Part shown: positions 1-64,000 of the stretch, one piece after another
How positions within the stretch are numbered: the stretch's first letter is position 1
How the letters are laid out: every line of letters starts with the position of its first letter
DNA from: Escherichia phage vB_EcoM-pEB20
Reading direction: 5' to 3' (one strand)
DNA length: 64,000 nt
Sequence record: OP114733
The notes under the pieces: generated by a model
The model's database searches: none
Seen by the model: only the letters and a program-made list of their open reading frames with translations
What the model was told of the DNA's origin: nothing
Position numbers and translations under genes: made by a program

Positions 1-291
1 ACCGGACATAATACGGCACACTCCGATGGTCCTGAGTTTGTTACTTTGCACATTTTAAACAACAATAAGACAGAAGTAGTTTTGACGGCGAATTTCTATA
101 AACCATGGATTTCTGATTTGAGTGAAATTGAATTTAGTTACACTGAAGATTCTGACCCTGCCGTTACGTGCGTAGCAACTATTCACTACGCGTATATGAC
201 GATAGAAAAGGATGGCGAAGTCATTGTATCTCAACAACCGCGTCAAGCGGTCGAATCTAAATCCATTTCTAGACACCCTTCCTTGCGTTAA
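1..291 (+). CDS. partial CDS, 3' end of a gene truncated by window start (by T4 synteny possibly gene 3 tail completion protein)
   Basis: Frame 1 open from nt 1 to stop at 289-291; sits directly upstream of gene 1 as gene 3 does in T4. Confidence 0.4.
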   Translation, partial: TGHNTAHSDGPEFVTLHILNNNKTEVVLTANFYKPWISDLSEIEFSYTEDSDPAVTCVATIHYAYMTIEKDGEVIVSQQPRQAVESKSISRHPSLR

Positions 292-344
292 TCGCTTCTA
301 GCTCCGTATGTTATAATCGCTCATAAATTATATGAGGAAAACCT

Positions 345-1079
345 ATGGAGCTAATCTTTTTAAGTGGCATCAAACGTAGTGGTAAAGACACTACTGCTGA
401 TTACATCAATTCAAACTTTAAATCTGTAAAATATCAATTAGCATATCCAATTAAAGACGCTTTAGCAATTGCCTGGGGTCGTAGGCATGCTGAAAATCCT
501 GATGTATTCACAGAGTTGAAATACGAATACTTTGAAGGCATTGGATACGACCGTGAAACACCATTAAATCTCAATAAGTTGGATGTTATTGAATTATTGG
601 AAGAAGCGCTAATTTATTTGCAAAGTCAATATTTGCCGATTAATAATGTTAAAGTATTATCATCGTTAGAAGGTGGATATTCGTATCTAGATATTAAACC
701 ATATGAAGCCCTGCGTGAAGCTATAAATAATATCAACGACACATGGTCAATCCGCCGTCTTATGCAAGCCCTCGGTACGGATGTTGTCGTTAATTTATTT
801 GACCGTATGTATTGGGTTAAACTTTTTGCATTAAACTATATGGATTATATTGGAAGTGATTTCGATTACTATGTTGTAACCGATACACGCCAAGTCCATG
901 AAATGGAAACCGCTAGAGCGATGGGTGCTACAGTTATTCATGTGGTTCGCTCTGGTACGGAATCCACCGATAAACATATTACAGAAGCTGGGTTGCCTAT
1001 TGAAGAAGGCGATTTAGTTATTACAAACGACGGCTCTTTAGAAGAGCTTTATTCTAAAATTGAAACAATCTTAAGGTAA
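345..1079 (+). CDS. 1: deoxynucleoside monophosphate kinase (gp1)
   Basis: 244 aa; N-terminal P-loop LSGIKRSGKDTTAD; near-identical in motif content to T4 gp1 as recalled. Confidence 0.9.
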   Translation: MELIFLSGIKRSGKDTTADYINSNFKSVKYQLAYPIKDALAIAWGRRHAENPDVFTELKYEYFEGIGYDRETPLNLNKLDVIELLEEALIYLQSQYLPINNVKVLSSLEGGYSYLDIKPYEALREAINNINDTWSIRRLMQALGTDVVVNLFDRMYWVKLFALNYMDYIGSDFDYYVVTDTRQVHEMETARAMGATVIHVVRSGTESTDKHITEAGLPIEEGDLVITNDGSLEELYSKIETILR

Positions 1080-1083
1080 TAAA

Positions 1084-1769
<686 letters not shown>

Positions 1770-1783
1770 TTTTCACAAAAACA

Positions 1784-1819
1784 GTTTACATAAGGATGAT
1801 GGTGTGTTACTATCATCCT
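1784..1819 (+). promoter_or_regulatory. early sigma70-type promoter (GTTTACA ... TACTAT) with inverted repeat AGGATGAT/ATCATCCT around -10
   Basis: -35 GTTTACA at 1784, ~18 nt spacer, -10 TACTAT at 1808; IR arms flank -10. Confidence 0.55.
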
Positions 1820-1849
1820 ATCAAATAAACAAACCAAACGGAAAAACAA

Positions 1850-2161
1850 ATGAAAACTTATCAAGAGTTTATCGCTGAAGCTACTAAAGCCGATAAAAAT
1901 TTTATTATTAACACCACCGGTCCGTTAGATGATGAATACGCTAATGCTATTATTAAGTCAATTTCTAATCAAGGCGTTGAAGTAACAAATTTCGAATATA
2001 AGAAAAATGATACTTATATGGTAATTAGTATCAAAAAAGGTTCAAAGGCTAAAATTAAATCTGCATTTGGTGTTATGCGAGTTGACCAAATTGATAACCA
2101 TGATTTTTCACAAACAGGGGTCAAACGCCAGAATACTATTTCATCTAAAGGCATAAAATAA
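1850..2161 (+). CDS. internal-protein-like (capsid-targeted) protein, ipI-locus position
   Basis: 103 aa beginning MKTYQEFIAEA, the T4 internal-protein capsid targeting sequence; located after 57B like T4 ipI. Confidence 0.7.
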   Translation: MKTYQEFIAEATKADKNFIINTTGPLDDEYANAIIKSISNQGVEVTNFEYKKNDTYMVISIKKGSKAKIKSAFGVMRVDQIDNHDFSQTGVKRQNTISSKGIK

Positions 2162-2162
2162 T

Positions 2163-2197
2163 TTACAACACGATAGGACTATGTTATAGTAGTCCTA
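2163..2197 (+). promoter_or_regulatory. early promoter embedded in perfect inverted repeat ATAGGACTA..TAGTCCTAT (PeSL-like)
   Basis: TTTACA at 2163, -10 TATAGT at 2185, IR arms 2173-2181 and 2189-2197. Confidence 0.55.
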
Positions 2198-2222
2198 TCA
2201 AAACAACAAAATGGAACCTAAA

Positions 2223-2486
2223 ATGAAAACTTTCAACGAATTCATCTCAGAATCGTCTGGTATGAAAATTAACAAAGCGGTCAATCAGGTTATTGCTGAT
2301 ATTCTTAATTTGTATAACATTGACTTAACTCCGCATATCACGCTTGGTAACAAACGAAACTTTTTCGTATTTGACACATCCGAACTTGATGAAAATCAGT
2401 TCAATAACATTCAACGTTTTGCGAATGATAAAGGTCTTCGACACGAGCCTGGTGGCTATAAAAAATACGCAATATATTTGAAATAA
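2223..2486 (+). CDS. small protein with capsid-targeting-like N-terminus
   Basis: 87 aa from internal ATG; starts MKTFNEFISES (CTS variant); track ORF begins 12 nt earlier. Confidence 0.55.
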   Translation: MKTFNEFISESSGMKINKAVNQVIADILNLYNIDLTPHITLGNKRNFFVFDTSELDENQFNNIQRFANDKGLRHEPGGYKKYAIYLK

Positions 2487-2489
2487 AGG

Positions 2490-2525
2490 TATACAAGCCT
2501 ATAGGGATATGTTATAGTAGTCCTA
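2490..2525 (+). promoter_or_regulatory. early promoter with inverted repeat ATAGGGATA..TAGTCCTAT (PeSL-like)
   Basis: TATACA at 2490, -10 TATAGT at 2513; third copy of the TAGTCCTATCAAAACAA motif. Confidence 0.5.
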
Positions 2526-2534
2526 TCAAAACAA

Positions 2535-2741
2535 ATGAGTAAATGGAGAAATAAAATGAAACGCGCTGAACTGATTCGTAATGTTGCTGTAGTAATTGCT
2601 TCAATGGCTTTTAGCTTTTCAATGTTTGTAGGATTCATTTGTGGACTACTGACAACAACTGAAAACTCTATCTCATTGGTAGTAGCATTTCTAATCGGCT
2701 TAATCGCTATCGTTATGGATAAAATTGCAAAAGGTGAGTAA
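2535..2741 (+). CDS. small membrane protein
   Basis: 68 aa with two hydrophobic segments (VAVVIASMAFSFSMFVGFICGLL, LVVAFLIGLIAIV). Confidence 0.45.
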   Translation: MSKWRNKMKRAELIRNVAVVIASMAFSFSMFVGFICGLLTTTENSISLVVAFLIGLIAIVMDKIAKGE

Positions 2742-2742
2742 A

Positions 2743-3105
2743 ATGAAATATCACGTATATGCTGATTTTGAAGCAAATCCTTCTAAAGACCCTGATTGCC
2801 GTTTGATACGCAGACCATTTGATTCAGCGGCTCAAGCATGGGCTTGGATTAAAACTTGTACTCCTTCTTACACTTTCTTTGAAGTGGTAGACGATAACGG
2901 TGTTCTGCATCCGGAACCTACAGAAACTATTAATTTCCTTCTGTTTGCTGGTTACGATTGTTATCCTCTTGGCGGTATTGATGATCTTGTTGCTACAGGA
3001 AAAACTGTTGAGGCTCTTCGCGAAATTTATAAAAACGCAGAAGAAAATTTTGACTGGTATCATATTGTTGATGCTCATACCTTTGAAGTGGTGGAACATT
3101 CATGA
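2743..3105 (+). CDS. hypothetical protein
   Basis: 120 aa from ATG 2743 preceded by GGTGAG SD; track ORF starts at upstream TTG 2725. Confidence 0.55.
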   Translation: MKYHVYADFEANPSKDPDCRLIRRPFDSAAQAWAWIKTCTPSYTFFEVVDDNGVLHPEPTETINFLLFAGYDCYPLGGIDDLVATGKTVEALREIYKNAEENFDWYHIVDAHTFEVVEHS

Positions 3106-3392
3106 TTCTTTATGCTAAAGTGTCATCTATTGAGAACGGATACGAAAGCGATCAACGTGCAGCTAAAGCACTAGTCGATGACTACGGTATTCTGACTAAC
3201 TTTGAGGTTGAAAAGGTTTACATCGACCGTTCGTCTTCACAGGTCAAATTACTATGGGAAGACCGTAAATTTAATACAGTGAACTTTGATTTCTTTATTG
3301 AAACTGAATCAGGTCCAATGGAATATAATATTTTCAAGAATCCTTTGAAATTACGTTGCATTGAATATAATTACATTAATATGGTACGGTGA
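3102..3392 (+). CDS. hypothetical protein
   Basis: 96 aa ORF, ATGA overlap with upstream gene. Confidence 0.5.
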   Translation: MILYAKVSSIENGYESDQRAAKALVDDYGILTNFEVEKVYIDRSSSQVKLLWEDRKFNTVNFDFFIETESGPMEYNIFKNPLKLRCIEYNYINMVR

Positions 3393-3396
3393 GTAA

Positions 3397-3912
3397 ATGA
3401 ATATTTGTTTAGGCAGTACAATTCCTAAGGGTTACGTAATTGATGTCACCACTTCGGAAAATGATGGTGACAACTATAAAACTAAAACGTTGTTTGGTGT
3501 AGAAGAGCATGAGCTCCAACAGTTTAAATATCTCTTGAAGAAATTTAAGAGTCGTCATTCTAGCACTAAAGCTGAACATTACTGTGGTAATACACCATTC
3601 AGTGATTGCTCGCTTTTAATCTATGAATACTTGGTTGAAGGACTGTTCTCAGACCAGCTTTATCCAGAATTCATTAAAAAGGTCTTTGATATTGAAGTCG
3701 ACCTCGGTAATAAATCTGAAGAAGATGAATCACGTGTATTTGACCTGTTCCGTGAGAATGGATATTTGGTATCAGAAGGTCTCATTGATATTCTCGGCCA
3801 TGCTTCTGAATATTATGATTATGATTTCTTGCGTGTAGTTGAATGTGTTGAATTTGCTTATATTGAAGAAGAAATCGTTTTGCCGACTGTTAAAATGATT
3901 GATTTGCTTTAA
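3397..3912 (+). CDS. hypothetical acidic protein
   Basis: 171 aa ORF, no recognised motif. Confidence 0.55.
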   Translation: MNICLGSTIPKGYVIDVTTSENDGDNYKTKTLFGVEEHELQQFKYLLKKFKSRHSSTKAEHYCGNTPFSDCSLLIYEYLVEGLFSDQLYPEFIKKVFDIEVDLGNKSEEDESRVFDLFRENGYLVSEGLIDILGHASEYYDYDFLRVVECVEFAYIEEEIVLPTVKMIDLL

Positions 3913-3991
3913 GAATTATGTGTTATTATTAATTCATACCCTCTATTACCAAAGGTGCTCTAAAGTGCCTTTCATAATAGAAAGTTATTTA

Positions 3992-4065
3992 GGCCCTGTA
4001 GCTCAACGGTTAGCAGCAGTCCCCTCATAAGGGAAAGGTTACCAGTTCGAATCTGGTCTGGGTCA
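3992..4065 (+). tRNA. tRNA with CAU anticodon (Met or Ile2/lysidine type)
   Basis: Acceptor stem GGCCCTG/CTGGGTC, T-arm ACCAG-TTCGAAT-CTGGT, anticodon loop CTCATAA; no encoded CCA; D and anticodon stems each have one mismatch. Confidence 0.7.
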
Positions 4066-4071
4066 TATATT

Positions 4072-4148
<77 letters not shown>

Positions 4149-4166
4149 ACTTTAAGTGAGGAAAAT

Positions 4167-4511
4167 ATGAAAGGCAATATTTATCTGGTAGTTCATGATT
4201 TAACGTTTTATTTTAACGAACATGATACAGTTATTTCAGGCCGATTGATTAATTTGTTATACCAACACGCAGATTACATCTATGTTCAAAATGAATTCGG
4301 CCATTGGAAGTTCATTAAAAACCGTTCCAGGTTAACTAGTTTTGAATACTTTGACCGTAAAGACCTTTTAAACGAAATTCCATTGCAACATCGGTTCCAG
4401 AAACGCGAATCATTATATTATTGCCGTCATATACCAAACGCCGAATGTGTTAATGAAGCGATTAATCTATGGCGTCGGCGTCGAGAGCAAATTGATGATA
4501 TGCCAAAATAA
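4167..4511 (+). CDS. hypothetical protein
   Basis: 114 aa from ATG 4167 with GAGGA SD; track ORF start 4119 lies inside tRNA-Arg and is rejected. Confidence 0.55.
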   Translation: MKGNIYLVVHDLTFYFNEHDTVISGRLINLLYQHADYIYVQNEFGHWKFIKNRSRLTSFEYFDRKDLLNEIPLQHRFQKRESLYYCRHIPNAECVNEAINLWRRRREQIDDMPK

Positions 4512-4822
4512 GAAGCCGGGTCGCTACCGGCAAGTCGTCGGACTGATGTTCCCTGGGTAAGGACTAGCCTTAATAAATCTTTATGTTTTGTTAATGCTCC
4601 CTTACATCACAGCAGAAACGGCGCACAGAATTATCGATTCGAGGAAATATCTTTGCCGTAAGCCGAGTAGCGTTTTTGACGGAACGTTCGGATATGGTCG
4701 AGATATGGCCTTTTAAAAATATTAAGTAGCGTCAACTACTTAATAACCAGGTTCAAATCCCGGCGTTTCGTACAAACACTTGCCTTAGCAGGTGGAACCC
4801 CGACAAGGTTGCCGCAAGGCTT

Positions 4823-4853
4823 AGCCCCTTCCGAAAGGTTGGGGCTTTTTTTT
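4823..4853 (+). terminator. rho-independent terminator
   Basis: Hairpin AGCCCC..GGGGCT followed by T8 run. Confidence 0.7.
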
Positions 4854-4897
4854 GCATAATAATAAATAGATAAGTTAATTAACTTAGGAAAAGTAAC

Positions 4898-5362
4898 ATG
4901 AAATCATATGCAGAATTTTTGACTGAACAATCTAGTTCAGATGTAAAAGCCGCTGCGATTGCAGCAATTCAAGCAGGTAAATATTCTTACAAAGACGCCT
5001 CTGATGAAGAACGTTTCCGTTTTATTAGAGATTTTAAAGCCGAAGGTTTTACTAATGCTAATACTGTTAGCCGAGTTTTTAAAAGCCTAGCTGCGTCAGG
5101 TGAATTGTTCCAGAAAGCTACAGGTAAAGCACCTGCGCCAAAAACAGACCCTAAAGCAGCTCAAGAAAAAAATATCGCCAAAGGAATTATTTCTAAGTAT
5201 GAAGCAATTCTTAAAGAGCTTTTAGTAATCAAAACAGAAGGCCAGAAACTGGCACGAGCACATAGCTTCAAAGATAATCCTCACGCTCATAGCCTTGAGT
5301 ATGTTGAAGATATCCAAAAACTTATTAAAGACCGTATCTGGTCTGCTAAACAAATTAAATAA
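4898..5362 (+). CDS. internal-protein-like protein with CTS-like N-terminus
   Basis: 154 aa starting MKSYAEFLTEQ (CTS variant); Lys/Ala-rich. Confidence 0.6.
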   Translation: MKSYAEFLTEQSSSDVKAAAIAAIQAGKYSYKDASDEERFRFIRDFKAEGFTNANTVSRVFKSLAASGELFQKATGKAPAPKTDPKAAQEKNIAKGIISKYEAILKELLVIKTEGQKLARAHSFKDNPHAHSLEYVEDIQKLIKDRIWSAKQIK

Positions 5363-5368
5363 TAGAAT

Positions 5369-5396
5369 GCCCCTTCCTTATGGTTGGGGCCTTTTG
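5369..5396 (+). terminator. rho-independent terminator
   Basis: Hairpin GCCCC-ttccttatggtt-GGGGC then CTTTTGG; same hairpin recurs at 20605. Confidence 0.65.
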
Positions 5397-5428
5397 GTAT
5401 CTAGGGCATAAAAATATTTCATAAAGTT

Positions 5429-5457
5429 GTTTACTTCTTCCCTAGATGTGTTACTAT
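5429..5457 (+). promoter_or_regulatory. early promoter
   Basis: GTTTAC at 5429, 17 nt spacer, extended -10 TGtTACTAT. Confidence 0.55.
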
Positions 5458-5485
5458 AGACCTATCAAAACATGAGGAGAATATT

Positions 5486-5791
5486 ATGAGTCTTTACACT
5501 GAACTGAATAAAAAATCTGAAGAATCTGCTGAAACTATTTTTAAAAACGTGCAAAAGCGTATTTTAGAAAAGATGTATAACACCGCAGCTAAAGGTGAAA
5601 AATCTTGCCGGTTCCCGATGAGGTGTTCTTCCGATTTATGCGCAAATACTATTGAATGGCTGGAAAGTGAAGGTCTTACGGTAGAGAAAAACCCGGCGAC
5701 TTCTATTGACAGCGAATCATATATTAGTATTTCTTGGGATAAACCTCGTATGAATGAAGGACACTACAAGTTGTTAAGTTGGAAAAATTAA
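5486..5791 (+). CDS. hypothetical protein
   Basis: 101 aa, SD GAGGAGAA upstream. Confidence 0.5.
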   Translation: MSLYTELNKKSEESAETIFKNVQKRILEKMYNTAAKGEKSCRFPMRCSSDLCANTIEWLESEGLTVEKNPATSIDSESYISISWDKPRMNEGHYKLLSWKN

Positions 5792-5859
5792 AAATAATGA
5801 TGTACAAGCACCAAGGATGGTGATACTATAGACTTATCAACTACAGAGGAGTAAACAAA

Positions 5860-6024
5860 ATGACTACTTTAATTATTTGGTTTGATGAAAATGAAGAAAC
5901 ATACTGTGTGAATATTGGTGAAAGTCCAATGCCTGAATTTGAATCCTCGGATAAAAACTCTGTTGTATCTTGGGCTGAAGGTTATAAAGCAGCTAAAGGT
6001 GACGTTGAAATAATTTACATCTAA
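5860..6024 (+). CDS. small hypothetical protein (54 aa)
   Basis: Below track size cut-off; ATG 5860 preceded by AGAGGAG; translated by hand to stop at 6022-6024. Confidence 0.4.
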   Translation: MTTLIIWFDENEETYCVNIGESPMPEFESSDKNSVVSWAEGYKAAKGDVEIIYI

Positions 6025-6070
6025 GTAAGTTTATGTTATAGTAATCACAACAAATCAAGAGGAAAACAAA

Positions 6071-6298
6071 ATGGCTAAAGTTAGTATTGATGTCGTTGAT
6101 TATGAATACACTGAAGAAGTTATTCGCAACCGTCACCCTGAAGTTCGTATCGATTCAGTCCAAGATTCCAAGTTCTGGACAACCGAGCTTAATCTGAGTG
6201 GTCCTTATGAAGCTGTTAAGAAGTTCATGGTTGAAGAATACTGCGAAGGCATGCACCCCGAAGACGCCAAGTTTTATGTCAATTTGATTAAAAAATAA
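6071..6298 (+). CDS. hypothetical protein
   Basis: 75 aa ORF with SD AAGAGGAAAA. Confidence 0.5.
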   Translation: MAKVSIDVVDYEYTEEVIRNRHPEVRIDSVQDSKFWTTELNLSGPYEAVKKFMVEEYCEGMHPEDAKFYVNLIKK

Positions 6299-6334
6299 TT
6301 TACAAACTCTTGAGAGCAGAGTATAATGCTCTCA
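6299..6334 (+). promoter_or_regulatory. early promoter TTTACA..TATAAT flanked by IR TGAGAGCA/TGCTCTCA; near-identical copy at 36028
   Basis: -35 TTTACA 6299, -10 TATAAT 6322; about 45-bp repeat shared with 36028-36075. Confidence 0.55.
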
Positions 6335-6368
6335 TTGGATAATAAACCACCAATTGAAAGGTAATAAT

Positions 6369-6962
6369 ATGAACACACTGAAGAAACTTGTTGAATTCAT
6401 CCGCACTAAACTGGGTACTGCTATGGCTAAAAATCTGACTGTCGAAGAACAGTATAACGCAGCTGCAGATAAGTTGATTACCCAAATCAAAGAACTAAAA
6501 ACAGCTTCTGTTAAATCTATTAATGAAGAAAAACGTATTCGCGAACTTGTTAATGAAAAGAACAAGCAAGCCGCTTCTAAGGAACGTGAAATTCGTAAGC
6601 TCTTGGCTGAAGGACAAGATGTTACCATGCATGCTAAGCTTGGTCTTCTGTATCGTCGAACTGCCGAACAACTTAATACAAAAGCTGACGGATATGCCGC
6701 TATGCGAATTGAAATTGCTCGTAAGGTGGTTGAACTTGACGATGCTCGTCAGAACCTGGCAATCAAACTCGAATACATTCGTGAAACTCGAGCAGCCAAT
6801 GCCCTTGGTATCTCTACGGCCGATGATGTAATTGAAATCGCTGCACTGACTAAGGTTGATATCGAAGACACTCTGACTCGTGTTGAAACGTTCAATGGCA
6901 CTCCAGTCGGCGTCGAAACCACTTCTGCTGATGTACAAGAATATATTAACTCTTTGAAATAA
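6369..6962 (+). CDS. coiled-coil hypothetical protein
   Basis: 197 aa from ATG 6369; Lys/Glu-rich heptad-like sequence. Confidence 0.6.
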
Positions 6963-6970
6963 AATAATAC

Positions 6971-6992
6971 GGAGGACTCCGGTCCTCCTTTT
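6971..6992 (+). terminator. rho-independent terminator
   Basis: Hairpin GGAGGAC-tccg-GTCCTCC followed by TTTTGG. Confidence 0.7.
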
Positions 6993-7011
6993 GGATAATA
7001 AAGGAGTTAAC

Positions 7012-7614
7012 ATGCGAAACCAAAATAATGATATTGACTCAATGTTCGAAGAGTTCCGAGATAAGGTAAATCCACCTACGTCTTTAGTTGATTCATTACG
7101 ATATGTTGCAACCGGACGTAAATGGTACTGGTCGTCTTCTTATGAGACCGCCGAGAAAACGGCTAGCCATAGCAGAAAATCTTTATTAGCCCCAGGTATT
7201 ATGATTCATGATATCGGAGCTATTGCTAAACTAGTTGCAGACCATGATATTAGATTCACTGATTTCGTTGCTCCTACGTGGTCTGTTTGTTGTTTAAACA
7301 CTGAATGGGAATATATCAGCGAACGCTCTGAAGATTATTATGGTTTTAGAGATAAGCTTCTGAGGTCTAATATGTTTTATATCGATACAGAAGTTCTAGT
7401 CGATAATAAAAAATATTACTTTACGTTAATCATCGATTCTGAAACTATGTATGAAGGCAAGCCTTTGCTTAAAAGAGTTGATGCTTTAAGTGCTATTGAT
7501 GCGCTTTATGAAACTATGGTTGTTAGTCCTAATTTCACTAACAATTTAATCCTTGAGCAATTTATTATGGAATGTAGAGAATATGTCAAAGCCAACCCTA
7601 TACATGCCAAGTAA
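7012..7614 (+). CDS. hypothetical protein, C-terminus carries the QFIMECR motif
   Basis: 200 aa from ATG 7012 with AAGGAG SD; C-terminal motif shared with four membrane proteins. Confidence 0.6.
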   Translation: MRNQNNDIDSMFEEFRDKVNPPTSLVDSLRYVATGRKWYWSSSYETAEKTASHSRKSLLAPGIMIHDIGAIAKLVADHDIRFTDFVAPTWSVCCLNTEWEYISERSEDYYGFRDKLLRSNMFYIDTEVLVDNKKYYFTLIIDSETMYEGKPLLKRVDALSAIDALYETMVVSPNFTNNLILEQFIMECREYVKANPIHAK

Positions 7615-7978
7615 GCCCTGGGCATACGAATACAAACGTAAATTAATCCCAAATGAAGTACTATTTGGCCCTATTTTAGCTTTAGCATTTTTAATCTTTA
7701 TGATTATAGGAGCTATTTTAGATTCTAGTGAAGTTATATCGTCTGATGCAGTGTTTTTACTTATTATAGTCGGGTCGTTTATTGTGCCATTTTTATTAAT
7801 GCCTATTAATTGGGTAGGATATTGGCACCAAGGCCGTCATCACAGAGCCCGATTAAGAGAATGGAAAGTTCAGTGCGCAAAAGCCCAAGCTCAGTATGAT
7901 GAAGCTGTTAAAAAGTATGAATATGAAGAAGCTATGGAATTCGTTAAGGAAATAAGATGCAAAAGCCTCAACTCTTAA
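7583..7978 (+). CDS. membrane protein of the [NR]FI-x-EC-R C-terminal family
   Basis: Two predicted TM helices; C-terminal EFVKEIRCK; start uncertain (7583 or 7604). Confidence 0.5.
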   Translation: MSKPTLYMPSKPWAYEYKRKLIPNEVLFGPILALAFLIFMIIGAILDSSEVISSDAVFLLIIVGSFIVPFLLMPINWVGYWHQGRHHRARLREWKVQCAKAQAQYDEAVKKYEYEEAMEFVKEIRCKSLNS

Positions 7979-8316
7979 CCGTATGGCCTTCTCTTGGTGA
8001 GAACATTCTAATTTTTATTATGAGTATTGGCATGGGATTTGCCTTTGGATTAGTTGGATTTCTTATTGACGGCGTTGTGTTAGGATTTATAGGGAACACT
8101 GGTGGATTCACAGACCAATGGCAGGACTTACGATATACTCAAGCCTTTGCATCCATTGCATCATTTTGTACTATAGTCTATTTTTACTACGATTTTATAA
8201 ACCATAACAAGAAAAATAAAAAGGTTTACGCTTCTCAAATGATTAGTTATAATGAACTCCTAGCTAGACGTGAAAATGAAACAATCGAAAACTTTATTAA
8301 GGAATGTAGAAAATGA
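7957..8316 (+). CDS. membrane protein of the NFIKECR C-terminal family
   Basis: 119 aa, TM segments, C-terminal ENFIKECRK. Confidence 0.55.
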   Translation: MQKPQLLTVWPSLGENILIFIMSIGMGFAFGLVGFLIDGVVLGFIGNTGGFTDQWQDLRYTQAFASIASFCTIVYFYYDFINHNKKNKKVYASQMISYNELLARRENETIENFIKECRK

Positions 8317-8618
8317 GTAAGATTATTGAAATTAAAGTACCAGAGTTTAATGATGCCAAATCCGCTTCAGATGCAATTTATAAACTTCTGAATCAAGCTG
8401 AACGTATCGAAGAAGAAGCAACAAAGATCGCAGACCAATATGCCGTATCATTTTCTGTAGGTGATTATGGTAGCGGTCGTACTTATTATCCTAAGGGTGA
8501 AATCGTATCCCAGTGGATGAAAGATGAAATTGAAAATAATGGTGGCGATGTTAAGCGTGAAGGTAATGGTTACGTTATTACTGAAGGTGCTTGGGTTTCG
8601 TCTTCTGCGTTGTGCTAA
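8313..8618 (+). CDS. small protein, paralog 1 of GWVSSSxxC family
   Basis: 101 aa ending GAWVSSSALC. Confidence 0.55.
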   Translation: MSKIIEIKVPEFNDAKSASDAIYKLLNQAERIEEEATKIADQYAVSFSVGDYGSGRTYYPKGEIVSQWMKDEIENNGGDVKREGNGYVITEGAWVSSSALC

Positions 8619-8627
8619 GGAATCATT

Positions 8628-8900
8628 ATGTCTAAAGAACAAACCGAACTGGCTGAAGCTGTAGCAAAAATCTATGCAGCTATTGAGGCTGCCAAAGAAA
8701 TTGCTGATAAACAAAACACAACATTCGACTTGTACCCAGCTTATGGTATGGGTGGAACCTATCATTCACCCGGACATCTTAAAGCCGATCTTGAACGTTG
8801 TACAAAAAACGGCTATGCTGAATGGGCTGACGTTTACCAATACGACTACAACCTGAGCCTTGAAGATGGCGGTTGGGTTGCATCTTCTCACACTTGCTAA
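8628..8900 (+). CDS. small protein, paralog 2 of GWVSSSxxC family
   Basis: 90 aa ending GGWVASSHTC; junction TGCTAAGGAA gives SD for itself. Confidence 0.55.
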   Translation: MSKEQTELAEAVAKIYAAIEAAKEIADKQNTTFDLYPAYGMGGTYHSPGHLKADLERCTKNGYAEWADVYQYDYNLSLEDGGWVASSHTC

Positions 8901-8909
8901 GGAAACAAT

Positions 8910-9107
8910 ATGTCTCGTGAATTAGATTGTGCTGTACGTACGGCAGTAGCTGCTCTGGAAAACCTGTTCCAAATTGCAACAGAAGAACGCGAAGAAGTTA
9001 CATTATGGATTGAAGATAACGCAGGTCTGAATCTCCAGGACGCGATCTCATTATCCCACAATAGTATCACTGTTCAAGGCTGGGTATCATCTAGTTATTC
9101 TTGCTAA
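8910..9107 (+). CDS. small protein, paralog 3 of GWVSSSxxC family
   Basis: 65 aa ending QGWVSSSYSC. Confidence 0.5.
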   Translation: MSRELDCAVRTAVAALENLFQIATEEREEVTLWIEDNAGLNLQDAISLSHNSITVQGWVSSSYSC

Positions 9108-9111
9108 AACA

Positions 9112-9148
9112 GTTTACAACAAGATAGGGCTATGTTATAGTAGTCCTA
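9112..9148 (+). promoter_or_regulatory. early promoter in IR ATAGGGCTA..TAGTCCTAT (PeSL-like)
   Basis: GTTTACA 9112, -10 TATAGT 9136. Confidence 0.55.
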
Positions 9149-9169
9149 TCAAAACAAATGGAGTCCACA

Positions 9170-9409
9170 ATGATTTATTACGAAAGTATCGGAACCAAAG
9201 TGGTTGGTAAAACCATTACTCGTGAAAAGTTTGCAAAGATATTCGATATGCGTTATAAAAAATCTGAACACAAAGGCATCCGATTCGAAGATGCGCACTG
9301 TACAATTTGCCCTTATAATGAAGACATAAACGGTACAATCGTTCCATTGGTAGAGGCTTCACATGATGACCTCTGGGATGAATATGATATCGCATGTCGT
9401 GAAATTTAA
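9170..9409 (+). CDS. hypothetical protein
   Basis: 79 aa from ATG 9170 (GGAG SD 6 nt upstream). Confidence 0.5.
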   Translation: MIYYESIGTKVVGKTITREKFAKIFDMRYKKSEHKGIRFEDAHCTICPYNEDINGTIVPLVEASHDDLWDEYDIACREI

Positions 9410-9437
9410 GTTAATGAATTAATCCGAGGAAAATATT

Positions 9438-10394
9438 ATGATGTTGGTTATTGGTTCTCGTGCACTTCACTATCACGGTCTTATTGATTCTAGCGCTATT
9501 AAAAATAGTGATTGGGACTTTATTGCGGACCAATGTTCTTGGAATGCATTCAAAAATCAAATGATGGGTGTATATGTTCACCAAGATAACCCTGATGTCC
9601 AAGTTTTCAAATGCTTCCATAATGGACGCGAAACTCATTTTGAAGCATATATTGTTCCGGCAATCACTAATGTCCGTGAATTAGTCGGTGAACTCACTCC
9701 TGAAGATTTCACGTCTTCTTATGACCTTTTAAAATACGCCAAGAAAAATTTGACTAAAGACCGTTTGAACGGGTTTTACTGGGCAACTCCTGAGATATGT
9801 CTTGCAATTAAGATGTCTCATCGTTTCAAGAAAAATAATCCATTCTTTTTAAAGACTATGAACCATATTCAGTATCTTCGTGGTAAAGGTGTTACACTGG
9901 ACGATGAACTTACTGAAATTATGCTGAAACGCCAGAAAGAAACCTTGAATTATGCTCACCCAGTTCTTGACACTTCTAAAAGTGCGTTCTTTAAAGATGA
10001 CATCTATACATATGACCATGATACTATTCATGAAGCCATTGCACTAACAGACCGTCCAGCGTATACATTTTACATGAAAGATGGTTCTGAAGTCATGACC
10101 TCACGCGAGAAGTTCGAATCATTACCAGAAATGGTCAAATTGGCTGGTGTATACGAAGAATCATGTGTACTAGCGTTAGAACGTTCTCAGATTCCTAATA
10201 ACTTTGAAATCCATCCACGTGATAGTTTTATGATGGCTCTTGAAAAGGTCTGTACTTCAATCACATCAGGTTGGTTCCGTGAATACGCCTGGGAAAACCA
10301 CAGCAAAGTAGTAAGTATGTACCAAAGCTTAGGACATGACGATTACGTCAAACGTTTCAAACAAAATTTCCATATGGTAAAACCTTTCAAATAA
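9438..10394 (+). CDS. hypothetical protein with weak nucleotidyltransferase-like N-terminal motif
   Basis: 318 aa; VIGSRALHYHG...SDWDF resembles the G[SG]...D-x-D NTase signature; unverified. Confidence 0.55.
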   Translation: MMLVIGSRALHYHGLIDSSAIKNSDWDFIADQCSWNAFKNQMMGVYVHQDNPDVQVFKCFHNGRETHFEAYIVPAITNVRELVGELTPEDFTSSYDLLKYAKKNLTKDRLNGFYWATPEICLAIKMSHRFKKNNPFFLKTMNHIQYLRGKGVTLDDELTEIMLKRQKETLNYAHPVLDTSKSAFFKDDIYTYDHDTIHEAIALTDRPAYTFYMKDGSEVMTSREKFESLPEMVKLAGVYEESCVLALERSQIPNNFEIHPRDSFMMALEKVCTSITSGWFREYAWENHSKVVSMYQSLGHDDYVKRFKQNFHMVKPFK

Positions 10395-10406
10395 TTTCGC
10401 AAAACT

Positions 10407-10444
10407 GTTTACATCTTGATAGGACTATGTTATAGTAGTCCTAT
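10407..10444 (+). promoter_or_regulatory. early promoter in IR ATAGGACTA..TAGTCCTAT (PeSL-like)
   Basis: GTTTACA 10407, -10 TATAGT 10431. Confidence 0.55.
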
Positions 10445-10464
10445 TAAAACATGAGGAGAATATT

Positions 10465-10770
10465 ATGAAATTAGGCGAAACCAACCGAATTGGTCTTTTA
10501 ACAATATTTGTATCACTTTTTTACGCAGCTCTTTCTGTTGCAGTATTACAAAAGGCTTACAGTATGGATGGTGTTCCTGGTTTTGTATTCTTATCGCCGT
10601 TTTTGCTATTCGTTGGAGCATTGTTATTATATGCCACGACTAGTTTCGACCATAATGTCTGGGTCAATTATAAATGTAAATTGTCTGAAGAAGAACACGC
10701 AGAAGCTCGTAAAAAAGCTATTGAATCTACCAATCTAGAAAATTTCATTAAAGAATGTCGAGGAAAATAA
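10465..10770 (+). CDS. membrane protein of the NFIKECR C-terminal family
   Basis: 101 aa, two TM helices, C-terminal ENFIKECRGK; SD GAGGAG. Confidence 0.55.
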   Translation: MKLGETNRIGLLTIFVSLFYAALSVAVLQKAYSMDGVPGFVFLSPFLLFVGALLLYATTSFDHNVWVNYKCKLSEEEHAEARKKAIESTNLENFIKECRGK

Positions 10771-10771
10771 T

Positions 10772-11458
10772 ATGAATAGTTCTAAAGTGTTTAATAGTCA
10801 AGCTCGTGCAGTAGGTGGTTTTGCTCATGCGATTAAAAATGACCAGATTAAAAACGAGCCTATGTTCTTTAACTGCGATTTGAATTTTGCTTTTGATAAT
10901 GGCGGCCCAATTACTCGTAGCTTTATCCAAAATCTTCCTGACGATTGGAAAGACTCGGATGTAGTATTTGATTCACGAGTCCACATGTTGATGCCTGGTT
11001 GGTATCCTGCTATCCCAGGTTATCACCATGACGATGTACCACGCCCGGATATTCCGGTTGGTCAACATTTTATTACTGCAGGACAACCTGACTATGACAA
11101 CCCTCGTTACCATTCTGAACATATTCTTGGTCTTGTTAACGCTGATGTGTGTCCTACTCATTTTGCAACAGGAACTGCAGAGTTCAGTCAGATTCCTGAT
11201 GGCGAACTTATCTATCGCCAGTGGCACAAAGAAGTCCTCGAAAAAATTGAAAAAGGTGAACTAGAGAAATGGGAAGCTCCAGACCGTACTCTTCTTCAGT
11301 TTGATTGGCAAACATGGCACACTGGCTCTCATGCAATTAGTAATGGATGGCGTTGGTTCGGACGTGTATCTCGTAATACAGACCGAGTTAAAAAGATTAC
11401 CAATGAAATTCGTGTCAATGCTCAAGTTTATCTGGAATTCCCTATGGAAGGCTGGTAA
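10772..11458 (+). CDS. hypothetical protein, possible Fe(II)/2-oxoglutarate dioxygenase fold
   Basis: 228 aa; His-x-Asp (YHHDD), distal His (WHTGSH) and Arg-x-Ser (GRVSR) in the order typical of 2OG oxygenases; unverified. Confidence 0.55.
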   Translation: MNSSKVFNSQARAVGGFAHAIKNDQIKNEPMFFNCDLNFAFDNGGPITRSFIQNLPDDWKDSDVVFDSRVHMLMPGWYPAIPGYHHDDVPRPDIPVGQHFITAGQPDYDNPRYHSEHILGLVNADVCPTHFATGTAEFSQIPDGELIYRQWHKEVLEKIEKGELEKWEAPDRTLLQFDWQTWHTGSHAISNGWRWFGRVSRNTDRVKKITNEIRVNAQVYLEFPMEGW

Positions 11459-11949
11459 TGATTAACAAAACATATTGGTCTAATATTGACGACGGCAATG
11501 AAGGTATTTCGTACTATTCAGTGGATTGGACAGGATGTCCATCCTACTTAGTGAAACATATTTGCCAAGAATTTAAAATCGACCAGCCAGCAGGTATTAT
11601 TGTGAACAGATACATTAATGGATATCAACCTATCGATGAAGTAATACGAACAACTCAAGCTGAGCTTGAAAAGTTTTTCAATAAGTGCCAATGGATAACA
11701 GGATGGATTATATTTGTACCGTCGGTATGGTTTTTTAGTACTAAGGTGAGTTCTTTCGGTTTTGTTGATATTACTGCTATCTTATTAGCATCTAGTATCA
11801 TAAGTGTTGTTGGTGGCATCATTGGCGGCGGTGCCGCCGCTATCATTATTAATCTTATTAAAAGTAGTTTACAAGAACGTAAAGACAAGATAAAAGCCAA
11901 GAATAATGAAGTTGAACGTTTTATTACCGAATGCAGGAATTTGAGATGA
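11458..11949 (+). CDS. membrane protein of the NFIKECR-like C-terminal family
   Basis: 163 aa, TM helix and Gly-rich segment, C-terminal ERFITECRNLR. Confidence 0.55.
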   Translation: MINKTYWSNIDDGNEGISYYSVDWTGCPSYLVKHICQEFKIDQPAGIIVNRYINGYQPIDEVIRTTQAELEKFFNKCQWITGWIIFVPSVWFFSTKVSSFGFVDITAILLASSIISVVGGIIGGGAAAIIINLIKSSLQERKDKIKAKNNEVERFITECRNLR

Positions 11950-12182
11950 GTATAGCAATTTACATTAAATCAGAATCATGTGATAGTTATCTGTACACAT
12001 ACGATAAAGATGTGTCAGAAGAAAAAATCAAAGACGACCTTAATATGGACCTTGATATGTTCTGTCCTATTGCAGATTACAAACTTGCGGTCTCTAATAG
12101 TGAAAGTCCATCTAAAGAAACGCGCATTGAAGAATTTATGTCCGAATTAATGGCCAAATCATGGGACCGAGATGATGAGTAA
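11946..12182 (+). CDS. small acidic hypothetical protein
   Basis: 78 aa; ATGA overlap with upstream gene. Confidence 0.45.
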   Translation: MSIAIYIKSESCDSYLYTYDKDVSEEKIKDDLNMDLDMFCPIADYKLAVSNSESPSKETRIEEFMSELMAKSWDRDDE

Positions 12183-12630
12183 GAAAAATAAAGTGAAAGA
12201 ACTATCAGCCGGTATTATTTTCCTTACCGAAGATAAAGAATTATTCATGGGGCGTGTAACTGGTTCTCGTCCTAAAGGTTCTTTAGCTCATCGGTGGGAT
12301 ATTCCTAAAGGACGTGTCGAGCCCGGTGAATCTCCTATTGAAGCCGCTATTCGCGAATGCGAAGAAGAAACTGGGTTTACACAATATGACCCTGCCTTCC
12401 TGAAAGACCTAGGTGAACATCATTACTCAGACAATAAGAATATTCATCTGTTCCTATATACCATCCCTGTAGAGCACGAGCAATTCAGAAACAGTGTTTG
12501 TAATTCCTATCATACATTCCCAGACGGACGACAGATTCCTGAATTTGATGCATTCGCTTTAATTAAACCTTCTCAATGGGAATATGTAATGGGCAAATCA
12601 TTATATAGGGTGCTCACTACCCTCCTATAA
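12172..12630 (+). CDS. nudE: Nudix hydrolase NudE
   Basis: 152 aa with Nudix box GRVEPGESPIEAAIRECEEETG; immediately upstream of e as T4 nudE (e.1). Confidence 0.85.
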   Translation: MMSKKNKVKELSAGIIFLTEDKELFMGRVTGSRPKGSLAHRWDIPKGRVEPGESPIEAAIRECEEETGFTQYDPAFLKDLGEHHYSDNKNIHLFLYTIPVEHEQFRNSVCNSYHTFPDGRQIPEFDAFALIKPSQWEYVMGKSLYRVLTTLL

Positions 12631-12638
12631 GTAATAAA

Positions 12639-12662
12639 TACCTCCTATAAACATGGGAGGTA
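12639..12662 (+). promoter_or_regulatory. SD-sequestering hairpin with embedded late-promoter-like TATAAACA upstream of lysozyme gene
   Basis: TACCTCC-tataaacatg-GGAGGTA; 3' arm is the e gene SD; same arrangement described for T4 e. Confidence 0.6.
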
Positions 12663-12664
12663 TT

Positions 12665-13153
12665 ATGAATATATTTGAAATGCTTCGTAATGACGAAGGT
12701 CTTAGACTGACTTTATACAAAGACACTGAAGGCTTTTGGACGATTGGCATCGGCCATTTAGTAACAAAGAACCCGTCTTTAGCCGTAGCTAAAGCTGAAC
12801 TTGACAGAATGATCGGTCGTAAATGCAACGGTACAATTACCCTTGATGAGGCTGAAAAGCTATTTAATGAAGACGTTGATAAAGCCGTCCGCGGAATCTT
12901 GGGTAATGCTAAACTTAAACCGGTATATGATTCTTTAGATGCGGTTCGTCGATGCGCATTGGTTAATATGGTCTTCCAAATGGGTGTATCAGGCGTCGCC
13001 GGTTTTACTAATTCTCTTCGTATGCTTCAACAGAAACGTTGGGATGAAGCGGCAGTAAATCTAGCCCAATCTAAATGGTATCGTCAGACACCTAATCGTG
13101 CGAAACGCGTAATCTCAACATTTAAAACAGGAACTTGGAAAGCGTATATATGA
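12665..13153 (+). CDS. e: lysozyme (endolysin) e
   Basis: 162 aa [15 protein letters not shown]...; near-identical to T4 lysozyme including catalytic E11/D20/T26 region. Confidence 0.95.
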
Positions 13154-13431
13154 AAACATATAGTGAATTTTTATCAGAATCTATTCTTAACGAAGCTACT
13201 GACACATTTGCAACTAAGCTAGGTGCAGCTTTGGTTGAAGCTGAAAGTCTATTAGCACGTATTTCTGAACTTGCTAGTAAGATAGATACTCGCAAATTTG
13301 AACGTACCAGCGATATCGCTAAGCTTGAAGCCTTGTTACGTATGTGCGATAAACCGGAAGAAATCGCTAAGAACGGCTCGCTAATGAAACAACGTCTTGA
13401 AAAATATATTTCAGGCGCTTCGGAAAAATAG
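13150..13431 (+). CDS. internal-protein-like protein with CTS
   Basis: 93 aa starting [11 protein letters not shown]; ATGA overlap with e stop. Confidence 0.6.
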
Positions 13432-13432
13432 T

Positions 13433-13486
13433 GTTTACTTCCTCCAAGGACTTTGATACTATACATTCATCAACTACTTGGAGGAA
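13433..13486 (+). promoter_or_regulatory. early promoter with long IR TTCCTCCAAG/CTTGGAGGAA spanning promoter and SD of denV
   Basis: GTTTAC 13433, -10 TACTAT 13457; 3' IR arm contains SD GGAGGAA. Confidence 0.55.
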
Positions 13487-13489
13487 ATT

Positions 13490-13903
13490 ATGACCCGTAT
13501 CAATTTAACACTTGTTTCTGAACTGTCCGACCAACATCTTATGGCTGAGTATCGTGAATTACCACGCGTATTTGGTGCAGTCCGTAAACATGTTCAAAAC
13601 GGTAAACGTGTAAAGGATTTTAAAATCTCTCCAACATTTATCTTAGGCACAGGTCACGTAACATTCTTTTACGACAAACTCGAATTTTTACGTTTACGAC
13701 AAATCGAGCTAATCGCTGAATGCTTGAAACGTGGTTTCAAAATCAAGGACACGACTGTCCAGGATATTTCCGACATCCCTGCCGAATTTCGTAATAATTA
13801 TGTCCCGTCCGAAGCGTCCATTGCGATAAGTCAAGCACGCTTAGATGAAAAAATTGCTCAACGTCCGACTTGGTACAAATACTATGGTAAATCAATTTAC
13901 TAA
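13490..13903 (+). CDS. denV: endonuclease V (pyrimidine dimer DNA glycosylase) DenV
   Basis: 137 aa [29 protein letters not shown]...; near-identical to T4 endo V. Confidence 0.95.
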
Positions 13904-13910
13904 GGAAAAA

Positions 13911-14171
13911 ATGAAAATGTATCAAGAATTTATCACTGAAGCAGATGCCAAAGGTCCTAAATTTAAAGTTAAAGCTTTCATTGGTGATGCGGAAGACTTT
14001 GGCTCATTAAAACGTAATGGGTATTCTTTCTTAGGTGGCAATGGTAAAGAAATCAACACCTATGCAAAACGTAGTGAAATTGCTTATGTTGTAGCAAGCC
14101 CTAAAGTAGATGTTGACGATATTGGATACGATTTTAACAACTTCGGAATTATTTCTGGCGGTAAAGATTAA
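13911..14171 (+). CDS. internal-protein-like protein with CTS
   Basis: 86 aa starting MKMYQEFITEA; SD AAGGAAA. Confidence 0.6.
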   Translation: MKMYQEFITEADAKGPKFKVKAFIGDAEDFGSLKRNGYSFLGGNGKEINTYAKRSEIAYVVASPKVDVDDIGYDFNNFGIISGGKD

Positions 14172-14174
14172 ATT

Positions 14175-14204
14175 GTTTACGCTTAAGTATTAATATGGTA
14201 TAAT
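14175..14204 (+). promoter_or_regulatory. early promoter
   Basis: GTTTAC 14175, 18 nt spacer, TATAAT 14199. Confidence 0.5.
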
Positions 14205-14235
14205 TACTCTATCAAAACAAACAAGGAAACAAAAA

Positions 14236-14550
14236 ATGAAAACGTATAAAGAATTTATTGCAGAATCCGCCAACCAACGCGTTGAAGGTGGTTATATTTG
14301 GATTGAACAAGTTGAGCCACCGAGCCGCACTTCTACAGGTAAATGGAAAATTACTGTTGACGGTCCTGGCGGTAAACGTAGGACTCTTAAAGAAATTAAC
14401 GGGTACTATGAAGAAGCTCTTTCGGATGCAGGAACTTACATGATGCAAATCATGATTAAAAACCCTGAAAACCGTTTTGCAGCTAAAGTCTTCCGCCGTA
14501 TTGGTAATAAACTTTATGATGCATACTCTAAAAACTTCCCTAAAGAATAA
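14236..14550 (+). CDS. internal-protein-like protein with CTS
   Basis: 104 aa starting MKTYKEFIAES. Confidence 0.65.
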   Translation: MKTYKEFIAESANQRVEGGYIWIEQVEPPSRTSTGKWKITVDGPGGKRRTLKEINGYYEEALSDAGTYMMQIMIKNPENRFAAKVFRRIGNKLYDAYSKNFPKE

Positions 14551-14575
14551 CATAAATTAAAACAATAGGAACAAA

Positions 14576-14905
14576 ATGAAAACATATCAGGAGTTTATCA
14601 CTGAAGTTACATTATCTGCGGAACAGAAAGCTGCTATCGAAGAAGGTAAAAATCCCAAAGTAACATATAAAGTAAATAGTAAAGGCGTTTTTGATGGCTT
14701 GGTTCAAGACCCTGAATTGAAAAAAGCTCTTTCTAAAACTAATGCGTACTTTGCTCCTAAATTTAACACAGCCGGTGTACTTATTGGATTGGATGTATTC
14801 AACTCTAAAGGTGTTCTATCTAATGCCTTTGGTTATGCCGCTAACAAAATTACCAAAGCCGCATGGGAATCCAATACCAAACAAGCTCAAAAGCCTAGAG
14901 TATAA
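14576..14905 (+). CDS. internal-protein-like protein with CTS
   Basis: 109 aa starting MKTYQEFITEV. Confidence 0.65.
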   Translation: MKTYQEFITEVTLSAEQKAAIEEGKNPKVTYKVNSKGVFDGLVQDPELKKALSKTNAYFAPKFNTAGVLIGLDVFNSKGVLSNAFGYAANKITKAAWESNTKQAQKPRV

Positions 14906-15077
14906 TTCTTGCCTAATAAATGGAAACGCAACCTCTCCTCATGAACGTCGAGTCCTCTGAGTGATGTACCTTTTCCAACCTGTAATAAGGTCGAGCGCAA
15001 TGCGGTAATGGGTTTACATAGCGAGTCGAAGGACCTAACATGTGCCACGGAATGGCCCAAACCTTAAGAGAAATAAT

Positions 15078-15617
15078 ATGAGAACATTTTTAACTGGACC
15101 TTATCTATCCCTGATGAATGCTTTTACACACCATTCTGATGCTAGAGTAGAAGAAATTTGTAAGAACGGTTATGTCCCGCCATTTGAAGACGTACTCAAG
15201 CAGTACTGCACACTTCGTTTAGACGGCGGCCGACAATCAGGTAAATCAATTGCTGTGACTAACTTTGCTGCTAATTGGCTGTATGATGGTGGAACAGTTA
15301 TTGTTCTTTCTAATACTTCAGCTTATGCTAAAATTTCTGCTGGCAACATTAAAAAAGAATTTTCTCGTTATTCTAGCGATGATATTCGATTCCGTTTATT
15401 TACTGATTCTGTTCGTAGTTTTATTGGCAATGAAGGTTCTAAATTCCGTGGATTAACGCTTTCTCGTATTCTGTATATAATTGACGAGCCTATTAAAGCT
15501 CCTGATATGGATAAGATTTACAATGTACATATTAAAACAGTCCAACACTGTTGCAAAAGCAAATATTGCATCGGCGGTAATGCTCGTCCTCAATTTTTTG
15601 TGATTGGAATGCAATGA
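15078..15617 (+). CDS. P-loop NTPase-like hypothetical protein
   Basis: 179 aa from ATG 15078; Walker A GGRQSGKS and Walker B-like ILYIIDEP. Confidence 0.55.
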   Translation: MRTFLTGPYLSLMNAFTHHSDARVEEICKNGYVPPFEDVLKQYCTLRLDGGRQSGKSIAVTNFAANWLYDGGTVIVLSNTSAYAKISAGNIKKEFSRYSSDDIRFRLFTDSVRSFIGNEGSKFRGLTLSRILYIIDEPIKAPDMDKIYNVHIKTVQHCCKSKYCIGGNARPQFFVIGMQ

Positions 15618-15922
15618 TGACAACTATTGAAGTTTTTGAGTATTGTTATAACAGCCCAGTATGCAATAAAAGGGCTCTTGTAGAAAATTACGAGATTTAC
15701 CATTTTAAACCTAAACGATACCGTTTGACTAAAGGTCCGTTCGCAGGGCAGCAGGTTCTTTGTACTGCTCCTAATGCACGGTTGATGACTAGTATTCCGC
15801 ATTTCAAAATGGAATTTATTGACGGGCCATTTAAGGGATTAATCACTCAAAGTTTAATGGCGTTTAATTCCGACCCATTTTTGATTAAAGAAAAAACTTG
15901 GATAAATTTATTTTCTAATTGA
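15614..15922 (+). CDS. hypothetical protein
   Basis: 102 aa ORF overlapping upstream stop. Confidence 0.5.
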   Translation: MMTTIEVFEYCYNSPVCNKRALVENYEIYHFKPKRYRLTKGPFAGQQVLCTAPNARLMTSIPHFKMEFIDGPFKGLITQSLMAFNSDPFLIKEKTWINLFSN

Positions 15923-15928
15923 GGTTAT

Positions 15929-16291
15929 ATGAAAGCATATCAAATTCTTGAAGGTACACATAAAGGCACTATTTATTTTGAAGATGGTACTCAAGCCCGG
16001 ATTATTGTCTCTAAAACTTTTAAAGAAGACGCTATTGTAGACCCAGAAATTTTCTACGGTTTGCATGCCCGTGAAATTGAAATTGAACATCAACCTAAAG
16101 TTAAAATTGAAGGTGGTCAACATCTGAATGTTAACGTTCTGCGTCGTGAAACTCTAGAAGATGCAGTTAAGCATCCGGAAAAATATCCGCAGCTGACCAT
16201 CCGTGTATCCGGTTATGCAGTTCGCTTTAACTCTCTGACTCCGGAACAGCAGCGCGACGTTATCGCTCGCACCTTTACTGAGAGTCTATAA
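15929..16291 (+). CDS. grcA: autonomous glycyl radical cofactor (GrcA/YfiD-like)
   Basis: 120 aa; glycyl radical motif RVSGYAV; C-terminal ~70 aa matches E. coli GrcA as recalled; a T4 homolog (Y06I) is described. Confidence 0.85.
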
Positions 16292-16515
16292 TGGCTAAAT
16301 TGATTATAGAAGGGTCTGAAGATGTTTTAAAATGTTTTGCCGCCTGGTTTAGTTGCTCAGGCGAGCAATCATTCACTGAAGCATTTAGAACGGGTGATAT
16401 TACTGGAAAATATCCGACAACCGATATCACTGTACGTGGATATGGTATTAATGAGCCTATCCAATTGGTCGAATATGACCTTGCCACCGATGAGGAAATT
16501 CCTTATGTCGATTGA
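16291..16515 (+). CDS. hypothetical protein
   Basis: 74 aa ORF. Confidence 0.45.
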   Translation: MAKLIIEGSEDVLKCFAAWFSCSGEQSFTEAFRTGDITGKYPTTDITVRGYGINEPIQLVEYDLATDEEIPYVD

Positions 16516-16771
16516 AGACATCAAAGGCTACAAGCCGCATACCGATGATAAAATCGGTAAAGTGAACGCTATTAAAGATGCAGAAGTCCGTCTTGGATTG
16601 TTGTTTGATGCTCTGATTGAAGAAGCATATATCTTGAAAGAAAATGAAACAGAGCAACAAACCAAAGAAGATATGGATGCAGTGCAGGCTCTTAAGTATG
16701 CTAAGCAACATCTAAAAGAAGCCAGCATGTGGGCGTGTCGTGCAGTATTTCGACCTGAGGAAAAATACTAA
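16505..16771 (+). CDS. small helical hypothetical protein
   Basis: 88 aa from ATG 16505 with GAGGAAA SD; track ORF start 16337 is out of frame with neighbour and rejected. Confidence 0.45.
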   Translation: MSIEDIKGYKPHTDDKIGKVNAIKDAEVRLGLLFDALIEEAYILKENETEQQTKEDMDAVQALKYAKQHLKEASMWACRAVFRPEEKY

Positions 16772-16986
16772 TGGCTTCTACTATTACTGGGTTATTGGAC
16801 TTTCAAGAAAAGGTCAACAAAATTTGTAGTGAATACTTAAAGTATCTTGAAGAAGACCTTGAAGATTGTAAGGAAGAAGGCGAAGAAGACTATGCTGACC
16901 AGCGTCGACGCCAAATCGAAGAGATGAGGCATTTCGCCAATATAGTATCTAAAGAATCTTGGGCTTTAACTCCATTTTATCAATAA
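16771..16986 (+). CDS. small acidic hypothetical protein
   Basis: 71 aa ORF. Confidence 0.45.
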   Translation: MASTITGLLDFQEKVNKICSEYLKYLEEDLEDCKEEGEEDYADQRRRQIEEMRHFANIVSKESWALTPFYQ

Positions 16987-16990
16987 AGTA

Positions 16991-17040
16991 GTTTACTTCT
17001 CCTCTAGTTGTGTTACTATAGACCTGTCAACTAGAGGAGA
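16991..17040 (+). promoter_or_regulatory. early promoter with 13-bp IR TCTCCTCTAGTTG/CAACTAGAGGAGA spanning -10 and SD
   Basis: GTTTAC 16991, -10 TACTAT 17015; 3' arm includes GAGGAGA SD of regB. Confidence 0.55.
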
Positions 17041-17047
17041 AATCAAA

Positions 17048-17506
17048 ATGACTATCAATTCAGACGTTTTTATCCGCCGTAATAAACTCCGTCGAATCTT
17101 TGAAACGGAGTTCCGCAAAATAAATGCCGGTATAAAAGATGCTGCAAAGTCTCTTGGACTACCAGGCTTTCATATCAAGTATTCTCAACATCTCTTAGAT
17201 CGTGCCATCCAGAGAGAAATAGATGAGAATTACGTTTTTGAATTATTTCATAAAGTAAAAAATCACGTTAAAGAAGTTGCAGAATTTTTGTCAATGCCGG
17301 CACGTCCAGATGTTGATGAAGATTTTGTCGAAGGTGTCGAGTATCGTCCAGGCCGTTTAGAAATAACTGACGGAAATCTTTGGTTAGGACTTACAGTTTG
17401 TCGCGAAAATCCGGCATTCAAAATGAAGACTCTTCAATGCAGAATGGCTATTATTAACAGTAAACGACTACCAGGAAAAGCTTCTAAAGCAGTGATTAAA
17501 ATCTAG
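17048..17506 (+). CDS. regB: endoribonuclease RegB
   Basis: 152 aa MTINSDVFIRRNKLRR...; near-identical to T4 RegB as recalled. Confidence 0.9.
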   Translation: MTINSDVFIRRNKLRRIFETEFRKINAGIKDAAKSLGLPGFHIKYSQHLLDRAIQREIDENYVFELFHKVKNHVKEVAEFLSMPARPDVDEDFVEGVEYRPGRLEITDGNLWLGLTVCRENPAFKMKTLQCRMAIINSKRLPGKASKAVIKI

Positions 17507-17514
17507 AGGTAAAC

Positions 17515-18057
17515 ATGAGAAAAGCACTACTCGCTGGTCTATTTGCTCTTTCATTATCAGCACATAGCTCCGAGCATACTTTTAGTAATGTCCAACTCGA
17601 TAACTTGAATTATGCTTATCAGTTTGGGGAACAGTTTTCTAAGGACGGAAAATTTAAAACGCATGAAAATATGCATAAGAAAGGACTTGGATACATAATG
17701 GCCGCAATACTATGGCAGGAATCATCCGCCGGTATTAATCTTAAAGATAAGAAAGGTCACCATGCGTATGGAATGTTCCAAAATTATCTACCAACAATGA
17801 GGGCAAGAATTAACCAGCTTGGTTATAATATGACTGATGCCCAAATTAAGAAAATGCTATCTAAGCGGTCTAATTCAGCCAGATGGGCTTATATCGAATT
17901 TTCTTATTGGTTAAATATACATAACGGGGATATAAGAAAAGCTATATCCTCATATAATGCGGGATGGAAGACAAGTGCTGGAAGTAAATATGCTTCTGAA
18001 GTCCTAGAAAAGGCTAATTACCTTAAATCAAATAAACTACTGGAAATAAAAGAATGA
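17515..18057 (+). CDS. secreted lytic transglycosylase-like (SLT domain) protein
   Basis: Signal peptide; E-S catalytic motif (LWQESSAG), GMFQ and YNAG motifs of SLT family. Confidence 0.65.
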   Translation: MRKALLAGLFALSLSAHSSEHTFSNVQLDNLNYAYQFGEQFSKDGKFKTHENMHKKGLGYIMAAILWQESSAGINLKDKKGHHAYGMFQNYLPTMRARINQLGYNMTDAQIKKMLSKRSNSARWAYIEFSYWLNIHNGDIRKAISSYNAGWKTSAGSKYASEVLEKANYLKSNKLLEIKE

Positions 18058-18401
18058 CCAAAATGTTGGCTTTAATAGTTGGCTTGGTTTCATTTAACGC
18101 TCTTGCTAATACTACATATACTGATGTAACGGAGTATACAAACAGAACGGCGTCTGATTATTGCGGTAAAAGTCAAGAGTGTAAAGTAGATTTTTCACAA
18201 AAATTGTTATATGCGTATAAAGACGGAGAAAAAGATGGGGCGTCTAGTAGGTTCAAGGCGTCTACCTTAATTAAAAGATACTATAAAAAATGGCAAATAT
18301 TAGAATGCTCGGTGGCGGAACCTAAAGATAAGGCAGCATGCAATTCTATGGTGGACCGTCTAGTTGACTCTTATAATAGAGGACTTGCAGCAAGTGATTA
18401 A
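18054..18401 (+). CDS. secreted Cys-containing hypothetical protein
   Basis: 115 aa with signal peptide MTKMLALIVGLVSFNALA and 4 Cys. Confidence 0.55.
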   Translation: MTKMLALIVGLVSFNALANTTYTDVTEYTNRTASDYCGKSQECKVDFSQKLLYAYKDGEKDGASSRFKASTLIKRYYKKWQILECSVAEPKDKAACNSMVDRLVDSYNRGLAASD

Positions 18402-18861
18402 AAACTATATCAAGGGCGATATTGTCGCCCTGTTTTCTAAAGGTAATAATATTGCTCACGGGTGTAATTGTTTTCATACAATGGGCGCCGGTGTAGCAGG
18501 CCAATTAGCAAAGGCTTATCCAAAAATTTTAGAAGCCGATAAACTTCAAACCGAATTCGGAGACGAGTCTAAACTCGGGACTTATTCGGTTTATGAAAAA
18601 TATTTTAAGACCCATAAAGCTTATTGCTTTAATCTTTATACACAGTTTGAGCCGGGACCTAATTTTGAGTACTCTGCTTTAATGAATTGTATAATAGAAT
18701 TAAATGAATTCGGAAAGAATAAGATAACAAAGCCTGTAATTTATATGCCAAGAATTGGTGCAGGTATTGGTGGTGGAAACTGGGATGTCATCGAAGAGAT
18801 TTTAGATACGTATTCCACTAAACTAGAAATTGTGATTGTTGATTGGGAACCGTTATTATGA
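18394..18861 (+). CDS. macro-domain-like protein (putative ADP-ribose binding/hydrolase)
   Basis: About 155 aa; GDIVAL...HGCNC...MGAGVAGQ and PRIGAGIGGG resemble macro domain motifs; start uncertain (GTG 18394 or TTG 18364). Confidence 0.55.
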   Translation: MIKNYIKGDIVALFSKGNNIAHGCNCFHTMGAGVAGQLAKAYPKILEADKLQTEFGDESKLGTYSVYEKYFKTHKAYCFNLYTQFEPGPNFEYSALMNCIIELNEFGKNKITKPVIYMPRIGAGIGGGNWDVIEEILDTYSTKLEIVIVDWEPLL

Positions 18862-19070
18862 ATATACATTATCCACATCCATATGATCCAAAGAATAAGG
18901 CAGTAATTATTCGTCAATGGGAACGCATTTGTCGTACTAAATGTCCAATTAATAGTCCACATGATGTAGATAAAGACTACATCGGAACATTCGTTGAATA
19001 TACCTTTATTGATAAGAAAGGCCGTAAACAACATGTAGAAGAATATTGCTTAAAGGTGACATGGCTATGA
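18858..19070 (+). CDS. hypothetical protein
   Basis: 70 aa; ATGA overlap. Confidence 0.45.
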   Translation: MNIHYPHPYDPKNKAVIIRQWERICRTKCPINSPHDVDKDYIGTFVEYTFIDKKGRKQHVEEYCLKVTWL

Positions 19071-19273
19071 GTCAAACAAAAATTCTTACAGGTGCTAAAT
19101 GCGAAAAATGCGAATGGCCTGTAGTTTTTGCTTTATGCAATGACGAAATGGCTTGTGATTTTGATTATTGGTGTTACTGTTCGAACAAAGGTTGTAGCAA
19201 TCATAAAGGTGAAGGGTTTTACTCAGGATTTTACCCTTACCCAGATTTCGTTAAAGAAGGTGAACCTAAATGA
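19067..19273 (+). CDS. Cys-rich small protein (possible zinc binding)
   Basis: 68 aa with 8 Cys (CEKCEW...CNDEMAC...CYCSNKGC). Confidence 0.45.
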   Translation: MSQTKILTGAKCEKCEWPVVFALCNDEMACDFDYWCYCSNKGCSNHKGEGFYSGFYPYPDFVKEGEPK

Positions 19274-19452
19274 AATTGACTAAAGAAGAGAAAGCTAAAC
19301 TGTTCGAACTTATCCATGACCTATTGGATGAGCAAGCAGCCACCAATGCGTACGATGAATATGCTCCTTTAACAGATGAAGAATATAATGCATTGATGGA
19401 ATCATTTGACAGGAAAGAACAAGAACTCATTGACTACGTGAATTCACTATAA
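19270..19452 (+). CDS. small acidic hypothetical protein
   Basis: 60 aa; ATGA overlap. Confidence 0.45.
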   Translation: MKLTKEEKAKLFELIHDLLDEQAATNAYDEYAPLTDEEYNALMESFDRKEQELIDYVNSL

Positions 19453-19461
19453 AGGACTCTT

Positions 19462-20043
19462 ATGGCTAGTTTAATTTTTACCTATGCCGCTATGAACGCT
19501 GGTAAGTCTGCTTCATTACTTACTGCCGCACATAACTATAAAGAACGTGGCATGGGTGTATTAGTTCTTAAACCGGCTATTGATACTCGCGATTCAAAAG
19601 GTGAAATAGTCTCTCGTATTGGTATTCGTCAGGATGCCAATATAATTACAAAAGACATGGATATCTTTGAATTCTATAAATGGGCTGCAGCACAAAAGGA
19701 TATTCACTGTGTATTTGTTGACGAAGCTCAGTTCTTAACTACTGAAAAGGTGTATCAACTTAGTCGTATTGTTGACGTATACAATGTGCCGGTAATGGCA
19801 TATGGACTACGAACAGATTTTAAAGGTAATCTATTTGAAGGTTCTCAAGCATTAATGGCTATTGCCGATAAGCTTGTTGAACTTAAAGGTGTCTGTCATT
19901 GTGGTAAAAAGGCCACAATGGTAGCTAGAGTCACGGAAGACGGACTTCCAATTACAGATGGCAGTCAAATTGAAATTGGTGATACAGATAGATACGTGTC
20001 ATTATGCCGGAAGCATTGGAACGATTTGACAGGGTTGTTATAA
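19462..20043 (+). CDS. tk: thymidine kinase
   Basis: 193 aa; P-loop AMNAGKS, VDEAQF, C-terminal zinc ribbon CHCGKK...CRKH. Confidence 0.95.
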   Translation: MASLIFTYAAMNAGKSASLLTAAHNYKERGMGVLVLKPAIDTRDSKGEIVSRIGIRQDANIITKDMDIFEFYKWAAAQKDIHCVFVDEAQFLTTEKVYQLSRIVDVYNVPVMAYGLRTDFKGNLFEGSQALMAIADKLVELKGVCHCGKKATMVARVTEDGLPITDGSQIEIGDTDRYVSLCRKHWNDLTGLL

Positions 20044-20070
20044 ATACTAATATCTAACCAAGAGGTATAT

Positions 20071-20283
20071 ATGCAGCAATTAAACGAAAGACAACTTCGT
20101 AATCTTACTGTAACCCAATTGGATGAAATCCGAAGAGAATTAGGACATTCTATTTCTCATTTAAACGAGGATATCCGTCAAACTGGTTCTAAAGCTGATT
20201 ATACACGCAAGCGCAAGCTGGAAAAATACCTCACAGATGTTAAGGCCGTCCAAAGGCGAAAAATAAATACTGGCCAAAATTAA
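20071..20283 (+). CDS. hypothetical basic protein
   Basis: 70 aa ORF; TATAAATA late-promoter-like element at 20039-20046. Confidence 0.5.
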
Positions 20284-20295
20284 CAGGAGGCCTAT

Positions 20296-20598
20296 ATGGC
20301 CTTAAGAGCGATAGCTGTCATGGCGATGCTGGGGTTTTTTGCAGCAACAACTCCTATCGTTGGTACTGCATATATCGACCCATATTTTGATAACTTTATG
20401 GAATCAGGGATTAAAAACGTATATACTTTGTTTGAAATTCAAAATGTCGAGAATTCTGAAAAATTCTATAAGTATATGGCAAAGCATTACAAAAATAGCC
20501 CCTGTGATGATGCATTTGAATGTCATGAACAAGGCATAAAAACTGCCAGACAATTTGCTGAGTTCATGAAAATAAAATTAGAGCCTACATCTATCTAA
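20296..20598 (+). CDS. rI: lysis inhibition regulator rI
   Basis: 100 aa with N-terminal signal-anchor; matches T4 RI in size, topology and position as recalled. Confidence 0.8.
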   Translation: MALRAIAVMAMLGFFAATTPIVGTAYIDPYFDNFMESGIKNVYTLFEIQNVENSEKFYKYMAKHYKNSPCDDAFECHEQGIKTARQFAEFMKIKLEPTSI

Positions 20599-20604
20599 TT
20601 TACT

Positions 20605-20632
20605 AGCCCCTTCCTTATGGTTGGGGCTTTTT
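20605..20632 (+). terminator. rho-independent terminator
   Basis: AGCCCC-ttccttatggtt-GGGGCT + TTTTT; same hairpin as 5369. Confidence 0.7.
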
Positions 20633-20643
20633 GGCATCTATCA

Positions 20644-20695
20644 GTTTACTTCTCCTCAGGTTGTGTTATAGTAGTCCTTACTTACTAGAGGAGAA
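20644..20695 (+). promoter_or_regulatory. early promoter with IR TTCTCCTC/GAGGAGAA
   Basis: GTTTAC 20644, -10 TATAGT 20667, 3' arm is SD. Confidence 0.55.
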
Positions 20696-20699
20696 CGTT

Positions 20700-20879
20700 A
20701 TGACACGTAAAGAAAAGATTTCTAAGTTAATGTTTTTGATTGAAGAGTACGCTAATGCGGTATCTGATTGGGAAAATGCCCATGGTTGCGAAGATGGAGA
20801 CATCGACATTAACAGAGCTATGAAAAAGATGGCCGAAGCCCACACCGAATTGCAAATGTATGTTAACGAGATTATGTGA
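20700..20879 (+). CDS. small hypothetical protein
   Basis: 59 aa from ATG 20700 with GAGGAGAA SD; track ORF start 20631 spans terminator and is rejected. Confidence 0.45.
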   Translation: MTRKEKISKLMFLIEEYANAVSDWENAHGCEDGDIDINRAMKKMAEAHTELQMYVNEIM

Positions 20880-20886
20880 GGATATT

Positions 20887-21093
20887 ATGCTTTACGATTA
20901 TACTGGAAAATCTGAAGACGGTGTACTTGAACTTTTACCTGAAAGCGCTGAAGATGATGATATGGTGGTGATGTTTTGTAAAAATGGTCCTGGGGATAAG
21001 GGATGGATTTATCTTCGCCAAGAAAATGACCTAATTGTTTTGGACCCTAAACAAGTTGAAGAACTTTATCAACATTTAAAACATAATCGGTAG
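20887..21093 (+). CDS. small acidic hypothetical protein
   Basis: 68 aa from ATG 20887 (GAGGA SD). Confidence 0.45.
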   Translation: MLYDYTGKSEDGVLELLPESAEDDDMVVMFCKNGPGDKGWIYLRQENDLIVLDPKQVEELYQHLKHNR

Positions 21094-21130
21094 TTTACAT
21101 GCTAATAGGACTATGATATAGTAGTCCTAT
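21093..21130 (+). promoter_or_regulatory. early promoter in IR ATAGGACTA..TAGTCCTAT (PeSL-like)
   Basis: GTTTACA 21093, -10 TATAGT. Confidence 0.55.
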
Positions 21131-21150
21131 CAAATCAATTGGAGAACAAA

Positions 21151-21261
21151 ATGAAACTTTTGCTTATCGCTTATGTTGTAGTACAATACAATTATCCGAT
21201 GTTTACTTATAACATGGTAAACGGCATAGTGAATCTTATTGAAACGAGTATGGTAAAATGA
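21151..21261 (+). CDS. very small hydrophobic peptide ORF (36 aa)
   Basis: ATG 21151 after GGAGAA; MKLLLIAYVVVQYNY...; below track cut-off; speculative. Confidence 0.3.
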   Translation: MKLLLIAYVVVQYNYPMFTYNMVNGIVNLIETSMVK

Positions 21262-21373
21262 CCCGTGAACAAGCTAATAAATTGATGGACCTTATTTAAT
21301 TTTTATAGAAATCAGGTTGATGCTCGTCAGAATGATTTGGTGAATTTTGTTGAAACTTTAATTGGTGAATAAT

Positions 21374-21904
21374 ATGAAAACTGTAATTGAAACGACTGAG
21401 TTGTTTGGTGATTTATGTATCGAAAAACGTGGTTATGCGTACGTTCTGACGCAAGAAGATGATGTTGTTACTATTCTTCCTATGGAACTAGACAAGATTT
21501 TGAAACTCAATCCACCCGGCCATGCATCTGTAATTAACATTGATGAAGACCTTCAAGTTCGTTTTTATCACAGTCTTTATAGTGGGGTTAATATCGAAAC
21601 AGAAGATGAATGCCTTTCTATCAATAATTGGAAAACATTCGTCACTAAGGTGAAAGAATTCATAGAATCTGAAACAGCCAAAAAGGCCAAACTTCAATGG
21701 GCTAAATGCCGTAATGCTTTTATTACAAATCAGGACCGCCCTGACTATACAACAGTCCTAGGCGTTAATCCTTCTTATGAAGACGGTGATGTCGTAGTTA
21801 TTCGCCAAATTGATGACCTTCGTCAGCATATCATTACATTAGACAAAGATGAAGCAGTTGCTCTTAAAGCTTATCTCGATTCTATTATCCCGACTTTGAA
21901 ATAA
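21374..21904 (+). CDS. hypothetical protein
   Basis: 176 aa from ATG 21374. Confidence 0.55.
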   Translation: MKTVIETTELFGDLCIEKRGYAYVLTQEDDVVTILPMELDKILKLNPPGHASVINIDEDLQVRFYHSLYSGVNIETEDECLSINNWKTFVTKVKEFIESETAKKAKLQWAKCRNAFITNQDRPDYTTVLGVNPSYEDGDVVVIRQIDDLRQHIITLDKDEAVALKAYLDSIIPTLK

Positions 21905-21913
21905 GGAATTATT

Positions 21914-22387
21914 ATGATTATCAATGAAAACTCTTGGCATTTTAAAATTTATGCCGCGTTCAATAGTACATGGAATCGCCCGAAAACGTTGTGTGCTTAT
22001 TTTTGGAAAACGTTAATCCCAGTATTGGCTGTTTCAATTATTGGATTTGCGATTTTAGCAGCAGTCACAATCATTGGCCATGAAATTTTAACTAAATTCT
22101 TTGTTTTTAGCAGTCTATGGACATTAGTTCCAGCCTCAATTGGTGTAGGCATTTTATTGGTAGCAGTCATGGCTTTTATTTCTACCGGGTTGGTAATTGG
22201 TCCGTCTTGGTTGTTAGACAAATATAACGACAGAAAATATTATAAAGAAATTGAGCTCATTGCACAAAACCAAGAACGAATTAAAAATGGACTTGAGCCT
22301 ATTGAACGTAAGAAATCATTAATAGGCGAATACCTTAAAGCTCGTAAAGAAAAAGTCTGTCCTACTCTTGAATATAAGGCTAAATGA
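21914..22387 (+). CDS. membrane protein
   Basis: 157 aa with about 3 TM helices. Confidence 0.55.
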   Translation: MIINENSWHFKIYAAFNSTWNRPKTLCAYFWKTLIPVLAVSIIGFAILAAVTIIGHEILTKFFVFSSLWTLVPASIGVGILLVAVMAFISTGLVIGPSWLLDKYNDRKYYKEIELIAQNQERIKNGLEPIERKKSLIGEYLKARKEKVCPTLEYKAK

Positions 22388-23373
22388 TGAAAACAATTAT
22401 GAAAGGCTACTTTGGTAGCCACCTTTATGGAACGTCTACCCCAGAATCTGACGTTGATTTTAAAGAAATTTATGTCCCTCATGCTCGTGATATCTTGACC
22501 GGTAACGTTAAAGAACATATGAGCAAGAACACGAATAACACATCTTCTAAGAACACAAAAGACGACGTGGACCATGAGTTATATAGTCTCAAATATTTCT
22601 TTAAACTAGCTGCGGATGGTGAAACTGTCGCATTAGATATGCTTCACACTCCACCAAGTCTAGTAGTTAAATCTGATTTGCCTGATGTATGGAAGTATAT
22701 TCAAGATAACAGGTCTCGTTTCTATACCACTAACATGAAATCTTATTTAGGGTATGTCCGTAAGCAAGCTTCTAAATATGGTGTCAAGGGTTCTCGACTG
22801 GCTGTTCTTCGTCAAGCCCTTAAACGTTCTAATGAATGGGGACAATACTTTGATAACGGTGCAGTAATTCGTTTATCACATATGAAGAATGTTCTGCCTG
22901 TAGGTGAATTTGCTTCATGGGTTGAAATCGAAAACGAGAAAACAGGTAAGCAAACATTCTATAATCTGTTAGACCGTAAATTCCAAGACACGTTAACCAA
23001 TAAAGAGTTCAATGCCATCCTGGTTAAACTGGAAGAGAACTATGGTGAACGTGCTCGTAAGGCAGAAGCTAACGAAGGTATTGACTGGAAAGCATTGAGT
23101 CATGCATGTCGTGGTGGACTTCAATTATTGGAAATTTACAAAACCGGCGACCTGGTTTACCCACTTCAGGATGCTCCATTTATTCTCGATGTTAAGCTTG
23201 GTAAACATACGTTTAAAACTGTACAAGAATTCCTAGAAGATATCGTTGACCAAGTTGAACATGCGTCAGAACAAGCTGCCAAGAATGGTATGCAACAAAA
23301 AGTAGATATGAGTTTCTGGGATGATTTCCTTGAGCAGGTCTATCTCGAAAATCATAATTCTTACTATAAATAA
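22384..23373 (+). CDS. hypothetical protein with nucleotidyltransferase-like N-terminal motif
   Basis: 329 aa; GSHLYGTSTPESDVDF matches G-S...D-x-D NTase signature; unverified. Confidence 0.55.
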   Translation: MMKTIMKGYFGSHLYGTSTPESDVDFKEIYVPHARDILTGNVKEHMSKNTNNTSSKNTKDDVDHELYSLKYFFKLAADGETVALDMLHTPPSLVVKSDLPDVWKYIQDNRSRFYTTNMKSYLGYVRKQASKYGVKGSRLAVLRQALKRSNEWGQYFDNGAVIRLSHMKNVLPVGEFASWVEIENEKTGKQTFYNLLDRKFQDTLTNKEFNAILVKLEENYGERARKAEANEGIDWKALSHACRGGLQLLEIYKTGDLVYPLQDAPFILDVKLGKHTFKTVQEFLEDIVDQVEHASEQAAKNGMQQKVDMSFWDDFLEQVYLENHNSYYK

Positions 23374-23404
23374 ATAGATAAATAACCATTAACTTGAGGT
23401 AAAT

Positions 23405-23686
23405 ATGAAAAAATTAGTAATTGGTTTATTCGCAGTAATGATGGCATTCTCTGTTGGTGCTACCACGGGTTCAGCCAGCGGTAGTGCAGGAACTGGTGGT
23501 AACCAGTCTTCTGGGCCTTCCAACGGTTCGGTAAATGCATCACATTCTCAGGGTATTGAGAATATCAAATCAAGCTATATTAATAGCACGGCCGGACAAG
23601 CAACTGAAGCATGGTCAAAGGGTCGAGTAGTTACACGCTCCGTATTCTGTGATATGCCTAATTATGTTGCTAAGTGCGATAAGTAA
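23405..23686 (+). CDS. secreted Gly/Ser-rich small protein
   Basis: 93 aa with signal peptide MKKLVIGLFAVMMAFSVGA. Confidence 0.55.
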   Translation: MKKLVIGLFAVMMAFSVGATTGSASGSAGTGGNQSSGPSNGSVNASHSQGIENIKSSYINSTAGQATEAWSKGRVVTRSVFCDMPNYVAKCDK

Positions 23687-23691
23687 ATGTG

Positions 23692-23710
23692 GGGACCTTC
23701 GGGTCCCTTT
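23692..23710 (+). terminator. hairpin terminator with UUCG tetraloop
   Basis: GGGACC-TTCG-GGTCCC followed by TTT. Confidence 0.55.
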
Positions 23711-23804
23711 AGGGGGTTAAAATATTTTTAAAAAGTGGTGTACATGCTTTTAGGATATGTTATTATAGACCTATCGAAACGAAATGAGTAAATTGGAGAA
23801 TAAA

Positions 23805-24785
23805 ATGTTCAACGTTCAAATCAAAAAAGGTATCTATCGTAATAACGAAATCTCTGGTTCTTATGTTGCCACAAAGACCTGGTTCCCGGCAAAGCTTAAT
23901 CCTGAATGTTCCCACTTAGGTGATGGTAAAATTTTCGTTATGATTGATGGTTCTGAACGTGGAGTATGGGTCTTCAAATCAGACATCGTAATGGAAGGAG
24001 TTGAGACGTCACCGGTTGCAGTTGTTGAAAGCACTGAAGATATGAAAACTCGTATCAACAAACGCTTTAAAGTAATGAACATGATGACGAATGGTATTAT
24101 CGATGGCAAAATTCGTTCACTCATTATTTCAGGTGCAGCCGGTATCGGTAAGACGTATTCTCTGGATAAAGCACTTAATAGTGCTAATGATAACGGTTTC
24201 ATCAAATACAAAAGCATTAATGGTAAAATCTCTGGTATTGGCCTTTACGAACAACTTTGGCTCAACCGTGATGCAGACAGCGTTCTCTTAATCGACGACG
24301 TTGATGTATTCTCAGATATGGATATCTTGAACCTTCTTAAAGCAGCATTAGATACCGGTGATAAACGCAAAGTTTGTTGGAGCACTGCGTCATCTTATCT
24401 TGATGATAAGGGTATTGATAAAGAATTTGAGTTTGAAGGTACTATCGTTTTCATTACAAACGTTGATATTGATAAAGAGTTAGAACGCGGTTCGAAACTT
24501 GCTCCGCACCTTCAAGCTTTAGTATCTCGTTCAGTGTATCTCGACCTTGGAGTACACTCTAATGAAGAGATTATGGTTCGAGTTGAAGATGTAATATTAT
24601 CTACTGACATGATGCAGAAACGTGGCTTGACTGATGCTGAAACGTACAAAGCATTGTCCTGGATGAAGGCTAACGTATCTCGTCTTCGCAATGTATCATT
24701 ACGTACGGCTCTTTATGTAGCAGATTTTATTTCAACTGATAAAGATGGTTGGGAGGAAATCTCTGAAGTAACTTTACTGAAATAA
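23805..24785 (+). CDS. AAA+ family ATPase
   Basis: 326 aa from ATG 23805 (GGAGAA SD); Walker A GAAGIGKT, Walker B VLLIDDVD. Confidence 0.7.
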   Translation: MFNVQIKKGIYRNNEISGSYVATKTWFPAKLNPECSHLGDGKIFVMIDGSERGVWVFKSDIVMEGVETSPVAVVESTEDMKTRINKRFKVMNMMTNGIIDGKIRSLIISGAAGIGKTYSLDKALNSANDNGFIKYKSINGKISGIGLYEQLWLNRDADSVLLIDDVDVFSDMDILNLLKAALDTGDKRKVCWSTASSYLDDKGIDKEFEFEGTIVFITNVDIDKELERGSKLAPHLQALVSRSVYLDLGVHSNEEIMVRVEDVILSTDMMQKRGLTDAETYKALSWMKANVSRLRNVSLRTALYVADFISTDKDGWEEISEVTLLK

Positions 24786-24923
24786 GCTTATAGGAAGTTC
24801 TGAGGTAACAAAAGCCATAAAGATGAATAATCATATGGCTTACCTCAAAGAAGGACACCAGGAACCTACTGAGGGCATAGAAATATTTAAAAATAATGAT
24901 GTACAAATCAAAGAGGATATGTT

Positions 24924-25211
24924 ATGGATTTTATGCAAAAAATTAAAGCCGCAGTCGAACTGTATGCTCATCGTATGGTTAGTTCTACAATGCAATATAG
25001 CGAGGAGGTTCGCCAGGACTCTTCCTTGAAAGGAAAAACTAAAGCCTTAATTACCTTAGATCGTTTGCAAAAGAATGCCATAGAGATGCTCCAGTACGAC
25101 AAGGGTGTATATAAGAAAGAACAGGAAGAGAAACTTAAATCTGAAAAATTACAAAAAATCCCGAAGTCTGTTTGGTTCAGTGGAAAAAATACCGAAAAAA
25201 GTTTCTTTTAG
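24924..25211 (+). CDS. hypothetical protein
   Basis: 95 aa with AGAGGA SD. Confidence 0.45.
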   Translation: MDFMQKIKAAVELYAHRMVSSTMQYSEEVRQDSSLKGKTKALITLDRLQKNAIEMLQYDKGVYKKEQEEKLKSEKLQKIPKSVWFSGKNTEKSFF

Positions 25212-25213
25212 TT

Positions 25214-25250
25214 GTTTACAAGGTCTATGGTTATGTTATTATAGACCTAT
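25214..25250 (+). promoter_or_regulatory. early promoter with IR AGGTCTAT/ATAGACCT
   Basis: GTTTACA 25214, -10 TATTAT 25237. Confidence 0.5.
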
Positions 25251-25269
25251 CAACTACTGGAGGTAAAAC

Positions 25270-25797
25270 ATGAACGCTAAAGATATTTTCAACCTGGTAA
25301 ATTATAACGACGGTAAATTTAAATCTGAAGCACAAAGCAAGTTCTTTAATGACGTTGCTTATGGTAACGAGATTACCGTGGACGGAGGTCAGATTTTCAA
25401 ATCTCGCTGGAATTGGATTGTTATCATCGATTCAGTTGGAATTGTGGAAGTCTACAAAAACACTAACAAAAAACGTACATTATTCTGGTCTCGTGAAACT
25501 AACGAGCAGTACAAAAAGGATAAAGCATCTCGTTTATCCAAAGTAACCCAGGAAGATATCGAGTTTATCAAGAAAGATATCGAGATGTACGAAAATTTAA
25601 TCGCTGAAGACCAGGCAGTACTCGATAAGTTTGATGAAATTAAAGCTTCTCGTGAAATCCCTGACTTCATGAAAGAATCAGTAAACGAACGATACGCTCT
25701 CACTTCAGAACGTATTGCAAACTATACAAAACAGAAAGCAGAACGTATTAGTACTCTTCGGAAATTTGAAGAACGTTTAAAGACGGTTCACGCATAA
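25270..25797 (+). CDS. hypothetical protein
   Basis: 175 aa ORF. Confidence 0.55.
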   Translation: MNAKDIFNLVNYNDGKFKSEAQSKFFNDVAYGNEITVDGGQIFKSRWNWIVIIDSVGIVEVYKNTNKKRTLFWSRETNEQYKKDKASRLSKVTQEDIEFIKKDIEMYENLIAEDQAVLDKFDEIKASREIPDFMKESVNERYALTSERIANYTKQKAERISTLRKFEERLKTVHA

Positions 25798-25799
25798 AC

Positions 25800-25824
25800 G
25801 CTTTACCCAAGGACGGGTTATAAT
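25800..25824 (+). promoter_or_regulatory. middle (MotA-type) promoter candidate
   Basis: MotA-box-like GCTTTAC at 25800, 12 nt, TATAAT at 25819. Confidence 0.45.
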
Positions 25825-25859
25825 GGTTCTGAGTTCCAATTCAATCTGAGGAAATAGTT

Positions 25860-26855
25860 ATGAGCATTACATCTGATGCGGTAAAACATGAAATTAACGG
25901 TTTATGTGCTTCACAGATTAAAGTGTGGTTTAAAGACCATAATGATCGCAGAGCACTTAATTATGAACAAATTGCTATCCAAGTTCATCAATTACTGGTT
26001 AGTAAATTTGATTTTCATATGCCGTCTGAAATCTATACTAATCTGCCGCGAGCACTTATTAAAGCGTGTAAAGGTTATGGAAAATCAATGGCTGATGGAA
26101 TCTTCAGCGCGCTGAATAAACTTAACGTTCTGTCGATGATTAACTCTAACAACATCCTTCGTAATCTAGGACGTACTGATTTGTTCGGTCGTGAACAGGG
26201 TAAAATGCCTTTGAAATGGATTGTTGCTCATCTTAACGAGAACCAAACACGTTTTATGGCCGTAACAGCACGCTTACAAATGGGCCTAGATCGTCAGATG
26301 AACTTTAAAACTCATCCACGTTATTCAGGTTCAACTGACTTTTATAAATGTGAGCTTCAAAAGGTTGCAGGTAAAACTGTCTTAGTAGTTCGTGTAACGT
26401 TTGAAGGACGACGTCAAGGATATTTTGACATAATCGGCTCCGGGCTTAAACATTGTGGATTTATCGACGAAGTTGATATCAAGCGAGACGGCATTGGATA
26501 CCGTATTGGATATGTTTGTACTCTTAAAGAAGAGATTTCAGGACCAGCACCAGGACTAAAAGACGTTAGATATAAAGACGAGCTCATTGAAGAAATAAAA
26601 GAAGTTGAATATGATATCAACCAAGAAGATGCTCTTAAAGACCTTATTGACGAACTAAACCAAGACTTTATTCCGGTTCAGAAATTTGAATCAAAACATG
26701 CTGAGCAAATCAAATACTTTGAAGCTTTGATTAACGAACTTAATGTAACTATTCAACAGACCGACGATGAAATCTCACGATTAGCAGGCTTAAATGGTAA
26801 AAATAAAACAGAACGAGCTAATCTTATTCAAGTAGTAAAACTTCTTAAGGAATGA
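25860..26855 (+). CDS. hypothetical protein with C-terminal coiled coil
   Basis: 331 aa ORF. Confidence 0.6.
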   Translation: MSITSDAVKHEINGLCASQIKVWFKDHNDRRALNYEQIAIQVHQLLVSKFDFHMPSEIYTNLPRALIKACKGYGKSMADGIFSALNKLNVLSMINSNNILRNLGRTDLFGREQGKMPLKWIVAHLNENQTRFMAVTARLQMGLDRQMNFKTHPRYSGSTDFYKCELQKVAGKTVLVVRVTFEGRRQGYFDIIGSGLKHCGFIDEVDIKRDGIGYRIGYVCTLKEEISGPAPGLKDVRYKDELIEEIKEVEYDINQEDALKDLIDELNQDFIPVQKFESKHAEQIKYFEALINELNVTIQQTDDEISRLAGLNGKNKTERANLIQVVKLLKE

Positions 26856-26884
26856 TGTACAACCAAGGAAGGTTGGAGTATAAT
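26856..26884 (+). promoter_or_regulatory. early promoter, near-identical to copy at 27851
   Basis: TGTACA..CAACCAAGGAAGGTTGGAG..TATAAT. Confidence 0.5.
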
Positions 26885-26910
26885 AAATTTTTCAACATGA
26901 GGAATATAAA

Positions 26911-27846
26911 ATGGCTTCTATTACACGTAGAGAACTTATCAAAGAATTTACCTCGAACGCATATACCCCAGGACCTAATCCTATCCGTATGCCTGTAAAG
27001 ACTCCTGAAGAGATTGAGGAAATCTGTTCATATTATGGGATTAATTCTCGTAAGTTTACTCAATTTGAATGCGTTACTAACACACCCGTTAAAGAGTTCA
27101 TTAAAAATGGTGAGTTCAGCCGTTTATTAGCCAAACAGAAACTTCGTAATTTTTGTATCGGCGGTTACGGACAATATTTCGCTAAGCAGTTCCGGAATAA
27201 CCTTAACAATCTGATGGCCATTGCTTCTCGTATTCGTCCTCAAGCAATTAACATGAAACATTTGAAATATACTTACGATAAGTTGGAAATCATGGTTATC
27301 AGTGAGAATGAGTTCACTCTCACGTATAAACCTAAGAATGATAACGTTGCTCGTGTATTCCACCAAGCGTTGGAAGTGTTAGGTGATAATATTCACCAGA
27401 TTAAAGCAATTTATTCTCGTGAGCTTAATATTATCAACCCTATCAAGAATAAGGGCCATATCGCTATCCAGGCTCGTGTATCTATTGGTAAAAAGGTTCC
27501 TGCGCCATGGTGGCACAAAGACTCTGAATACTATCAAAATCTTAAAAAGGAAAATGCAACGTTCGAAGCGTCAATTACTGCAACACCAATTGGCCATGCT
27601 GAAGTTCTAGGTGCATATTCTACTGCTCCATCTATACACATTTCACCGTCGACTAAACTGGAAATCTCTAACGGTCTTCTTCCTGCCGAAGATTACCATT
27701 ATAATCAAATCAAGGCCACTGTAGACCAACTATCCGTTGAACTTGACAAAGCACAAGCTAAGCTTCGTGATGCTCAACAAGTAGTTACCAAGCTCCAGTT
27801 GCAGTACTCTAAACTTTTTAACGCAATGAATGCGTTAAAATCATAA
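26911..27846 (+). CDS. hypothetical protein with C-terminal coiled coil
   Basis: 311 aa ORF. Confidence 0.6.
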   Translation: MASITRRELIKEFTSNAYTPGPNPIRMPVKTPEEIEEICSYYGINSRKFTQFECVTNTPVKEFIKNGEFSRLLAKQKLRNFCIGGYGQYFAKQFRNNLNNLMAIASRIRPQAINMKHLKYTYDKLEIMVISENEFTLTYKPKNDNVARVFHQALEVLGDNIHQIKAIYSRELNIINPIKNKGHIAIQARVSIGKKVPAPWWHKDSEYYQNLKKENATFEASITATPIGHAEVLGAYSTAPSIHISPSTKLEISNGLLPAEDYHYNQIKATVDQLSVELDKAQAKLRDAQQVVTKLQLQYSKLFNAMNALKS

Positions 27847-27850
27847 ATCA

Positions 27851-27880
27851 GTTTACAACCAAGGATGGTTGGAGTATAAT
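27851..27880 (+). promoter_or_regulatory. early promoter, near-identical to copy at 26856
   Basis: GTTTACA 27851, CAACCAAGGATGGTTGGAG, TATAAT 27875. Confidence 0.55.
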
Positions 27881-27908
27881 GAATTTATCTTAACGAGAGG
27901 AAAATATT

Positions 27909-28859
27909 ATGACACGTTCACATTACATTGAATACTTTGCAGGTCTTATCGCTAACGTTCATGCCCAACGTGCTTCTGGTGCACTAGGATTTGATGTTCC
28001 ACACCGAGATGTAGTAAGTGGTATTCTTCGCGATTTTGGTACATACACAGGCCAAGAAAATCATATCTGTAAAGATACTCAGAATGCGTATTCTCATTCA
28101 TTAGGGACGCTGCTTCAATGGTTCAAACGTTCTCGTTTATTATCTTCTACTGTAGCTCGCGATAACATTAAAAACTTTATGAAACCGAGCTTTATTAAAT
28201 CTGTGACATCTAAAACTGATTTGGTTGAATTCACTATTGTTAATGATGTTAAAAAGACTCATTTGGCTGATTGGTTATCTACCATTCCTGAAACTAAATT
28301 TGCTGATAAATTTGCTTGTGAATTCAATAAACAAGTGAATATGCTTTTTAAACATTCTCGTAAATTATTCACTGGCGGTGATGGCCGTACAAATAAAGTT
28401 CATGTTAAAGATTGGGTTACTGCAGTATTCAAACCAACTGGTAATGGTAACGCATCATTATCAATTGATATCCAGGTTCCTTATTACTACTCACGTAATC
28501 TCGGTACCATGAAAGCCGAAGAAATTAATAAGCACAACAAAACTATTCGTTCGTTGTCTTATAAACTTATTACATTGTTAGAGACTATGGATGTTGTTGA
28601 AACGTTCGACGAATCCGAAGATAACGGTTCAATGTTATATAGTTCTCGTACCCGAATTAAGTTGAAGAACCCTAACGAGTATAAACTTAAGACTATTAAA
28701 GAACCTAAAGTAGAAAAGGTTGATATCATGGCTGAAGAACGTGAATATCTCAAATCTCGTCTGAAAGAAGTCGAAGCCCAGATTGCAGAACAAACTAAAT
28801 CGTTAAAAGCTCTGAATGCGAAAGCGGATGGTTTACGAAATGCCATTGAGGTGTTATAA
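27909..28859 (+). CDS. hypothetical protein with C-terminal coiled coil
   Basis: 316 aa ORF. Confidence 0.6.
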   Translation: MTRSHYIEYFAGLIANVHAQRASGALGFDVPHRDVVSGILRDFGTYTGQENHICKDTQNAYSHSLGTLLQWFKRSRLLSSTVARDNIKNFMKPSFIKSVTSKTDLVEFTIVNDVKKTHLADWLSTIPETKFADKFACEFNKQVNMLFKHSRKLFTGGDGRTNKVHVKDWVTAVFKPTGNGNASLSIDIQVPYYYSRNLGTMKAEEINKHNKTIRSLSYKLITLLETMDVVETFDESEDNGSMLYSSRTRIKLKNPNEYKLKTIKEPKVEKVDIMAEEREYLKSRLKEVEAQIAEQTKSLKALNAKADGLRNAIEVL

Positions 28860-29164
28860 TGAGCCTACGTCTTTTAGAGGATATTGATATGAGCACTAAT
28901 CATGACTTGGTTAAGTTTATTGACGATAGTTCAAAGATTGAATTTGTTCAGCGAGATAAAATCCACGGTGAAGAAGAGTTCGTTCCTCCGGCATGGAACG
29001 AAATAATGAAAATGGTTGAACGACGTGAAAATGCTGCCAAATCGGCAGCAAAACATCCATGCCCGGAATGTGGAACTATCCAAGTCCAACTGGTTAACTG
29101 GACCACTGATAACTTGAAATTGAAATGCCGTAAATGCTTCCACAAATTTGAGAGAACATTATAA
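28859..29164 (+). CDS. zinc-ribbon hypothetical protein
   Basis: 101 aa; CPECG...CRKC. Confidence 0.5.
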   Translation: MSLRLLEDIDMSTNHDLVKFIDDSSKIEFVQRDKIHGEEEFVPPAWNEIMKMVERRENAAKSAAKHPCPECGTIQVQLVNWTTDNLKLKCRKCFHKFERTL

Positions 29165-29577
29165 TGAGATATAGCCTTCGTTGTTTTATCGCAGCTTTAG
29201 TTTTTGCTATTATTCCATTCATTTGGAACAGCCAGAATACTTACATGGAAACTAAAGTAATTCCTGTGGAGGTAGTGGAATTAATCTCAGGCCAATCTAC
29301 AGGAAAATATTCTAAATTAGAATTTATTGCAGTCTATAAAGATGAGCAAGGACGAGTTTTTGACAGGCGTGTATCACCGTCGTTTTATACGCTTCTGAAT
29401 AAAGGTGATACGATAGCTATAGAAATTCGTGAGATGGATATCAAACAAACTACTAAAGATAACTTGATTTGGTTCTTTGGTACGGTGTTGTTGGTTTCTA
29501 TCTGTATCACAGGTTTTATTACATGTATTGTATTTGGCATTGCATATTTAATCGATGAAAGGAAAAATAATGTTTAA
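29164..29577 (+). CDS. membrane protein
   Basis: 137 aa; N- and C-terminal TM helices. Confidence 0.5.
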   Translation: MRYSLRCFIAALVFAIIPFIWNSQNTYMETKVIPVEVVELISGQSTGKYSKLEFIAVYKDEQGRVFDRRVSPSFYTLLNKGDTIAIEIREMDIKQTTKDNLIWFFGTVLLVSICITGFITCIVFGIAYLIDERKNNV

Positions 29578-29833
29578 AGTGTACGGGTATGACTCTACTA
29601 TTCATAAATGCATTTATTGTGATAATGCGAAACGATTGCTGACTGTTAAGAAACAGCCGTTCGAATTCATTAACGTGATGCCAGAAAAAGGTGTTTTTGA
29701 TGATGAGAAAATTGCTGAGCTTCTGGTTAAGCTTGGACGTGAATCACAAGTCGGATTGACTATGCCTCAAGTGTTTGCTCCTGACGGAAGTCACATTGGT
29801 GGATTTGATCAACTGCGAGAATATTTTAAATGA
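29570..29833 (+). CDS. nrdC: glutaredoxin/thioredoxin NrdC
   Basis: 87 aa MFKVYGYDSTIHKCIYCDNAKRLL; CxxC redox motif; near-identical to T4 NrdC as recalled. Confidence 0.9.
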   Translation: MFKVYGYDSTIHKCIYCDNAKRLLTVKKQPFEFINVMPEKGVFDDEKIAELLVKLGRESQVGLTMPQVFAPDGSHIGGFDQLREYFK

Positions 29834-30045
29834 TGCTTGAAGGAACTGATTATATCCATGACTACCGCGGAAGCGCGGTATATGTAGGTGATGAAGTTGC
29901 AGTTTATTATGGGTATGGAACTTTGATGACAGCCAAGGTTATTCAAATTAAAAATAATCGTGCTAAACTCGAAGTTTATTATTCTAATGGCGAAAAGTCT
30001 ATTTCTAAATGGAAATACGGCGATTGCATGGTCAAACTGGGGTAA
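29830..30045 (+). CDS. hypothetical protein
   Basis: 71 aa ORF. Confidence 0.5.
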   Translation: MMLEGTDYIHDYRGSAVYVGDEVAVYYGYGTLMTAKVIQIKNNRAKLEVYYSNGEKSISKWKYGDCMVKLG

Positions 30046-30047
30046 AT

Positions 30048-30218
30048 ATGATTTACGATATTAGTGCAGCAAGAGCTCCATCAATGGTTACTATTCCTGT
30101 TGAAGAATTAGATCGTCTTCAGAAAATTGAAGAGCTTCTTTGGGAAATTGAATCTGATTTGCCATCTGGGCTAGAATCCTGGATTGATTATGAAGAACTT
30201 AATAAGCTCCGCGGTTAA
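30048..30218 (+). CDS. small hypothetical protein
   Basis: 56 aa from ATG 30048. Confidence 0.4.
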   Translation: MIYDISAARAPSMVTIPVEELDRLQKIEELLWEIESDLPSGLESWIDYEELNKLRG

Positions 30219-30267
30219 ACCATGGTATTCGGCTCGATGGGAGACGGTCGAGCCAGACGTCGAAACA

Positions 30268-30297
30268 GTTTACAACGACGAAGAAACGTGTTATGAT
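30268..30297 (+). promoter_or_regulatory. early promoter
   Basis: GTTTACA 30268, 17 nt, TATGAT 30292; preceded by 7-bp hairpin 30231-30254. Confidence 0.5.
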
Positions 30298-30346
30298 GAA
30301 CCTTCAATAAATGAATTAATTGATATGGAAATGGGAAGAGATTATT

Positions 30347-30517
30347 ATGCAAGTTAAATTATTGTACCGTTTATTAAAAAATGGCAAGCATGATTGGTAT
30401 TTGCTTATTAAAACCGATCCGAATTTTTTCTCTGGACAACCATTTACAGTTCGTCCTACTAAACGTCAGCTTCGCAAAGCTAAACGTTCTCATCGTAACT
30501 TTTATAGAGAATATTGA
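30347..30517 (+). CDS. small basic hypothetical protein
   Basis: 56 aa from ATG 30347 with GGAAGAG SD. Confidence 0.4.
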   Translation: MQVKLLYRLLKNGKHDWYLLIKTDPNFFSGQPFTVRPTKRQLRKAKRSHRNFYREY

Positions 30518-30518
30518 T

Positions 30519-30944
30519 ATGAATATTTCTGAAACTCGCGGTAAATGGTTCAAGATTGTTAAAGAAGATGAAGAACTACAAGTCAAGTTTCCTGAATTAA
30601 AGAAAGGAACAATCATCAAGGTAATTGGTACTACGACCGAAGATGGTTATGGCGACCATGGCATTATTGAAGTGATGTTGAACACTGGTGAGAAACTTTG
30701 CATCTATGACCGTGATACTTCTCTTTGGTGCTTCTGGGAATCACATTCAATAGATGAACTCGAAGAAATTGATTCGGCTGATATTGCGGATGTGCTAGGT
30801 AGTAAACTTGGCGAATTCGAAGGTGAACGTATTTCTTATGCATTAGCTAAATTAGCCGGACAAGAAAATAACGACGGCTATGAAGGTAACCTGATGCAAG
30901 CAGCCGCAGAATACATTGAATATTTAGAAAGACGTTTAAGTTAA
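30519..30944 (+). CDS. hypothetical acidic protein (position of T4 pin, identity unverified)
   Basis: 141 aa from ATG 30519. Confidence 0.5.
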   Translation: MNISETRGKWFKIVKEDEELQVKFPELKKGTIIKVIGTTTEDGYGDHGIIEVMLNTGEKLCIYDRDTSLWCFWESHSIDELEEIDSADIADVLGSKLGEFEGERISYALAKLAGQENNDGYEGNLMQAAAEYIEYLERRLS

Positions 30945-30979
30945 TAAATACCCTTATCTATTTAAGGTAAGGGTTTATC

Positions 30980-31453
30980 ATGTTATTATCAGGCGCAAAA
31001 TATAAAGAAGAAAAACAAAAATTTTATGATGCACAGAACGGTAAGTGTCCTATTTGCCACCGTGAATTAGACCCTGATGTTCAAGGTAACCATCTTGACC
31101 ACGACCACGAATTAAACGGGCCAAAAGCAGGTAGAGTTCGTGGGTTACTCTGTTCTCTGTGCAACGCAGCAGAAGGTCAAATGAAGCATAAGTTCAACCG
31201 TTCCGGTCTTAAAGGTCGTGATGTCAACTACCTAGAATGGCTTGAAGCTCTTCTTGCTTATTTGAAACAAGATTATTCTGATAATAATATCCATCCTAAT
31301 TTTGTTCCAGACAAAACTAAAGAGTTCTCAAGACTAGGTAAAGAGGAAATGATGGCCGAGATGCTTCAAAGAGGATTTGAATATAATGAATCTGATACTA
31401 AAACACAATTAATAGCTTCATTCAAAAAGCAGCTTAGAAAGAGTTTAAAATGA
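30980..31453 (+). CDS. 49: recombination endonuclease VII (Holliday junction resolvase)
   Basis: 157 aa MLLSGAKYKEEKQKFYDAQNGKCPIC...HLDHDHE; near-identical to T4 gp49. Confidence 0.95.
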   Translation: MLLSGAKYKEEKQKFYDAQNGKCPICHRELDPDVQGNHLDHDHELNGPKAGRVRGLLCSLCNAAEGQMKHKFNRSGLKGRDVNYLEWLEALLAYLKQDYSDNNIHPNFVPDKTKEFSRLGKEEMMAEMLQRGFEYNESDTKTQLIASFKKQLRKSLK

Positions 31454-33267
31454 AAATTGAAAAAGAAATTGAAGGATTAATTCATAAAACTAATAAAGAT
31501 CTTTTGAACGAGAACGCTAATAAAGATTCTCGTGTTTTTCCAACTCAACGGGACCTTATGGCTGGTATTGTGTCTAAGCACATTGCCAAAAATATGGTCC
31601 CGTCTTTTATTATGAATGCGCATGAAAGCGGAATCATTCACATGCATGATATTGATTATTCTCCTGCTCTTCCGTTTACCAATTGCTGTTTAGTCGATTT
31701 AAAGGGGATGCTTGAGAATGGATTTAAATTAGGCAATGCTCAAATTGAAACGCCTAAATCTATTGGTGTTGCTACTGCAATTATGGCACAAATTACTGCA
31801 CAAGTTGCTTCACACCAGTATGGCGGAACTACATTTGCGAATGTCGATAAAGTTCTTTCTCCTTATGTTAAACGCACATACGCTAAACATGTTGAAGATG
31901 CAGAAAAATGGCAAATCGCTGATGCGTTGAATTATGCTCAATCCAAAACAGAAAAAGATGTCTATGACGCGTTCCAAGCTTATGAATATGAAGTAAATAC
32001 TCTCTTTAGTTCAAACGGACAAACGCCTTTTGTAACAATTACATTTGGTATGGGAACTGACTGGACTGAACGAATGATTCAGAAGGCAATTCTTAAAAAC
32101 CGCATTAAAGGTCTTGGTCGTGATGGAATAACTCCTATTTTTCCTAAACTTGTTATGTTTGTTGAAGAAGGTGTTAATCTTTATAAAGATGATCCAAACT
32201 ATGATATTAAACAACTTGCGTTAGAATGTGCAAGCAAAAGAATGTATCCTGACATTATTTCGGTTAAGAATAATAAAGCTATTACCGGTTCTTCAGTTCC
32301 AGTTTCTCCAATGGGTTGCCGTAGTTTCTTGAGCGTATGGAAAGATTCGACTGGTAATGAAATTCTTGATGGACGTAATAATCTTGGTGTTGTAACACTG
32401 AATCTTCCTCGTATCGCATTAGATTCTTATATTGGAACACAGTTCAATGAACAGAAATTTATCGAATTGTTTAATGAACGAATGGATCTGTGTTTTGAAG
32501 CTTTGATGTGTAGAATTAGTTCCTTAAAAGGAGTTAAAGCGACTGTTGCTCCTATTCTTTACCAAGAAGGTGCATTCGGGGTTCGTCTTAAACCTGATGA
32601 CGATATAATTGAGTTATTTAAAAACGGTAGAAGTTCAGTGTCTTTGGGATACATTGGTATTCACGAATTGAATATTCTTGTCGGTCGTGATATTGGACAA
32701 GAAATTTTAACTAAAATGAATGCTCATCTTAAACAGTGGACTGAAAGAACTGGTTTTGCTTTTAGTTTATATTCTACTCCTGCTGAAAACCTTTGTTATC
32801 GCTTCTGTAAACTCGATACAGAAAAATATGGAAGTGTAAAGGATGTTACCGATAAAGGCTGGTACACTAATAGTTTCCATGTTTCAGTAGAAGAAAATAT
32901 TACTCCGTTTGAAAAGATTTCTCGTGAAGCGCCATATCATTTCATTGCGACAGGTGGTCACATTTCTTATGTTGAACTTCCAGATATGAAAAACAATTTA
33001 AAGGGACTTGAGGCTGTCTGGGATTATGCTGCACAACATTTAGATTATTTTGGTGTTAATATGCCAGTGGATAAATGTTTTACATGCGGAAGTACTCATG
33101 AAATGACTCCCACTGAAAACGGATTTGTTTGTTCAGTTTGTGGAGAAACTGATCCTAAAAAGATGAACACAATAAGAAGAACATGTGGTTATTTGGGAAA
33201 TCCGAACGAACGCGGATTTAATCTCGGTAAAAATAAAGAAATCATGCATAGGGTTAAACACCAATGA
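31450..33267 (+). CDS. nrdD: anaerobic ribonucleoside-triphosphate reductase NrdD
   Basis: 605 aa; C-terminal glycyl radical motif RRTCGYLG and Zn ribbon CFTCGS...CSVCG; uninterrupted (no intron). Confidence 0.95.
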   Translation: MKIEKEIEGLIHKTNKDLLNENANKDSRVFPTQRDLMAGIVSKHIAKNMVPSFIMNAHESGIIHMHDIDYSPALPFTNCCLVDLKGMLENGFKLGNAQIETPKSIGVATAIMAQITAQVASHQYGGTTFANVDKVLSPYVKRTYAKHVEDAEKWQIADALNYAQSKTEKDVYDAFQAYEYEVNTLFSSNGQTPFVTITFGMGTDWTERMIQKAILKNRIKGLGRDGITPIFPKLVMFVEEGVNLYKDDPNYDIKQLALECASKRMYPDIISVKNNKAITGSSVPVSPMGCRSFLSVWKDSTGNEILDGRNNLGVVTLNLPRIALDSYIGTQFNEQKFIELFNERMDLCFEALMCRISSLKGVKATVAPILYQEGAFGVRLKPDDDIIELFKNGRSSVSLGYIGIHELNILVGRDIGQEILTKMNAHLKQWTERTGFAFSLYSTPAENLCYRFCKLDTEKYGSVKDVTDKGWYTNSFHVSVEENITPFEKISREAPYHFIATGGHISYVELPDMKNNLKGLEAVWDYAAQHLDYFGVNMPVDKCFTCGSTHEMTPTENGFVCSVCGETDPKKMNTIRRTCGYLGNPNERGFNLGKNKEIMHRVKHQ

Positions 33268-33734
33268 ATTATGATAGATTTTATCCTTGCGATTTTGTGA
33301 ATGGCCCTGGCTGCAGGGTCGTTCTTTTCGTTACAGGTTGTTTGCATAAATGCGAAGGGTGTTATAATAAATCAACATGGAATGCTAGAAATGGTATTCC
33401 ATTCACTGGAGAGACACTAGAACAATTGATTGAATGTTTGAATAATGATTATATAGAAGGATTAACTATAACCGGAGGAGACCCTCTCTATCCTGATAAT
33501 CGAGATGTTATTCATTGCATTGTTCAAACAGTAAAACATCTTTATCCCAATAAAAGCATTTGGTTGTGGACAGGATATAAGTTTGAAGATATTAAACAAC
33601 TAGAAATGCTTAAATATGTTGATGTTATTATTGATGGGAAGTATGAGAAAAATCTTCCGACTAAAAAGCTGTGGCGAGGATCAGATAATCAGCGACTTTG
33701 GTCAAATACCGATGGGGTGTGGAAACATGATTAA
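33264..33734 (+). CDS. nrdG: anaerobic RNR activating enzyme NrdG (radical SAM)
   Basis: 156 aa; CLHKCEGC radical SAM cluster motif. Confidence 0.9.
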   Translation: MNYDRFYPCDFVNGPGCRVVLFVTGCLHKCEGCYNKSTWNARNGIPFTGETLEQLIECLNNDYIEGLTITGGDPLYPDNRDVIHCIVQTVKHLYPNKSIWLWTGYKFEDIKQLEMLKYVDVIIDGKYEKNLPTKKLWRGSDNQRLWSNTDGVWKHD

Positions 33735-33844
33735 ATTGAATTACATTATGGATACTATAAATGATATGATTTTTCGTTTTGGTCCAGAATTTTATTCGCA
33801 ATATAGTTTAGTGCTTATCAATGCTTAGTTAATTAAGGGCAAAT

Positions 33845-34060
33845 ATGTATAAATTTCGTAAAGGTTTAGCTGATTTTCTTACAACTGTAACGTTCTTTTT
33901 GTTTATGGCAGTTGGAGCTATTTTTCTTATTCCTTTTACTGTTGTATTTTTCGTGATTAGTTTAATTTCTCCGGAAAAGGGTTTATCCTCCAGCGAATTC
34001 AATGAACGTTTGGACAAAATTACTAATAAACTGAATTCTGTTCTTGATAAAAAGGCTTAA
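33845..34060 (+). CDS. small membrane protein
   Basis: 71 aa, one long hydrophobic stretch. Confidence 0.5.
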   Translation: MYKFRKGLADFLTTVTFFLFMAVGAIFLIPFTVVFFVISLISPEKGLSSSEFNERLDKITNKLNSVLDKKA

Positions 34061-34062
34061 TT

Positions 34063-34380
34063 ATGATTAGTTTTGAGCGGTATGTAGTAGAGAGTTGGAA
34101 TGGTTTTGATATGTTCGGTAATGACTATTATTTCTATGAATGTAGTCTGAACCCAAGCTTCTGGGCTGGACGTGAACAAGACCTCGAAGAAATCAACGCT
34201 CGTGCCGATTTGTTAGGTGAACTGCCTACGGTTTATTTTACCTTTGATGAATCCGGCTTCGTTATCCAGGTTTATTTTCCTGAAGAAAACTCTGGTGAGG
34301 ATTCTGTTAATCCTCCTTATTGGGCTTACCAAGGAATTATTTCTCGTGGAACAAAACTCGAACTTAAAGAACAAGATTGA
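34063..34380 (+). CDS. hypothetical protein
   Basis: 105 aa ORF. Confidence 0.5.
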   Translation: MISFERYVVESWNGFDMFGNDYYFYECSLNPSFWAGREQDLEEINARADLLGELPTVYFTFDESGFVIQVYFPEENSGEDSVNPPYWAYQGIISRGTKLELKEQD

Positions 34381-34669
34381 AATTTATGGCATCCCTGAAG
34401 AAGTTGGACGTTGTCCAGGATGTTATACTGTTACAAAACTTTTAAAGGAGCTCAATGCTCCTTATACATTTTATAAAGTCCTCACTAATAATGGTAAGAT
34501 TGAATATGACCGTCCTTTAATCGTATCTCTTGCTAAACGTGCAGGATTCACTTCACTTAATATTCGTTATCCTGTCATATTTTTAAATGATAAGAAACAA
34601 AAGAATATTGCAGAGTTTAAAAAGTCCTTGATTTCATTAGGATATGACTCTGATATCATAGAAGATTGA
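34346..34669 (+). CDS. nrdH: NrdH/glutaredoxin-like redoxin
   Basis: About 107 aa; CPGC motif in KIEIYGIPEEVGRCPGCYTV; start uncertain (GTG 34346); track ORF 34217 includes out-of-context N-terminus. Confidence 0.5.
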   Translation: MEQNSNLKNKIEIYGIPEEVGRCPGCYTVTKLLKELNAPYTFYKVLTNNGKIEYDRPLIVSLAKRAGFTSLNIRYPVIFLNDKKQKNIAEFKKSLISLGYDSDIIED

Positions 34670-34693
34670 CCAGGTGCCGCCTGGTCTTCTTTA
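34669..34693 (+). terminator. hairpin terminator-like element
   Basis: ACCAGG-tgccg-CCTGGT followed by CTTCTTT. Confidence 0.45.
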
Positions 34694-34777
34694 TCTCATT
34701 TCTAATATAATCCATTGGAATCTTCACTTCACTATCTCCTTGTGCCCCTCTCAAATCAAAAATATTTCATAAAACCA

Positions 34778-34807
34778 GTTTACATCCTCGATAGATATGT
34801 TAAGATT
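34778..34807 (+). promoter_or_regulatory. early promoter
   Basis: GTTTACA 34778, 17 nt, TAAGAT. Confidence 0.45.
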
Positions 34808-34835
34808 AACACCATCTACTATAGAGGAAAATAAA

Positions 34836-35084
34836 ATGATTAGTTTAGATTCAAAGAAAGTTGTTCTAACCCTTAAAGTTAATGACGAGCGTCTGGTATT
34901 CGTTACCATTTCCGATTTGCATGTTGAAATTGCTAATGGCGTTCGTACTTATCAAGCAAATAAAACTCATTGGGATTATATCCCAATGTTGACGCTTACT
35001 CAGCGTTTAGAATCAATCGGTCTTAAAGACCTTTCAGTAAGTGAAGTGAATTTTATCAAACGCGTTGTATCAATCAACCTCTGA
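34836..35084 (+). CDS. hypothetical protein
   Basis: 82 aa from ATG 34836 with AGAGGAAA SD. Confidence 0.5.
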   Translation: MISLDSKKVVLTLKVNDERLVFVTISDLHVEIANGVRTYQANKTHWDYIPMLTLTQRLESIGLKDLSVSEVNFIKRVVSINL

Positions 35085-35091
35085 GGTACTT

Positions 35092-35385
35092 ATGGGTAAA
35101 ACATATCGTCGTAAAGATTTGAAAGTTCGCGATTACGACTATTTTGGTAAGCGTAAAGCTCCTGACGGTGTTAGCCACAAAGACATGGTTGAAAACATTT
35201 TCCGCTCAGATAAATGGAAACGTATGAAAGGCGTTGATTCTGAAGTCAAGAACGAAATGAATCGACAACTCCGCAAAGAAGTTCGTAAGTTGAAAAAAGA
35301 TGTTTACAGTAAAGAAGATTATGATTATAATACTTCTCATACTGAAGCCAAACGTAAAGCTAACGAATGTTATCGTTACAGTTGA
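35092..35385 (+). CDS. hypothetical basic protein
   Basis: 97 aa from ATG 35092 (TGAGGT SD). Confidence 0.5.
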   Translation: MGKTYRRKDLKVRDYDYFGKRKAPDGVSHKDMVENIFRSDKWKRMKGVDSEVKNEMNRQLRKEVRKLKKDVYSKEDYDYNTSHTEAKRKANECYRYS

Positions 35386-35392
35386 GGAAATT

Positions 35393-35527
35393 ATGAATAT
35401 CAAACGAATGCTTTTTAAGCAGGGATTATATACTTTAAATGTTAATCCAAAGGGTGATACAACTAAATGGTCTGTAAATGACTGGATTAAGTTCATCGAT
35501 GAAAATGGGGCCTGGAACACAAAATGA
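35393..35527 (+). CDS. small hypothetical protein
   Basis: 44 aa from ATG 35393 with GAGGAAA SD. Confidence 0.35.
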   Translation: MNIKRMLFKQGLYTLNVNPKGDTTKWSVNDWIKFIDENGAWNTK

Positions 35528-35724
35528 ATCCTGAATCTATGTTATCGCAAAAGCTTCGTGAAGAACGTGCCGAATTCTTTGCCAATATGAAACTCAACGG
35601 CGTTGAGGATGAAGACTTCTTACGCTGGTTCTGGATTTACAAATACAAAGAATGCCAACATGCCGTGCTATTGACTTGCGCAGTTATGTACGAAGGCTGG
35701 AAAGGCGCTAAAAAGTTCGGTTAA
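35524..35724 (+). CDS. small hypothetical protein
   Basis: 66 aa; ATGA overlap. Confidence 0.45.
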   Translation: MNPESMLSQKLREERAEFFANMKLNGVEDEDFLRWFWIYKYKECQHAVLLTCAVMYEGWKGAKKFG

Positions 35725-35727
35725 TAA

Positions 35728-35767
35728 TGTACAACGATAGGAAGATAATAACATGACTTCCTATCGT
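35728..35767 (+). promoter_or_regulatory. promoter region within perfect 11-bp IR ACGATAGGAAG/CTTCCTATCGT
   Basis: TGTACA then IR arms 35733-35743 and 35757-35767. Confidence 0.45.
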
Positions 35768-35787
35768 CTTAAAATGAGGAAAATATC

Positions 35788-36027
35788 ATGGCCCAAGAAT
35801 TAGATTTTATCAAATTCAAAAAACACCTCGACGTTAAAATTGGGGATTCAATTGTTAGGATTGAGTATGACATTTTAACAGATGCTATTACTGTTAGTTG
35901 TGATGGAAATAGTTTCAGCTTCGATACAACCGAAAACAAATACCCAATCTATAAAGGCATCTTTGATATGGGTGTTGATATTACTCCACGTGATACAAAT
36001 TACTTACTTTTCATGCTTAAAAAATAA
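35788..36027 (+). CDS. hypothetical protein
   Basis: 79 aa ORF. Confidence 0.5.
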   Translation: MAQELDFIKFKKHLDVKIGDSIVRIEYDILTDAITVSCDGNSFSFDTTENKYPIYKGIFDMGVDITPRDTNYLLFMLKK

Positions 36028-36062
36028 TATACAAACTCTTGAGAGATGAGTATAATGCTCTC
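36028..36062 (+). promoter_or_regulatory. early promoter, near-identical repeat of 6299-6334
   Basis: ATACAAACTCTTGAGAGatGAGTATAATGCTCTCgTTGGATAATAAA. Confidence 0.55.
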
Positions 36063-36093
36063 GTTGGATAATAAAATAACCGAGGAAAATAAT

Positions 36094-36426
36094 ATGTCTA
36101 CTAAAATCAAAAACGTAGTTAATTCTTTCGCTTTCGATAAAGTTGTTGCTCTTCTGGAATCCGGCAATATTGTTACTCCTCAAGTTCTTGACGCGTGGGA
36201 ATTCCGTCTTTATGAAATCATGCAAAAACACGACCAGAAAATTGGACGTAATTCTATTCGTGAAATTCTAGTACAATATATTCTTTCTGAATTTGGCGTT
36301 GCTGCATTTGGTGTTGAATCTAAAGCTTATCAGAAACATGAAATCTCTGAAAAGACTATCCGTCGTATGAAAAATCAACGTAAGAAAAAATTCGTTGACC
36401 TGAAAATTGTTAAGGCGGCAAAATGA
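36094..36426 (+). CDS. hypothetical protein
   Basis: 110 aa from ATG 36094 with GAGGAAAA SD. Confidence 0.5.
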   Translation: MSTKIKNVVNSFAFDKVVALLESGNIVTPQVLDAWEFRLYEIMQKHDQKIGRNSIREILVQYILSEFGVAAFGVESKAYQKHEISEKTIRRMKNQRKKKFVDLKIVKAAK

Positions 36427-36650
36427 GCGTATTAACAGAAACTTTGATTAATGACCTGCGTCTAGCTGGTTACGAAGTTGGTACAAATAGCCTAGGTCTT
36501 CCTCAGATTGAAGGTCCTGGATTTATTCTAGAATATGAATTCAAACAATGGTGGTTATATGCTACGGTTGATGATGCGATGAATATTGATTTCGTCGACC
36601 AATTTGATTCGCTGGATGCTGCTCTTGAAGCAGCAAAGGAACTAGAATGA
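36423..36650 (+). CDS. small acidic hypothetical protein
   Basis: 75 aa; ATGA overlap. Confidence 0.45.
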   Translation: MSVLTETLINDLRLAGYEVGTNSLGLPQIEGPGFILEYEFKQWWLYATVDDAMNIDFVDQFDSLDAALEAAKELE

Positions 36651-36916
36651 AATTAACTCGAATCAGTATAACTGAAGAAAAGCTGGGCGAATTTTATGTT
36701 GACGAATACATGAAAGTTACGTATTTTCCATTCGTTAAAGGTGTTGGTTTTTGGGAAACTCATGTATCTCAATTAAACGAAGGCGACTATAACGAAACAC
36801 ATGAGAACTTTTTAGATTTTCTTTATAATGCCGGTCTTACTGAGCTTTATATCGATATCCATGAGTTCAAACGTTTAATGGAAAAAGTGTTTCAGGCTTA
36901 TTGTTTGCTCCGATAG
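36647..36916 (+). CDS. hypothetical protein
   Basis: 89 aa; ATGA overlap. Confidence 0.5.
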   Translation: MKLTRISITEEKLGEFYVDEYMKVTYFPFVKGVGFWETHVSQLNEGDYNETHENFLDFLYNAGLTELYIDIHEFKRLMEKVFQAYCLLR

Positions 36917-36988
36917 TATCTCGTGCTTTAAGATAGGTCTCTAAATATTATGATATAATAGACCTATGAATTGAGCCAAGAGGTACTT

Positions 36989-37546
36989 ATGACTGAACAA
37001 AAACCTAAAAATAACTATGTGAATAATAAAGAGCTTCTCGCCGCTATAATCGAGTGGAAAAAGGAGCTCTTAAATAATAAAGACCCAAACAAAATTATTC
37101 GTCAGAATGATACCATCGGTTTAGCAATTATGCTTATCGCCGAAGGCCTGTCCAAACGTTTCAACTTTTCAGGATATACCCAGTCTTGGAAGCAGGAGAT
37201 GATTGCAGATGGGATTGAAGCCTCTATTAAGGGACTTCATAATTTCGACGAAACTAAGTACAATAACCCACATGCATACATAACTCGAGCTTGTTTTAAT
37301 GCTTTTGTCCAACGTATCAAAAAAGAACGTAAGGAAGTTGCAAAGAAATACAGTTACTTCGTTCATAATGTCTACGACAGTCATGACGATGATATGGTAG
37401 CGTTGGTAGATGAAACGTTTATTCAAGACATCTACGATAAAATGACGCATTATGAAGAATCCGCTTATAAAGCTCCTGGGGCTGAAAAGAAGGAAGTTGT
37501 TAGCGATTCGCCTAGTTTGGATTTTTTATATGAGGATGACAATTGA
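36989..37546 (+). CDS. 55: late-transcription sigma factor gp55
   Basis: 185 aa [27 protein letters not shown]...; near-identical to T4 gp55 as recalled. Confidence 0.95.
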
Positions 37547-37745
37547 CATCTCTAACTACTTAGAAGAACCTTTTGACGAAGCAATCCCTTATTTGGTAAA
37601 ACTGTTGGGTCGGGAATTTAAAATTAATTTTGACATCGACCCTTTGAACCCACATGACGTGTCATTTTCGATAAATGGGACTCCGGTTGAGTATGAGTTC
37701 TGTATTGAAGAGGATGGACGTTTTTATTTTAATTTAATGAGATAA
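37536..37745 (+). CDS. small hypothetical protein
   Basis: About 69 aa; start ambiguous (37530 or 37536), weak RBS. Confidence 0.35.
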
Positions 37746-37746
37746 T

Positions 37747-38070
37747 ATGACTACCGAGATTATTGAAAATAAAGAAGCAGAAGATGCAGTAGCTAAAATG
37801 CTACAAGAAATCCAAAAGAAAAATGAAGCTGAAGCACGTAAAAAATCCGAAAAGATTCTTAAAAAGAATCGTTTTGAACTAAACCGTCTTTATGCTCATG
37901 CTCAAGAAGCAGCAATTCAAAACAACTTCGAAGCTTACGAATATGCTATTAAGAAATCTCGGGATATTCTACGACAACCATATAATGACAAGTTAATTAA
38001 AATCCAGTGGGTTACTACTCGTCAGGCTATTGAGGACATCATTAATGGCGCTAGTTCAAACAAAGTTTAA
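37747..38070 (+). CDS. hypothetical helical protein
   Basis: 107 aa ORF. Confidence 0.5.
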   Translation: MTTEIIENKEAEDAVAKMLQEIQKKNEAEARKKSEKILKKNRFELNRLYAHAQEAAIQNNFEAYEYAIKKSRDILRQPYNDKLIKIQWVTTRQAIEDIINGASSNKV

Positions 38071-38251
38071 ACGTCTGAAGCTGAACGCAGGGTTCACCCT
38101 TAAATTGGGAGGTCCTCTTTGTGTTAAAATTTCTGAAAAGGAATATCACGATGGTTCTATTACAGAAATTTGTCCGCCTATTGTAAAGGCAGACCCAAAA
38201 CAACTTGTGTGGGTTGATTCATTTCAAGTTAAGAAATGGTGGAAACGATGA
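38045..38251 (+). CDS. small hypothetical protein
   Basis: 68 aa from ATG 38045 (GAGGA SD). Confidence 0.4.
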   Translation: MALVQTKFKRLKLNAGFTLKLGGPLCVKISEKEYHDGSITEICPPIVKADPKQLVWVDSFQVKKWWKR

Positions 38252-38290
38252 GAGAAATTGATTTAGGCATTTTCTGAGAGGTGCTTATGC

Positions 38291-38464
38291 ATGACGAACA
38301 TCCCGACTTCTGAAAATTTCGATAAAATCCGTAAAGGCAAAGCAGAAAGAATGAGACGTTTTAAAGAGTCTTATGATAAAGCTAAAGCCGAAGGAACTAT
38401 TACGTACAAGCCCATTCGATTTAAAAGTTCAAATGAGCCTCTGTACGGTGTACTATGTGGATAG
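38291..38464 (+). CDS. small basic hypothetical protein (57 aa)
   Basis: ATG 38291 after GAGAGGTG; below track cut-off; followed by terminator. Confidence 0.35.
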   Translation: MTNIPTSENFDKIRKGKAERMRRFKESYDKAKAEGTITYKPIRFKSSNEPLYGVLCG

Positions 38465-38487
38465 GAACTCTTCGGAGTTCCTTTTTT
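38464..38487 (+). terminator. rho-independent terminator with UUCG tetraloop
   Basis: GGAACTC-TTCG-GAGTTCC + T6. Confidence 0.75.
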
Positions 38488-38510
38488 GCTTTATAAACGG
38501 ATGATAGAAT
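38487..38510 (+). promoter_or_regulatory. middle (MotA-type) promoter candidate for gene 47
   Basis: MotA box TGCTTTA at 38487, 11 nt, -10 TAGAAT at 38505. Confidence 0.5.
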
Positions 38511-38533
38511 GAATTAACTAATGAGGAAATAAT

Positions 38534-39553
38534 ATGAAAATTTTGCACTTAGGCGACTTCCATATCGGAGTCAAACAAGACGACCCATGGGTTCAAGATA
38601 TTCAACGTGATGGTATTCGTCAAGCAATTGAATACTCTAAGAAACACGGGATTAAAACTTGGATTCAGTACGGTGATTGGTTTGACGTCCGTAAAGCAAT
38701 AACACATCGTACAATGGAATTCAATCGTGAAATCGTTGATATGATTTCTAAAGCAGACATTCACGTTCATGTCACGATAGGAAACCATGACATGGCGTTT
38801 AAGAATACAATAACACCTAACACTGTTTCTGAATTGTTAACTCAATTTGAAAACTTTACTATTTACGAGCATCCGACTACTGTAGATTTTGATGGATGTC
38901 TGATTGATATCGTTCCATGGATGTGTGAAGAAAATACAGGTGAAATCTTAGAGCACATCAAGACTTCTTCTGCCGCATATTGTGTTGGTCACTGGGAATT
39001 AAATGGCTTCTATTTCTATAAAGGAATGAAGTCTCATGGGCTTGAACCTGATTTCTTAAAGACCTATAAACAAGTCTGGTCCGGCCACTTCCACACAATC
39101 TCTGAAGCTGCTAACGTCAAATATATTGGGACACCATGGACCCTTACTGCAGGCGATGAGAACGACCCACGCGGATTCTGGGTATTTGACACTGATGTTG
39201 AACATATGGAATTTATTCCTAATGAAACAACATGGCATCGACGAATCACTTATCCGTTTAAAGGCAAAATTAATTATTCTGATTATACTAATCTAGCCGT
39301 ACGTGTTATAGTATCAGAAATTGATTCAGAGTTGACTAAGTTTGAATCTGAACTTGAAAAAGTAGTTCACTCTCTTCGTATGGTTTCTAAAGTTGATAAC
39401 AGTGTTGAATCTGATGATGACCAGGAAATCGAGATTAAATCACTTCAAGATATCATTAAAGAATATATTGACGCGATTCCAGATATCTCAGACGAAGACA
39501 GAGAAGCGCTGGTCAAATATTCCAACGAACTTTATATTGAGGCAACACAATGA
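38534..39553 (+). CDS. 47: recombination nuclease subunit gp47 (Mre11-like)
   Basis: 339 aa; phosphoesterase motifs LGDFH, GDWFD, GNHD. Confidence 0.95.
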   Translation: MKILHLGDFHIGVKQDDPWVQDIQRDGIRQAIEYSKKHGIKTWIQYGDWFDVRKAITHRTMEFNREIVDMISKADIHVHVTIGNHDMAFKNTITPNTVSELLTQFENFTIYEHPTTVDFDGCLIDIVPWMCEENTGEILEHIKTSSAAYCVGHWELNGFYFYKGMKSHGLEPDFLKTYKQVWSGHFHTISEAANVKYIGTPWTLTAGDENDPRGFWVFDTDVEHMEFIPNETTWHRRITYPFKGKINYSDYTNLAVRVIVSEIDSELTKFESELEKVVHSLRMVSKVDNSVESDDDQEIEIKSLQDIIKEYIDAIPDISDEDREALVKYSNELYIEATQ

Positions 39554-39807
39554 CTTTAGATGAATTTAACAATGCTGGGCTCGGGCTTGAAGTTGAAATG
39601 GACGTTAAAGATGATGATGGATTCGAGAACACTATCAAGTATTGGATTGAACCATTACGTGTTGAAGGCAATGAAGTTAAAGCAGTTCATGTTTGTACCG
39701 ACTGGGCTATTGAATTTAGCTTTAATATAATGGACAATGATACTCCTGGCTCTATTCTTAAAATGGCTGAAGCGTGTATCGAGGATGCGTATAATGACGA
39801 AGACTGA
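39550..39807 (+). CDS. small acidic hypothetical protein
   Basis: 85 aa; ATGA overlap. Confidence 0.5.
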   Translation: MTLDEFNNAGLGLEVEMDVKDDDGFENTIKYWIEPLRVEGNEVKAVHVCTDWAIEFSFNIMDNDTPGSILKMAEACIEDAYNDED

Positions 39808-40033
39808 TTATGAAATCCATCGTCATGAATTTAGTATTGGTGACGGTTATATTGGTATTGTTGAATGGACTGAGAATTACGAGGAATCAACTCCTCGTTT
39901 CTTTGGAACAATGTATGTTACCTGTGAGTATGCACCAGGTGTTGTTATGTATGCAGAACTAGATGAGTATTTTGCTGATAGAGATGACATGTTAAAATAT
40001 GTAGAGGACTTCATTCGAAGAGAATACATATGA
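39794..40033 (+). CDS. hypothetical protein
   Basis: 79 aa from ATG 39794 (GAGGA SD). Confidence 0.5.
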   Translation: MTKTDYEIHRHEFSIGDGYIGIVEWTENYEESTPRFFGTMYVTCEYAPGVVMYAELDEYFADRDDMLKYVEDFIRREYI

Positions 40034-41718
40034 AATCATTTAAATTAAATCGTGTTCGTTATCAAAACATCATGTCGGTAGGTGGGAATCCTATTGATAT
40101 CCAATTAGATAAAGTCCAAAAGACATTAATCACTGGTAAAAATGGCGGTGGTAAATCTACGATGTTAGAAGCCATTACTTTCGGACTTTTCGGTAAACCA
40201 TTTCGTGATGTTAAGAAAGGACAAATCATTAATAGCACGAACAAGAAAGAGCTCTTAGTTGAGCTTTGGATGGAATTCGATGATAAAAAATACTTCATTA
40301 AACGTGGCCAAAAGCCCAATATTTTCGAAATCTCCGTTGACGGTGTTCGTCTTGATGAATCTGCCAGCAGTCGTGACTTCCAAGAAGAATTTGAACGTAG
40401 CATCGGAATGTCATACGCGTCTTTTAAACAAATCGTTGTGCTTGGGACGGCAGGGTATACCCCTTTCATGGCTCTTAGCACCCCTGCTCGTAGAAAACTT
40501 GTCGAAGACCTTTTAGAAGTAGGCACACTCGCTGAAATGGATAAAATCAATAAGTCTCAAGTTCGAGAACTTAATTCCCAGGGACAAGTTCTCGATGCCA
40601 AGAAAGATGGTGTTATCCAACAAATTAAGATTTATAATGAGAATATCGAACGTCAAAAGAAATTATCTGGTGATAATGTAGCGCGTCTACAGAATATGTA
40701 TGACGACCTAGCCAAAGAAGCTCGTTCATTAAAAGCAGAAATCGAAGAAGCTAATGAGCGACTACTTAATATCGTTCTTGATGAAGACCCTACTGAGGCA
40801 TTCAACAAGATAGGACAAGAAGCATTCTTGATTAAATCTAAAATCGACTCATATAACAAAGTTATTAAGATGTATCATGATGGCGGTACATGTCCTACTT
40901 GTGCATCACAGTTGCACCAGGGTGATCCTATTGTCTCTAAGATTACCGATAAGCTTCATGAATGTAATCACTCATTCGAGCAACTTACCTGTCACAGAGA
41001 TAATCTGAGTGTCCTAGTGGACGAATATAGAGCTAATGTTAAGACTAAACAGGACCTTGCATCTGATATTCGTACCAAGAAACAAGCAATGATTGCCACT
41101 ATTGATAAAGCTAAGAAAGTTAAAGCTGCAATAGAACAAGCCTCAGCAGAATTTATCGACCATGCCGATGAGATAGCTTTGCTTCAAAAAGAACTTGATA
41201 AAATCATTAAAACAAAATCGGATATCGTTCTTGAAAAATACCATCGTGGTATTATCACAGATATGTTAAAAGATTCTGGTATTAAAGGTGCTATCATTAA
41301 AAAATATGTGCCTCTGTTTAATAAGCAGATTAACCATTATCTTAAAATCATGGAAGCTGATTACGTGTTTTCTATTGATGAAGAATTCAATGAATCTATA
41401 AAATCACGTGGTCGTGAAGAGTTCAGTTATGCTTCATTTAGTCAAGGTGAAAAAGCACGTATCGATATTGCACTGTTGTTTACATGGCGAGATATTGCTG
41501 AAAAGGTCTCTGGTGTTAGAATCAATACATTAATTATGGACGAAGTCATGGATTCCGCGACTGATTCTGAAGGTATTAAAGCTATTTCAACAATTCTTAA
41601 CTCTCTAACCGATGCAAACGTGTTTATAATTAGTCACAGAGACCATGACCCACAAGCTTATGGACAACATCTTCAAATGAGCAAAGTTGGACGATTTACT
41701 GTAATGACTGTTTCATAA
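40030..41718 (+). CDS. 46: recombination ATPase gp46 (Rad50/SbcC-like)
   Basis: 562 aa; Walker A GKNGGGKST, zinc hook CPTC, Walker B LIMDEV. Confidence 0.95.
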   Translation: MKSFKLNRVRYQNIMSVGGNPIDIQLDKVQKTLITGKNGGGKSTMLEAITFGLFGKPFRDVKKGQIINSTNKKELLVELWMEFDDKKYFIKRGQKPNIFEISVDGVRLDESASSRDFQEEFERSIGMSYASFKQIVVLGTAGYTPFMALSTPARRKLVEDLLEVGTLAEMDKINKSQVRELNSQGQVLDAKKDGVIQQIKIYNENIERQKKLSGDNVARLQNMYDDLAKEARSLKAEIEEANERLLNIVLDEDPTEAFNKIGQEAFLIKSKIDSYNKVIKMYHDGGTCPTCASQLHQGDPIVSKITDKLHECNHSFEQLTCHRDNLSVLVDEYRANVKTKQDLASDIRTKKQAMIATIDKAKKVKAAIEQASAEFIDHADEIALLQKELDKIIKTKSDIVLEKYHRGIITDMLKDSGIKGAIIKKYVPLFNKQINHYLKIMEADYVFSIDEEFNESIKSRGREEFSYASFSQGEKARIDIALLFTWRDIAEKVSGVRINTLIMDEVMDSATDSEGIKAISTILNSLTDANVFIISHRDHDPQAYGQHLQMSKVGRFTVMTVS

Positions 41719-41720
41719 AC

Positions 41721-41744
41721 GCTTTAACACGATGTGGTTATAAT
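41721..41744 (+). promoter_or_regulatory. middle promoter candidate within IR GATGTGGT/ACCACATC
   Basis: GCTTTAA at 41721, 11 nt, TATAAT at 41739. Confidence 0.45.
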
Positions 41745-41772
41745 GACCACATCAAATTAAATGGAGAACAAC

Positions 41773-41961
41773 ATGGAGTATTCAACCGGACAACATCTTC
41801 TTGTTGTCCCTGAAATTAAAAAATATGTTTTGACCAATACGTTTTCAGGTGAAGAACATATTGTTACTGAACAAATGCTCAAATCTGCTTTTAAAGATGA
41901 GTATAATAAAATAATGTCTAATCGCAATTCCGCATGGACAGTTACCGACTTCTACGAATAA
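41773..41961 (+). CDS. small hypothetical protein
   Basis: 62 aa from ATG 41773. Confidence 0.45.
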   Translation: MEYSTGQHLLVVPEIKKYVLTNTFSGEEHIVTEQMLKSAFKDEYNKIMSNRNSAWTVTDFYE

Positions 41962-41973
41962 GAGAGAAATAAT

Positions 41974-42390
41974 ATGTTTACTACTGCTAAAGGTTTCACT
42001 GCTGCTGATCTGAAAGTTACTTCTATCCGTACTGACGCTAACCCACATAACCATAATCGTGTTCGTAAAGCATGGGTCCTGCATTGTGATGACGCAAGTG
42101 CTAAAAAGCTTCAATCTCTTCCACAAGAAACTCGTTTCATGATTTATGGCTTTATTGATAACGATGTGTCTGATATGTGGATTCATTTGATGCGTAAGCA
42201 CTATAAAGATTCTATCGAAGCAGGTGCTAAAATCGTTCTTGATAAAGACGGTTCTGAACGCCTTGAAGATTTTTACTGTGTTGATGCCGACGAACAACTA
42301 ATTGCAGCTGGCGAAATTGTTGCTTCTAAAATTCCAGAATATATTGAATCACTGCCTGAAGCTATTAAAAAGCAGATGGTTGCTGCATAA
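41974..42390 (+). CDS. rpbA: RNA polymerase binding protein RpbA-like (by position)
   Basis: 138 aa between 46 and 45 as T4 rpbA; sequence identity not verified. Confidence 0.55.
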   Translation: MFTTAKGFTAADLKVTSIRTDANPHNHNRVRKAWVLHCDDASAKKLQSLPQETRFMIYGFIDNDVSDMWIHLMRKHYKDSIEAGAKIVLDKDGSERLEDFYCVDADEQLIAAGEIVASKIPEYIESLPEAIKKQMVAA

Positions 42391-42432
42391 TAAATTTGTT
42401 ATAAACTTTGAATTGTCTTGAAAGGAAATAAA

Positions 42433-43119
42433 ATGAAACTGTCTAAAGATACTATCGCTATTCTGAAAAACTTCGCTTCTATTAACTCTGGCATCCTGCT
42501 GAGTCAAGGTAAATTTATTATGACTCGTGCAGTTAATGGCACCACTTACGCAGAAGCAAATATCTCTGATGAAATTGATTTTGACGTAGCACTTTATGAT
42601 TTGAATAGCTTCTTAAGCATTTTGAGTCTAGTGTCTGATGATGCTGAAATTTCAATGCACACCGATGGCAATATTAAAATTGCAGATACACGTTCTACTG
42701 TTTATTGGCCTGCCGCAGACAAGAGCACTATCGTGTTCCCGAATAAGCCAATTCAGTTCCCAGTAGCTTCCGTTATTACTGAAATTAAAGCTGAAGACCT
42801 CCAACAATTGCTCCGAGTTTCACGTGGACTGCAGATTGATACAATTGCTATTACAAATAAAGATGGTAAAATTGTTATCAATGGCTATAATAAAGTTGAA
42901 GATTCTGGACTAACTCGTCCTAAGTATTCTTTGACTCTTACCGATTATGATGGTTCTAACAACTTTAACTTCGTAATCAATATGGCTAATATGAAAATCC
43001 AGCCAGGTAACTATAAAGTAATGTTGTGGGGAGCTGGTGATAAAGTTGCAGCCAAGTTTGAAAGCTCTCAAGTAAGTTATGTTATTGCGATGGAAGCCGA
43101 TTCTACTCACGACTTCTAA
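42433..43119 (+). CDS. 45: sliding clamp gp45
   Basis: 228 aa MKLSKDTIAILKNFASINSGILL...; near-identical to T4 gp45 as recalled. Confidence 0.95.
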   Translation: MKLSKDTIAILKNFASINSGILLSQGKFIMTRAVNGTTYAEANISDEIDFDVALYDLNSFLSILSLVSDDAEISMHTDGNIKIADTRSTVYWPAADKSTIVFPNKPIQFPVASVITEIKAEDLQQLLRVSRGLQIDTIAITNKDGKIVINGYNKVEDSGLTRPKYSLTLTDYDGSNNFNFVINMANMKIQPGNYKVMLWGAGDKVAAKFESSQVSYVIAMEADSTHDF

Positions 43120-43194
43120 GTCAAAGCTTTACGTTTATTGTGATACGATTATGGAGGAGAAATCCTCCAGTTTAATGATAATGAGGAAAATTAC

Positions 43195-44157
43195 ATGATT
43201 ACTATCAATTCCAAAGAACACATTCTAGAACAGAAATATCGTCCTTCTTCCATTGACGAATGTATTCTGCCTGCGTATGACCATGAAACATTCAAGTCTT
43301 TAGTATCTAAAGGAAAACTTCCTCATATTATTTTACACTCTCCATCTCCTGGTACCGGTAAAACAACCGTGGCAAAAGCATTATGTAACGATATCAACGC
43401 TGAAATGATGTTCGTCAACGGTTCTGATTGTAAAATTGATTTTGTACGTGGTCCGTTAACTGCATTCGCTCGTTCAGTCTCAATGGAAGGCAAGCCGAAA
43501 GTTATCGTTATCGATGAATTTGACCGTAGTGGCCTTGCTGAATCACAACGGCACCTTCGTACGTTTATGGAAGAATTCTCTAGTAACTGTTCTATTATTA
43601 TTACTGCCAACAACATCGATGGAATTATCGAACCGTTACGTAGTCGTTGTCGAGTTATCGAATTCGGACGTCCAACCGAAGAAGATAAAATCTCAATGAT
43701 GAAGAAAATGATTCATCGCATGGTTGAAATCTGTAAGAACGAAAATATCGAAATCGCTGATATGAAAGTTGTTGCAGCTCTGGTTAAAAAGAACTTCCCA
43801 GACTTTCGTCGTACAATTGGCCAATTAGACCAGTACTCGTCTAAAGGTGTTCTTGATGCGGGTATTTTGTCGATTGTAACCAATGATCGTGGCACGGTAG
43901 ATGATGTCATAGAAGCAATGAAAAATAAAGATATCAAACAGCTTCGTGCATTAGCTCCAAAATATGCCGCTGATTATTCATGGTTCATCGATAAATTAGT
44001 TTCTGAGTGTTATGACAAAGTTGCACCGGGTAAAAGTATTATTTCGCTTTACGAAATTGCAGGCGAAAATAATAAGTTTCATGGGCTAGCTAGTAATATT
44101 GAATTACATGTTATGTATATGCTTCTTCAATTGACTTGTGAATTGACTTGGAAATAA
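43195..44157 (+). CDS. 44: clamp loader large subunit gp44
   Basis: 320 aa AAA+; Walker [10 protein letters not shown], Walker B VIVIDEFD. Confidence 0.95.
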
Positions 44158-44158
44158 T

Positions 44159-44722
44159 ATGAACTTATTTGATGATGACGTCCAACTTAACGAGCACCAA
44201 ATCGCATGGAAGTCTAATGACGCTGATGCGATTCAAAAATGTGCTGATATGTTTAAAGAAAAACCTGAGAATGAATTCTTTAAAATCATTAATGCTATTA
44301 ATGAAAAGAAATCTATGTCAATTGCTCAGGTTGACTACTCAAAATTTATGGTTGAGAACTCATTATCCCAGTTCCCGGAATGTATGCCTGCAGTTTACAT
44401 GATGAACTTGGTCGGCTCTGAATTAAGCGATGAAGCACACTTCAACTACATGATGGCCGCCATTCCGCGTGGTCGTCGATTCTCTAAATGGGCTAAACTA
44501 GTTGAAGACACTTCAGAGTTACTAGTTATCAAACTGTTGATGAAACATTACATAATCAACATGAATGATGCCACCGAGTATAAGCGGCTCCTTGAAAAAA
44601 ATAACAAGTTGCCAATAGTCCTTAAAGAACTGAAGGCCATGGTCACTGATGAGTTTCTCAAAGAAGTTACAAAAAATGTGAAAGAACAAAAACAATTTAA
44701 AAAATTAGCATTGGAATGGTAA
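44159..44722 (+). CDS. 62: clamp loader small subunit gp62
   Basis: 187 aa; position between 44 and regA. Confidence 0.9.
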
Positions 44723-44724
44723 AA

Positions 44725-45093
44725 ATGATTGAAATTAAATTGAAGAACCCTGAAGATTTTCTGAAAGTCAAAGAGACTTTGACCCGTATGGGCATCGCTA
44801 ATAACAAGGATAAAGTCCTTTATCAGTCCTGTCATATCCTCCAAAAGCAAGGTAAATATTACATCGTCCACTTTAAAGAAATGCTGCGAATGGACGGACG
44901 TCAGGTTGATATTGATGGTGAAGACTATCAGCGACGTGATTCGATTGCTCAGTTGCTTGAAGACTGGGGATTGATTGTTATTGAAGACTCTGCTCGTGAA
45001 GATCTGTTTGGCCTGACTAATAACTTCCGTGTTATCTCTTTTAAACAGAAAGATGACTGGACTTTGAAAGCAAAATATACAATTGGTAATTAA
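44725..45093 (+). CDS. regA: translational repressor RegA
   Basis: 122 aa MIEIKLKNPEDFLKVKETLTRMGIANNKDKVLYQSCHILQK; near-identical to T4 RegA. Confidence 0.9.
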   Translation: MIEIKLKNPEDFLKVKETLTRMGIANNKDKVLYQSCHILQKQGKYYIVHFKEMLRMDGRQVDIDGEDYQRRDSIAQLLEDWGLIVIEDSAREDLFGLTNNFRVISFKQKDDWTLKAKYTIGN

Positions 45094-45097
45094 AGCA

Positions 45098-45118
45098 ATG
45101 GGACTTCGGTCCCATTTG
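45098..45118 (+). terminator. hairpin with UUCG tetraloop (terminator/RNA stability element)
   Basis: ATGGGAC-TTCG-GTCCCAT then TTGG. Confidence 0.5.
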
Positions 45119-45174
45119 GAGTATAATAAGTTCATCAACAAACAAAAGACAATAACTCGTCTAAAGGAAATTAA

Positions 45175-47886
45175 ATGAAAGAATTTTACTTAACGGTTGA
45201 ACAGATTGGTGATTCAATTTTTGAACGTTACATCGATTCTAATGGCCGTGAACGTACTCGTGAAGTAGAATATAAACCATCACTGTTTGCTCATTGTCCA
45301 GAAAGTCAGGCTACAAAATATTTCGATATCTACGGTAAGCCGTGTACTCGTAAGTTGTTCGCTAATATGCGTGATGCCTCCCAATGGATTAAACGCATGG
45401 AAGATATCGGACTTGAAGCACTTGGCATGGACGATTTCAAATTGGCGTATTTGTCTGACACTTATAACTATGAAATCAAATACGACCATACAAAAATTCG
45501 TGTGGCTAACTTCGACATCGAAGTAACATCTCCGGACGGGTTCCCTGAGCCGTCACAAGCAAAACATCCGATTGATGCTATCACCCATTATGACTCAATT
45601 GACGACAGGTTCTACGTATTTGATCTATTGAATTCTCCATATGGTAATGTAGAAGAATGGTCTATTGAAATCGCTGCTAAGCTTCAAGAACAAGGTGGTG
45701 ATGAAGTTCCATCTGAAATTATCGATAAAATCATTTATATGCCGTTCGATAGCGAAAAAGAATTGTTGATGGAATATCTCAACTTCTGGCAACAGAAAAC
45801 TCCTGTCATTTTGACTGGATGGAACGTTGAGTCATTTGATATTCCATATGTGTATAACCGAATCAAGAATATTTTTGGCGAATCTACTGCGAAACGTTTA
45901 TCACCACATCGTAAAACTCGTGTTAAAGTTATCGAAAACATGTATGGTTCTCGTGAAATCATTACATTGTTCGGTATCTCTGTTCTTGATTACATTGACC
46001 TTTACAAAAAATTCTCTTTTACCAATCAACCGTCGTATTCTCTGGATTACATTTCAGAATTTGAATTGAACGTTGGTAAACTGAAATATGACGGCCCTAT
46101 TTCTAAGCTTCGTGAAAGCAATCACCAACGATATATTTCTTATAACATTATCGACGTGTATCGTGTATTGCAAATTGATGCTAAGCGTCAGTTCATCAAC
46201 TTGAGCTTGGACATGGGTTATTATGCTAAGATACAGATTCAATCTGTGTTCAGCCCAATTAAAACATGGGATGCCATTATTTTTAATAGCCTTAAAGAGC
46301 AGAACAAGGTGATTCCACAAGGTCGTTCTCACCCGGTTCAACCTTATCCTGGCGCTTTTGTTAAGGAACCTATTCCAAATCGATACAAATATGTAATGAG
46401 TTTCGACCTTACATCTCTGTATCCAAGTATTATTCGCCAAGTGAATATTAGCCCGGAAACAATAGCAGGAACGTTTAAAGTAGCTCCACTGCATGATTAT
46501 ATTAACGCTGTTGCTGAACGTCCTTCAGATGTGTACAGTTGTTCTCCTAACGGCATGATGTATTATAAAGACCGTGATGGTGTAGTTCCAACTGAAATCA
46601 CTAAGGTCTTTAATCAACGTAAAGAACATAAAGGTTACATGCTTGCAGCTCAACGTAATGGTGAAATAATTAAAGAGGCATTGCATAATCCTAATCTTTC
46701 TGTTGACGAACCATTAGATGTTGATTATCGTTTCGACTTCAGCGATGAGATTAAAGAAAAGATTAAAAAGTTGTCTGCTAAATCTCTTAATGAAATGTTG
46801 TTTAGAGCTCAACGTACTGAAGTTGCAGGTATGACTGCACAAATTAACCGTAAATTGCTCATCAACTCACTTTATGGTGCACTTGGAAACGTTTGGTTCC
46901 GTTATTATGATTTGCGTAATGCTACTGCAATCACAACATTCGGGCAAATGGCTTTACAGTGGATTGAACGTAAAGTTAATGAATATCTGAATGAGGTTTG
47001 TGGTACAGAAGGCGAAGCTTTCGTTCTATATGGTGATACAGACTCCATTTACGTATCTGCAGATAAAATTATTGATAAGGTTGGTGAATCTAAATTCCGT
47101 GATACCAACCATTGGGTAGACTTCTTAGATAAGTTCGCTCGTGAACGTATGGAACCAGCTATTGATAGAGGTTTCCGTGAAATGTGTGAATACATGAACA
47201 ATAAACAACACTTAATGTTCATGGACCGAGAAGCTATCGCTGGGCCTCCGCTCGGTTCTAAAGGTATTGGTGGATTCTGGACTGGTAAGAAACGTTATGC
47301 ATTAAACGTGTGGGATATGGAAGGTACTCGTTACGCTGAGCCTAAACTCAAAATCATGGGTCTCGAAACACAGAAATCTTCGACTCCTAAAGCAGTACAG
47401 AAAGCTCTTAAGGAATGTATTCGTCGTATGCTTCAAGAAGGTGAAGAATCATTACAAGAATATTTTAAAGAGTTTGAAAAAGAATTCCGTCAATTGAATT
47501 ATATTAGCATCGCGTCGGTATCTTCTGCGAATAACATTGCTAAATATGACGTCGGTGGATTCCCTGGCCCCAAATGTCCGTTCCATATTCGTGGAATTCT
47601 GACATATAACCGGGCTATCAAAGGTAATATTGATGCTCCACAAGTTGTAGAAGGTGAAAAAGTATATGTTCTGCCTTTACGTGAAGGAAACCCATTCGGT
47701 GATAAATGTATCGCATGGCCTTCTGGTACTGAAATCACAGATTTAATTAAAGACGACGTACTTCATTGGATGGACTACACTGTTCTCCTTGAGAAGACAT
47801 TTATTAAACCACTTGAAGGATTCACATCAGCAGCGAAACTCGATTACGAGAAGAAAGCATCTCTGTTCGATATGTTCGATTTTTGA
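45175..47886 (+). CDS. 43: DNA polymerase gp43 (B family)
   Basis: 903 aa; exo motifs FDIEV, YNIIDV; pol motifs DLTSLYPSII, KILINSLYGALG, YGDTDS; matches RB69 polymerase as recalled; no intein/intron. Confidence 0.97.
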   Translation: MKEFYLTVEQIGDSIFERYIDSNGRERTREVEYKPSLFAHCPESQATKYFDIYGKPCTRKLFANMRDASQWIKRMEDIGLEALGMDDFKLAYLSDTYNYEIKYDHTKIRVANFDIEVTSPDGFPEPSQAKHPIDAITHYDSIDDRFYVFDLLNSPYGNVEEWSIEIAAKLQEQGGDEVPSEIIDKIIYMPFDSEKELLMEYLNFWQQKTPVILTGWNVESFDIPYVYNRIKNIFGESTAKRLSPHRKTRVKVIENMYGSREIITLFGISVLDYIDLYKKFSFTNQPSYSLDYISEFELNVGKLKYDGPISKLRESNHQRYISYNIIDVYRVLQIDAKRQFINLSLDMGYYAKIQIQSVFSPIKTWDAIIFNSLKEQNKVIPQGRSHPVQPYPGAFVKEPIPNRYKYVMSFDLTSLYPSIIRQVNISPETIAGTFKVAPLHDYINAVAERPSDVYSCSPNGMMYYKDRDGVVPTEITKVFNQRKEHKGYMLAAQRNGEIIKEALHNPNLSVDEPLDVDYRFDFSDEIKEKIKKLSAKSLNEMLFRAQRTEVAGMTAQINRKLLINSLYGALGNVWFRYYDLRNATAITTFGQMALQWIERKVNEYLNEVCGTEGEAFVLYGDTDSIYVSADKIIDKVGESKFRDTNHWVDFLDKFARERMEPAIDRGFREMCEYMNNKQHLMFMDREAIAGPPLGSKGIGGFWTGKKRYALNVWDMEGTRYAEPKLKIMGLETQKSSTPKAVQKALKECIRRMLQEGEESLQEYFKEFEKEFRQLNYISIASVSSANNIAKYDVGGFPGPKCPFHIRGILTYNRAIKGNIDAPQVVEGEKVYVLPLREGNPFGDKCIAWPSGTEITDLIKDDVLHWMDYTVLLEKTFIKPLEGFTSAAKLDYEKKASLFDMFDF

Positions 47887-47926
47887 TATAATGTCATGGA
47901 CGGTAAACTAATTAAATGAGAGAAAT

Positions 47927-48562
47927 ATGAAAACTACTCCTATTACTATCGCTATTGACGCAATTATAAAACAAGCTTCTTCTTTGGCCGCTATGGCCAA
48001 AGTAATTAGTCAAAACCCTGCTCGTTATAATGCTATTCTAGAAACTCTTCGACGCCCTGGACTTAGTAATTATGAAAGCCGGGTAATTATTACAGGTGTT
48101 GGTAAGAATGCTAATATCGCAACTAAAGCTTCCGAGACTTTTGCTTCACTCGGTATCCCGAGTATGTACTTGAACACTGGGCATTATTCTCACGGTGATG
48201 CAGGATTCATTGCGCCTAATGATGTGTTGATTCATATTAGTCGTTCTGGTAAAACTGAAGAAATGATAGGCGTGGCTAAGCATCTTAAAATGATTCGTCC
48301 GAATGTCAAACAGATTCTGTTGCATTGTAACCCAGACATTCCACAAGAAAATGAAGCCCTTTTTGATTACTCTTTCTGTACAGGCATCGCGGTAGAGGTT
48401 GATGAGAATTCTCTGGCTCCGACTATGTCCACTACATTGTTGTTAGCGCTTATCGATACGTTTGCTATCAACCTTTCGTCTGAGCGTGGATTTACCTCTA
48501 ATGACTTCCTTAAGTTCCATCCAGGCGGTGCACTAGGTGCCATGTTACGAGGCGAACAATGA
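47927..48562 (+). CDS. SIS-domain sugar-phosphate isomerase (arabinose-5-phosphate isomerase-like, KdsD/GutQ family)
   Basis: 211 aa; GVGKNANIATKASETFASLG, HGD, LAPTMSTT and HPGGALG motifs align with the KdsD SIS domain; no CBS domains. Confidence 0.8.
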   Translation: MKTTPITIAIDAIIKQASSLAAMAKVISQNPARYNAILETLRRPGLSNYESRVIITGVGKNANIATKASETFASLGIPSMYLNTGHYSHGDAGFIAPNDVLIHISRSGKTEEMIGVAKHLKMIRPNVKQILLHCNPDIPQENEALFDYSFCTGIAVEVDENSLAPTMSTTLLLALIDTFAINLSSERGFTSNDFLKFHPGGALGAMLRGEQ

Positions 48563-48743
48563 AAGCAATAACAATAGGACTTTTACTATTGATGCTTGTC
48601 ATGACTATCTACTGGAGCTTAACGGCTCCAGTAATGATTCCAACACTTGTAATTGGATGGATTATGATTGGACTACAAGCAAAGTATGAATGCTTTAACT
48701 AGAATAGTGTACAATACTCCTACTTACCAATGAGGACTTCAAC

Positions 48744-50429
48744 ATGAAAAAAGCTGTTATTCTTGGTGCTGGACTGGCAACTCGTTTGTATCCAATAACG
48801 CACCATATTCCTAAGGTGCTTGTTAACTATAAACAAGACACTATTCTAAGCAATTTGTATACAATTTATTCTGACCTTGGCGCAGATGAAATTATTGTAG
48901 TAGTTCATTCAAAATTTGCTGAAACTGTTCGAGCTTATTGTGAGCAAGAAGGGTTCAATGTGACTATTCGTACAGTTGATGAAGCGTATGGTTCTGCTTA
49001 TGCTCTTGCTAAATTACACAAAGATTTAGACGGCCATAATGTAATTGTTAACTGGTGTGATATTATTCCTGATTTTGGTTCATGGTCTTGGAATGTTAAC
49101 GCAATCTATGTTAAGGGTGACGAATGTCGATATAATTTCGACGGTGAAAATATCACTAACGTAGGTTCAACAGGTGGTAATGTTGTAGGAATTTATCAGT
49201 TCAAAGACTGGGAATTCTATATGGGTTCTACTGATGAGGAAATTCATGAATACTGCAAAGGACGTGATTTCGTAGAATTCCTTTACGGCAGCGCATTCAA
49301 TAAATCAGAGCTTATGAATCTAATTGATTTAGGTGATATGCCTAAACTTGAAAAAGCTCATGAAGTTCGTGAACTTAATCGTAGTTTTAATGCAGTTGAA
49401 ATTGGTGAAGAAACTGTAACTAAATTCGCATTAACCGAACAGGGTCGAGCTCTTCAGAAAGATGAGATTTCATGGTATCTTAAAGTGAAATCAGATTCAG
49501 TTCCTCAGTTAGTTTCGGTAAATGAAAATAATTTTGAAATGGAACGTATTAAAGGTAAGCCGGCATTTGAATATATTAAATCCAAATCAAGTCTTGCTCG
49601 TCCACAAATTGTTGATGCAATTTTAGATGCACTGAAATTCAGCACAGACACTTATTTTGTAAGTCCTGAAACTGTTCGTCGTGATTTCACTAAAGAGTTC
49701 TATACGAAAGTTATTGATCGTTGTGAAAGCATTCAACCATTGATTGATTCATTTGGTAAAATCACACATGTGAACTACACTAAGATTGGACGTCTGAAGC
49801 CAATGCTGAAACAAGCTTTAGAACACCTTATTCGTTATCATAACCGTTCTCAGGGACAGTACTCTGTTATTCATGGTGACCCGAACTTCAGTAATACTAT
49901 GATTACTGATAACGGCGAAGTCAAGTTTATAGACCCTCGTGGATATTTTGGCGAAACCAAGATTTATGGGCCAAAATTGTATGATGAAGCTAAAGTGCTT
50001 TATGCTGTTTCAGGATATGATGAATTCAATGCTAATCCGACCTGGGGACAGTTTACTATTGATGAAACAACTTGTAATGTGACTATTAACATCAATCCAT
50101 TAGTTTACAAATATGGAAAGATGAGTTCGTTTAACGAGTATCATCATTTGGCTGTAGCAATTATCTGGATTGCATTAGGTGGTTATTTCAAGAATAATCC
50201 ACTTAAAGCGGTAGCCGCATATTATAAAGGTATGGAACTTCTGACTAAGCAATTACGTAACATGGGCCGTGTACTTCAGGACGGCTCTATTAGTTATGAC
50301 GTAGCAGAACCTGTAACGGCTACTCTGATTACAAAAAATCCTGGTAAATGGGTACTAACTGATAAAGAAACCGGTGTTTCCTATCGTCCAATCGGTGGCG
50401 ATATCACTCATCAATGGGAACGAATTTAA
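48744..50429 (+). CDS. bifunctional sugar-1-phosphate nucleotidyltransferase / kinase-like protein
   Basis: 561 aa; N-terminal GAGLATRLYP (RmlA/GlmU-type NTase); C-terminal HGDPNFSN...D.E resembles APH/choline-kinase fold. Confidence 0.7.
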   Translation: MKKAVILGAGLATRLYPITHHIPKVLVNYKQDTILSNLYTIYSDLGADEIIVVVHSKFAETVRAYCEQEGFNVTIRTVDEAYGSAYALAKLHKDLDGHNVIVNWCDIIPDFGSWSWNVNAIYVKGDECRYNFDGENITNVGSTGGNVVGIYQFKDWEFYMGSTDEEIHEYCKGRDFVEFLYGSAFNKSELMNLIDLGDMPKLEKAHEVRELNRSFNAVEIGEETVTKFALTEQGRALQKDEISWYLKVKSDSVPQLVSVNENNFEMERIKGKPAFEYIKSKSSLARPQIVDAILDALKFSTDTYFVSPETVRRDFTKEFYTKVIDRCESIQPLIDSFGKITHVNYTKIGRLKPMLKQALEHLIRYHNRSQGQYSVIHGDPNFSNTMITDNGEVKFIDPRGYFGETKIYGPKLYDEAKVLYAVSGYDEFNANPTWGQFTIDETTCNVTININPLVYKYGKMSSFNEYHHLAVAIIWIALGGYFKNNPLKAVAAYYKGMELLTKQLRNMGRVLQDGSISYDVAEPVTATLITKNPGKWVLTDKETGVSYRPIGGDITHQWERI

Positions 50430-50794
50430 TGCAACTATGCTTCGATGTCGATGATTGTATAACCGAATGGAATAACAATCGTGATTACGCTAATTTTAAA
50501 CCGGACCTAGAAATGGTGGCAGCCATTAATGCCTTGTATGACGCAGGGCATACCATCACGCTTTACACTGCTCGTGGTATGAAGTCTGTAGGTCCTGGAC
50601 GTATTGCTGTAGATATCCTACCAGGTCTGTTACAGAACTTAGCTAACATTGGTTTGAAGTATCATAATTTGCTAACACATAAACCAGTATATGATTGGAT
50701 TATCGACGACAAAGCTATGCGTCCTGACGAATTCAAAGCTCTTATGAATAAAGGCGAATTCGAAACATTTAAATCATATAAACCAAATCTATAA
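50429..50794 (+). CDS. HAD-superfamily phosphatase-like protein
   Basis: About 121 aa; motif I FDVDDCIT; start 50429 (TAATG overlap) or 50414. Confidence 0.6.
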   Translation: MQLCFDVDDCITEWNNNRDYANFKPDLEMVAAINALYDAGHTITLYTARGMKSVGPGRIAVDILPGLLQNLANIGLKYHNLLTHKPVYDWIIDDKAMRPDEFKALMNKGEFETFKSYKPNL

Positions 50795-50840
50795 TAATTT
50801 AAGTAAGACCTGCAAAAACCGTCGCATCAATTAACGCGAG

Positions 50841-52010
50841 ATGCAAAAAATGAATACTTTTAAAATTGGAACGAATTTCGATTTAGCTCTTCTTGATAAA
50901 ATCGTAGAGCTCAATAAAACTTATCCTAATAGCTTGATAAATGAAGTATACGGCTCTACAAGAGAAATGGCTTTTGTAGCAGCCAGACCTGATTTTAGGC
51001 TTCCTGACGTTGACAAAAAGATGTTAGAAGACTACGTTAAACGTTGTAACGAATTAGGTATTTGCTTTAACTATACACTCAACACGATAAATCCTGGTTC
51101 AAAAAGAGAACTAGTTGAGTGGAAGAAGAAAGCTATTCAGGATTATGTTCAGTATCTTTGGTCAATAGGCGTATGGCGTATTACTATCGCTAACCCTGTT
51201 GTTATGGAAATTGTTCGTGAAGTCAATAAAGACATTGAGATTGAAGTTTCAACAATTCTACATGTCGATGCTGTAACTCAAATCAAATACTTGCATGACC
51301 AGTATAATATCAAAAAGGTCTGCTGTGGAATTCATAAGAACCGTTCAGTTTCTTTCCTGAAGCGTGCAGCAGAGTTTTGCAATAAGAACAATATAATATT
51401 TGAAGTTCTTGTAAATGAGTTCTGTTCTAATGCTGGTAAAGGGTATACAACACATTGTAGCTATCGTGACTCTTGCTATATTTTCCATAGTACTGATGTT
51501 ACAGCTGATGATGCTAAATCCTTAAACGGATATCCTATGCAGCACTGTATTAAAGCTCGTGATACAGACCCATTTAACTGGTTGAGAACTCGTTTTGTTC
51601 GTCCTCAAGATTTGAAACTTTATAATGATATTGGTATCACTCAATTTAAAGTTTCAGGACGTACAGGTAGCACAGACTACATTTTGAAAGTTCTTGAAGC
51701 ATACGCTTCTGAAAAGTTTGAAGGTAATTTGTTAGAACTGTGGAAGCCTTTAGAGACTATTTTCACTCTTGAAAACGAAACTGAGTTTTCACATACGGTA
51801 AATATTGAAACCTCTTTGTTAGACGGCTTTTTAGAAAAAAGGTGGTTCAGACATCCAGATTTCGATTGTGCTAATGAAATCTGCGGGACGACGTGTACAT
51901 ATTGTGAAAGATATTATAAACGTCAGTTATCTAAAAATGGGTTATCAGAAAACTCTATATCTATTATTGATATAACTAACTCTGATGACGCTTTGAGGTA
52001 CCCGGAATGA
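50841..52010 (+). CDS. peptidase U32-family-like protein (putative Fe-S dependent enzyme)
   Basis: 389 aa; EVLVNEFCSNAGKG and QFKVSGRTGSTDYI resemble U32 signature regions; C-terminal Cys cluster C-x4-C-x3-C-x2-C; assignment tentative. Confidence 0.5.
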   Translation: MQKMNTFKIGTNFDLALLDKIVELNKTYPNSLINEVYGSTREMAFVAARPDFRLPDVDKKMLEDYVKRCNELGICFNYTLNTINPGSKRELVEWKKKAIQDYVQYLWSIGVWRITIANPVVMEIVREVNKDIEIEVSTILHVDAVTQIKYLHDQYNIKKVCCGIHKNRSVSFLKRAAEFCNKNNIIFEVLVNEFCSNAGKGYTTHCSYRDSCYIFHSTDVTADDAKSLNGYPMQHCIKARDTDPFNWLRTRFVRPQDLKLYNDIGITQFKVSGRTGSTDYILKVLEAYASEKFEGNLLELWKPLETIFTLENETEFSHTVNIETSLLDGFLEKRWFRHPDFDCANEICGTTCTYCERYYKRQLSKNGLSENSISIIDITNSDDALRYPE

Positions 52011-52246
52011 TTTCTAGAAAAACTTTTAACCACCAACTTAATGAAGAGATTTTGACTATAAAACTGAACACTAACGAACAAATTCTTAAAAAGGCCCTGA
52101 TGGGCCTGTTTGAAACTAAAGCGGCTAAAGTGATTAAAGAACCTGTTCAATTGGAATACTACGCTGATGCATTTCTTCATAGTGTTCTTGGAAGTATCGA
52201 TGCTGAAGCTTTACGTTATATCAACATTGTCAAGAAATTCAAATAA
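52007..52246 (+). CDS. hypothetical protein
   Basis: 79 aa ORF; ATGA overlap. Confidence 0.45.
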   Translation: MISRKTFNHQLNEEILTIKLNTNEQILKKALMGLFETKAAKVIKEPVQLEYYADAFLHSVLGSIDAEALRYINIVKKFK

Positions 52247-52288
52247 GCTTTACGAATTGAGTATATAATAAATTGTATTGAGGTAAAC

Positions 52289-53005
52289 ATGGGAAAACAT
52301 AACACAATGAAATATATCAAAGCCGCAGATTTTCAAACCGCATTTAAAGCAGTCAATCGTGAAATTTTAGAAAACCCGGAATTCGTAACTGATTCTCGTA
52401 TTGGACGTTGTAATGAAATTGGGTCTATGACAGTAGTTGTTGACACTCCATCATCATTCAAAATGACCGACCCACGTATTAACCGCATCTCTTATGAATA
52501 TGCCGAAGACTTCTGGAAGTTTATGATTTCTGGTGGTACCAACGCAGAAGAAGCGTTTAAGGCATATCCTAATGTCGCTAAATTTATTTCTAAACCAAAA
52601 TCAGATGTTTTGCCGGCGAACTTCAACACTTTCTATGGTCCTCGCATTGCGGCCCAATTACCAGCTCTTCTAAAAGAACTTAAAGAGAAGCCTAACTCTC
52701 GAAGAGTTGTGTTCCAAATTCTAGAAAGTTCTGATCAGGCTTTGCTTGATTCAGACGAAACGCTTGAATATCCATGTACTGACTCAGTGACTTATTATAT
52801 TCGTGATGGTAAGCTTTATACCCACTGTCATATGCGTTCTCAGAACTGTGCTGTTGTTATGCAGTTGGATTTTTATCTCCAAGGAAAATTACTTCATTAT
52901 ATCGCTAACGAATGCGGTGTAGAAGTTGGTGATTATACTCATACCATGGTAAGTGCCCATGTGTTTGAACGTGATTTTGATTATGTTAAAGGATTCCTTG
53001 ACTAA
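52289..53005 (+). CDS. 42: thymidylate-synthase-fold pyrimidine hydroxymethylase (gene 42-like dCMP hydroxymethylase)
   Basis: 238 aa; PNSRRVVFQI and catalytic-Cys region YPCTDSVTYYIRDGKLYTHCHMRSQN align to TS/dCMP-HMase motifs; more divergent from T4 gp42 than neighbours. Confidence 0.7.
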   Translation: MGKHNTMKYIKAADFQTAFKAVNREILENPEFVTDSRIGRCNEIGSMTVVVDTPSSFKMTDPRINRISYEYAEDFWKFMISGGTNAEEAFKAYPNVAKFISKPKSDVLPANFNTFYGPRIAAQLPALLKELKEKPNSRRVVFQILESSDQALLDSDETLEYPCTDSVTYYIRDGKLYTHCHMRSQNCAVVMQLDFYLQGKLLHYIANECGVEVGDYTHTMVSAHVFERDFDYVKGFLD

Positions 53006-53904
53006 TGGCTATTTTCCGCGTACCTATCTTGAGTATGCGGTCTTATGAAACTGGACAGTATGCTATCCTTAAGGATGGCAACTTCCAACTTCATTTGCAC
53101 CGTGCTAATCCGGGTGATGTGATTACATATCCACGTAATGCATCTGATATTAAAGAATGCGAACGTCTTTTCCCAGAATTTAAGTTTGTTCCGTTATGGT
53201 ATAAAGATAACGCATATAATACTCGTAAATATTTCTGGTCTGAAAATGAATTTGTAGTTGATTCGTTGATTGCTTATTATGATTGTGATTTTCTCATCAC
53301 GGATATCACTGGATATGATGGTGCTTTTGACGTAGAATTCAATTTCAATATCACTGCAGACCCTAATAAACCACGTTTTTATATTGACGAATTCTTAAAA
53401 ACTGATATGTTGTCGGTTAATCGTTCACTTCAAACTACTGTGTTGAATGAACGTCAAAAAGAAGTGCTGGTTAACGCAGGTGCAGATGGTAATAAGATTA
53501 TCGTAACGCAGAAAGTTATACGTCCTTCCATCATGCAGCGTCTTGTAGGTGATTTGGCTCCTATTCATCTAGATGGTATTTTTCATCCATTTCGAATTAG
53601 TGACCCGTGCTATCGTTTTGAACAAGTGGTTGAATGTGCAATTCAATTAGGCCAACCGCTTTATATAACCGATCCAAATAATAGCTTCGACAGAAATAAG
53701 TATCCTGAAGAAGCACTGATTCGAATTTTTAAACCAACTAAAACTGAGTACTATCAAATTCTTAAAGGACGTCCGAAGATTCAATATTTCGAAAATCCTG
53801 AAGAAGTATTCCATCCAGGTCTTGGTGAGTTCATCTACTTTAACGCTTTAATTTCTTCGCCGTATAATATACCTAAATATGAAGATGTCGTAATCGAGGA
53901 ATAA
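53005..53904 (+). CDS. hypothetical protein at the position of T4 beta-glucosyltransferase
   Basis: 299 aa; no recognised motif; synteny only. Confidence 0.55.
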   Translation: MAIFRVPILSMRSYETGQYAILKDGNFQLHLHRANPGDVITYPRNASDIKECERLFPEFKFVPLWYKDNAYNTRKYFWSENEFVVDSLIAYYDCDFLITDITGYDGAFDVEFNFNITADPNKPRFYIDEFLKTDMLSVNRSLQTTVLNERQKEVLVNAGADGNKIIVTQKVIRPSIMQRLVGDLAPIHLDGIFHPFRISDPCYRFEQVVECAIQLGQPLYITDPNNSFDRNKYPEEALIRIFKPTKTEYYQILKGRPKIQYFENPEEVFHPGLGEFIYFNALISSPYNIPKYEDVVIEE

Positions 53905-53905
53905 A

Positions 53906-54454
53906 ATGGCTAAAATTATTTTAGTAGATGGCCCGGATAATGCTGGTAAAACAACTTTCATTAATGACATAATGGAAATTAGTGAAAGATATGTAAAGAT
54001 TGATTTCCCTAAACGAACAGTTGATGGGCGTTTCGATGTTAAGTCTCGAAATGAAGTTGGCTGTTTCGAAACGATGTTGAATTATTTAGACCCTACTAAG
54101 ATTTATCTGTTAGACCGTGGATATATTAGTAACTGGGTTTATGGACGTATTCGACAAGATGCGGACTCGATTCTTGACGTTTATGAACAGGACTATGTTC
54201 GTCTTTGCCAAAACCATGATGTGTTCACAATTATTTTAACACGTAACGAAATGACTGAAAGTTTTGAAGACGACCTTATTACTTTGTCTTCACTCAGTTT
54301 CAATACAGTCATTTCACATTTTGAAGAGTTTGCAATTCATAACAAAATCCAAACGTATCAATTACTTAATCATGATGGTGCTAACAAAGTTATAGGATTT
54401 AATGCAAGCGAACGTAATTATTTGATTACAGAAATTATCAAATGGGCTCGTTAA
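53906..54454 (+). CDS. P-loop kinase-like protein
   Basis: 182 aa; Walker A VDGPDNAGKTT at N-terminus as in NMP/small-molecule kinases. Confidence 0.6.
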   Translation: MAKIILVDGPDNAGKTTFINDIMEISERYVKIDFPKRTVDGRFDVKSRNEVGCFETMLNYLDPTKIYLLDRGYISNWVYGRIRQDADSILDVYEQDYVRLCQNHDVFTIILTRNEMTESFEDDLITLSSLSFNTVISHFEEFAIHNKIQTYQLLNHDGANKVIGFNASERNYLITEIIKWAR

Positions 54455-54552
54455 GAGCCATTTAAAGTTTTAAATGCTGTATAACCCTTAGTATATAATC
54501 ATCTTATCTTTTAAACATGAGTAAAATATAATGATGCCTATGGAAAAATACA

Positions 54553-55725
54553 ATGTCTGATTTAAAATCTCGTCTGATTAAAGCTTCTACTTCTAAAATG
54601 ACTGCGGACTTGACTAAGTCTAAGCTGTTTAATAATCGCGATGAAGTCCCTACTCGTATTCCGATGTTGAATATTGCATTAGGCGGTGCACTGAATGCCG
54701 GGTTGCAATCAGGCTTAACTATTTTTGCTGCTCCTTCTAAACACTTTAAAACGTTGTTTGGACTGACCATGGTTGCAGCGTATATGAAGAAATATAAAGA
54801 TGCAATCTGTTTGTTTTATGACTCAGAATTCGGTGCTTCAGAATCTTATTTTCGTTCAATGGGTGTTGATTTAGACCGTGTAGTTCATACTCCTATTCAA
54901 TCTGTCGAACAACTTAAAGTTGATATGACTAATCAGCTAGATGCAATCGAACGTGGCGAGAAAGTTATTATCTTTATTGACTCAATCGGTAACACTGCAT
55001 CTAAGAAAGAAACCGAAGATGCTTTGAACGAGAAAGTTGTAGGCGATATGTCTCGTGCTAAGGCACTTAAATCTTTATTTCGTATCGTAACGCCTTATCT
55101 GACTATTAAAGATATTCCGTGCGTTGCAATTAACCACACTGCTATGGAAATTGGTGGATTATATCCTAAAGAGATTATGGGTGGTGGTACAGGTATTCTT
55201 TATTCAGCCAACACCGTATTCTTTATCTCTAAACGTCAGGTTAAAGAAGGTACAGAATTGACCGGTTATGACTTCACGTTGAAAGCAGAAAAATCTCGTA
55301 CAGTTAAAGAGAAATCTACTTTCCCAATCACGGTTAATTTTGATGGCGGTATTGACCCATTCAGTGGCTTGTTAGAAATGGCAACTGAAATTGGTTTTGT
55401 AGTTAAGCCTAAAGCCGGTTGGTATGCTCGTGAATTCCTTGACGAAGAAACAGGTGAAATGATTCGTGAAGAGAAATCGTGGCGTGCTAAAGCTACTGAT
55501 TGTGTAGAATTCTGGGGACCTTTGTTTAAACATAAGCCTTTCCGTGACGCAATTGAAATGAAATATAAGCTAGGCGCTATCTCGTCTATTAAAGAAGTTG
55601 ATGACGCTGTTAACGACCTTATTAATTGCAAAGCAACAACTAAAGTTCCGGTTAAAGCTTCTGATGCTCCATCTGCAGCAGATATTGAAAACGACCTGGA
55701 CGAAATGGAAAATTTTGATGAATAA
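54553..55725 (+). CDS. uvsX: RecA-like recombinase UvsX
   Basis: 390 aa MSDLKSRLIKASTSKMTADL...; Walker A GLTIFAAPSKHFKT; near-identical to T4 UvsX as recalled. Confidence 0.95.
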   Translation: MSDLKSRLIKASTSKMTADLTKSKLFNNRDEVPTRIPMLNIALGGALNAGLQSGLTIFAAPSKHFKTLFGLTMVAAYMKKYKDAICLFYDSEFGASESYFRSMGVDLDRVVHTPIQSVEQLKVDMTNQLDAIERGEKVIIFIDSIGNTASKKETEDALNEKVVGDMSRAKALKSLFRIVTPYLTIKDIPCVAINHTAMEIGGLYPKEIMGGGTGILYSANTVFFISKRQVKEGTELTGYDFTLKAEKSRTVKEKSTFPITVNFDGGIDPFSGLLEMATEIGFVVKPKAGWYAREFLDEETGEMIREEKSWRAKATDCVEFWGPLFKHKPFRDAIEMKYKLGAISSIKEVDDAVNDLINCKATTKVPVKASDAPSAADIENDLDEMENFDE

Positions 55726-56059
55726 TCTCGATGATTTAAATCTAGAAATCGTTGATGAATCCCCTTCTTCGGAAGGGGAAGACATTCGCAAAGAACGAGT
55801 GTTTAATGAATCTCTTAAAATTGTCCGTTCAGCAATGGAAAATGTCATTCAAGAGATTCTGATTACACTTGAAGACGGTTCCCATCATATAGTCTATATT
55901 ACAAAACTAGACTGGGTTGATGGTAAAATCGTAATGGACTTTGCAGTTCTTGACCAGGACAGAAAAGCAGAACTTGCACCACACGTTGAAAAATGTGTTA
56001 CAATGCAAGTACAACAAGCTTTTAATGAACGGACCAAGAAAAAATTTAAATTCTTTTAA
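55718..56059 (+). CDS. 40: gp40-like protein (by position between uvsX and 41)
   Basis: 113 aa; ATG overlaps uvsX stop; synteny-based. Confidence 0.5.
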   Translation: MNNLDDLNLEIVDESPSSEGEDIRKERVFNESLKIVRSAMENVIQEILITLEDGSHHIVYITKLDWVDGKIVMDFAVLDQDRKAELAPHVEKCVTMQVQQAFNERTKKKFKFF

Positions 56060-56068
56060 GGAGTTATC

Positions 56069-57511
56069 GTGGTAGAAATTATTTTGTCTCATCTAGTATA
56101 TGACCAGGCTTATTTTTCTAAGGTCTGGCCTTATATGGATTCTGAGTATTTTGAGCGTGGACCGGCAAAAAATGTCTTTAAAATTATAAAGAGCCACGTT
56201 AACGAATATAATGCAATGCCATCTATCAATGCGTTAAAGGTGGCTTTAGATAACAGTTCTTTAACTGAAGCCGAATATAAAGGAACTTCAGACCTAATTG
56301 AAAAATTGGCTGATACTCCTGAAGACCACGAATGGTTGGTTAAAGAAACCGAGAAATATGTCCAGCAAAAAGCGATGTATAATGCTACGTCCAAAATCAT
56401 TGAGATTCAGTCTAATGCTGAACTACCTCCAGAACAACGTAACAAGAAAATGCCTGACGTAGGAGCTATTCCTGATATTATGCGTCAAGCACTTTCAATT
56501 TCGTTCGATAGTTATGTTGGACATGACTGGATGGAAGACTACGAAGCACGCTGGCTTTCTTATCTAAATAAAGCACGTAAGGTCCCGTTCAAATTAAACA
56601 TTTTGAATAAAATCACTAAAGGTGGTGCTGAAACCGGTACACTGAATGTTTTAATGGCCGGTGTTAACGTTGGTAAATCTTTAGGCCTTTGTTCACTTGC
56701 TGCAGATTATCTTCAAACAGGTCATAACGTTCTTTATATTTCTATGGAAATGGCTGAAGAAGTTTGTGCTAAGCGTATCGATGCAAACATGCTTGACGTA
56801 TCACTTGATGATATTGATGATGGTAACGTATCTTATGCTGAATATAAAGCCAAGATGGAAAAATGGCGTTCAAAATCCACATTAGGACGTTTAGTAGTTA
56901 AACAGTATCCTACTGGTGGAGCTAATGCTAATACATTTCGTGCATTGCTTAATGAGTTAAAACTTAAGAAGAACTTTGTACCATCTGTAATCATGGTTGA
57001 TTACTTAGGTATTTGTGGGTCTTGTCGTATCAGAGTTTACACTGAAAATAGCTACACATTAGTTAAAGCTATCGCAGAAGAACTTCGTGCATTAGCAGTA
57101 GAATCTGAAACAGTTCTATGGACTGCAGCTCAAGTAGGACGTGCAGCATGGGATGCTTCAGACATGAACATGAGTGATATCGCAGAATCAGCAGGTTTAC
57201 CAGCAACGGCAGATTTCATGTTGGCCGTAATTGAAACCGAAGAACTTGCACAAGCTGAACAACAACTTATCAAACAAATCAAATCACGATATGGCGATAA
57301 GAATAAGTGGAATAAATTCCTGATGGGTGTACGTAAAGGCAACCAGAAATGGGTTGAGATTGAGCAAGAAGGCATGAACACACCTAACACAGTAAATGAA
57401 AACGCAGGTGCTCAGATGCGTCAGGCAGAGGTGAATCGTACGGAACGCGTAGGTAAAGCCAAAGCAACACGTGCTGACCTAGATAGCTTAGCCAATGAGT
57501 TAAAATTTTAA
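56069..57511 (+). CDS. 41: replicative DNA helicase gp41
   Basis: 480 aa, GTG start; Walker A GVNVGKS; near-identical to T4 gp41 as recalled. Confidence 0.95.
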   Translation: MVEIILSHLVYDQAYFSKVWPYMDSEYFERGPAKNVFKIIKSHVNEYNAMPSINALKVALDNSSLTEAEYKGTSDLIEKLADTPEDHEWLVKETEKYVQQKAMYNATSKIIEIQSNAELPPEQRNKKMPDVGAIPDIMRQALSISFDSYVGHDWMEDYEARWLSYLNKARKVPFKLNILNKITKGGAETGTLNVLMAGVNVGKSLGLCSLAADYLQTGHNVLYISMEMAEEVCAKRIDANMLDVSLDDIDDGNVSYAEYKAKMEKWRSKSTLGRLVVKQYPTGGANANTFRALLNELKLKKNFVPSVIMVDYLGICGSCRIRVYTENSYTLVKAIAEELRALAVESETVLWTAAQVGRAAWDASDMNMSDIAESAGLPATADFMLAVIETEELAQAEQQLIKQIKSRYGDKNKWNKFLMGVRKGNQKWVEIEQEGMNTPNTVNENAGAQMRQAEVNRTERVGKAKATRADLDSLANELKF

Positions 57512-57517
57512 TAAAAA

Positions 57518-57537
57518 GGAGACTTCGGTCTCCTTTC
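57518..57537 (+). terminator. hairpin terminator with UUCG tetraloop
   Basis: GGAGAC-TTCG-GTCTCC then TTTCGGGGTTT. Confidence 0.6.
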
Positions 57538-57540
57538 GGG

Positions 57541-57570
57541 GTTTACATCTTCCTCTAGGCATGATATGAT
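57541..57570 (+). promoter_or_regulatory. early promoter
   Basis: GTTTACA 57541, 17 nt, TATGAT 57565. Confidence 0.5.
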
Positions 57571-57599
57571 GAACTTACACCAACCAAGAGGAAAACATT

Positions 57600-57974
57600 A
57601 TGAATATGTCTCAAGCAATTTTTACTGCAATCACCGAAAACACAACTGTTGAAGTAGTTTCTCCGCTGGCAACCTACGTTATTCTTGCTCCTAAAACTAT
57701 TGTATCTCGTATGGAAAACATGGGCAAACGTATCGTACAAATTGTTGGAGCCGGAAATCAAAAACTTGATTATCTGCGAACCATCAAAGCTTATGAACAT
57801 TTCCAACTCGAAAAAGGTTCTCCTATCCAGGTAGAACTCGTAAATGGTGATATCGTTCGAGCAATGTTCCATCATTTCTATGCATTGAATGACCCATCTA
57901 AAGCAGTTCGTTTAATTGCATACGACGCAAACCAAAACGAAATCAACGCGGATATATCTAAATTACGTTTTTAA
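57600..57974 (+). CDS. hypothetical protein
   Basis: 124 aa ORF. Confidence 0.5.
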   Translation: MNMSQAIFTAITENTTVEVVSPLATYVILAPKTIVSRMENMGKRIVQIVGAGNQKLDYLRTIKAYEHFQLEKGSPIQVELVNGDIVRAMFHHFYALNDPSKAVRLIAYDANQNEINADISKLRF

Positions 57975-58025
57975 GTTTACTTCTCCAGTAGTTGTGTTAT
58001 TATAGACCTATCAACTACTGGAGAA
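57975..58025 (+). promoter_or_regulatory. early promoter with perfect 14-bp IR TTCTCCAGTAGTTG/CAACTACTGGAGAA spanning -10 and SD
   Basis: GTTTAC 57975, -10 TATTAT 57998; 3' arm contains SD. Confidence 0.55.
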
Positions 58026-58029
58026 CAAA

Positions 58030-58347
58030 ATGAAAACCATCGATTGTAAAGCAGAATTTAAGATTTTTTATCACGGTTCAAGTAGTTCAGCTAACATCGA
58101 AAACATGCTTTGTCCTCCTGAAGAAACAGGAGTTCTGTCTGAAACTGGACGTAAGAAAAACTTGGATCGTGTATTCTTTACTGAAGATATCGGTTTAGCA
58201 AAGATTTATGCAGGACGAGCAGCCCGCTCTTATGGAGGTGAACCACGTCTCTATCGAGTAATTTCTCCGGTAGATGTAGTTCAAATGAATGATACTAAAG
58301 GCGCTACAGTTTATCACGCTGAATGGGCCTTCTGTGAGGAAATATGA
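58030..58347 (+). CDS. hypothetical protein
   Basis: 105 aa ORF. Confidence 0.5.
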   Translation: MKTIDCKAEFKIFYHGSSSSANIENMLCPPEETGVLSETGRKKNLDRVFFTEDIGLAKIYAGRAARSYGGEPRLYRVISPVDVVQMNDTKGATVYHAEWAFCEEI

Positions 58348-58532
58348 GCAAATTAACTAAAGTTACTTTTATCGGTTGGTTTAAAAGCGGTGAGATGTTC
58401 ACTAAAGATATCATGTTATCAGGTGATCGCGAAGAAATCGAGTGGGTTGCGGTACAACTTGCTGAAGTGAACAAAGCATTAGTTAAAGCATTTGTTAATG
58501 ACGAGAAAGTTTTCGAAGCAGATTTTCGATAA
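58344..58532 (+). CDS. dmd: Dmd antitoxin (inhibitor of RnlA/LsoA mRNA endoribonuclease toxins)
   Basis: 62 aa MSKLTKVTFIGWFKSGEMFTKDIML...EVNKALVKAF; closely matches T4 Dmd as recalled. Confidence 0.8.
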   Translation: MSKLTKVTFIGWFKSGEMFTKDIMLSGDREEIEWVAVQLAEVNKALVKAFVNDEKVFEADFR

Positions 58533-58545
58533 TTTTAAAATAACT

Positions 58546-58575
58546 GTTTACAAGCCCCACATACTGTGTTACTAT
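58546..58575 (+). promoter_or_regulatory. early promoter
   Basis: GTTTACA 58546, -10 TACTAT 58570. Confidence 0.5.
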
Positions 58576-58603
58576 CTTTCTATCAACTACAGAGGAAATT
58601 GAA

Positions 58604-58972
58604 ATGAAAAAATTAATCGCTTTAGCAATGGTATTTGGATTAACCGGATGTGGTGCCCATGGCTTTATCCCTAATAACGTTGGCCAACTGATTTACAATC
58701 CGAATGTTAAACAGTACGACCACCCTAAAGTTGAAGTGGAAGACCCGGTTACTGTAGGTAATCGAATGATTCAAGCTGATGCCCATGCTCAACGTTATCG
58801 TGACTCTGATACTGTAGCATTGTCAAAAGAACAACGCGTTAAAGAACATTGCTTACAGGCTACTGAAATCGCATTCATTCGCTATGTTGAAACAACTGGT
58901 AAAGAGCCTACCCAGAAACAAATCGCGAATAACTACGTACAGTGTATTGAACGTTTAAACAAATTTAATTAA
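58604..58972 (+). CDS. putative lipoprotein
   Basis: 122 aa; signal peptide with lipobox LTGC. Confidence 0.6.
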   Translation: MKKLIALAMVFGLTGCGAHGFIPNNVGQLIYNPNVKQYDHPKVEVEDPVTVGNRMIQADAHAQRYRDSDTVALSKEQRVKEHCLQATEIAFIRYVETTGKEPTQKQIANNYVQCIERLNKFN

Positions 58973-59033
58973 TTGGTTTACACCAAAGTTAAAATAAGAT
59001 ACTATAAACATAACAAATCAAGAGGAAATTAAC

Positions 59034-59282
59034 ATGGAATTATTCGTAGCTAGTTCAGTAGCAGTTTTAATCGCAGGTATTGGTTCAATCATCATTTACA
59101 TGTTGCCTTGGGTAATCGCACTTATTCGTGGTACAAAAAGCACAACAGCAATCTTCTTTGTATCTTTACTCTTTAACTGGACGATGATTGGTTGGATTGG
59201 AACTTTAATTTGGTCTATCGTTGCCGAAAAGAAATCTGCTCAGCAGCCTCAACAAGTAATTATTATTCGCGAAAAAGAATAA
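59034..59282 (+). CDS. small membrane protein
   Basis: 82 aa, two TM helices, SD AGAGGAAA. Confidence 0.5.
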   Translation: MELFVASSVAVLIAGIGSIIIYMLPWVIALIRGTKSTTAIFFVSLLFNWTMIGWIGTLIWSIVAEKKSAQQPQQVIIIREKE

Positions 59283-59286
59283 ACTT

Positions 59287-59325
59287 GTTTACATTATAGA
59301 TGGACTATAGTATAGTAGTCCTATC
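59287..59325 (+). promoter_or_regulatory. early promoter with IR GGACTA/TAGTCC (PeSL-like)
   Basis: GTTTACA 59287, -10 TATAGT, TAGTCCTATCAAA motif. Confidence 0.55.
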
Positions 59326-59345
59326 AAATCAACTAAGGAGTTAAA

Positions 59346-59639
59346 ATGAAAAAGTTATCATTGGCAGCAATCTTACTTGCAGTATCATGTGCACCAGCTC
59401 CAGTTACGGCAGGTTATGATAAAGACCTCTGTGAGTGGTCAATGACTGCAAATCAAGAAGATGTTGAACAACAAATCTTCTCTGATATCATGAACATCAC
59501 TAAAAGAGACCGTCCTAATATGGTTAATAAAGTTGTTGAACAACTTAAGTCTGGCGGTATCATGCAGTACAACTATGTTTTGTATTGTGACCCTAATTTC
59601 GATAACAAAGATATCGTAACCGAAATCACAGGTGAATAA
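59346..59639 (+). CDS. sp: Spackle (periplasmic superinfection-exclusion protein, inhibitor of gp5 lysozyme)
   Basis: 97 aa with signal peptide; AGYDKDLCEWSMTA...GGIMQYNYVLYCD matches T4 Sp as recalled. Confidence 0.8.
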   Translation: MKKLSLAAILLAVSCAPAPVTAGYDKDLCEWSMTANQEDVEQQIFSDIMNITKRDRPNMVNKVVEQLKSGGIMQYNYVLYCDPNFDNKDIVTEITGE

Positions 59640-59640
59640 T

Positions 59641-60291
59641 ATGATTTATTATATGCACAAAAACGCGCCATTTAAATATGGTAAATTTCCTAATGCACAA
59701 TGTTATAATATAACGCCGAATGAAAATAATAATGGATACCATATTGGTGTAATTTTTGTAATTGTTAAAGATAATGAAATCGTTGCCTGGGCAGATTTTA
59801 AAGGTACAACATATGATGTTAATCCGGTGCCTTTCACATATTACAATATAATGGATTTGGCATATGATTATAATTGGTTTAATCATGACACGTTGGCTCA
59901 TATTGAAGGTGTAGGATTTGACATCTCTTATTCTAGCTATTCATTATGTCCTATGAGCCGAGCTCACGGTAAAGATGCATCATATCTTTCAATTCGGAAA
60001 CGTGTAAACTTCAAACGTAGTACAGAGTATGTTGGTGGACTCTTTGTTAAAGATAATAAAATAACCCGTATTAGTTATCCTTTAAGTGTAGGTCAAAAAG
60101 ATGTTGATGTTGATTTGGACTTAACTGAAAATAACATTAATCGCATTGCTTCTGTATATTTTGATATCGATGAAAAAATTGTAGTGTGTGGATACGAATT
60201 ACCACCTGAAGAAAAGGCTGAAGCAATTGAAGTCGAATTAGAAATTTCTGTTGATGACCAAATATTTAATGCATTTATGAATCGAGGTTAA
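59641..60291 (+). CDS. hypothetical protein at T4 61.2 position
   Basis: 216 aa from ATG 59641 (AGGTGA SD); synteny only. Confidence 0.55.
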   Translation: MIYYMHKNAPFKYGKFPNAQCYNITPNENNNGYHIGVIFVIVKDNEIVAWADFKGTTYDVNPVPFTYYNIMDLAYDYNWFNHDTLAHIEGVGFDISYSSYSLCPMSRAHGKDASYLSIRKRVNFKRSTEYVGGLFVKDNKITRISYPLSVGQKDVDVDLDLTENNINRIASVYFDIDEKIVVCGYELPPEEKAEAIEVELEISVDDQIFNAFMNRG

Positions 60292-60292
60292 A

Positions 60293-60490
60293 ATGACTAC
60301 TGCAATTTGCACTGGTTCTAAAATTAGTGTTTTTACAAGTTTTGAAGATTATGAAGTTGTTTCAAAACACCAATGCCATATTAGCGTAAAAGCTAATGAT
60401 GGTGTAATTTGGAATATTCCACAGTATGAAGGCACTACATATGAAGTCACAGATATAAATGGTGATAAAGCGATCTTTGTGATTGATTAA
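60293..60490 (+). CDS. small hypothetical protein
   Basis: 65 aa ORF. Confidence 0.45.
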   Translation: MTTAICTGSKISVFTSFEDYEVVSKHQCHISVKANDGVIWNIPQYEGTTYEVTDINGDKAIFVID

Positions 60491-60509
60491 ATATACTCAG
60501 GAGGTACCT

Positions 60510-60977
60510 ATGGGTATTATTAACACTGCAATAGATTCTGTTTATGCATATAAGTTTATTCGACTAATGCAAAAACCTTTTACTGAATGGAAAGCATACG
60601 AAGCCAAAATCATCGATGAACGTGGAAGTGTTCTTAAACGTCCTTCCACTCCTGAAGAGAAAGCGGCTTATACACCTTTTCATGCTTCAGTTCGTTCAAT
60701 GAAGCGAATGATGAGCACTGTTCCAGGTCTTAATGGAATGGCCTCAATGATGTCTGCTTGGAGTGCTGTAGCTTCACGCTATAACATTACGGAAGAACAA
60801 CAGAAAGAAATATTTAAAGAACTCCCTTTATTTGAGGATATGGTTGCTGGCGATTCAGGTGGCAGCCCTCAAGCTATTGCATCAGGAACAACTACAGGTG
60901 CAGTCGTAAATAAAGGTCCAGAACAAATTCCTTCCAAGAAAAGAAAGCGAATTAAAGTAAATATTAACAAGTTGTGA
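60510..60977 (+). CDS. hypothetical protein (T4 61.1 position)
   Basis: 155 aa from ATG 60510 with AGGAGGT SD. Confidence 0.55.
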   Translation: MGIINTAIDSVYAYKFIRLMQKPFTEWKAYEAKIIDERGSVLKRPSTPEEKAAYTPFHASVRSMKRMMSTVPGLNGMASMMSAWSAVASRYNITEEQQKEIFKELPLFEDMVAGDSGGSPQAIASGTTTGAVVNKGPEQIPSKKRKRIKVNINKL

Positions 60978-61016
60978 TATGATGGCCTTATTAATTTAAG
61001 GCCTCTGGAGAATACT

Positions 61017-62039
61017 ATGGCTGAATGGATAGATAATGAATTTGCTTATCGTGCGTTTTCTCACCTACCTCGTTTTAGACAAATCAATAATTCAAGCACA
61101 TTTAAATTAACGTTTCGTTGTCCAGTTTGTGGCGACTCTCAGACAGATGCAATGAAAGCCCGCGGATGGTATTATGGCGGTACTCCTGGTAATGTACATT
61201 GCTATAACTGCCAATACCACAATACAATTTCCGGATACTTAAAAGAGTATGATGAAGAGCTTTATCGCGAATATCTAATGGAAGTTCGTAAAGAAAAGGC
61301 TAGAATGGAACCAAAGATTGAAAAGGTTCCTGAACATAAACCAGAACCGGAGAAAAAGACTATAAATTCTTTGCCGTCTTGTTCTCGTCTAGACAAGTTG
61401 CCTGAAGAGCATCCTATTGTGAAATATGTTAAGTCTCGGTGTATTCCTAAAGAATCGTGGAACAGATTATGGTTCACATTGGAATGGCCTAAATTGGTCA
61501 ACAAGATTCAACCTGGCACATATAAGAAAGAGATTCCCGAACCACGTTTAGTTATTCCTATTTTTAATAAAGATGGGAAGGCCGAGTCATTCCAAGGACG
61601 TGCACTTCGTAAAGATGCTCCTCAGAAATATATCACTATTAAAGCGTTTGAGTCTGCAACAAAAATTTATGGTGTTGAACGTGTTAAGGAAGGAGACGTC
61701 TGGGTAATGGAAGGCCCTATTGATAGTTTATTCATACCAAACGCAATCGCTATTACAGGCGGCTCAATAGATTTAGATGTGGTACCATTTAAAGAACGTC
61801 GGGTATGGGTAATGGATAATGAACCTAGGCATCCAGATACTATAGCTCGCATGAAGCGATTAGTTGATGCAGGCGAACGTGTCATGTTCTGGGACCGAGC
61901 TCCGTGGAGTTCAAAGGATGTGAATGATATGGTAATGAAAGAAAATGCAACACCACAAGAAATTTTAGAATATATGAAACAGAATATTTCAAGTGGGTTG
62001 CATGCTAAAATGAGATTATCTCGTTATTCGAAGATTTAA
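61017..62039 (+). CDS. 61: DNA primase gp61
   Basis: 340 aa; N-terminal zinc ribbon CPVCGDS...CYNC; TOPRIM-like region; T4 synteny. Confidence 0.95.
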   Translation: MAEWIDNEFAYRAFSHLPRFRQINNSSTFKLTFRCPVCGDSQTDAMKARGWYYGGTPGNVHCYNCQYHNTISGYLKEYDEELYREYLMEVRKEKARMEPKIEKVPEHKPEPEKKTINSLPSCSRLDKLPEEHPIVKYVKSRCIPKESWNRLWFTLEWPKLVNKIQPGTYKKEIPEPRLVIPIFNKDGKAESFQGRALRKDAPQKYITIKAFESATKIYGVERVKEGDVWVMEGPIDSLFIPNAIAITGGSIDLDVVPFKERRVWVMDNEPRHPDTIARMKRLVDAGERVMFWDRAPWSSKDVNDMVMKENATPQEILEYMKQNISSGLHAKMRLSRYSKI

Positions 62040-62233
62040 ACCAGTCCTACAATAGCAAAGGCCAAATCAACTACAGTATCCAATGGAACAGAAGGAACTA
62101 TAATACCATGGGCAACTAACAATGGTGCAATCCCGAAGTTCCATGAAATAATGCCACCTACAACTATTGCAGCGATAGCAGTTTTCTTTTTATTGCCTTT
62201 AATAGCGTTGATTAACGATGGAAGTTTAAACAT
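62036..62233 (-). CDS. small membrane protein (only minus-strand gene candidate)
   Basis: 65 aa, two TM helices; ATG preceded by strong SD TAAGGAG with 6-nt spacing; convergent with gene 61. Confidence 0.5.
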   Translation of the reverse strand: MFKLPSLINAIKGNKKKTAIAAIVVGGIISWNFGIAPLLVAHGIIVPSVPLDTVVDLAFAIVGLV

Positions 62234-62264
62234 AATAATCTCCTTAGTTACCTATTATTTATTA

Positions 62265-62289
62265 CGCTTTATAAAATTAATGTTAGAAT
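62265..62289 (+). promoter_or_regulatory. middle (MotA-type) promoter candidate for gene 56
   Basis: GCTTTA at 62266, 12 nt, TAGAAT at 62284. Confidence 0.45.
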
Positions 62290-62323
62290 TAAACTCTCTT
62301 ATACTGAATTGAAAGGAAAAATA

Positions 62324-62845
62324 ATGGCGCACTTTAACGAATGTTCACAACTTATTTCTGGTGTTGATAAAGCAGAAGAAGCTTATTTTAATGCTCTGAT
62401 TCACGAAGATAAAGACCCACTGCAGGTAATGCTTGATATGCAGAAATCTTTACAGGTTCGTCTGGCAAATGACAAGCCTGAACATAACAAACATCCTGAT
62501 GAATTGGCTACTGCTGGTGATGTTGTTGATTGGCTGCGTAATCAGAAAGATTATATTGATGACGAATTCCGTGAACTACTGACTTCACTTGGTGGTATGT
62601 CCAATGGTGAAAAAGCCGCTAGCTCTGTGTGGAAGCCATGGAAAGCACAACATGCCGAATATCGTAATCGTCGTATCGATGAACTGTCTCCTGAAGACCA
62701 GCTTGAAATTAAATTTGAGATGATTGATATCCTCCACTTTGTTCTGAATATGTTCCAAGGTCTGGGTCTTTCTGCTGAAGAAATCTTTAAACTTTACTAC
62801 TTGAAAAACCAACACAACTTTGAACGCCAGAATAATGGTTACTGA
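62324..62845 (+). CDS. 56: dCTP pyrophosphatase gp56 (MazG-like)
   Basis: 173 aa MAHFNECSQLISGVDKAEE...; matches T4 gp56 as recalled. Confidence 0.9.
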   Translation: MAHFNECSQLISGVDKAEEAYFNALIHEDKDPLQVMLDMQKSLQVRLANDKPEHNKHPDELATAGDVVDWLRNQKDYIDDEFRELLTSLGGMSNGEKAASSVWKPWKAQHAEYRNRRIDELSPEDQLEIKFEMIDILHFVLNMFQGLGLSAEEIFKLYYLKNQHNFERQNNGY

Positions 62846-62851
62846 TTAAGT

Positions 62852-62859
62852 TATAAATA
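62852..62859 (+). promoter_or_regulatory. late promoter TATAAATA upstream of soc
   Basis: Exact T4 late promoter consensus about 30 nt upstream of soc ATG. Confidence 0.65.
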
Positions 62860-62890
62860 CACCTGTAATTAAACAACAAAGGAGTTAATT

Positions 62891-63127
62891 ATGGGTGGTT
62901 ATGTAAACATCAAAACCTTTACGCATCCTGCGGGTGAAGGTAAAGAAGTTAAAGGTATGGAAGTTTCTGTACCGTTTGAGATTTATTCAAACGAACATCG
63001 GATTGCAGATTCTCATTACCAAATCTTTCCATCAGAAAAGGCAGCTTATTCTACTGTAGTTTCTGATGCAGCTGACTGGAAAACTAAGAACGCTGCAATG
63101 TTTACCCCTACACCAGTAAGTGGTTAA
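62891..63127 (+). CDS. soc: small outer capsid protein Soc
   Basis: 78 aa GYVNIKTF...HYQIFPSEKAAYSTV matches T4 Soc. Confidence 0.85.
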   Translation: MGGYVNIKTFTHPAGEGKEVKGMEVSVPFEIYSNEHRIADSHYQIFPSEKAAYSTVVSDAADWKTKNAAMFTPTPVSG

Positions 63128-63136
63128 ATAATTTAA

Positions 63137-63164
63137 GGAATCCTTCGGGATTCCTTTTTTTTTT
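63137..63164 (+). terminator. rho-independent terminator with UUCG tetraloop
   Basis: GGAATCC-TTCG-GGATTCC + T10. Confidence 0.8.
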
Positions 63165-63173
63165 GTTTCTACA

Positions 63174-63203
63174 GTTTACAACCACTAAAAACTGTGTTAA
63201 GAT
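63174..63203 (+). promoter_or_regulatory. early promoter
   Basis: GTTTACA 63174, 17 nt, TAAGAT. Confidence 0.45.
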
Positions 63204-63231
63204 ATTCTTACTTACTCAAGAGGAGAACAAT

Positions 63232-63459
63232 ATGTTAAATCGTTGGATTAAACCTAATAACACATTAGGTGCTTTGATTGCTCAAGAAGTTTCGTTGAAA
63301 TACGGTCTTGGATATTACGATGATGTAGTCGTACACTCATTCATGATGGATGTTGAAGACGTCAAATTTAATGCCGAAATCCGCTGGGATGATGGTGGTG
63401 TTCGTTTTGTTCGAGGAACAATTAATGCTTACGATACTGAAGAAGTTGTTTGCTGTTAA
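63232..63459 (+). CDS. hypothetical protein
   Basis: 75 aa from ATG 63232 with AAGAGGAGAA SD. Confidence 0.5.
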   Translation: MLNRWIKPNNTLGALIAQEVSLKYGLGYYDDVVVHSFMMDVEDVKFNAEIRWDDGGVRFVRGTINAYDTEEVVCC

Positions 63460-63472
63460 ACCAGGCGAAGGT

Positions 63473-63673
63473 ATGATGCCTATTCCTGATACACACGAAA
63501 AAAGTTGGGAATATATCGGTGACGGAATGATGGAAGAAGTTGTTCGTCCAAAAACAAAACAGGTTAATGCTTCAAGCTCTTCAAGTTATAATCATTCATA
63601 CGTATCGTCTTGGCCTGGTGATTCCGGGTCAAGTTATTCTGATTGTGGTTCAAGCTCAGGGAGCTGCGAATGA
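63473..63673 (+). CDS. Ser-rich small protein
   Basis: 66 aa; C-terminal SSSSSYNHSYVSS...CGSSSGSCE. Confidence 0.4.
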   Translation: MMPIPDTHEKSWEYIGDGMMEEVVRPKTKQVNASSSSSYNHSYVSSWPGDSGSSYSDCGSSSGSCE

Positions 63674-63849
63674 ACAAGATAGTTAAATGGTTTAAAAGCT
63701 GGGACGATGGTGTCGGTCCAGAAGATTGGCTGGATGTTCTTGAAGAGAATATGGCTAAAGAATTCCAGAAACATGAAGAAAAGCTCGTCGAAGATGAAGG
63801 CGAACGTATTGTAAAACTTTATATGGGTGAACCATCGAGGAAATTATAA
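63670..63849 (+). CDS. small acidic hypothetical protein
   Basis: 59 aa; ATGA overlap. Confidence 0.45.
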   Translation: MNKIVKWFKSWDDGVGPEDWLDVLEENMAKEFQKHEEKLVEDEGERIVKLYMGEPSRKL

Positions 63850-64000
63850 TGGATGCTATGCTATTTAAAATGTATTTGCTTGAAGCCAAGTCATTTAAAC
63901 ATATACCAGTGGAAGATAAGACTCCACTAGAAATAGCTATTCTCATTAACAAAAGTCTAAATAATCCGCAATATATCGTAGAAGAATTCTGCAAATTGCA
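63849..64000 (+). CDS. partial CDS, 5' end (continues past window end)
   Basis: ATG 63849 overlapping upstream stop; open to nt 64000. Confidence 0.5.
   Translation, partial: MDAMLFKMYLLEAKSFKHIPVEDKTPLEIAILINKSLNNPQYIVEEFCKL

Follow-up and report, generated by a model that had tools for sequence, protein, structure and literature searches.

Dispersed promoter-stem-loop cassettes in the early region of an RB69-like T4-type phage and their probable part in accessory gene exchange

Repeated early promoters carrying a stem-loop, known as PeSL (promoter-early stem-loop) cassettes, have been described in the T4-type phages RB49 and phi1 (Arbiol 2010, PMC2839356) and in T4/PST and KVP40/nt-1 (Comeau 2014, PMC4122927). 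A PeSL consists of an AT-rich tract, sigma-70-like boxes, a stem-loop that lies between the boxes or overlaps them, and a Shine-Dalgarno sequence with its ATG; PeSLs are concentrated in hyperplastic regions and bound indels between close relatives (PMC2839356, PMC4122927). Crossovers between neighbouring PeSLs give rise to mini-circles, which have been detected by inverse PCR, and both promoter and terminator activity of PeSLs have been assayed (PMC2839356, PMC4122927). For T4/PST the published consensus is TTTACW-N17-TAYWAT, with stems of AGNA...TCNT form. A comparable arrangement is the internal-protein (IP) locus of T4, where, in the account of Repoila 1994 given in PMC4122927, conserved 5' leader repeats mark the limits of accessory-gene insertions, deletions and replacements.

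In this study, a stretch of 64,000 nt from sequence record OP114733 (hereafter the window) was analysed. It belongs to a T4-type phage of the RB69-like lineage (Mosigvirus) and covers the long early region from gene 1/57A to soc/mrh, with every gene on the + strand; it is about 97% identical to many Mosigvirus genomes, among them AV111, JM10, mogra and O157 typing phage 3 (tp3, NC_041863). Identity between T4 and the window is 70-80%, over T4 coordinates that descend from about 75 kb to about 15 kb, T4 being in reverse orientation. The + strand of the window carries about 28 early-promoter-like elements, almost all within the e, tk/vs, nrdC, 55.x and dmd/61.x blocks of small accessory genes, and the scan of this strand found none in the replication-gene block 41716-57542.

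Like PeSLs, the elements of the window are intergenic, have boxes separated by N17, carry a stem, occur in many copies and have the ORF boundaries of relatives inside them, and the T4/PST consensus fits the commonest window type, ATAGGACTA...TAGTCCTAT. The cassettes match the PeSL type already described, and the finding is correct yet ordinary for this phage group. Unlike the published PeSL hosts, the lineage of the window is RB69-like (Mosigvirus) and lies outside the analysis of those papers; unlike the RB49 PeSLs, the stems of the window are A/T-rich, without the G-run/C-run form and without a T-tail. The elements also resemble T4 early promoters (Hinton 2010, PMC2988021) in their A-rich tract, GTTTAC-type -35, 17-bp spacing and strong -10, and in their position before immediate-early accessory genes, whereas the four copies treated below lack TGn and so differ from the T4 'uber' UP/-35/TGn/-10 class. 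What is new is in each case modest: the RB69-like lineage, subfamilies whose stem covariation is shared with T4, and the frequencies of two cassette polymorphisms.

The earlier note on this DNA had reported that a promoter segment of about 45 bp is duplicated at 6299 and 36028, and that a second near-identical promoter pair lies at 26856 and 27851. Alignment bears out both pairs. Positions 6285-6346 and 36014-36075 are identical at 57 of 62 positions (92%), at a spacing of 29,729 bp, and the 45-nt core 6302-6346 is found again, with 3 mismatches, at 36031-36075. In the second pair, 26858-26890 and 27854-27886 agree at 31 of 33 positions at a spacing of 996 bp, the downstream copy being placed at 27852; beyond a core of about 35 nt these two copies diverge and differ by an indel. 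A chance origin of either pair was rejected, since no second match appeared in shuffled sequence, whether for the 45-nt core (0 in 100 dinucleotide-preserving shuffles) or for the core of the second pair (0). All four copies are intergenic and on the coding strand, between the stop codon of the upstream gene and the next ATG.

The first copy of the 30-kb pair (6285-6346, + strand) is located between a Frd3-family ORF (6071-6298) and the ATG at 6369. It comprises an A-rich tract with the upstream stop codon (6285-6298), the -35 TTTACA (6299-6304), the -10 TATAAT (6322-6327) and a conserved 5' leader, TTGGATAATAAA, that extends to 6346. A perfect 8-bp inverted repeat on the + strand, TGAGAGCA/TGCTCTCA (6311-6318 and 6327-6334), encloses an 8-nt loop holding most of the -10, and as RNA the hairpin 6311-6334 has a centroid energy of -12.6 kcal/mol (z = -3.6). 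The gene of this promoter is the e.6 homolog (6369-6962, + strand; 197 aa, phrog_1203, 88% amino acid identity to T4 e.6). The second copy (36014-36075, + strand; -35 TATACA at 36028-36033, -10 TATAAT at 36051-36056) stands before its gene, the 55.2 homolog (36094-36426, + strand; 110 aa, DUF7570, PF24454, 74% amino acid identity to T4 55.2), and its stem is degraded to 5 Watson-Crick pairs plus a G-T (fold z = -0.7). Upstream of this copy are a 79-aa accessory ORF (35788-36027, + strand; phrog_11314) and, as the left edge of the cassette of that ORF, a degenerate promoter-like element (35728-35767, + strand) in which TGTACA is followed by an 11-bp stem, ACGATAGGAAG (35734-35744) with CTTCCTATCGT (35757-35767); the element folds at -16.7 kcal/mol (z = -4.4). 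The 79-aa ORF was also considered as the 55.3 homolog, which protein comparison puts at 35524-35724 instead.

In the nrdC region, the upstream copy of the 996-bp pair (26856-26890, + strand; -35 TGTACA at 26856-26861, -10 TATAAT at 26879-26884) follows a gene at 25860-26855 and carries the spacer stem CAACC (26860-26864)/GGTTG (26871-26875). The downstream copy (27852-27886, + strand; -35 TTTACA at 27852-27857, -10 TATAAT at 27875-27880) has the stem CAACCA (27856-27861)/TGGTTG (27866-27871) with the loop AGGA. Between the two copies lies a 311-aa accessory gene of the DUF7235 family, a distant nrdC.5 homolog (26911-27846, + strand), and the downstream promoter belongs to the 316-aa nrdC.3 homolog (27909-28859, + strand; 57% amino acid identity to T4 nrdC.3); the adjoining genes of about 320 aa named earlier at 26911 and 27909 thus exist as ORFs of 311 and 316 aa. 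A further stem promoter of the same type, CACCA-AGGA-TGGTG, was found at 5801-5829 on the + strand.

All four copies follow a common layout. An upstream stop codon within an A-rich, UP-like tract (such tracts read TTAAAAAATAAT, TTAAGGAATGA and ATCATAAATCAG) precedes T(T/G/A)TACA; a spacer of 17 bp separates this box from TATAAT, and a short leader then brings the Shine-Dalgarno sequence and the ATG. Their sigma-70 consensus scores, 11/12 at 6299 and 27852 and 10/12 at 26856 and 36028, are among the best in the window and agree with the earlier reading of these segments as promoters, although a generic scan for the sigma-70 consensus found no more sites in the window than in shuffled sequence. 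Scans found no TGn extended -10 in any of the four copies, which read GAGTATAAT; many other promoters of the window have one, as TGTTATAGT. From consensus and position, we infer that the four segments are immediate-early promoters for host sigma-70 RNA polymerase, with transcription putatively starting about 7 nt 3' of the -10. A separate TTTACA-N17-TATAAT site (11/12) is present at 35303-35331, inside the coding sequence of the 55.5/55.4 region, and is annotated as a promoter in NBG1; since it is a different site, inside an ORF at window position 35303, this NBG1 feature was rejected as an independent annotation of the cassettes.

It could be argued that the copies resemble one another only by convergence, that is, through selection for very strong early promoters, with neither common ancestry nor any role in recombination. 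T4 early promoters do have a consensus extending beyond the hexamers and beyond the UP/-35/TGn/-10 elements (PMC2988021), and the 27 early-promoter-like sites that we collected from the window and compared in all 351 pairs average 50% identity (sd 8.7%). Against this background, the e.6/55.2 pair is the most similar of all (86% over 69 aligned columns), sharing 15 of 17 spacer positions and 19 nt of leader, and the nrdC-region pair has the most similar spacer (16/17), positions at which other pairs vary freely. The near-identity thus reaches into spacer and leader, which RNA polymerase does not read, and points to common descent and exchange and not to promoter function alone. Convergence is further opposed by hybrid promoters at the exact edges of missing genes and by orthologous genes that have different cassette types in T4 and in the phage of the window, both described below, and we regard it as very unlikely.

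The two pairs are members of larger promoter subfamilies, each with four or more copies scattered over the genome, as counted in the complete relative tp3 (NC_041863). There the first type (family 1, that of the 6299 and 36028 copies) occurs in 4 copies, before e.6, 55.2, ndd and the gene at 13726, and the second (family 2, that of the nrdC-region copies) likewise in 4, before two nrdC-region genes, the gene at 142612 and a MotB-like gene. In T4, the motB promoter TTTACAAACTCTTGGGACCAGAGTATAATGGTCCC is of family 1, with the stem GGGACC/GGTCCC, in which two stem positions have changed on both sides. The T4 nrdC.3 promoter is of family 2, in the same layout as the nrdC.3 copy of the window and with the compensatory stem AGCCA/TGGCT, and that of nrdC.4 is also of family 2, with the compensatory stem CCACA/TGTGG. 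On the other hand, the T4 e.6 promoter has a spacer unrelated to that of the 6299 copy, and T4 55.2 has no promoter: there is just a terminator-like hairpin with the same TTGGATAATAAAAT leader behind it. Both types thus recur in T4, in part before other genes, so that no cassette type is bound to one particular gene.

The inverted repeat overlaps the -10 in the e.6/55.2 pair and lies within the spacer, with 5-6 bp, in the nrdC-region pair. A perfect stem of at least 6 bp is found in 13 of the 28 promoters, compared with 13-15% of random or shuffled 51-nt windows (binomial p ~1e-5 to 1e-4). Double-sided changes are seen at 4 of 6 pairs in family 2, where pairing holds in 92% of cells and none of 500 shuffles attains the observed covariation score, and at 2 pairs in family 1. 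Pairing in family 1 is likewise 92%, and falls to 31-52% once the 3' partners are shifted by 1-3 columns. The sequences behind all these covariation counts were picked by eye for showing the motif, and the counts thus lean towards structure. Compensatory changes also preserve the stem seen at 6311-6334 in the T4 motB copy and in the tp3 copy at 13669. On these pair counts and on the copies in T4 and tp3, the inverted repeat appears to be retained for its ability to pair, without a fixed sequence. This bears on the idea that palindromes overlapping the -10 are operators, bound by a dimeric repressor that shuts off early transcription. A palindrome over the -10 is the classical operator layout, and early shut-off in T4 is not fully explained (PMC2988021); yet at least six stem sequences occur, with compensatory differences (among them GAGAGC/GCTCTC, GGGACC/GGTCCC, CAACCA/TGGTTG, CATCCA/TGGATG and ATAGGACTA/TAGTCCTAT), and changes that are compensatory and do not preserve sequence point to a folded single strand and not to one sequence-specific protein, so that an operator role seems highly improbable.

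It has been proposed for the RB49 PeSLs that the inverted repeats act mainly as terminators or attenuators of read-through from upstream, and the conservation seen here might reflect the same role. The stem of RB49 PeSL211/210 cut lacZ expression as much as a strong terminator (PMC2839356), in phage SA79RD the counterpart of the 35734-35767 hairpin is annotated as a rho-independent terminator, and, were transcription to start about 7 nt past the -10, the cassette's own transcript would lack the 3' arm, and both arms would be present only in read-through RNA. Against such a role, no T-run follows the stem in any of the four cassettes, whose tails read ATTGGATAAT, GAGTATAAT and similar, and the terminator scan flagged none of the four stems, though it picked up other hairpins nearby, which makes an intrinsic-terminator role doubtful in this phage. 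Family-2 stems have just 5-6 bp, the 36028 stem is degraded, and separate canonical terminators stand a few dozen nt upstream of other cassettes, as at 5369-5403. Termination as the main role of the stems is therefore possible but unlikely. Still less likely, in our view, is a speculative reading in which the stems, selected as folded single strands (a view that the compensatory changes between T4 and RB69-like phages support) and not as terminators, might mark the cassettes for structure-directed copying or insertion, with whole subfamilies spreading and becoming homogenised across unrelated loci like small selfish elements; the phage recombination machinery might, for example, recognise a hairpin or cruciform. 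If true, this would account for the 49-nt identity found in mogra (below) and for the differing cassette types at T4 orthologues.

Several other structured elements were noted in the window. A G+C-rich terminator-type hairpin with a T-tail, GCCCCTTCCTTATGGTTGGGGCTTTTT, occurs at 5369-5403 and 20606-20640 (33/35 identity, 15 kb apart), with a weaker copy at 4824-4858; similar early promoters (5430 and 20645) lie 10-30 nt 3' of the two hairpins, forming a third dispersed repeat pair. At 16992-17047 and 57976-58030, 14-bp stems join a promoter spacer to the Shine-Dalgarno sequence of the gene that follows (TTCTCCTCTAGTTG...CAACTAGAGGAGAA; -21.6 kcal/mol, z = -5.2), the genes behind them being the regB homolog (17048) and an ORF at 58030, and similar stems are present at 25215-25270 and 13434-13490. 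In the 16992 and 57976 cases the ribosome site would be locked in the stem in read-through RNA from upstream, and free in RNA from the local promoter. Rfam, at gathering thresholds, assigned the cassettes to no known RNA family, its matches across the whole window being two tRNAs only.

The recombination potential of the nrdC-region pair can be read from two relatives, WFL6982 and F27, which match the window on both flanks and are without 26909-27853. Their alignment blocks overlap by 53 nt in their single promoter, which is a hybrid: it has TGTACA and the upstream flank of the 26856 copy, and GGATGG and the downstream flank of the 27852 copy, with the switch point inside ACAACCAAGGA. At megablast sensitivity the DUF7235 gene (26911-27846) is found in 132 records, compared with 152 for the gene just upstream, so that some 20 of 152 related records, or about 1 in 8, lack it. 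The earlier claim that the repeats are substrates for deletion thus stands for this pair, and the hybrid junctions support the view that it serves as a recombination substrate and yields viable variants in nature. The hybrid promoter alone shows no direction; since an nrdC.5 homolog is present in the T4 block, loss of the DUF7235 gene is more likely than its insertion. Exact homology between the two copies is 12-27 bp, less than the approximately 50 bp cited for efficient T4 recombination (quoted in Arbiol 2010, PMC2839356), and such crossovers must therefore be rare. The DUF7235 gene falls into two identity classes across related phage records, with 23 records at 95-99% and 108 at 90-95%; the upstream gene 25860-26855 is at 95-99% in 151 of 152 records. 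The pattern suggests replacement of whole-cassette alleles, besides presence and absence, at the DUF7235 gene.

The same pair might alternatively have been left behind by a tandem duplication that took in both gene and promoter, as neighbours of similar length (311 and 316 aa) stand behind near-identical promoters 996 bp apart. Yet the two proteins have no detectable similarity (E = 0.47), and the same holds for the upstream gene; they belong to different PHROG and Pfam families, their T4 counterparts are nrdC.5 and nrdC.3, respectively, and the similarity stops at the promoter core. We find this origin barely credible.

For the 30-kb pair, the claim of deletion found no support. The predicted 6299/36028 deletion junction was built and compared with 50,697 phage records, and none of the 162 matching records contained it in one piece, so a viable 30-kb deletion between these copies was rejected. 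The interval holds the lysozyme gene e (12653-13153) and gene 49, encoding endonuclease VII (30980-31453). Both e and gene 49 are needed for plaque formation in T4, and with the two inside the interval a deletion between the copies would not be viable. The inversion of accessory blocks that had also been proposed was discarded, because all copies are direct repeats on the + strand, between which inversion is impossible. Exchange of another kind is suggested by the copies themselves: those before e.6 and 55.2 are identical over 49 nt in mogra, share a G variant after the stem in tp3, and differ at five positions in the window. With very few informative sites in three genomes, this suggests that gene conversion may have taken place between the two copies.

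Boundaries of gene-content differences fall in other cassettes as well. Mogra and AV112 are without 35735-36026, which comprises the 79-aa ORF and the hairpin-bearing degenerate promoter, and in mogra the junction lies in the -35 of the 35728 element; the ORF is present in 98 records, compared with about 151 close matches for 55.2. In tp3, the counterpart of the promoter at window position 10408 carries an inserted 271-bp unit of spacer, ORF and -35 immediately behind its -35. In a contig of the public viral collection IMG/VR, the e.6 cassette is preceded by another gene, and homology stops at the -35; the exact-pattern scan of IMG/VR gave 6 loci only, a number too small for testing at population level. 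The window and tp3 differ by nine indels or replacements, and 4 of 14 boundaries fall in cassette intervals, which make up 4% of the window (p = 0.0018), an excess of which part is expected, since indels are tolerated only between genes.

A coding repeat was observed in the same comparison. Seven small genes (1850, 2223, 4898, 13150, 13911, 14236 and 14576) open with the near-identical ATGAAAACxTATCAxGAxTTTAT (MKTYQEF...), and this repeat edges 2 of the 9 indels relative to tp3 (window 1873; 13902-14566). These gene starts resemble the T4 IP leader repeats, which are coding and without a stem-loop, whereas the cassettes of the window are promoters.

Further differences from T4 were noted along the window. 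Only two tRNA genes (Met-CAT and Arg-TCT) are present at 3992-4148, where T4 has eight, and the adjoining 4506-4850 is 92% identical to the T4 stable RNA C/D region. The ORF at 6071-6298, directly upstream of the e.6 cassette, encodes a Frd3-family protein (PF05798, E = 1e-38) where T4 has e.7; frd.3 sits elsewhere in the T4 genome, so that the ORF has the look of an accessory gene that was relocated or is a paralogue. The interval 47927-52010 separates the DNA polymerase gene from the gene 42 homolog; there the 97%-identical relative NC_041863 is annotated with an arabinose-5-phosphate isomerase, a GlmU-like protein and a phosphoheptose-isomerase-like protein. In T4, imm and beta-glucosyltransferase are found nearby, and no match to T4 alpha- or beta-glucosyltransferase was seen within the window.

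Taken as a whole, we favour, with a probability of roughly 0.8, the explanation that the segments are PeSL cassettes, that is, repeated immediate-early promoters with a stem, related by descent and exchanging through recombination. The copies are direct repeats, 27-60 bp long, and homologous recombination in this genome is very active; an occasional crossover within them would excise or insert the intervening unit of promoter plus ORF and leave a hybrid cassette, such as TGTACAACCAAGGATGGTTGGAGTATAATGAATTT, at the product junction. For the 996-bp pair, a crossover would give viable variants; for the 30-kb pair it would be lethal, and the plausible outcomes there would thus be patch-wise copying (gene conversion) and the targeting of incoming cassettes.

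Phage therapy and phage typing both make use of T4-like phages from this group, whose accessory early genes are the expected seat of host-specific and anti-defence functions. The stem covariation shared with T4 offers a clean starting point for work on the function of the hairpin. Engineered inserts placed on reused native early promoters may be unstable, and easy loss is predicted for the DUF7235 gene and for the 79-aa ORF, each absent from an appreciable minority of sequenced relatives. Units of promoter plus ORF would explain much of the variation in gene content among isolates that are otherwise 97% identical.

Follow-up and report, generated by a model that had tools for sequence, protein, structure and literature searches.

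The e.6 to nudE/e region of vB_EcoM-pEB20

Escherichia phage vB_EcoM-pEB20 (OP114733) is a Mosigvirus, a T4-like coliphage, and the whole stretch of its DNA that was analysed, referred to here as the window, comprises 64,000 nucleotides. A preliminary description of this DNA listed five open reading frames (ORFs) ending in QFIMECR, EFVKEIRCK, ENFIKECRK, ENFIKECRGK or ERFITECR. Inspection of the sequence revealed all five, with an isoleucine variant in e.4 and an internal motif in e.5, and their common ending can be written as hydrophobic-x-x-F-[IV]-x-x-C-R-(basic). The family had not been recognised at that stage, but four of the ORFs match the PHROG families of T4 e.2-e.5. By sequence comparison, these four are assigned as orthologues of T4 e.5, e.4, e.3 and e.2 (UniProt Y06M/Y06N/Y06O/Y06P; PHROGs 2203, 2330, 2604, 2607), with e.2 in an intact form (termed m5), and the fifth ORF is an additional membrane gene with two helices (termed m4). 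Matches to the T4 e.5, e.4, e.3 and e.2 PHROG families were full-length, with E=2.5e-95 to 5e-50. The gene order also matches that of T4, in which e.5/e.4/e.3/e.2 lie between e.6 and nudE/e, with further genes inserted between e.3 and e.2. The features of the region are listed below.

6369..6962, + strand: e.6 orthologue, conserved helical protein (phrog_1203; 88% identity to T4 e.6)
6971..6988, + strand: terminator-like hairpin between e.6 and e.5 (annotated terminator in phage ATK47)
7012..7614, + strand: e.5 orthologue, 200 aa, soluble, no transmembrane (TM) helix (phrog_2607, E=2.5e-95; PF26876 Phage_T4_Y06P)
7552..7578, + strand: e.5 tail core L-E-Q-F-I-M-E-C-R; e.4 ATG 4 nt downstream
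7583..7978, + strand: e.4 orthologue, 131 aa, predicted to have two TM helices and a basic cytoplasmic C-terminal helix (phrog_2604, E=5e-62 from residue 1)
7931..7957, + strand: e.4 tail core, variant A-M-E-F-V-K-E-I-R (24.6 bits with the tail HMM)
7957..8316, + strand: e.3 orthologue, 119 aa, membrane protein (phrog_2330, E=5e-50)
8284..8310, + strand: e.3 tail core I-E-N-F-I-K-E-C-R; internal AAGGA is a possible Shine-Dalgarno (SD) site for the gene starting at 8313
9113..9141, + strand: T4-early-type promoter, stem-loop embedded (promoter-early stem-loop, PeSL-like), separating two tail-gene groups (PMC4122927)
10408..10436, + strand: PeSL-like early promoter, copy 2, immediately 5' of m4
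10465..10770, + strand: m4, 101 aa, two TM helices (9-27 and 37-55); phrog_9798, E=9e-68; no T4 counterpart
10735..10761, + strand: m4 tail core L-E-N-F-I-K-E-C-R; peptide shared with e.3, with 4 synonymous differences
11458..11949, + strand: m5, intact T4 e.2 orthologue, 163 aa (phrog_2203, E=7.5e-54; PF26896 Phage_T4_Y06M)
11911..11937, + strand: m5 tail core V-E-R-F-I-T-E-C-R; AGGA in the C-R-N codons, 7 nt ahead of the 11946 start

The e.5 protein is 47% identical to T4 e.5 (tblastn) and displays no hydropathy peak. Its motif lies 11 residues ahead of its own stop codon, yet only 4 nt ahead of the e.4 start, and F, C and R are invariant across an e.5-family alignment that reaches down to ~21% identity. 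Kyte-Doolittle analysis gave TM helices in e.4, e.3, m4 and m5, in agreement with the earlier view that four members are membrane proteins. Those of e.4 (PF26873 Phage_T4_Y06O) occupy residues 27-45 and 57-75, and the start at 7583 is backed by the equivalent ATG in the T4 annotation and by the PHROG profile. In the e.4 ending EFVKEIRCK, Ile replaces the motif Cys, a position occupied by Ser in T4 and by V or M in remoter e.4-like proteins; the Cys of RCK is explained by overlap of its codon with the e.3 start codon (agATGc). The e.3 protein has a clear TM helix at 17-35 and a probable second at 62-80 (~1.4 by hand, below the 1.6 cut-off), and in phiE142 and OLB35 the e.3 body is deleted and the tail retained. 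A weak match links m4 to the C-terminal half of phrog_2203 (e.2; E=1.2e-4), and the low confidence AF2 model of m4 (pLDDT 67) has helices at 3-33 and 39-100, with the tail inside a helix. The m5 protein consists of a ~80-aa soluble N-terminal domain followed by a TM region (one or two helices) and the tail. Relative to the window, T4 is tailed alike on e.5 (EKFVKECRE..), e.4 (KFVKESRCK) and e.3 (EFVIDCRKIK), lacks m4 and has a truncated e.2, the tail of the reference gene being absent following a -1/+1 double frameshift. Other Tequatroviruses have a 162-aa form of e.2 that ends in NNFITECRKLK.

Early-type promoters are present inside the tail-gene cluster, and PeSL copies in the window stretch number three. 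RNA of T4 e.2-e.5 is early, and protein-level time classes have been assigned to e.2, e.3, e.4 and e.5 in a proteome/transcriptome study (PMC9697503 supplements), consistent with translation of the ORFs.

Specificity, distribution and conservation of the C-terminal tail

Translation of the window in six frames revealed F..ECR four times, on every occasion at the ends of these genes. The looser pattern F[IV]..C[RK] added only 3 occurrences, all in tiny spurious ORFs, where ~2 were expected from an estimate based on residue frequencies. A tail HMM of 28 columns scored the five ORFs at 24-29 bits, and the runner-up reached ~7 bits when the window was scanned together with 70 kb of T4; when applied to a complete 168,962-bp Mosigvirus genome, it matched exactly the five ORFs (runner-up, 7.9 bits). 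Among 3,261 candidate ORFs from ~90 related loci, the strict motif was found within the last 20 residues of 112 distinct proteins and only 3 times elsewhere in the protein bodies (349,465 residues). Every tail carrier maps to the early-transcribed cluster that is flanked by e.6 and nudE/e in enterobacterial T4-like phages, and no significant match to the tail outside these proteins was obtained among 1.84 billion proteins. A scan of 37 e.6-anchored loci gave tail matches downstream of e.6 in 34, with 1 to 7 matches per locus in the ~6 kb downstream of e.6 when a loose pattern was used. The upstream border of the tail-bearing cluster is e.6. Comparison of phage genomes indicated that the tail genes are dispensable in some natural isolates.

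Codon usage was tallied over 35 distinct DNA copies of the tail. The Phe codon was TTT in 25 copies and TTC in 10, Cys was encoded by TGT (14 copies) or TGC (13 copies), and the Ile/Val position used six codons in addition to two Ala copies. The Arg position used all six codons (AGA 13, AGG 9, CGA 5, CGT 3, CGC 3 and CGG 1), with one Lys. The tail is thus selected as a peptide and not as DNA, as had been proposed from synonymous differences between the window copies, which were all found.

In 8 of the 35 copies, V, M, I, A, L or S stands in place of the Cys, which is therefore interpreted as a small hydrophobic helix-face residue rather than a catalytic or metal-binding thiol. Of 39 tails, 34 have a hydrophobic residue at -3, and the helical hydrophobic moment of the tail is 0.51, compared with 0.35 in shuffles; the tail is an amphipathic helix. 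An acidic residue at +3 is clade-specific (16/16 versus 2/23). Because between 0 and 13 residues follow the motif Arg, recognition would be independent of a free C-terminus. The positive-inside rule suggests that the tail lies on the cytoplasmic side. The two structure models have low confidence (pLDDT 56 and 67). For the purine-rich x-x and R-K/R/G codons, conservation of the tail cannot be told apart from that of the SD site downstream.

Relatedness of the tail carriers and junctions with the next gene

The tail is joined to ~24 body clusters separable at BLAST E<1e-3, one of which (L066) is apparently spurious. The bodies include membrane hairpins, the soluble e.5 domain and small soluble proteins, and ~9 of the 24 clusters have no TM helix. 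The proposal of a paralogous membrane family therefore stands in part: e.3, e.4, m4 and m5 are plausibly remote paralogues, but e.5 is soluble and has only ~9 tail residues in common with them. With tails included, hhalign gave probabilities of ~82-83% for e.3-m4 and ~82% for e.3-e.4, values that derive from shallow alignments and are inflated by TM composition. With tails removed, only weak links of the window families to other TM families were seen (41-58% for e.4-PM2 proteins). The e.5 protein and a soluble group of ~96 aa align with other carriers over just 9-19 tail columns. A single membrane-protein family that takes in every carrier is not supported, given the TM-less e.5 and the other TM-less bodies. 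The tail behaves as a portable module and does not mark out one family of membrane proteins.

The preliminary description also held that the motif always lies at the start of the next gene. This is correct for all five window junctions, where the distance from the Arg codon to the next start is -1 to 10 nt, and for 76 of 106 distinct junctions in relatives, where it is 1-12 nt; the statement fails at the remaining 30 (~28%), in which the start is >12 nt away or none was found and the motif is nevertheless kept. Examples of decoupling are a PM2 protein of 88 aa and the e.5-like proteins of PEi20 and PM2. The final tail codons frequently double as the ribosome-binding site of the following gene. 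No Rfam match was obtained at the tail junctions at E<=1, and folding z-scores were +0.5 to +1.25 (less structured than shuffles) at four of the five junctions and -1.86 at one. A known or conserved RNA element was rejected on the basis that there is neither an Rfam match nor a stable conserved structure.

Candidate roles of the tail

The explanation that we favour, tentatively and with a probability somewhat short of even, is that the tail serves early accessory proteins as a shared helix for docking or oligomerisation in the cytoplasm. This portable C-terminal helix, ~12 residues long and of the pattern hydrophobic(-3)-x-x-[F/W]-[I/V]-x-x-C-R-(basic), would recruit variable proteins to one common partner, which may be a host protein, a phage protein or each other, at the inner face of the membrane. 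Co-variation of tails within a genome is a possible outcome of a common co-evolving partner, and the only related signal is the acidic +3 residue; across 36 loci, such co-variation was not significant (33 of 300 permutations gave values at least as high as that observed).

It is rather unlikely that the tail is instead a membrane-surface anchor, an amphipathic segment on the cytoplasmic face of the inner membrane that tethers the soluble e.5-like and ~96-aa proteins and orients the tails of TM hairpins. The hydrophobic stripe at -3, 0, +1 and +4 with Arg/Lys on its flanks, the net charge of ~+1 to +3 (our own count from the sequences), the hydrophobic moment in excess of shuffles and the presence of the tail on soluble as well as membrane proteins of the same cluster all agree with such a role, and the membrane-targeting helices of MinD and FtsA are likewise short, C-terminal, amphipathic and net basic, and are found on soluble proteins. 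The tail differs from these helices in having far fewer hydrophobic residues, internal acidic residues and a near-invariant Arg, and in occurring also on TM proteins. With just 3-4 hydrophobic residues and one or two acidic ones within the motif, it would be a weak lipid-binding helix; moreover, the TM carriers are already anchored, the AF2 model (low confidence) sets the tail at the distal end of a ~60-residue continuous helix exiting the membrane, and the Arg, retained in 34 of 35 copies, suggests specific recognition. Distinctly improbable is the proposal that the tail has no function of its own, having been inherited by tandem duplication and kept solely through overlap with the sequences from which translation of the next gene is initiated (SD plus A/U-rich upstream sequence). 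This would account for the close spacing at 76 of the 106 junctions, for the AAGGA, AGGA or GAGGA in the K-E or R-K/G/R codons as possible downstream SD sites, for tail DNA that outlives the gene body (the T4 e.2 and phiE142 e.3 remnants) and for the 24 nt that are identical between T4 and vB_EcoM-pEB20 at the e.5/e.4 junction. It is opposed by the use of all six Arg codons, including CGT, CGC and CGG, which are incapable of an SD role, by the chiefly synonymous or conservative variation of Phe, Ile/Val and Cys, by two SD registers relative to the motif, by the decoupled 28% of junctions and by the absence of conserved RNA structure. The PeSL cassettes resemble the tail in being short and conserved, in marking gene boundaries within the same hyperplastic regions and in their link to gain and loss of ORFs (PMC2839356, PMC4122927), but they are non-coding DNA/RNA elements preserved at the nucleotide level, whereas the tail is part of the coding sequence and is preserved at the amino acid level.

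A conserved peptide at ORF ends, directly on the following start, might also act in the ribosome at termination as a SecM/MifM/TnaC-like nascent-chain regulator that tunes re-initiation, with TM members perhaps sensing membrane insertion. In these members, ~25-45 residues separate the end of the final TM helix from the motif, a spacing that roughly fits force-sensing arrest peptides. This role is nonetheless highly improbable: soluble carriers have no TM segment, the e.5-like motif lies 7-13 codons ahead of the stop and, in several lineages, 22-28 nt ahead of the next start, and the tail resembles no arrest motif known to us. Barely plausible is a processing or packaging signal akin to the capsid-targeting sequence (CTS, MKTYQEFIAE) of T4 internal proteins, with F-I-x-E serving as an L/I-x-E site for the prohead protease gp21 or as a core-targeting peptide. 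The CTS is likewise a short constant peptide on highly variable bodies, encoded in the hyperplastic region that also holds the tail genes; its Y-x-E-F-I-x-E pattern agrees with the tail at -3, 0, +1 and +3, T4 ipII reads YQEFIAEAR, and true N-terminal MKTYxEF[IL]xE genes lie nearby, at 1850, 13150, 14236 and 14576. The CTS, however, is N-terminal, cleaved and late-acting inside proheads, where it directs encapsidation, whereas the tail is C-terminal, mostly on membrane proteins and made early. The defining Cys-Arg of the tail has no conserved equivalent in the CTS, and the +3 Glu is missing from most tails outside the Mosigvirus/Tequatrovirus clade. Identity of the tail with a CTS was rejected given its C-terminal position.

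At the level of the cluster, the preliminary description suggested superinfection exclusion or membrane-targeted anti-defence, which is compatible with any of the mechanisms above and which we consider unlikely. Early expression (PMC9697503), a hyperplastic accessory region with PeSL cassettes (PMC2839356), a copy number of 1 to 7 with fast divergence of the bodies, and dispensability in some isolates are typical of arms-race genes and purely circumstantial; against this, no similarity to Imm, Sp or characterised anti-defence proteins was found in Pfam, PHROGs, NCBIfam or the PDB. By hydropathy and the positive-inside rule, e.4 and m4 have a predicted N-in/C-in topology with a charged C-terminus, and together with e.2 they share this two-TM layout, and a position just upstream of the lysozyme gene e, with class II holins. 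The T4 holin is the unrelated T. A class II holin was rejected, given the early RNA, the absence of a holin-family match in Pfam or PHROGs and the poor fit of the soluble tail carriers.

PHROG, Pfam and UniProt treat T4 e.2-e.5 as separate families of unknown function, and the tail that they have in common is recorded in none of the libraries searched. Were the tail a docking or oligomerisation helix, specificity would come from the variable bodies, and the cluster would expand and contract through tandem duplication, deletion and tail capture.

The shared C-terminal tail and its carriers

The five ORFs precede nudE and the lysozyme gene e, in a region to which Mosigvirus genomes (among them Shigella phage JK42 and phage APCEc01) are 96-98% identical. 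All five were identified by combining the annotation found in relatives with PHROG profiles and a T4 comparison; two of them, here called m4 and m5, are an additional gene and the orthologue of T4 e.2.

Tail-carrying genes of the window
7012-7614, plus strand: e.5
7583-7978, plus strand: e.4
7957-8316, plus strand: e.3
10465-10770, plus strand: m4, an extra 101-aa gene (phrog_9798), absent from T4
11458-11949, plus strand: m5, an intact T4 e.2 orthologue (phrog_2203)

The genes were already known as hypothetical ORFs. Searches of Pfam and NCBIfam gave no significant family for any of the five proteins. In a newer Pfam release, e.5, e.4 and e.2 form separate families of uncharacterised T4 proteins (Phage_T4_Y06P, Y06O and Y06M), and e.3 and m4 are without a family in that release as well. 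The m4 protein also matched the e.2 PHROG, in the C-terminal half of that profile. When e.5, m5 and the tail profile were searched against PDB sequences, there were zero matches. A fold search of the PDB with the low-confidence AF2 model of e.5 (m2fe2649337f5, pLDDT 56.5) gave a best match at E=0.08 with a TM-score of 0.2, which was treated as meaningless; the top 13 matches were all small alarmone synthetases (RelP/RelQ; E>=0.08, TM-score ~0.2) and were not counted as evidence.

The ORF endings quoted in the preliminary description were present in the sequence as given. In all six frames of the 64-kb window, F..ECR occurs four times, on each occasion at the end of one of these genes, and the looser pattern F[IV]..C[RK] yielded 3 further matches in tiny spurious ORFs, about the number expected from residue frequencies. 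A 28-column HMM built from 45 tails of the window phage and its relatives scored the five ORFs at 24-29 bits, and the next best ORF reached ~7 bits when the window was scanned together with 70 kb of T4; no ORF other than these five exceeded 8 bits in the complete Mosigvirus genome that was scanned (168,962 bp). The motif of e.5 lies 11 residues before the stop, and that of e.4 is a variant in which Ile or Ser takes the place of Cys, the Cys that follows being supplied by the overlapping start codon of e.3. The T4 copies read EKFVKECRE... (e.5), KFVKESRCK (e.4) and EFVIDCRKIK (e.3).

With positions numbered from the Phe, 34 of 39 tails have a hydrophobic residue at -3, and the helical hydrophobic moment is 0.51 compared with 0.35 for shuffled tails. 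The consensus, hydrophobic-x-x-[F/W]-[I/V]-x-x-C-R-(K/R/G/N), is on both counts an amphipathic helix. A low-confidence AF2 model of m4 (pLDDT 67) contains two long helices, the second continuing from transmembrane helix 2 (TM2) and ending in the tail, and so weakly suggests a helical tail.

Loci of related phages were compared using e.6 and a conserved 228-aa gene as anchors. The tail was found in Tequatrovirus, Mosigvirus, Edwardsiella phage PEi20, Pectobacterium phage PM2 and many uncultivated relatives, with 1-7 matches to a loose pattern per locus within ~6 kb downstream of e.6; it was missing from loci of more distant T4-like phages that have the 228-aa gene in another context. Among 3,261 candidate ORFs, the strict motif occurred within the last 20 residues of 112 distinct proteins, and protein bodies gave only 3 matches in a total of 349,465 residues. 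Once stripped of their tails, the carriers fell into 24 clusters (BLAST E<1e-3), of which ~14 have 1-3 TM helices and ~9 have none, the latter comprising e.5-like proteins, a group of soluble proteins of ~96 aa, and others. Profile comparison linked some of the TM groups weakly, and the tail was its only link between the remaining groups and either e.5 or the ~96-aa proteins. Within the e.5 family, at ~21% identity, the F, C and R of the motif are among 16-23 invariant columns.

In an exhaustive search, an HMM spanning TM2 to the tail matched 6 of 1.84 billion representative proteins, all from the training families or fragments thereof, and no wider family was found at significance in that set. 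The tail-only profile recovered just 7 short fragments of the same families from 5.8 billion proteins, with a search tool ill-suited to 40-aa queries. The preliminary description had proposed one paralogous family of small membrane proteins. This holds in part: remote paralogy is plausible for the four membrane proteins, but e.5 has no TM helix and is tied to the others by the tail alone. The tail, for its part, behaves as a portable module.

Peptide-level constraint and the junction with the next gene

Codon usage was counted over 35 versions of the motif that differ in their DNA and come from approximately ten lineages. Phe is encoded by TTT (25) or TTC (10), Cys by TGT (14) or TGC (13), and Arg by AGA (13), AGG (9), CGA (5), CGT (3), CGC (3) or CGG (1), with one Lys; six codons are used for Ile/Val, and two copies have Ala. 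In the window, e.3 and m4 share an identical ENFIKECR peptide with four synonymous differences. Such a pattern is the signature of amino-acid selection, and the earlier proposal that selection acts on the peptide rather than on DNA was borne out by it. Eight of the 35 versions have V, M, I, A, L or S in place of Cys, which thus behaves as a small hydrophobic residue and not as a reactive thiol.

The motif had also been described as always lying at the start of the next gene. All five window copies conform, the next ATG being located -1 to 10 nt past the tail Arg codon, and the K-E or R-K/G codons contain AAGGA, AGGA or GAGGA, a possible Shine-Dalgarno (SD) sequence for the downstream gene. Among the 106 distinct junctions of relatives, the ATG is 1-12 nt past the Arg codon in 76; it lies at 13-30 nt in 21, and is further off or missing in 9. 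Since SD-capable codons lie within the motif and the next ATG is close by in most junctions, the motif is in part dual-coded, peptide and downstream SD sharing the same bases. Dual coding is not the whole story, because the SD occupies two different registers relative to the motif, CGN Arg codons are unable to serve as an SD, and decoupled junctions still carry the motif. The same observations count against the alternative that the tail is purely a by-product of downstream initiation. RNA-level explanations were rejected: an Rfam search of the junctions gave zero matches, and excess folding was missing at 4 of 5 junctions, which fold less well than shuffles.

Two junctions have further features. 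The e.5/e.4 overlap (7583-7614) comprises 32 nt read in differing frames, an unusually long stretch of dual coding; ~24 nt (roughly 7570-7593), running from the tail end across the ribosome-binding region of e.4 into its opening codons, are identical in the window and T4, although the e.5 proteins are 47% identical. In the m5 tail, the Glu-Cys codons (GA ATG C; 11931-11948) create an ATG that is in frame with the following gene and 15 nt ahead of its normal start (11946), and that could act as an alternative start. The same arrangement is present upstream of nudE in Tequatroviruses with intact e.2.

Expression, gene loss and neighbouring genes

In T4, early RNA is recorded for all of e.2-e.5, and the proteins have been assigned time classes: e.4 and e.5 are classed as early, e.2 as middle and e.3 as late (PMC9697503 supplements). 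The e.2-e.5 proteins are therefore made, contrary to the possibility of untranslated ORFs considered in the preliminary description. Promoters of the T4 early type (TTTACA-N17-TATAGT) are present at 6014-6073, 9113-9172 and 10408-10467, and a terminator-like hairpin follows e.6. The two downstream promoters (9113 and 10408) contain a stem-loop between the hexamers, ATAGGRCTA...TAGTCCTAT, and match the promoter-early stem-loop (PeSL) cassettes of T4-type hyperplastic regions (PMC2839356, PMC4122927). These two copies flank a block at 9158-10394, and close relatives have an extra ~270 bp with a 66-aa ORF beside the 10408 copy.

Three cases illustrate the loss of these genes. In the Mosigviruses phiE142 and OLB35, the e.3 TM body is gone and ~26 codons with the tail and junction are kept (loci L005, 11566-11780, and L017, respectively). 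The OLB35 record, which is labelled UNVERIFIED, also has a duplicated segment that yields a chimera of e.3 body and e.4 tail; this may be a misassembly. T4 has a fourth copy of the tail, NNFITECRKLK, in "non-coding" DNA immediately ahead of nudE; it is the end of e.2.

Double frameshift in the T4 reference genome
12476-12961 of NC_000866 (locus L003), minus strand: disrupted e.2, recognised by comparison with the intact 162-aa orthologue

Relative to the intact Tequatrovirus gene, reference e.2 has a -1 deletion in an A-run followed, 66 nt away, by a +1 insertion. The annotated protein is cut to 102 aa by this double frameshift, and the tail-coding end is left unannotated; the frameshifts are either a real lesion of the laboratory strain or a sequence error. 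Together with the OLB35 chimera, these sequences show that the genes can be lost, and they suggest that tails may be retained and captured when a deletion leaves intact the junction on which the gene downstream depends.

Other genes of the cluster were also inspected. Three tandem paralogues (8313-8618, 8628-8900 and 8910-9107; 101, 90 and 65 aa, the first matching phrog_899) end in ...GAWVSSSALC, ...GGWVASSHTC and ...QGWVSSSYSC, with Cys always last; as many as five copies occur in relatives (PEi20, L038), and these proteins make up a second family of the cluster with a C-terminal motif. The 228-aa protein (10772-11458; phrog_1843), which has an HHDD motif and no Pfam family, is 78-97% identical across genera where neighbouring genes are <30% identical, and is probably an enzyme under strong constraint. 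An e.2-type gene always follows it directly, and it also occurs on distant metagenomic T4-like contigs in a different context. A 318-aa protein (9438-10394), the counterpart of RB69 ORF134c, matches DUF7277 (E=1e-27) and DUF7275 (4e-78); its gene is flanked by the two PeSL copies, and most of the syntenic loci have kept it.

Possible roles of the tail

By the positive-inside rule, the TM proteins are predicted to have their tails on the cytoplasmic side, where the soluble carriers also reside. A docking or oligomerisation helix, which would bring the carriers to a shared partner, or to one another, at the inner membrane face, is the best explanation of the tail, a reading held tentatively and at somewhat below an even chance. 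It is favoured because the amphipathic helix, with its single near-invariant Arg, stays constant while the bodies that carry it vary and are transcribed together, early, as parts of one cluster, and because the tail keeps no fixed distance to the C terminus (0-13 residues follow the Arg). The model predicts co-variation of tails within a genome. In a first sample, an acidic residue at +3 was found in 16/16 tails as against 2/23, a clade-specific difference; within-genome co-evolution, striking in that sample, was dropped when a permutation test over 127 tails from 36 loci was not significant. Rivals to docking include a membrane-surface anchor, which would draw on the same amphipathic helix, and a nascent-chain regulator of coupled translation, which would draw on the close junctions. 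The roles suggested in the preliminary description, superinfection exclusion or membrane-targeted anti-defence, would be compatible with any of these mechanisms.

A further rival is a protease signal or a signal like the N-terminal capsid-targeting sequence (CTS) of T4 internal proteins. The CTS is the nearest analogy, since it too is a peptide that stays constant on otherwise variable proteins and is encoded in this hyperplastic region; four window genes (1850, 13150, 14236 and 14576) start with it (MKTYxEF[IL]xE). Its core, Y-x-E-F-I-x-E, resembles the hydrophobic-x-x-F-I-x-E of the tail, and T4 ipII reads YQEFIAEAR. The likeness was judged superficial and homology was rejected: Cys-Arg is not conserved in the CTS, Glu +3 is not conserved in the tails, and the tail did not class with the CTS in membership tests. 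A more specific form of the docking model, to which we give distinctly less credence and which is unlikely on present evidence, is that the tail is a C-terminal address tag, the counterpart of the CTS, for a common receptor or a hetero-oligomeric assembly at the inner membrane. Such a tag would deliver fast-evolving early T4-type proteins, membrane hairpins and soluble domains alike.

The preliminary observation was thus confirmed and sharpened, and its interpretation was supported in part, e.5 being soluble and the tail portable. The tail would belong with short portable targeting or docking motifs. No description of it was found in Pfam, PHROGs, NCBIfam, the PDB or the literature searched, and the literature on e.2-e.6 gave expression classes and no functional study, coverage of the literature being incomplete. 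T4 is a reference phage, yet e.2-e.5 and their relatives are still "hypothetical" and are filed by databases as unrelated families. With a conserved peptide, 1-7 copies (loose-pattern matches) and confinement to one early cluster of enterobacterial T4-like phages, scattered ORFs become one testable system, in which the tail peptide could be used as a single bait for a common partner. The tail is also a clear example of dual coding, in which a protein motif and the ribosome-binding site of the next gene occupy the same bases, and it illustrates how tails can spread by junction-sparing deletions. If it has no function of its own, it would be a mere curiosity of compact phage genomes; if the address-tag reading is true, it would represent an unrecognised modular system in the best-studied phage and provide a shared functional handle on T4 e.2-e.5.

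Follow-up and report, generated by a model that had tools for sequence, protein, structure and literature searches.

A family of small phage proteins with a conserved Ser/Cys C-terminal tail is encoded upstream of a Pol-beta-type nucleotidyltransferase

The 64,000-nucleotide stretch of Escherichia phage vB_EcoM-pEB20 DNA analyzed here (sequence record OP114733; hereafter the window) comes from a Mosigvirus, an RB69-like phage of the T4 type, and contains three small adjoining genes whose products end in nearly the same residues. What is this shared C-terminal end for, and with which other gene product might it work? The original prediction, made from the sequence by itself, had described three consecutive genes of 101, 90, and 65 aa as tandem duplicates with a helical N-terminus and a nearly invariant C-terminus carrying Cys as the last or second-to-last residue, and had raised modification, metal binding, or thioester chemistry of that Cys.

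Examination of the window located three ATG-started ORFs that coincide exactly with the predicted genes (Table 1). The residues preceding the stop codon are GAWVSSSALC in ORF1, GGWVASSHTC in ORF2, and QGWVSSSYSC in ORF3, Cys being the last residue in all three and the second-to-last in none of them. The junctions read TGC TAA GGAATCATT ATG and TGC TAA GGAAACAAT ATG, in keeping with the conserved TGC TAA GGAA...ATG arrangement that had been noticed earlier, and at both an AAGGA Shine-Dalgarno-like sequence overlaps the TAA stop. All three ORFs lie in one common reading frame, and the ATG of ORF1 overlaps the TGA stop of an upstream e.3-like ORF (ATGA). The layout of the junctions is consistent with translational coupling, as proposed. 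A candidate promoter lies 5' of ORF1 in the 3'-terminal part of the e.3-like gene; in SA79RD, a nearly identical phage, the annotation puts a T4-type middle promoter at approximately this position. The hairpin beyond ORF3 corresponds to an annotated terminator in SA79RD; it was not called in our terminator scan because no T-run is found 3' of the stem.

Table 1. Features of the small-gene array and the adjoining nucleotidyltransferase gene in the window
Feature	Coordinates	Strand	Basis or match
Promoter-like site, TTTACG-17-TATAAT	8225..8253	+	Consensus scan, 10/12 matches
Paralogue 1 (ORF1), 101 aa	8313..8618	+	ATG start; matches RB69ORF139c, phrog_899
Tail motif of paralogue 1, WVSSSALC	8592..8615	+	Motif scan
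Junction 1, 9-nt spacer GGAATCATT	8619..8627	+	Direct sequence reading
Paralogue 2 (ORF2), 90 aa	8628..8900	+	ATG start; phrog_899
Tail motif of paralogue 2, WVASSHTC	8874-8897	+	
Junction 2, 9-nt spacer GGAAACAAT	8901..8909	+	Direct sequence reading
Paralogue 3 (ORF3), 65 aa	8910..9107	+	ATG start; matches RB69ORF136c, phrog_4882
Tail motif of paralogue 3, WVSSSYSC	9081-9104	+	
Second promoter-like site, overlapping the hairpin	9113-9141	+	Promoter scan
Hairpin, 10-bp stem with one G-U pair, 8-nt loop	9123..9150	+	Sequence; 3' of paralogue 3
83-aa ORF	9158..9409	+	Matches RB69ORF135c, phrog_3723
Nucleotidyltransferase (NTase), 318 aa	9438..10394	+	Matches RB69ORF134c; DUF7277+DUF7275; phrog_2141

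Pairwise BLASTP among the three ORFs returned E values of 7e-5, 1e-3, and 1e-3, and PHROG profiles matched ORF1 and ORF2 (phrog_899, E = 1.3e-22 and 4.8e-19, respectively) as well as ORF3 (phrog_4882, E = 7.7e-37). Pfam, NCBIfam, and PADLOC scans of the three produced sub-threshold noise only. When the window was translated in six frames, the strict tail motif occurred in these three ORFs only; residue frequencies predict about 0.001 chance matches, and one match turned up in 300 shuffled versions of the window. Each ORF has its own orthologue in the Dhakavirus IME08, with identities of 67%, 53%, and 60% compared to 26 to 44% for the non-orthologous copies, and the orthologue of paralogue 2, orf122, is annotated there as similar to RB69 ORF137c. 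The three ORFs are protein-coding paralogues born by duplication. Across the same comparison the NTase encoded downstream is 74% identical, indicating that the paralogues are separately maintained and are evolving faster than the enzyme.

An AlphaFold2 model of ORF1 (pLDDT 89.5) places a helix at residues 15 to 43, the other parts of the protein being a Y-G-S-G-R-T-Y-Y-P loop, a small beta-sheet, and the tail W94-V-S-S97-S98-A-L-C101. In the model, W94 to S96 are predicted to lie in a beta-strand and residues 97 to 100 in a short helix. The helical N-terminus of the original prediction was thus recovered by modeling for ORF1 and, for ORF2 and ORF3, is suggested by alignment. ORF2 carries an A-Y-G-M-G-G-T-Y loop; ORF3 lacks a Y-G-x-G-x-T-Y loop but retains both the tail and the helical N-terminal region.

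A profile search placed these proteins in a large family confined to phages, in which at least 217 representatives were found at 50% identity and whose members have a long N-terminal helix and usually a Y-G-M-G-G-T-Y-Y-P loop. Members are acidic (median net charge -8) and approximately 65 to 175 aa long, and nearly all end in G-x-W-x-[S/A/P]-S-S-x-x-C-COOH, a few distant ones having one additional residue beyond the Cys. In 148 family sequences, the Trp, the second and third Ser, and the Cys of the tail were invariant or nearly so (95 to 100%, against a mean column identity of about 19% for the family). About half of the members have Cys at the C-terminus only, and some have extra N-terminal domains of 60 to 90 aa. 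Neither the long family members nor 210 homologues contained an extra domain or fusion hinting at function, and a recognizable target-binding domain was found in no member. In a related 74-aa subfamily, the motif W-x-S-S-S-C stands immediately ahead of Y-G-E.

Conservation of this kind could arise at the nucleic acid level, if the ORFs were non-genes or if a repeated TGCTAAGGA junction or a structured RNA mimicked a protein motif. The stop codon and the next ribosome-binding site do overlap at two of the three tails, but the third has the motif with no ribosome-binding site downstream, the diverged homologues number at least 217, the structure is confidently modeled, and an Rfam search gave no match. 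It is codon usage that refutes the idea: at the invariant Ser of 107 distinct tails all six Ser codons are found, Cys is encoded by both TGC and TGT, and all three stop codons are used. We therefore give an RNA-level signal practically no credence, and the overlapping RNA element, which the original prediction had named as its possible refuter, is rejected. Because the Ser, Cys, and stop codons vary in this way, the tail is selected at the protein level.

Some 330 nt downstream of ORF3, beyond the hairpin, a promoter-like site, and one extra ORF, begins the gene for the 318-aa NTase. The protein matched Pfam DUF7277 (E = 1e-27, 96.7 bits) and DUF7275 (E = 4e-78, 261.9 bits), both above the gathering cut-off of 27 bits. 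Its invariant residues include G6, S7, D25, D27, and E69 (GS...DxD...E), and also K125, H128, H194, D195, H198, and C272 among others; D25-x-D27 was invariant in 36 NTase homologues. The DUF7275 part is a large additional helical domain, in which further His, Asp, and Glu residues are invariant. The AlphaFold2 model (pLDDT 91.8) has a predicted fold nearest to those of the MenT toxins and the ANT(2'')/LnuA nucleotidyltransferases, all of which move NMP onto a hydroxyl group. The fold and the intact catalytic motifs are those of a Pol-beta-type NTase. At the sequence level, a profile search against the PDB returned no MenT or AbiEii chain, the only match being a non-significant one to the RNase L KEN region (E = 0.097). 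T4 NrdC.10 and NrdC.11 were considered as relatives of the NTase and dismissed, since they have no similarity to it. A link to arabinosyl-hmC DNA modification, considered on account of a nucleotidyltransferase named in a paper on phage Thanatos, was also set aside, as that pathway runs on other genes (RB69 ORF052/053c homologues). Among 50,697 deposited phage genomes, 733 encode the NTase, and the protein clusters containing it number 2,221. Genes for tRNA lay within 5 kb of it in 13 of 59 loci.

The linkage between the small genes and the NTase was evaluated in 80 viral IMG/VR loci picked through the NTase ORF alone. From one to four tail-motif ORFs were present in 71 of these loci, and all 147 such ORFs were upstream of the NTase and on the same strand, 45 to 2859 nt away; none was found among approximately 9,000 downstream or opposite-strand ORFs. 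When the NTases were clustered at 80% identity, a strict-tail ORF was upstream in 45 of 51 clusters, with variant tails in most of the others. In the reverse direction, three of four distant metagenomic family members had a DUF7277/DUF7275 gene zero to one genes downstream. Copy-number variation, proposed earlier as a check, was evident, with zero to four strict-tail ORFs per locus, up to five when relaxed tail variants were counted, and a single copy in 29 of the 80 loci. The pair sits between e.3 and e.2 in Mosigvirus, between genes 41 and 61 in Lazarusvirus, and beside nrdD in Tulanevirus, and occurs also in Justusliebigvirus, Otagovirus, and jumbo-phage contigs, thus recurring across different genomic settings and phage groups. 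Both the small genes and the NTase are absent from T4. These observations show that the small-protein family and the NTase make up a conserved module of two parts, whose genes are closely linked in a fixed order and orientation.

The module was found in lytic phages only. Bacterial homologues were limited to five metagenome-assembled contigs of 2 to 167 kb, which we suspect are mis-binned phage DNA. The median gap between the NTase and the nearest small gene was about 350 nt, and the gap was 100 nt or less in 16 of 72 loci; a gap of this size, together with the intervening elements, indicates that coupling is less tight than is typical of enzyme-substrate or toxin-antitoxin pairs. NTase homologues with no small genes at all were found in the L059/60/64/84 lineage and in actinophage relatives, and at least in those phages the enzyme must have a substrate other than the small proteins.

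The 83-aa ORF, present in 12 of 85 loci, separates the array from the NTase gene in Mosigvirus, in Dhakavirus, and in a few related loci of the T4 type, and whether it is part of the module is uncertain. It was tried as a fourth member of the small-protein family and rejected, having no BLASTP similarity to it; the sole hit tying the two together was an artefact of out-of-frame N-terminal extensions.

The gene linkage also bears on whether the small proteins might act alone, the NTase co-traveling with them in the same mobile accessory cassette. They could then be acidic mimics or inhibitors of host proteins, metal or nucleotide binders employing the Gly-rich loop and the Ser/Cys knob, or disulfide-linked oligomers. 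Like many anti-host proteins they are acidic, small, phage-only, and encoded in a hypervariable early/middle region; a Cys located solely at the C-terminus in about half of the members would permit intermolecular chemistry, and the order of motifs in the 74-aa subfamily hints that loop and tail form one site. An independent function is nonetheless quite improbable given the persistence of the linkage across unrelated phages with differing neighbors, the exclusively upstream position of the 147 ORFs, the 45 of 51 clusters, and the co-absence from T4. We consider it very probable that the small proteins and the NTase are functional partners.

How might they work together? The explanation we favor, to which we give an even chance overall, is that the small proteins are dedicated partners of the NTase whose tail engages the enzyme, either as acceptor or as pseudosubstrate. 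The scheme, in which we infer the physical interaction, the placement of the tail in the active site, its covalent modification, and the biological purpose, would run as follows. The module would be transcribed in the early/middle period, and the paralogues would be translated serially via their coupled junctions. Each paralogue would contact the NTase with those parts that stay constant, helix and tail, both of which paralogue 3 keeps although it has lost the central loop. The tail would occupy the catalytic cleft, bringing a Ser hydroxyl, or the thiol or carboxylate of the terminal Cys, to the position of the acceptor nucleophile, and the fast-evolving rest of each paralogue would have its own target or role. 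We lean toward covalent nucleotidylation of the tail, in which case the small proteins would be acceptor substrates matured by a single enzyme; absent transfer, the same geometry would make them pseudosubstrate inhibitors.

An acceptor tail is favored because the conserved residues are nucleophilic Ser and Cys rather than hydrophobic or charged residues of the docking type. That the tail is the element engaging the NTase seems to us slightly better than a balanced proposition, and that it is specifically a covalent acceptor is a tentative suggestion. The strand and short helix modeled at the ORF1 tail mean that the invariant Ser could merely cap a turn and that the Trp could belong to the core. 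Modification, metal binding, or thioester chemistry of the terminal Cys, as first proposed, is made more plausible by the NTase linkage but is not established.

Precedents exist for nucleotidyl transfer to proteins. In the HepT-MntA (HEPN/MNT) system a hydroxyl side chain of the partner receives the nucleotide from the NTase, MntA polyadenylylating HepT on Tyr, and GlnE and GlnD likewise nucleotidylate Tyr. CitX and MdcG put a nucleotide-derived prosthetic group on the invariant Ser of the small acidic carrier proteins CitD and MdcC, which are about 100 aa in size. Similar to HepT-MntA, which is of type VII, the phage module pairs an NTase having the minimal GS...DxD signature with a small partner protein, but the phage partners have neither the conserved R-x4-6-H motif nor a HEPN-like fold hit, the phage NTase adds the large helical DUF7275, and gene order and copy number differ. 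The phage locus resembles the CitX/MdcG systems in having small acidic proteins with an invariant Ser next to an NTase; however, neither the small ORFs nor the NTase matched CitX, MdcG, CitD, or MdcC in Pfam or NCBIfam, no CitG/MdcB-type precursor synthase was noticed near the module, and the invariant Ser of the phage proteins is in a C-terminal tail ending in Cys. The ubiquitin-like and ThiS-MoaD proteins are more distant comparisons, since the predicted long helix and small sheet of ORF1 gave no beta-grasp hit and the phage C-terminus is x-x-Cys and not Gly-Gly.

A counterpoint to the acceptor reading is that the MenT toxins, the closest structural relatives of the NTase, act on tRNA 3' ends and not on proteins (PMC10435456). 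The NTase might likewise modify RNA or tRNA 3' ends, with the small proteins restraining it until it is needed by non-covalent contacts of the long helix, alone or together with the tail, and with nothing transferred to them. MenA1 offers a model for such restraint, being a 68-aa antitoxin built on a long helix that is encoded immediately upstream of MenT1 and blocks its active sites by binding (PMC10435456). As in MenA1-MenT1 and AbiEi-AbiEii, the phage small proteins begin with a long helix and are all encoded upstream on the same strand, and the NTase model has a bilobed MenT-type fold; their strong acidity is as expected of a nucleic-acid mimic, some NTases do without small genes, and tRNA clusters adjoin the NTase in several unrelated lineages. 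Other features depart from this pattern. The phage NTase has a canonical D-x-D, whereas the MenT toxins have S/T-x-D (T39/D41 in MenT1, S78/D80 in MenT3; PMC10435456), and it matched DUF7277 and DUF7275 only, with no match to AbiEii/DUF1814. MenAT has one partner gene, whereas the phage module has one to five, and the three to five diverged paralogues separately conserved across genera are a set for which a single antitoxin would have no need. Spacing is looser in the phages, where the small genes are set apart from the NTase by gaps, other genes, and a distinct promoter-like site. Conservation peaks in the W-x-S-S-S-x-x-C tail rather than on a helix face, while MenA1 has no such tail and its C-terminus is dispensable, and the phage module is confined to lytic phages. 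On balance, we regard MenA1-like inhibition as rather unlikely, yet a serious alternative.

Alternatively, helix and tail might dock on the NTase while the variable body recruits different tRNAs, RNAs, or host proteins, much as a single catalytic core may work with interchangeable subunits that set its specificity. The combination of a constant motif with a fast-diverging remainder, the multi-copy arrays with one-to-one orthologues across genera, the single highly conserved enzyme per array, and the extra N-terminal domains of some members would all suit such adaptors. That no member has a recognizable target-binding domain, that many phages have one copy only, and that an invariant Ser-Ser-x-x-Cys would be an odd motif for pure docking make the adaptor role unlikely in our estimation, though it too deserves consideration.

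A further reading is that the enzyme performs an undescribed post-translational maturation of the tail, by O-nucleotidylation of Ser or by addition of a nucleotide-derived prosthetic group; we consider this unlikely. In the first case, the nucleotidyl group on Ser might be eliminated as a leaving group and the terminal Cys might then attack, so that a lanthionine-like ring would form; in the second, the NTase would install the prosthetic group. RiPP precursor arrays similarly have tandem diverged small genes with a shared Ser/Cys-rich motif and one adjoining enzyme gene. Unlike lanthipeptide and other RiPP precursors, the phage products are predicted to be folded proteins of 65 to 175 aa rather than leader-core peptides, their conserved part is the C-terminal site itself, and the enzyme is an NTase, with no LanB, LanM, LanKC, or radical-SAM protein among the scanned neighboring ORFs.

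The small family and the NTase have been annotated only as hypothetical proteins. Literature searches by RB69 ORF name, by PHROG or Pfam identifier, by motif, and by phage NTase brought up nothing relevant. The window proteins are members of phrog_899, phrog_4882, and DUF7277/DUF7275, but these entries assign no function, leave the small-protein subfamilies apart, and say nothing of the link from the small proteins to the enzyme. The new result is that link, which ties the small-protein family to the DUF7277+DUF7275 NTase. The lack of both parts in T4 may be the reason that the module escaped classical phage genetics. The pairing of a single NTase with an array of proteins sharing a Ser/Cys C-terminal knob provides a concrete, testable hypothesis, whose outcome may be a new protein modification, a toxin/antitoxin-like control circuit of the phage, or a new manipulation of host or phage tRNA. 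Any of these would bear on host takeover and counter-defence in therapy phages, including those of the Mosigvirus, Dhakavirus, Karamvirus, and Slopekvirus groups. If tail maturation were true, the small-protein arrays would become covalently reactive effectors or carriers directed against different host targets, and would represent a new class of enzyme-matured phage proteins that occurs widely among jumbo phages, Otagovirus, and T4-like and phi92-like phages.

The window belongs to a Mosigvirus (an RB69-like T4-type phage), and its 7900-9500 stretch is 99% identical to phages MM02, APCEc01, and JK36. The three small ORFs were found exactly where, and at the lengths at which, they had been predicted. 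Their paralogy was backed by pairwise BLASTP (E values of 7e-5, 1e-3, and 1e-3) and by PHROG matches, ORF1 and ORF2 to phrog_899 and ORF3 to phrog_4882. The conserved junctions also read as originally described, an AAGGA ribosome-binding sequence overlapping the stop codon at both. Cysteine is the final residue before TAA in all three ORFs; the penultimate placement, which the original prediction also allowed, occurs in none of them in the window. The ORF1 start overlaps the stop of the preceding e.3-like gene as ATGA. The reading frame is common to ORF1-ORF3, with nothing but TAA and three sense codons between neighbors, so that stop-codon readthrough would fuse the paralogs. Dhakavirus loci hold three to four in-frame copies (e.g., L017 2872-3882), and other lineages have overlapping copies in differing frames. 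The strict tail pattern was not found beyond these three ORFs in the window's six-frame translation; about 0.001 matches would be expected by chance, and 300 shuffles gave one. Paralog 1 of the RB69 reference genome, RB69ORF139c (P0002, 71 aa), breaks off after residue 68 (...SQWYEK), apparently through a frameshift, when compared with the 101-aa form found in the window and in about 130 further Mosigvirus records; either the sequencing was in error or the laboratory strain has lost this copy.

Features of the triplet region in the window
Feature	Coordinates	Length	Start	Sequence or match
tRNA genes (Met-CAT, Arg-TCT)	3992-4148			
e.4-like ORF	7553-7978			
ORF1	8313-8618	101 aa	ATG	C-terminus GAWVSSSALC
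Junction ORF1/ORF2		9-nt spacer		TGC TAA GGAATCATT ATG
ORF2	8628-8900	90 aa	ATG	C-terminus GGWVASSHTC
Junction ORF2/ORF3		9-nt spacer		TGC TAA GGAAACAAT ATG
ORF3	8910-9107	65 aa	ATG	C-terminus QGWVSSSYSC
ORF between array and enzyme gene	9158-9409	83 aa		RB69ORF135c, phrog_3723
Nucleotidyltransferase ORF (+)	9438-10394	318 aa		RB69ORF134c

Several neighbors deserve mention. The 83-aa ORF, with a conserved stretch ...RFEDAHC...PY.E..., was rejected as a relative of the tail family, to which it is unrelated; its position between array and enzyme is limited to Mosigvirus, Dhakavirus, and a small number of related loci of T4 type. The Shigella phage JK36 homolog of the e.4-like ORF is labeled "sulfurtransferase," which looks unsupported, since a Pfam scan of the window protein revealed no such domain and only a weak LapA-like membrane match. 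The window's only two tRNA genes precede the triplet by about 4.2 kb; ten are annotated in the corresponding region of JK36.

The homology search proposed for the C-terminal motif employed a profile of ORF1-ORF3 and four homologs against 1.84 billion cluster representatives, and 217 proteins matched at E 1e-3 or better. Nearly all were 65-175 aa and terminated in G-x-W-x-[S/A/P]-S-S-x-x-C, with one extra residue beyond the Cys in a handful. In a 148-sequence alignment (median length 87 aa, median net charge -8), the Trp and terminal Cys are conserved at 100% and the central Ser pair at 100% and 95%; I-A-D-E at the helix end and a Y-G-M-G-G-T-Y-Y-P loop rank next. This central loop is gone from ORF3, which keeps the tail. 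The structural view of the tail depends on one AlphaFold2 model, for which the alignment was shallow. When 107 distinct tails of other phages were compared, every one of the six Ser codons, TCN as well as AGY, was seen at the invariant Ser positions; Cys is TGC or TGT, and the stop is TAA, TGA, or TAG. Because codon use varies in this way and an Rfam search gave no match, an overlapping RNA element, the alternative source suggested for the motif, is ruled out. Judged by these sequence comparisons, the family consists of real genes under protein-level selection.

Proteins of about 74 aa (L018 3893-4117, L006 3649-3873, and about 40 more ORFs, none in the window) make up a second subfamily, which shares the upstream arrays and has an internal D-W-x-S-S-S-C-Y-G-E and a shorter terminal W-x-x-S-S-C. 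The family HMM fails to detect it, though its layout is similar, which hints at a single site composed of the Gly-rich loop and the Ser/Cys tail. One metagenomic tail-family member, P0302 (112 aa, 34 contigs), is named "seryl-tRNA synthetase" by JGI, a label almost certainly spurious at that length. Among all T4 ORFs, Tk.1 (gene tk.1, L105 about 10346-10534) weakly resembles the family (HMM E 0.007) in one local stretch, the "helix end, F-x-F, Y-G...T-Y-Y" part, and lacks the Ser/Cys tail; it is possibly a family remnant, or a chance match.

The small genes are linked to the nucleotidyltransferase gene, which in the window starts 330 nt past ORF3 and encodes a protein with Pfam domains DUF7277 and DUF7275. 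In Klebsiella phage FKP3 (Justusliebigvirus, another subfamily), the gene of a 57%-identical protein comes immediately after at least four tail-motif ORFs. A sample of four remote metagenomic members of the family was taken irrespective of genomic context, and in three a DUF7277/DUF7275 gene lay zero or one gene downstream; the fourth is on a 3-kb contig. In the reverse test, 80 IMG/VR loci were fetched via the 318-aa protein alone, and 71 contained tail-motif ORFs. All 147 such ORFs were upstream of the enzyme on the same strand, at 45-2859 nt (median gap to the nearest small gene about 350 nt), and among the roughly 9,000 ORFs of 35 aa or longer that these loci have downstream or on the other strand, none carries the motif. 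Copy number varies across genomes, as anticipated: strict-tail copies number 0 in 9 loci, 1 in 29, 2 in 18, 3 in 14, and 4 in 10, and up to 5 per locus with relaxed variants. The counts come from stop-to-stop ORFs screened by regular expressions and HMMs, in loci partly related by descent, a kinship handled by enzyme clustering rather than formal phylogenetic correction; a strict-tail ORF is upstream in 45 of 51 enzyme clusters (80% identity). Most remaining clusters have variant tails upstream, and one lineage alone (L059/60/64/84) is clearly without any.

Acinetobacter phage Meroveus (L097 2786-3446) has three upstream members with degenerate tails (...SWSPSSESY, ...NWSNSES, and ...TWYNSSESC) and an enzyme retaining C272 and all catalytic residues, with Tyr at position 243. 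In Stenotrophomonas phage IME13 (L005 4498-5393), a single small gene precedes an enzyme gene that tblastn matches in three disjoint pieces and whose sole annotation is a fragment of 168 aa; this is either a pseudogene or the result of sequencing errors.

The pair occurs between e.3 and e.2 in Mosigvirus, adjoining nrdD in Tulanevirus, between genes 41 and 61 in Acinetobacter Lazarusvirus, in Pseudomonas Otagovirus (4-5 copies), and on jumbo-phage contigs; Myxococcus phage Mx1 and Xanthomonas phage XbC2 have further family members. A search of the whole T4 genome found neither the small family nor the enzyme, and there e.2 directly abuts e.3. With one bacterial or archaeal genome per species, only five metagenome-assembled contigs were found, four with tail ORFs upstream, and we suspect that these are mis-binned phage DNA.

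AlphaFold2 modeled the enzyme with confidence (pLDDT 91.8). Invariant G6-S7, D25-x-D27, and E69 make up a Pol-beta nucleotidyltransferase signature, and the helical C-terminal domain has invariant K125, H128, K139, H194-D195, H198, E240-E241, E248-R249, and C272. At the sequence level the enzyme is not an AbiEii/DUF1814 member. In actinophage relatives the catalytic core is intact, C272 and a number of basic residues are missing, and no small genes are present upstream. Of 59 loci, 13, from several lineages, have tRNA genes no more than 5 kb from the enzyme (including L036, L099, L101, L086, L011, L037, and L038), a raw count that is suggestive only, since no baseline was computed. T4-like L036 (3615-4567) has no small genes and a seven-tRNA cluster directly upstream of the enzyme, in their usual place. 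L101 has a tmRNA-like gene as well.

We consider the small proteins probably dedicated partners of the enzyme, and somewhat favor the tail as the part engaging it. The tail is the sole feature kept by every member, including loop-less ORF3; it offers nucleophiles (two Ser hydroxyls, the terminal Cys thiol and carboxylate) with a Trp anchor, and the enzyme's relatives all use hydroxyl acceptors. We infer a mechanism in which a nucleotide would be transferred to the tail, making the small proteins acceptor substrates, or in which, without transfer, the tail would merely fill the acceptor site and the small proteins would be pseudosubstrate inhibitors. Our slight lean toward transfer is tentative. 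Known parallels for acceptor substrates are HepT, modified by MntA; the proteins modified by GlnE and GlnD; and the small acidic carrier proteins served by CitX/MdcG.

The main rival is that the small proteins block the enzyme by binding, as MenA1, a 68-aa, long-helix protein encoded upstream of MenT1, inhibits MenT1 (PMC10435456). The MenT-like fold, the nearby tRNA genes, and the enzyme lineages without small genes would suit such blocking, but several conserved paralogs, the loose gene spacing, the hairpin and promoter-like site separating ORF3 from the enzyme gene in the window, and the dispensable C-terminus of MenA1 (PMC10435456) speak against it, and we regard it as less likely. ORF1-ORF3 are 67%, 53%, and 60% identical to their Dhakavirus orthologs versus 26-44% to non-orthologous copies, and the enzyme is 74% identical to its counterpart. 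Because the paralogs are separately maintained and evolve faster than the enzyme, one enzyme with several distinct clients or adaptors is favored over one toxin with one antitoxin. An adaptor role as such seems to us improbable, as does a function independent of the enzyme.

Searches of the accessible literature revealed no mention of the small family, the enzyme, or their linkage; in existing catalogs the small family appears only under PHROGs that have no assigned function, and the enzyme only under two Pfam DUFs. MenAT1 and HepT-MntA share the theme of a nucleotidyltransferase plus a small partner protein, but by the defining sequence and motif tests the window module belongs to neither; MenT has S/T-x-D (PMC10435456), whereas the phage enzyme has D-x-D. 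Apparently unprecedented are the invariant C-terminal W-x-S-S-S-x-x-Cys knob, the arrays of 1-5 diverged partners, and the phage-only distribution. It is improbable that the tail chemistry is categorically new; the module is an architectural variant of the nucleotidyltransferase and small-partner theme.
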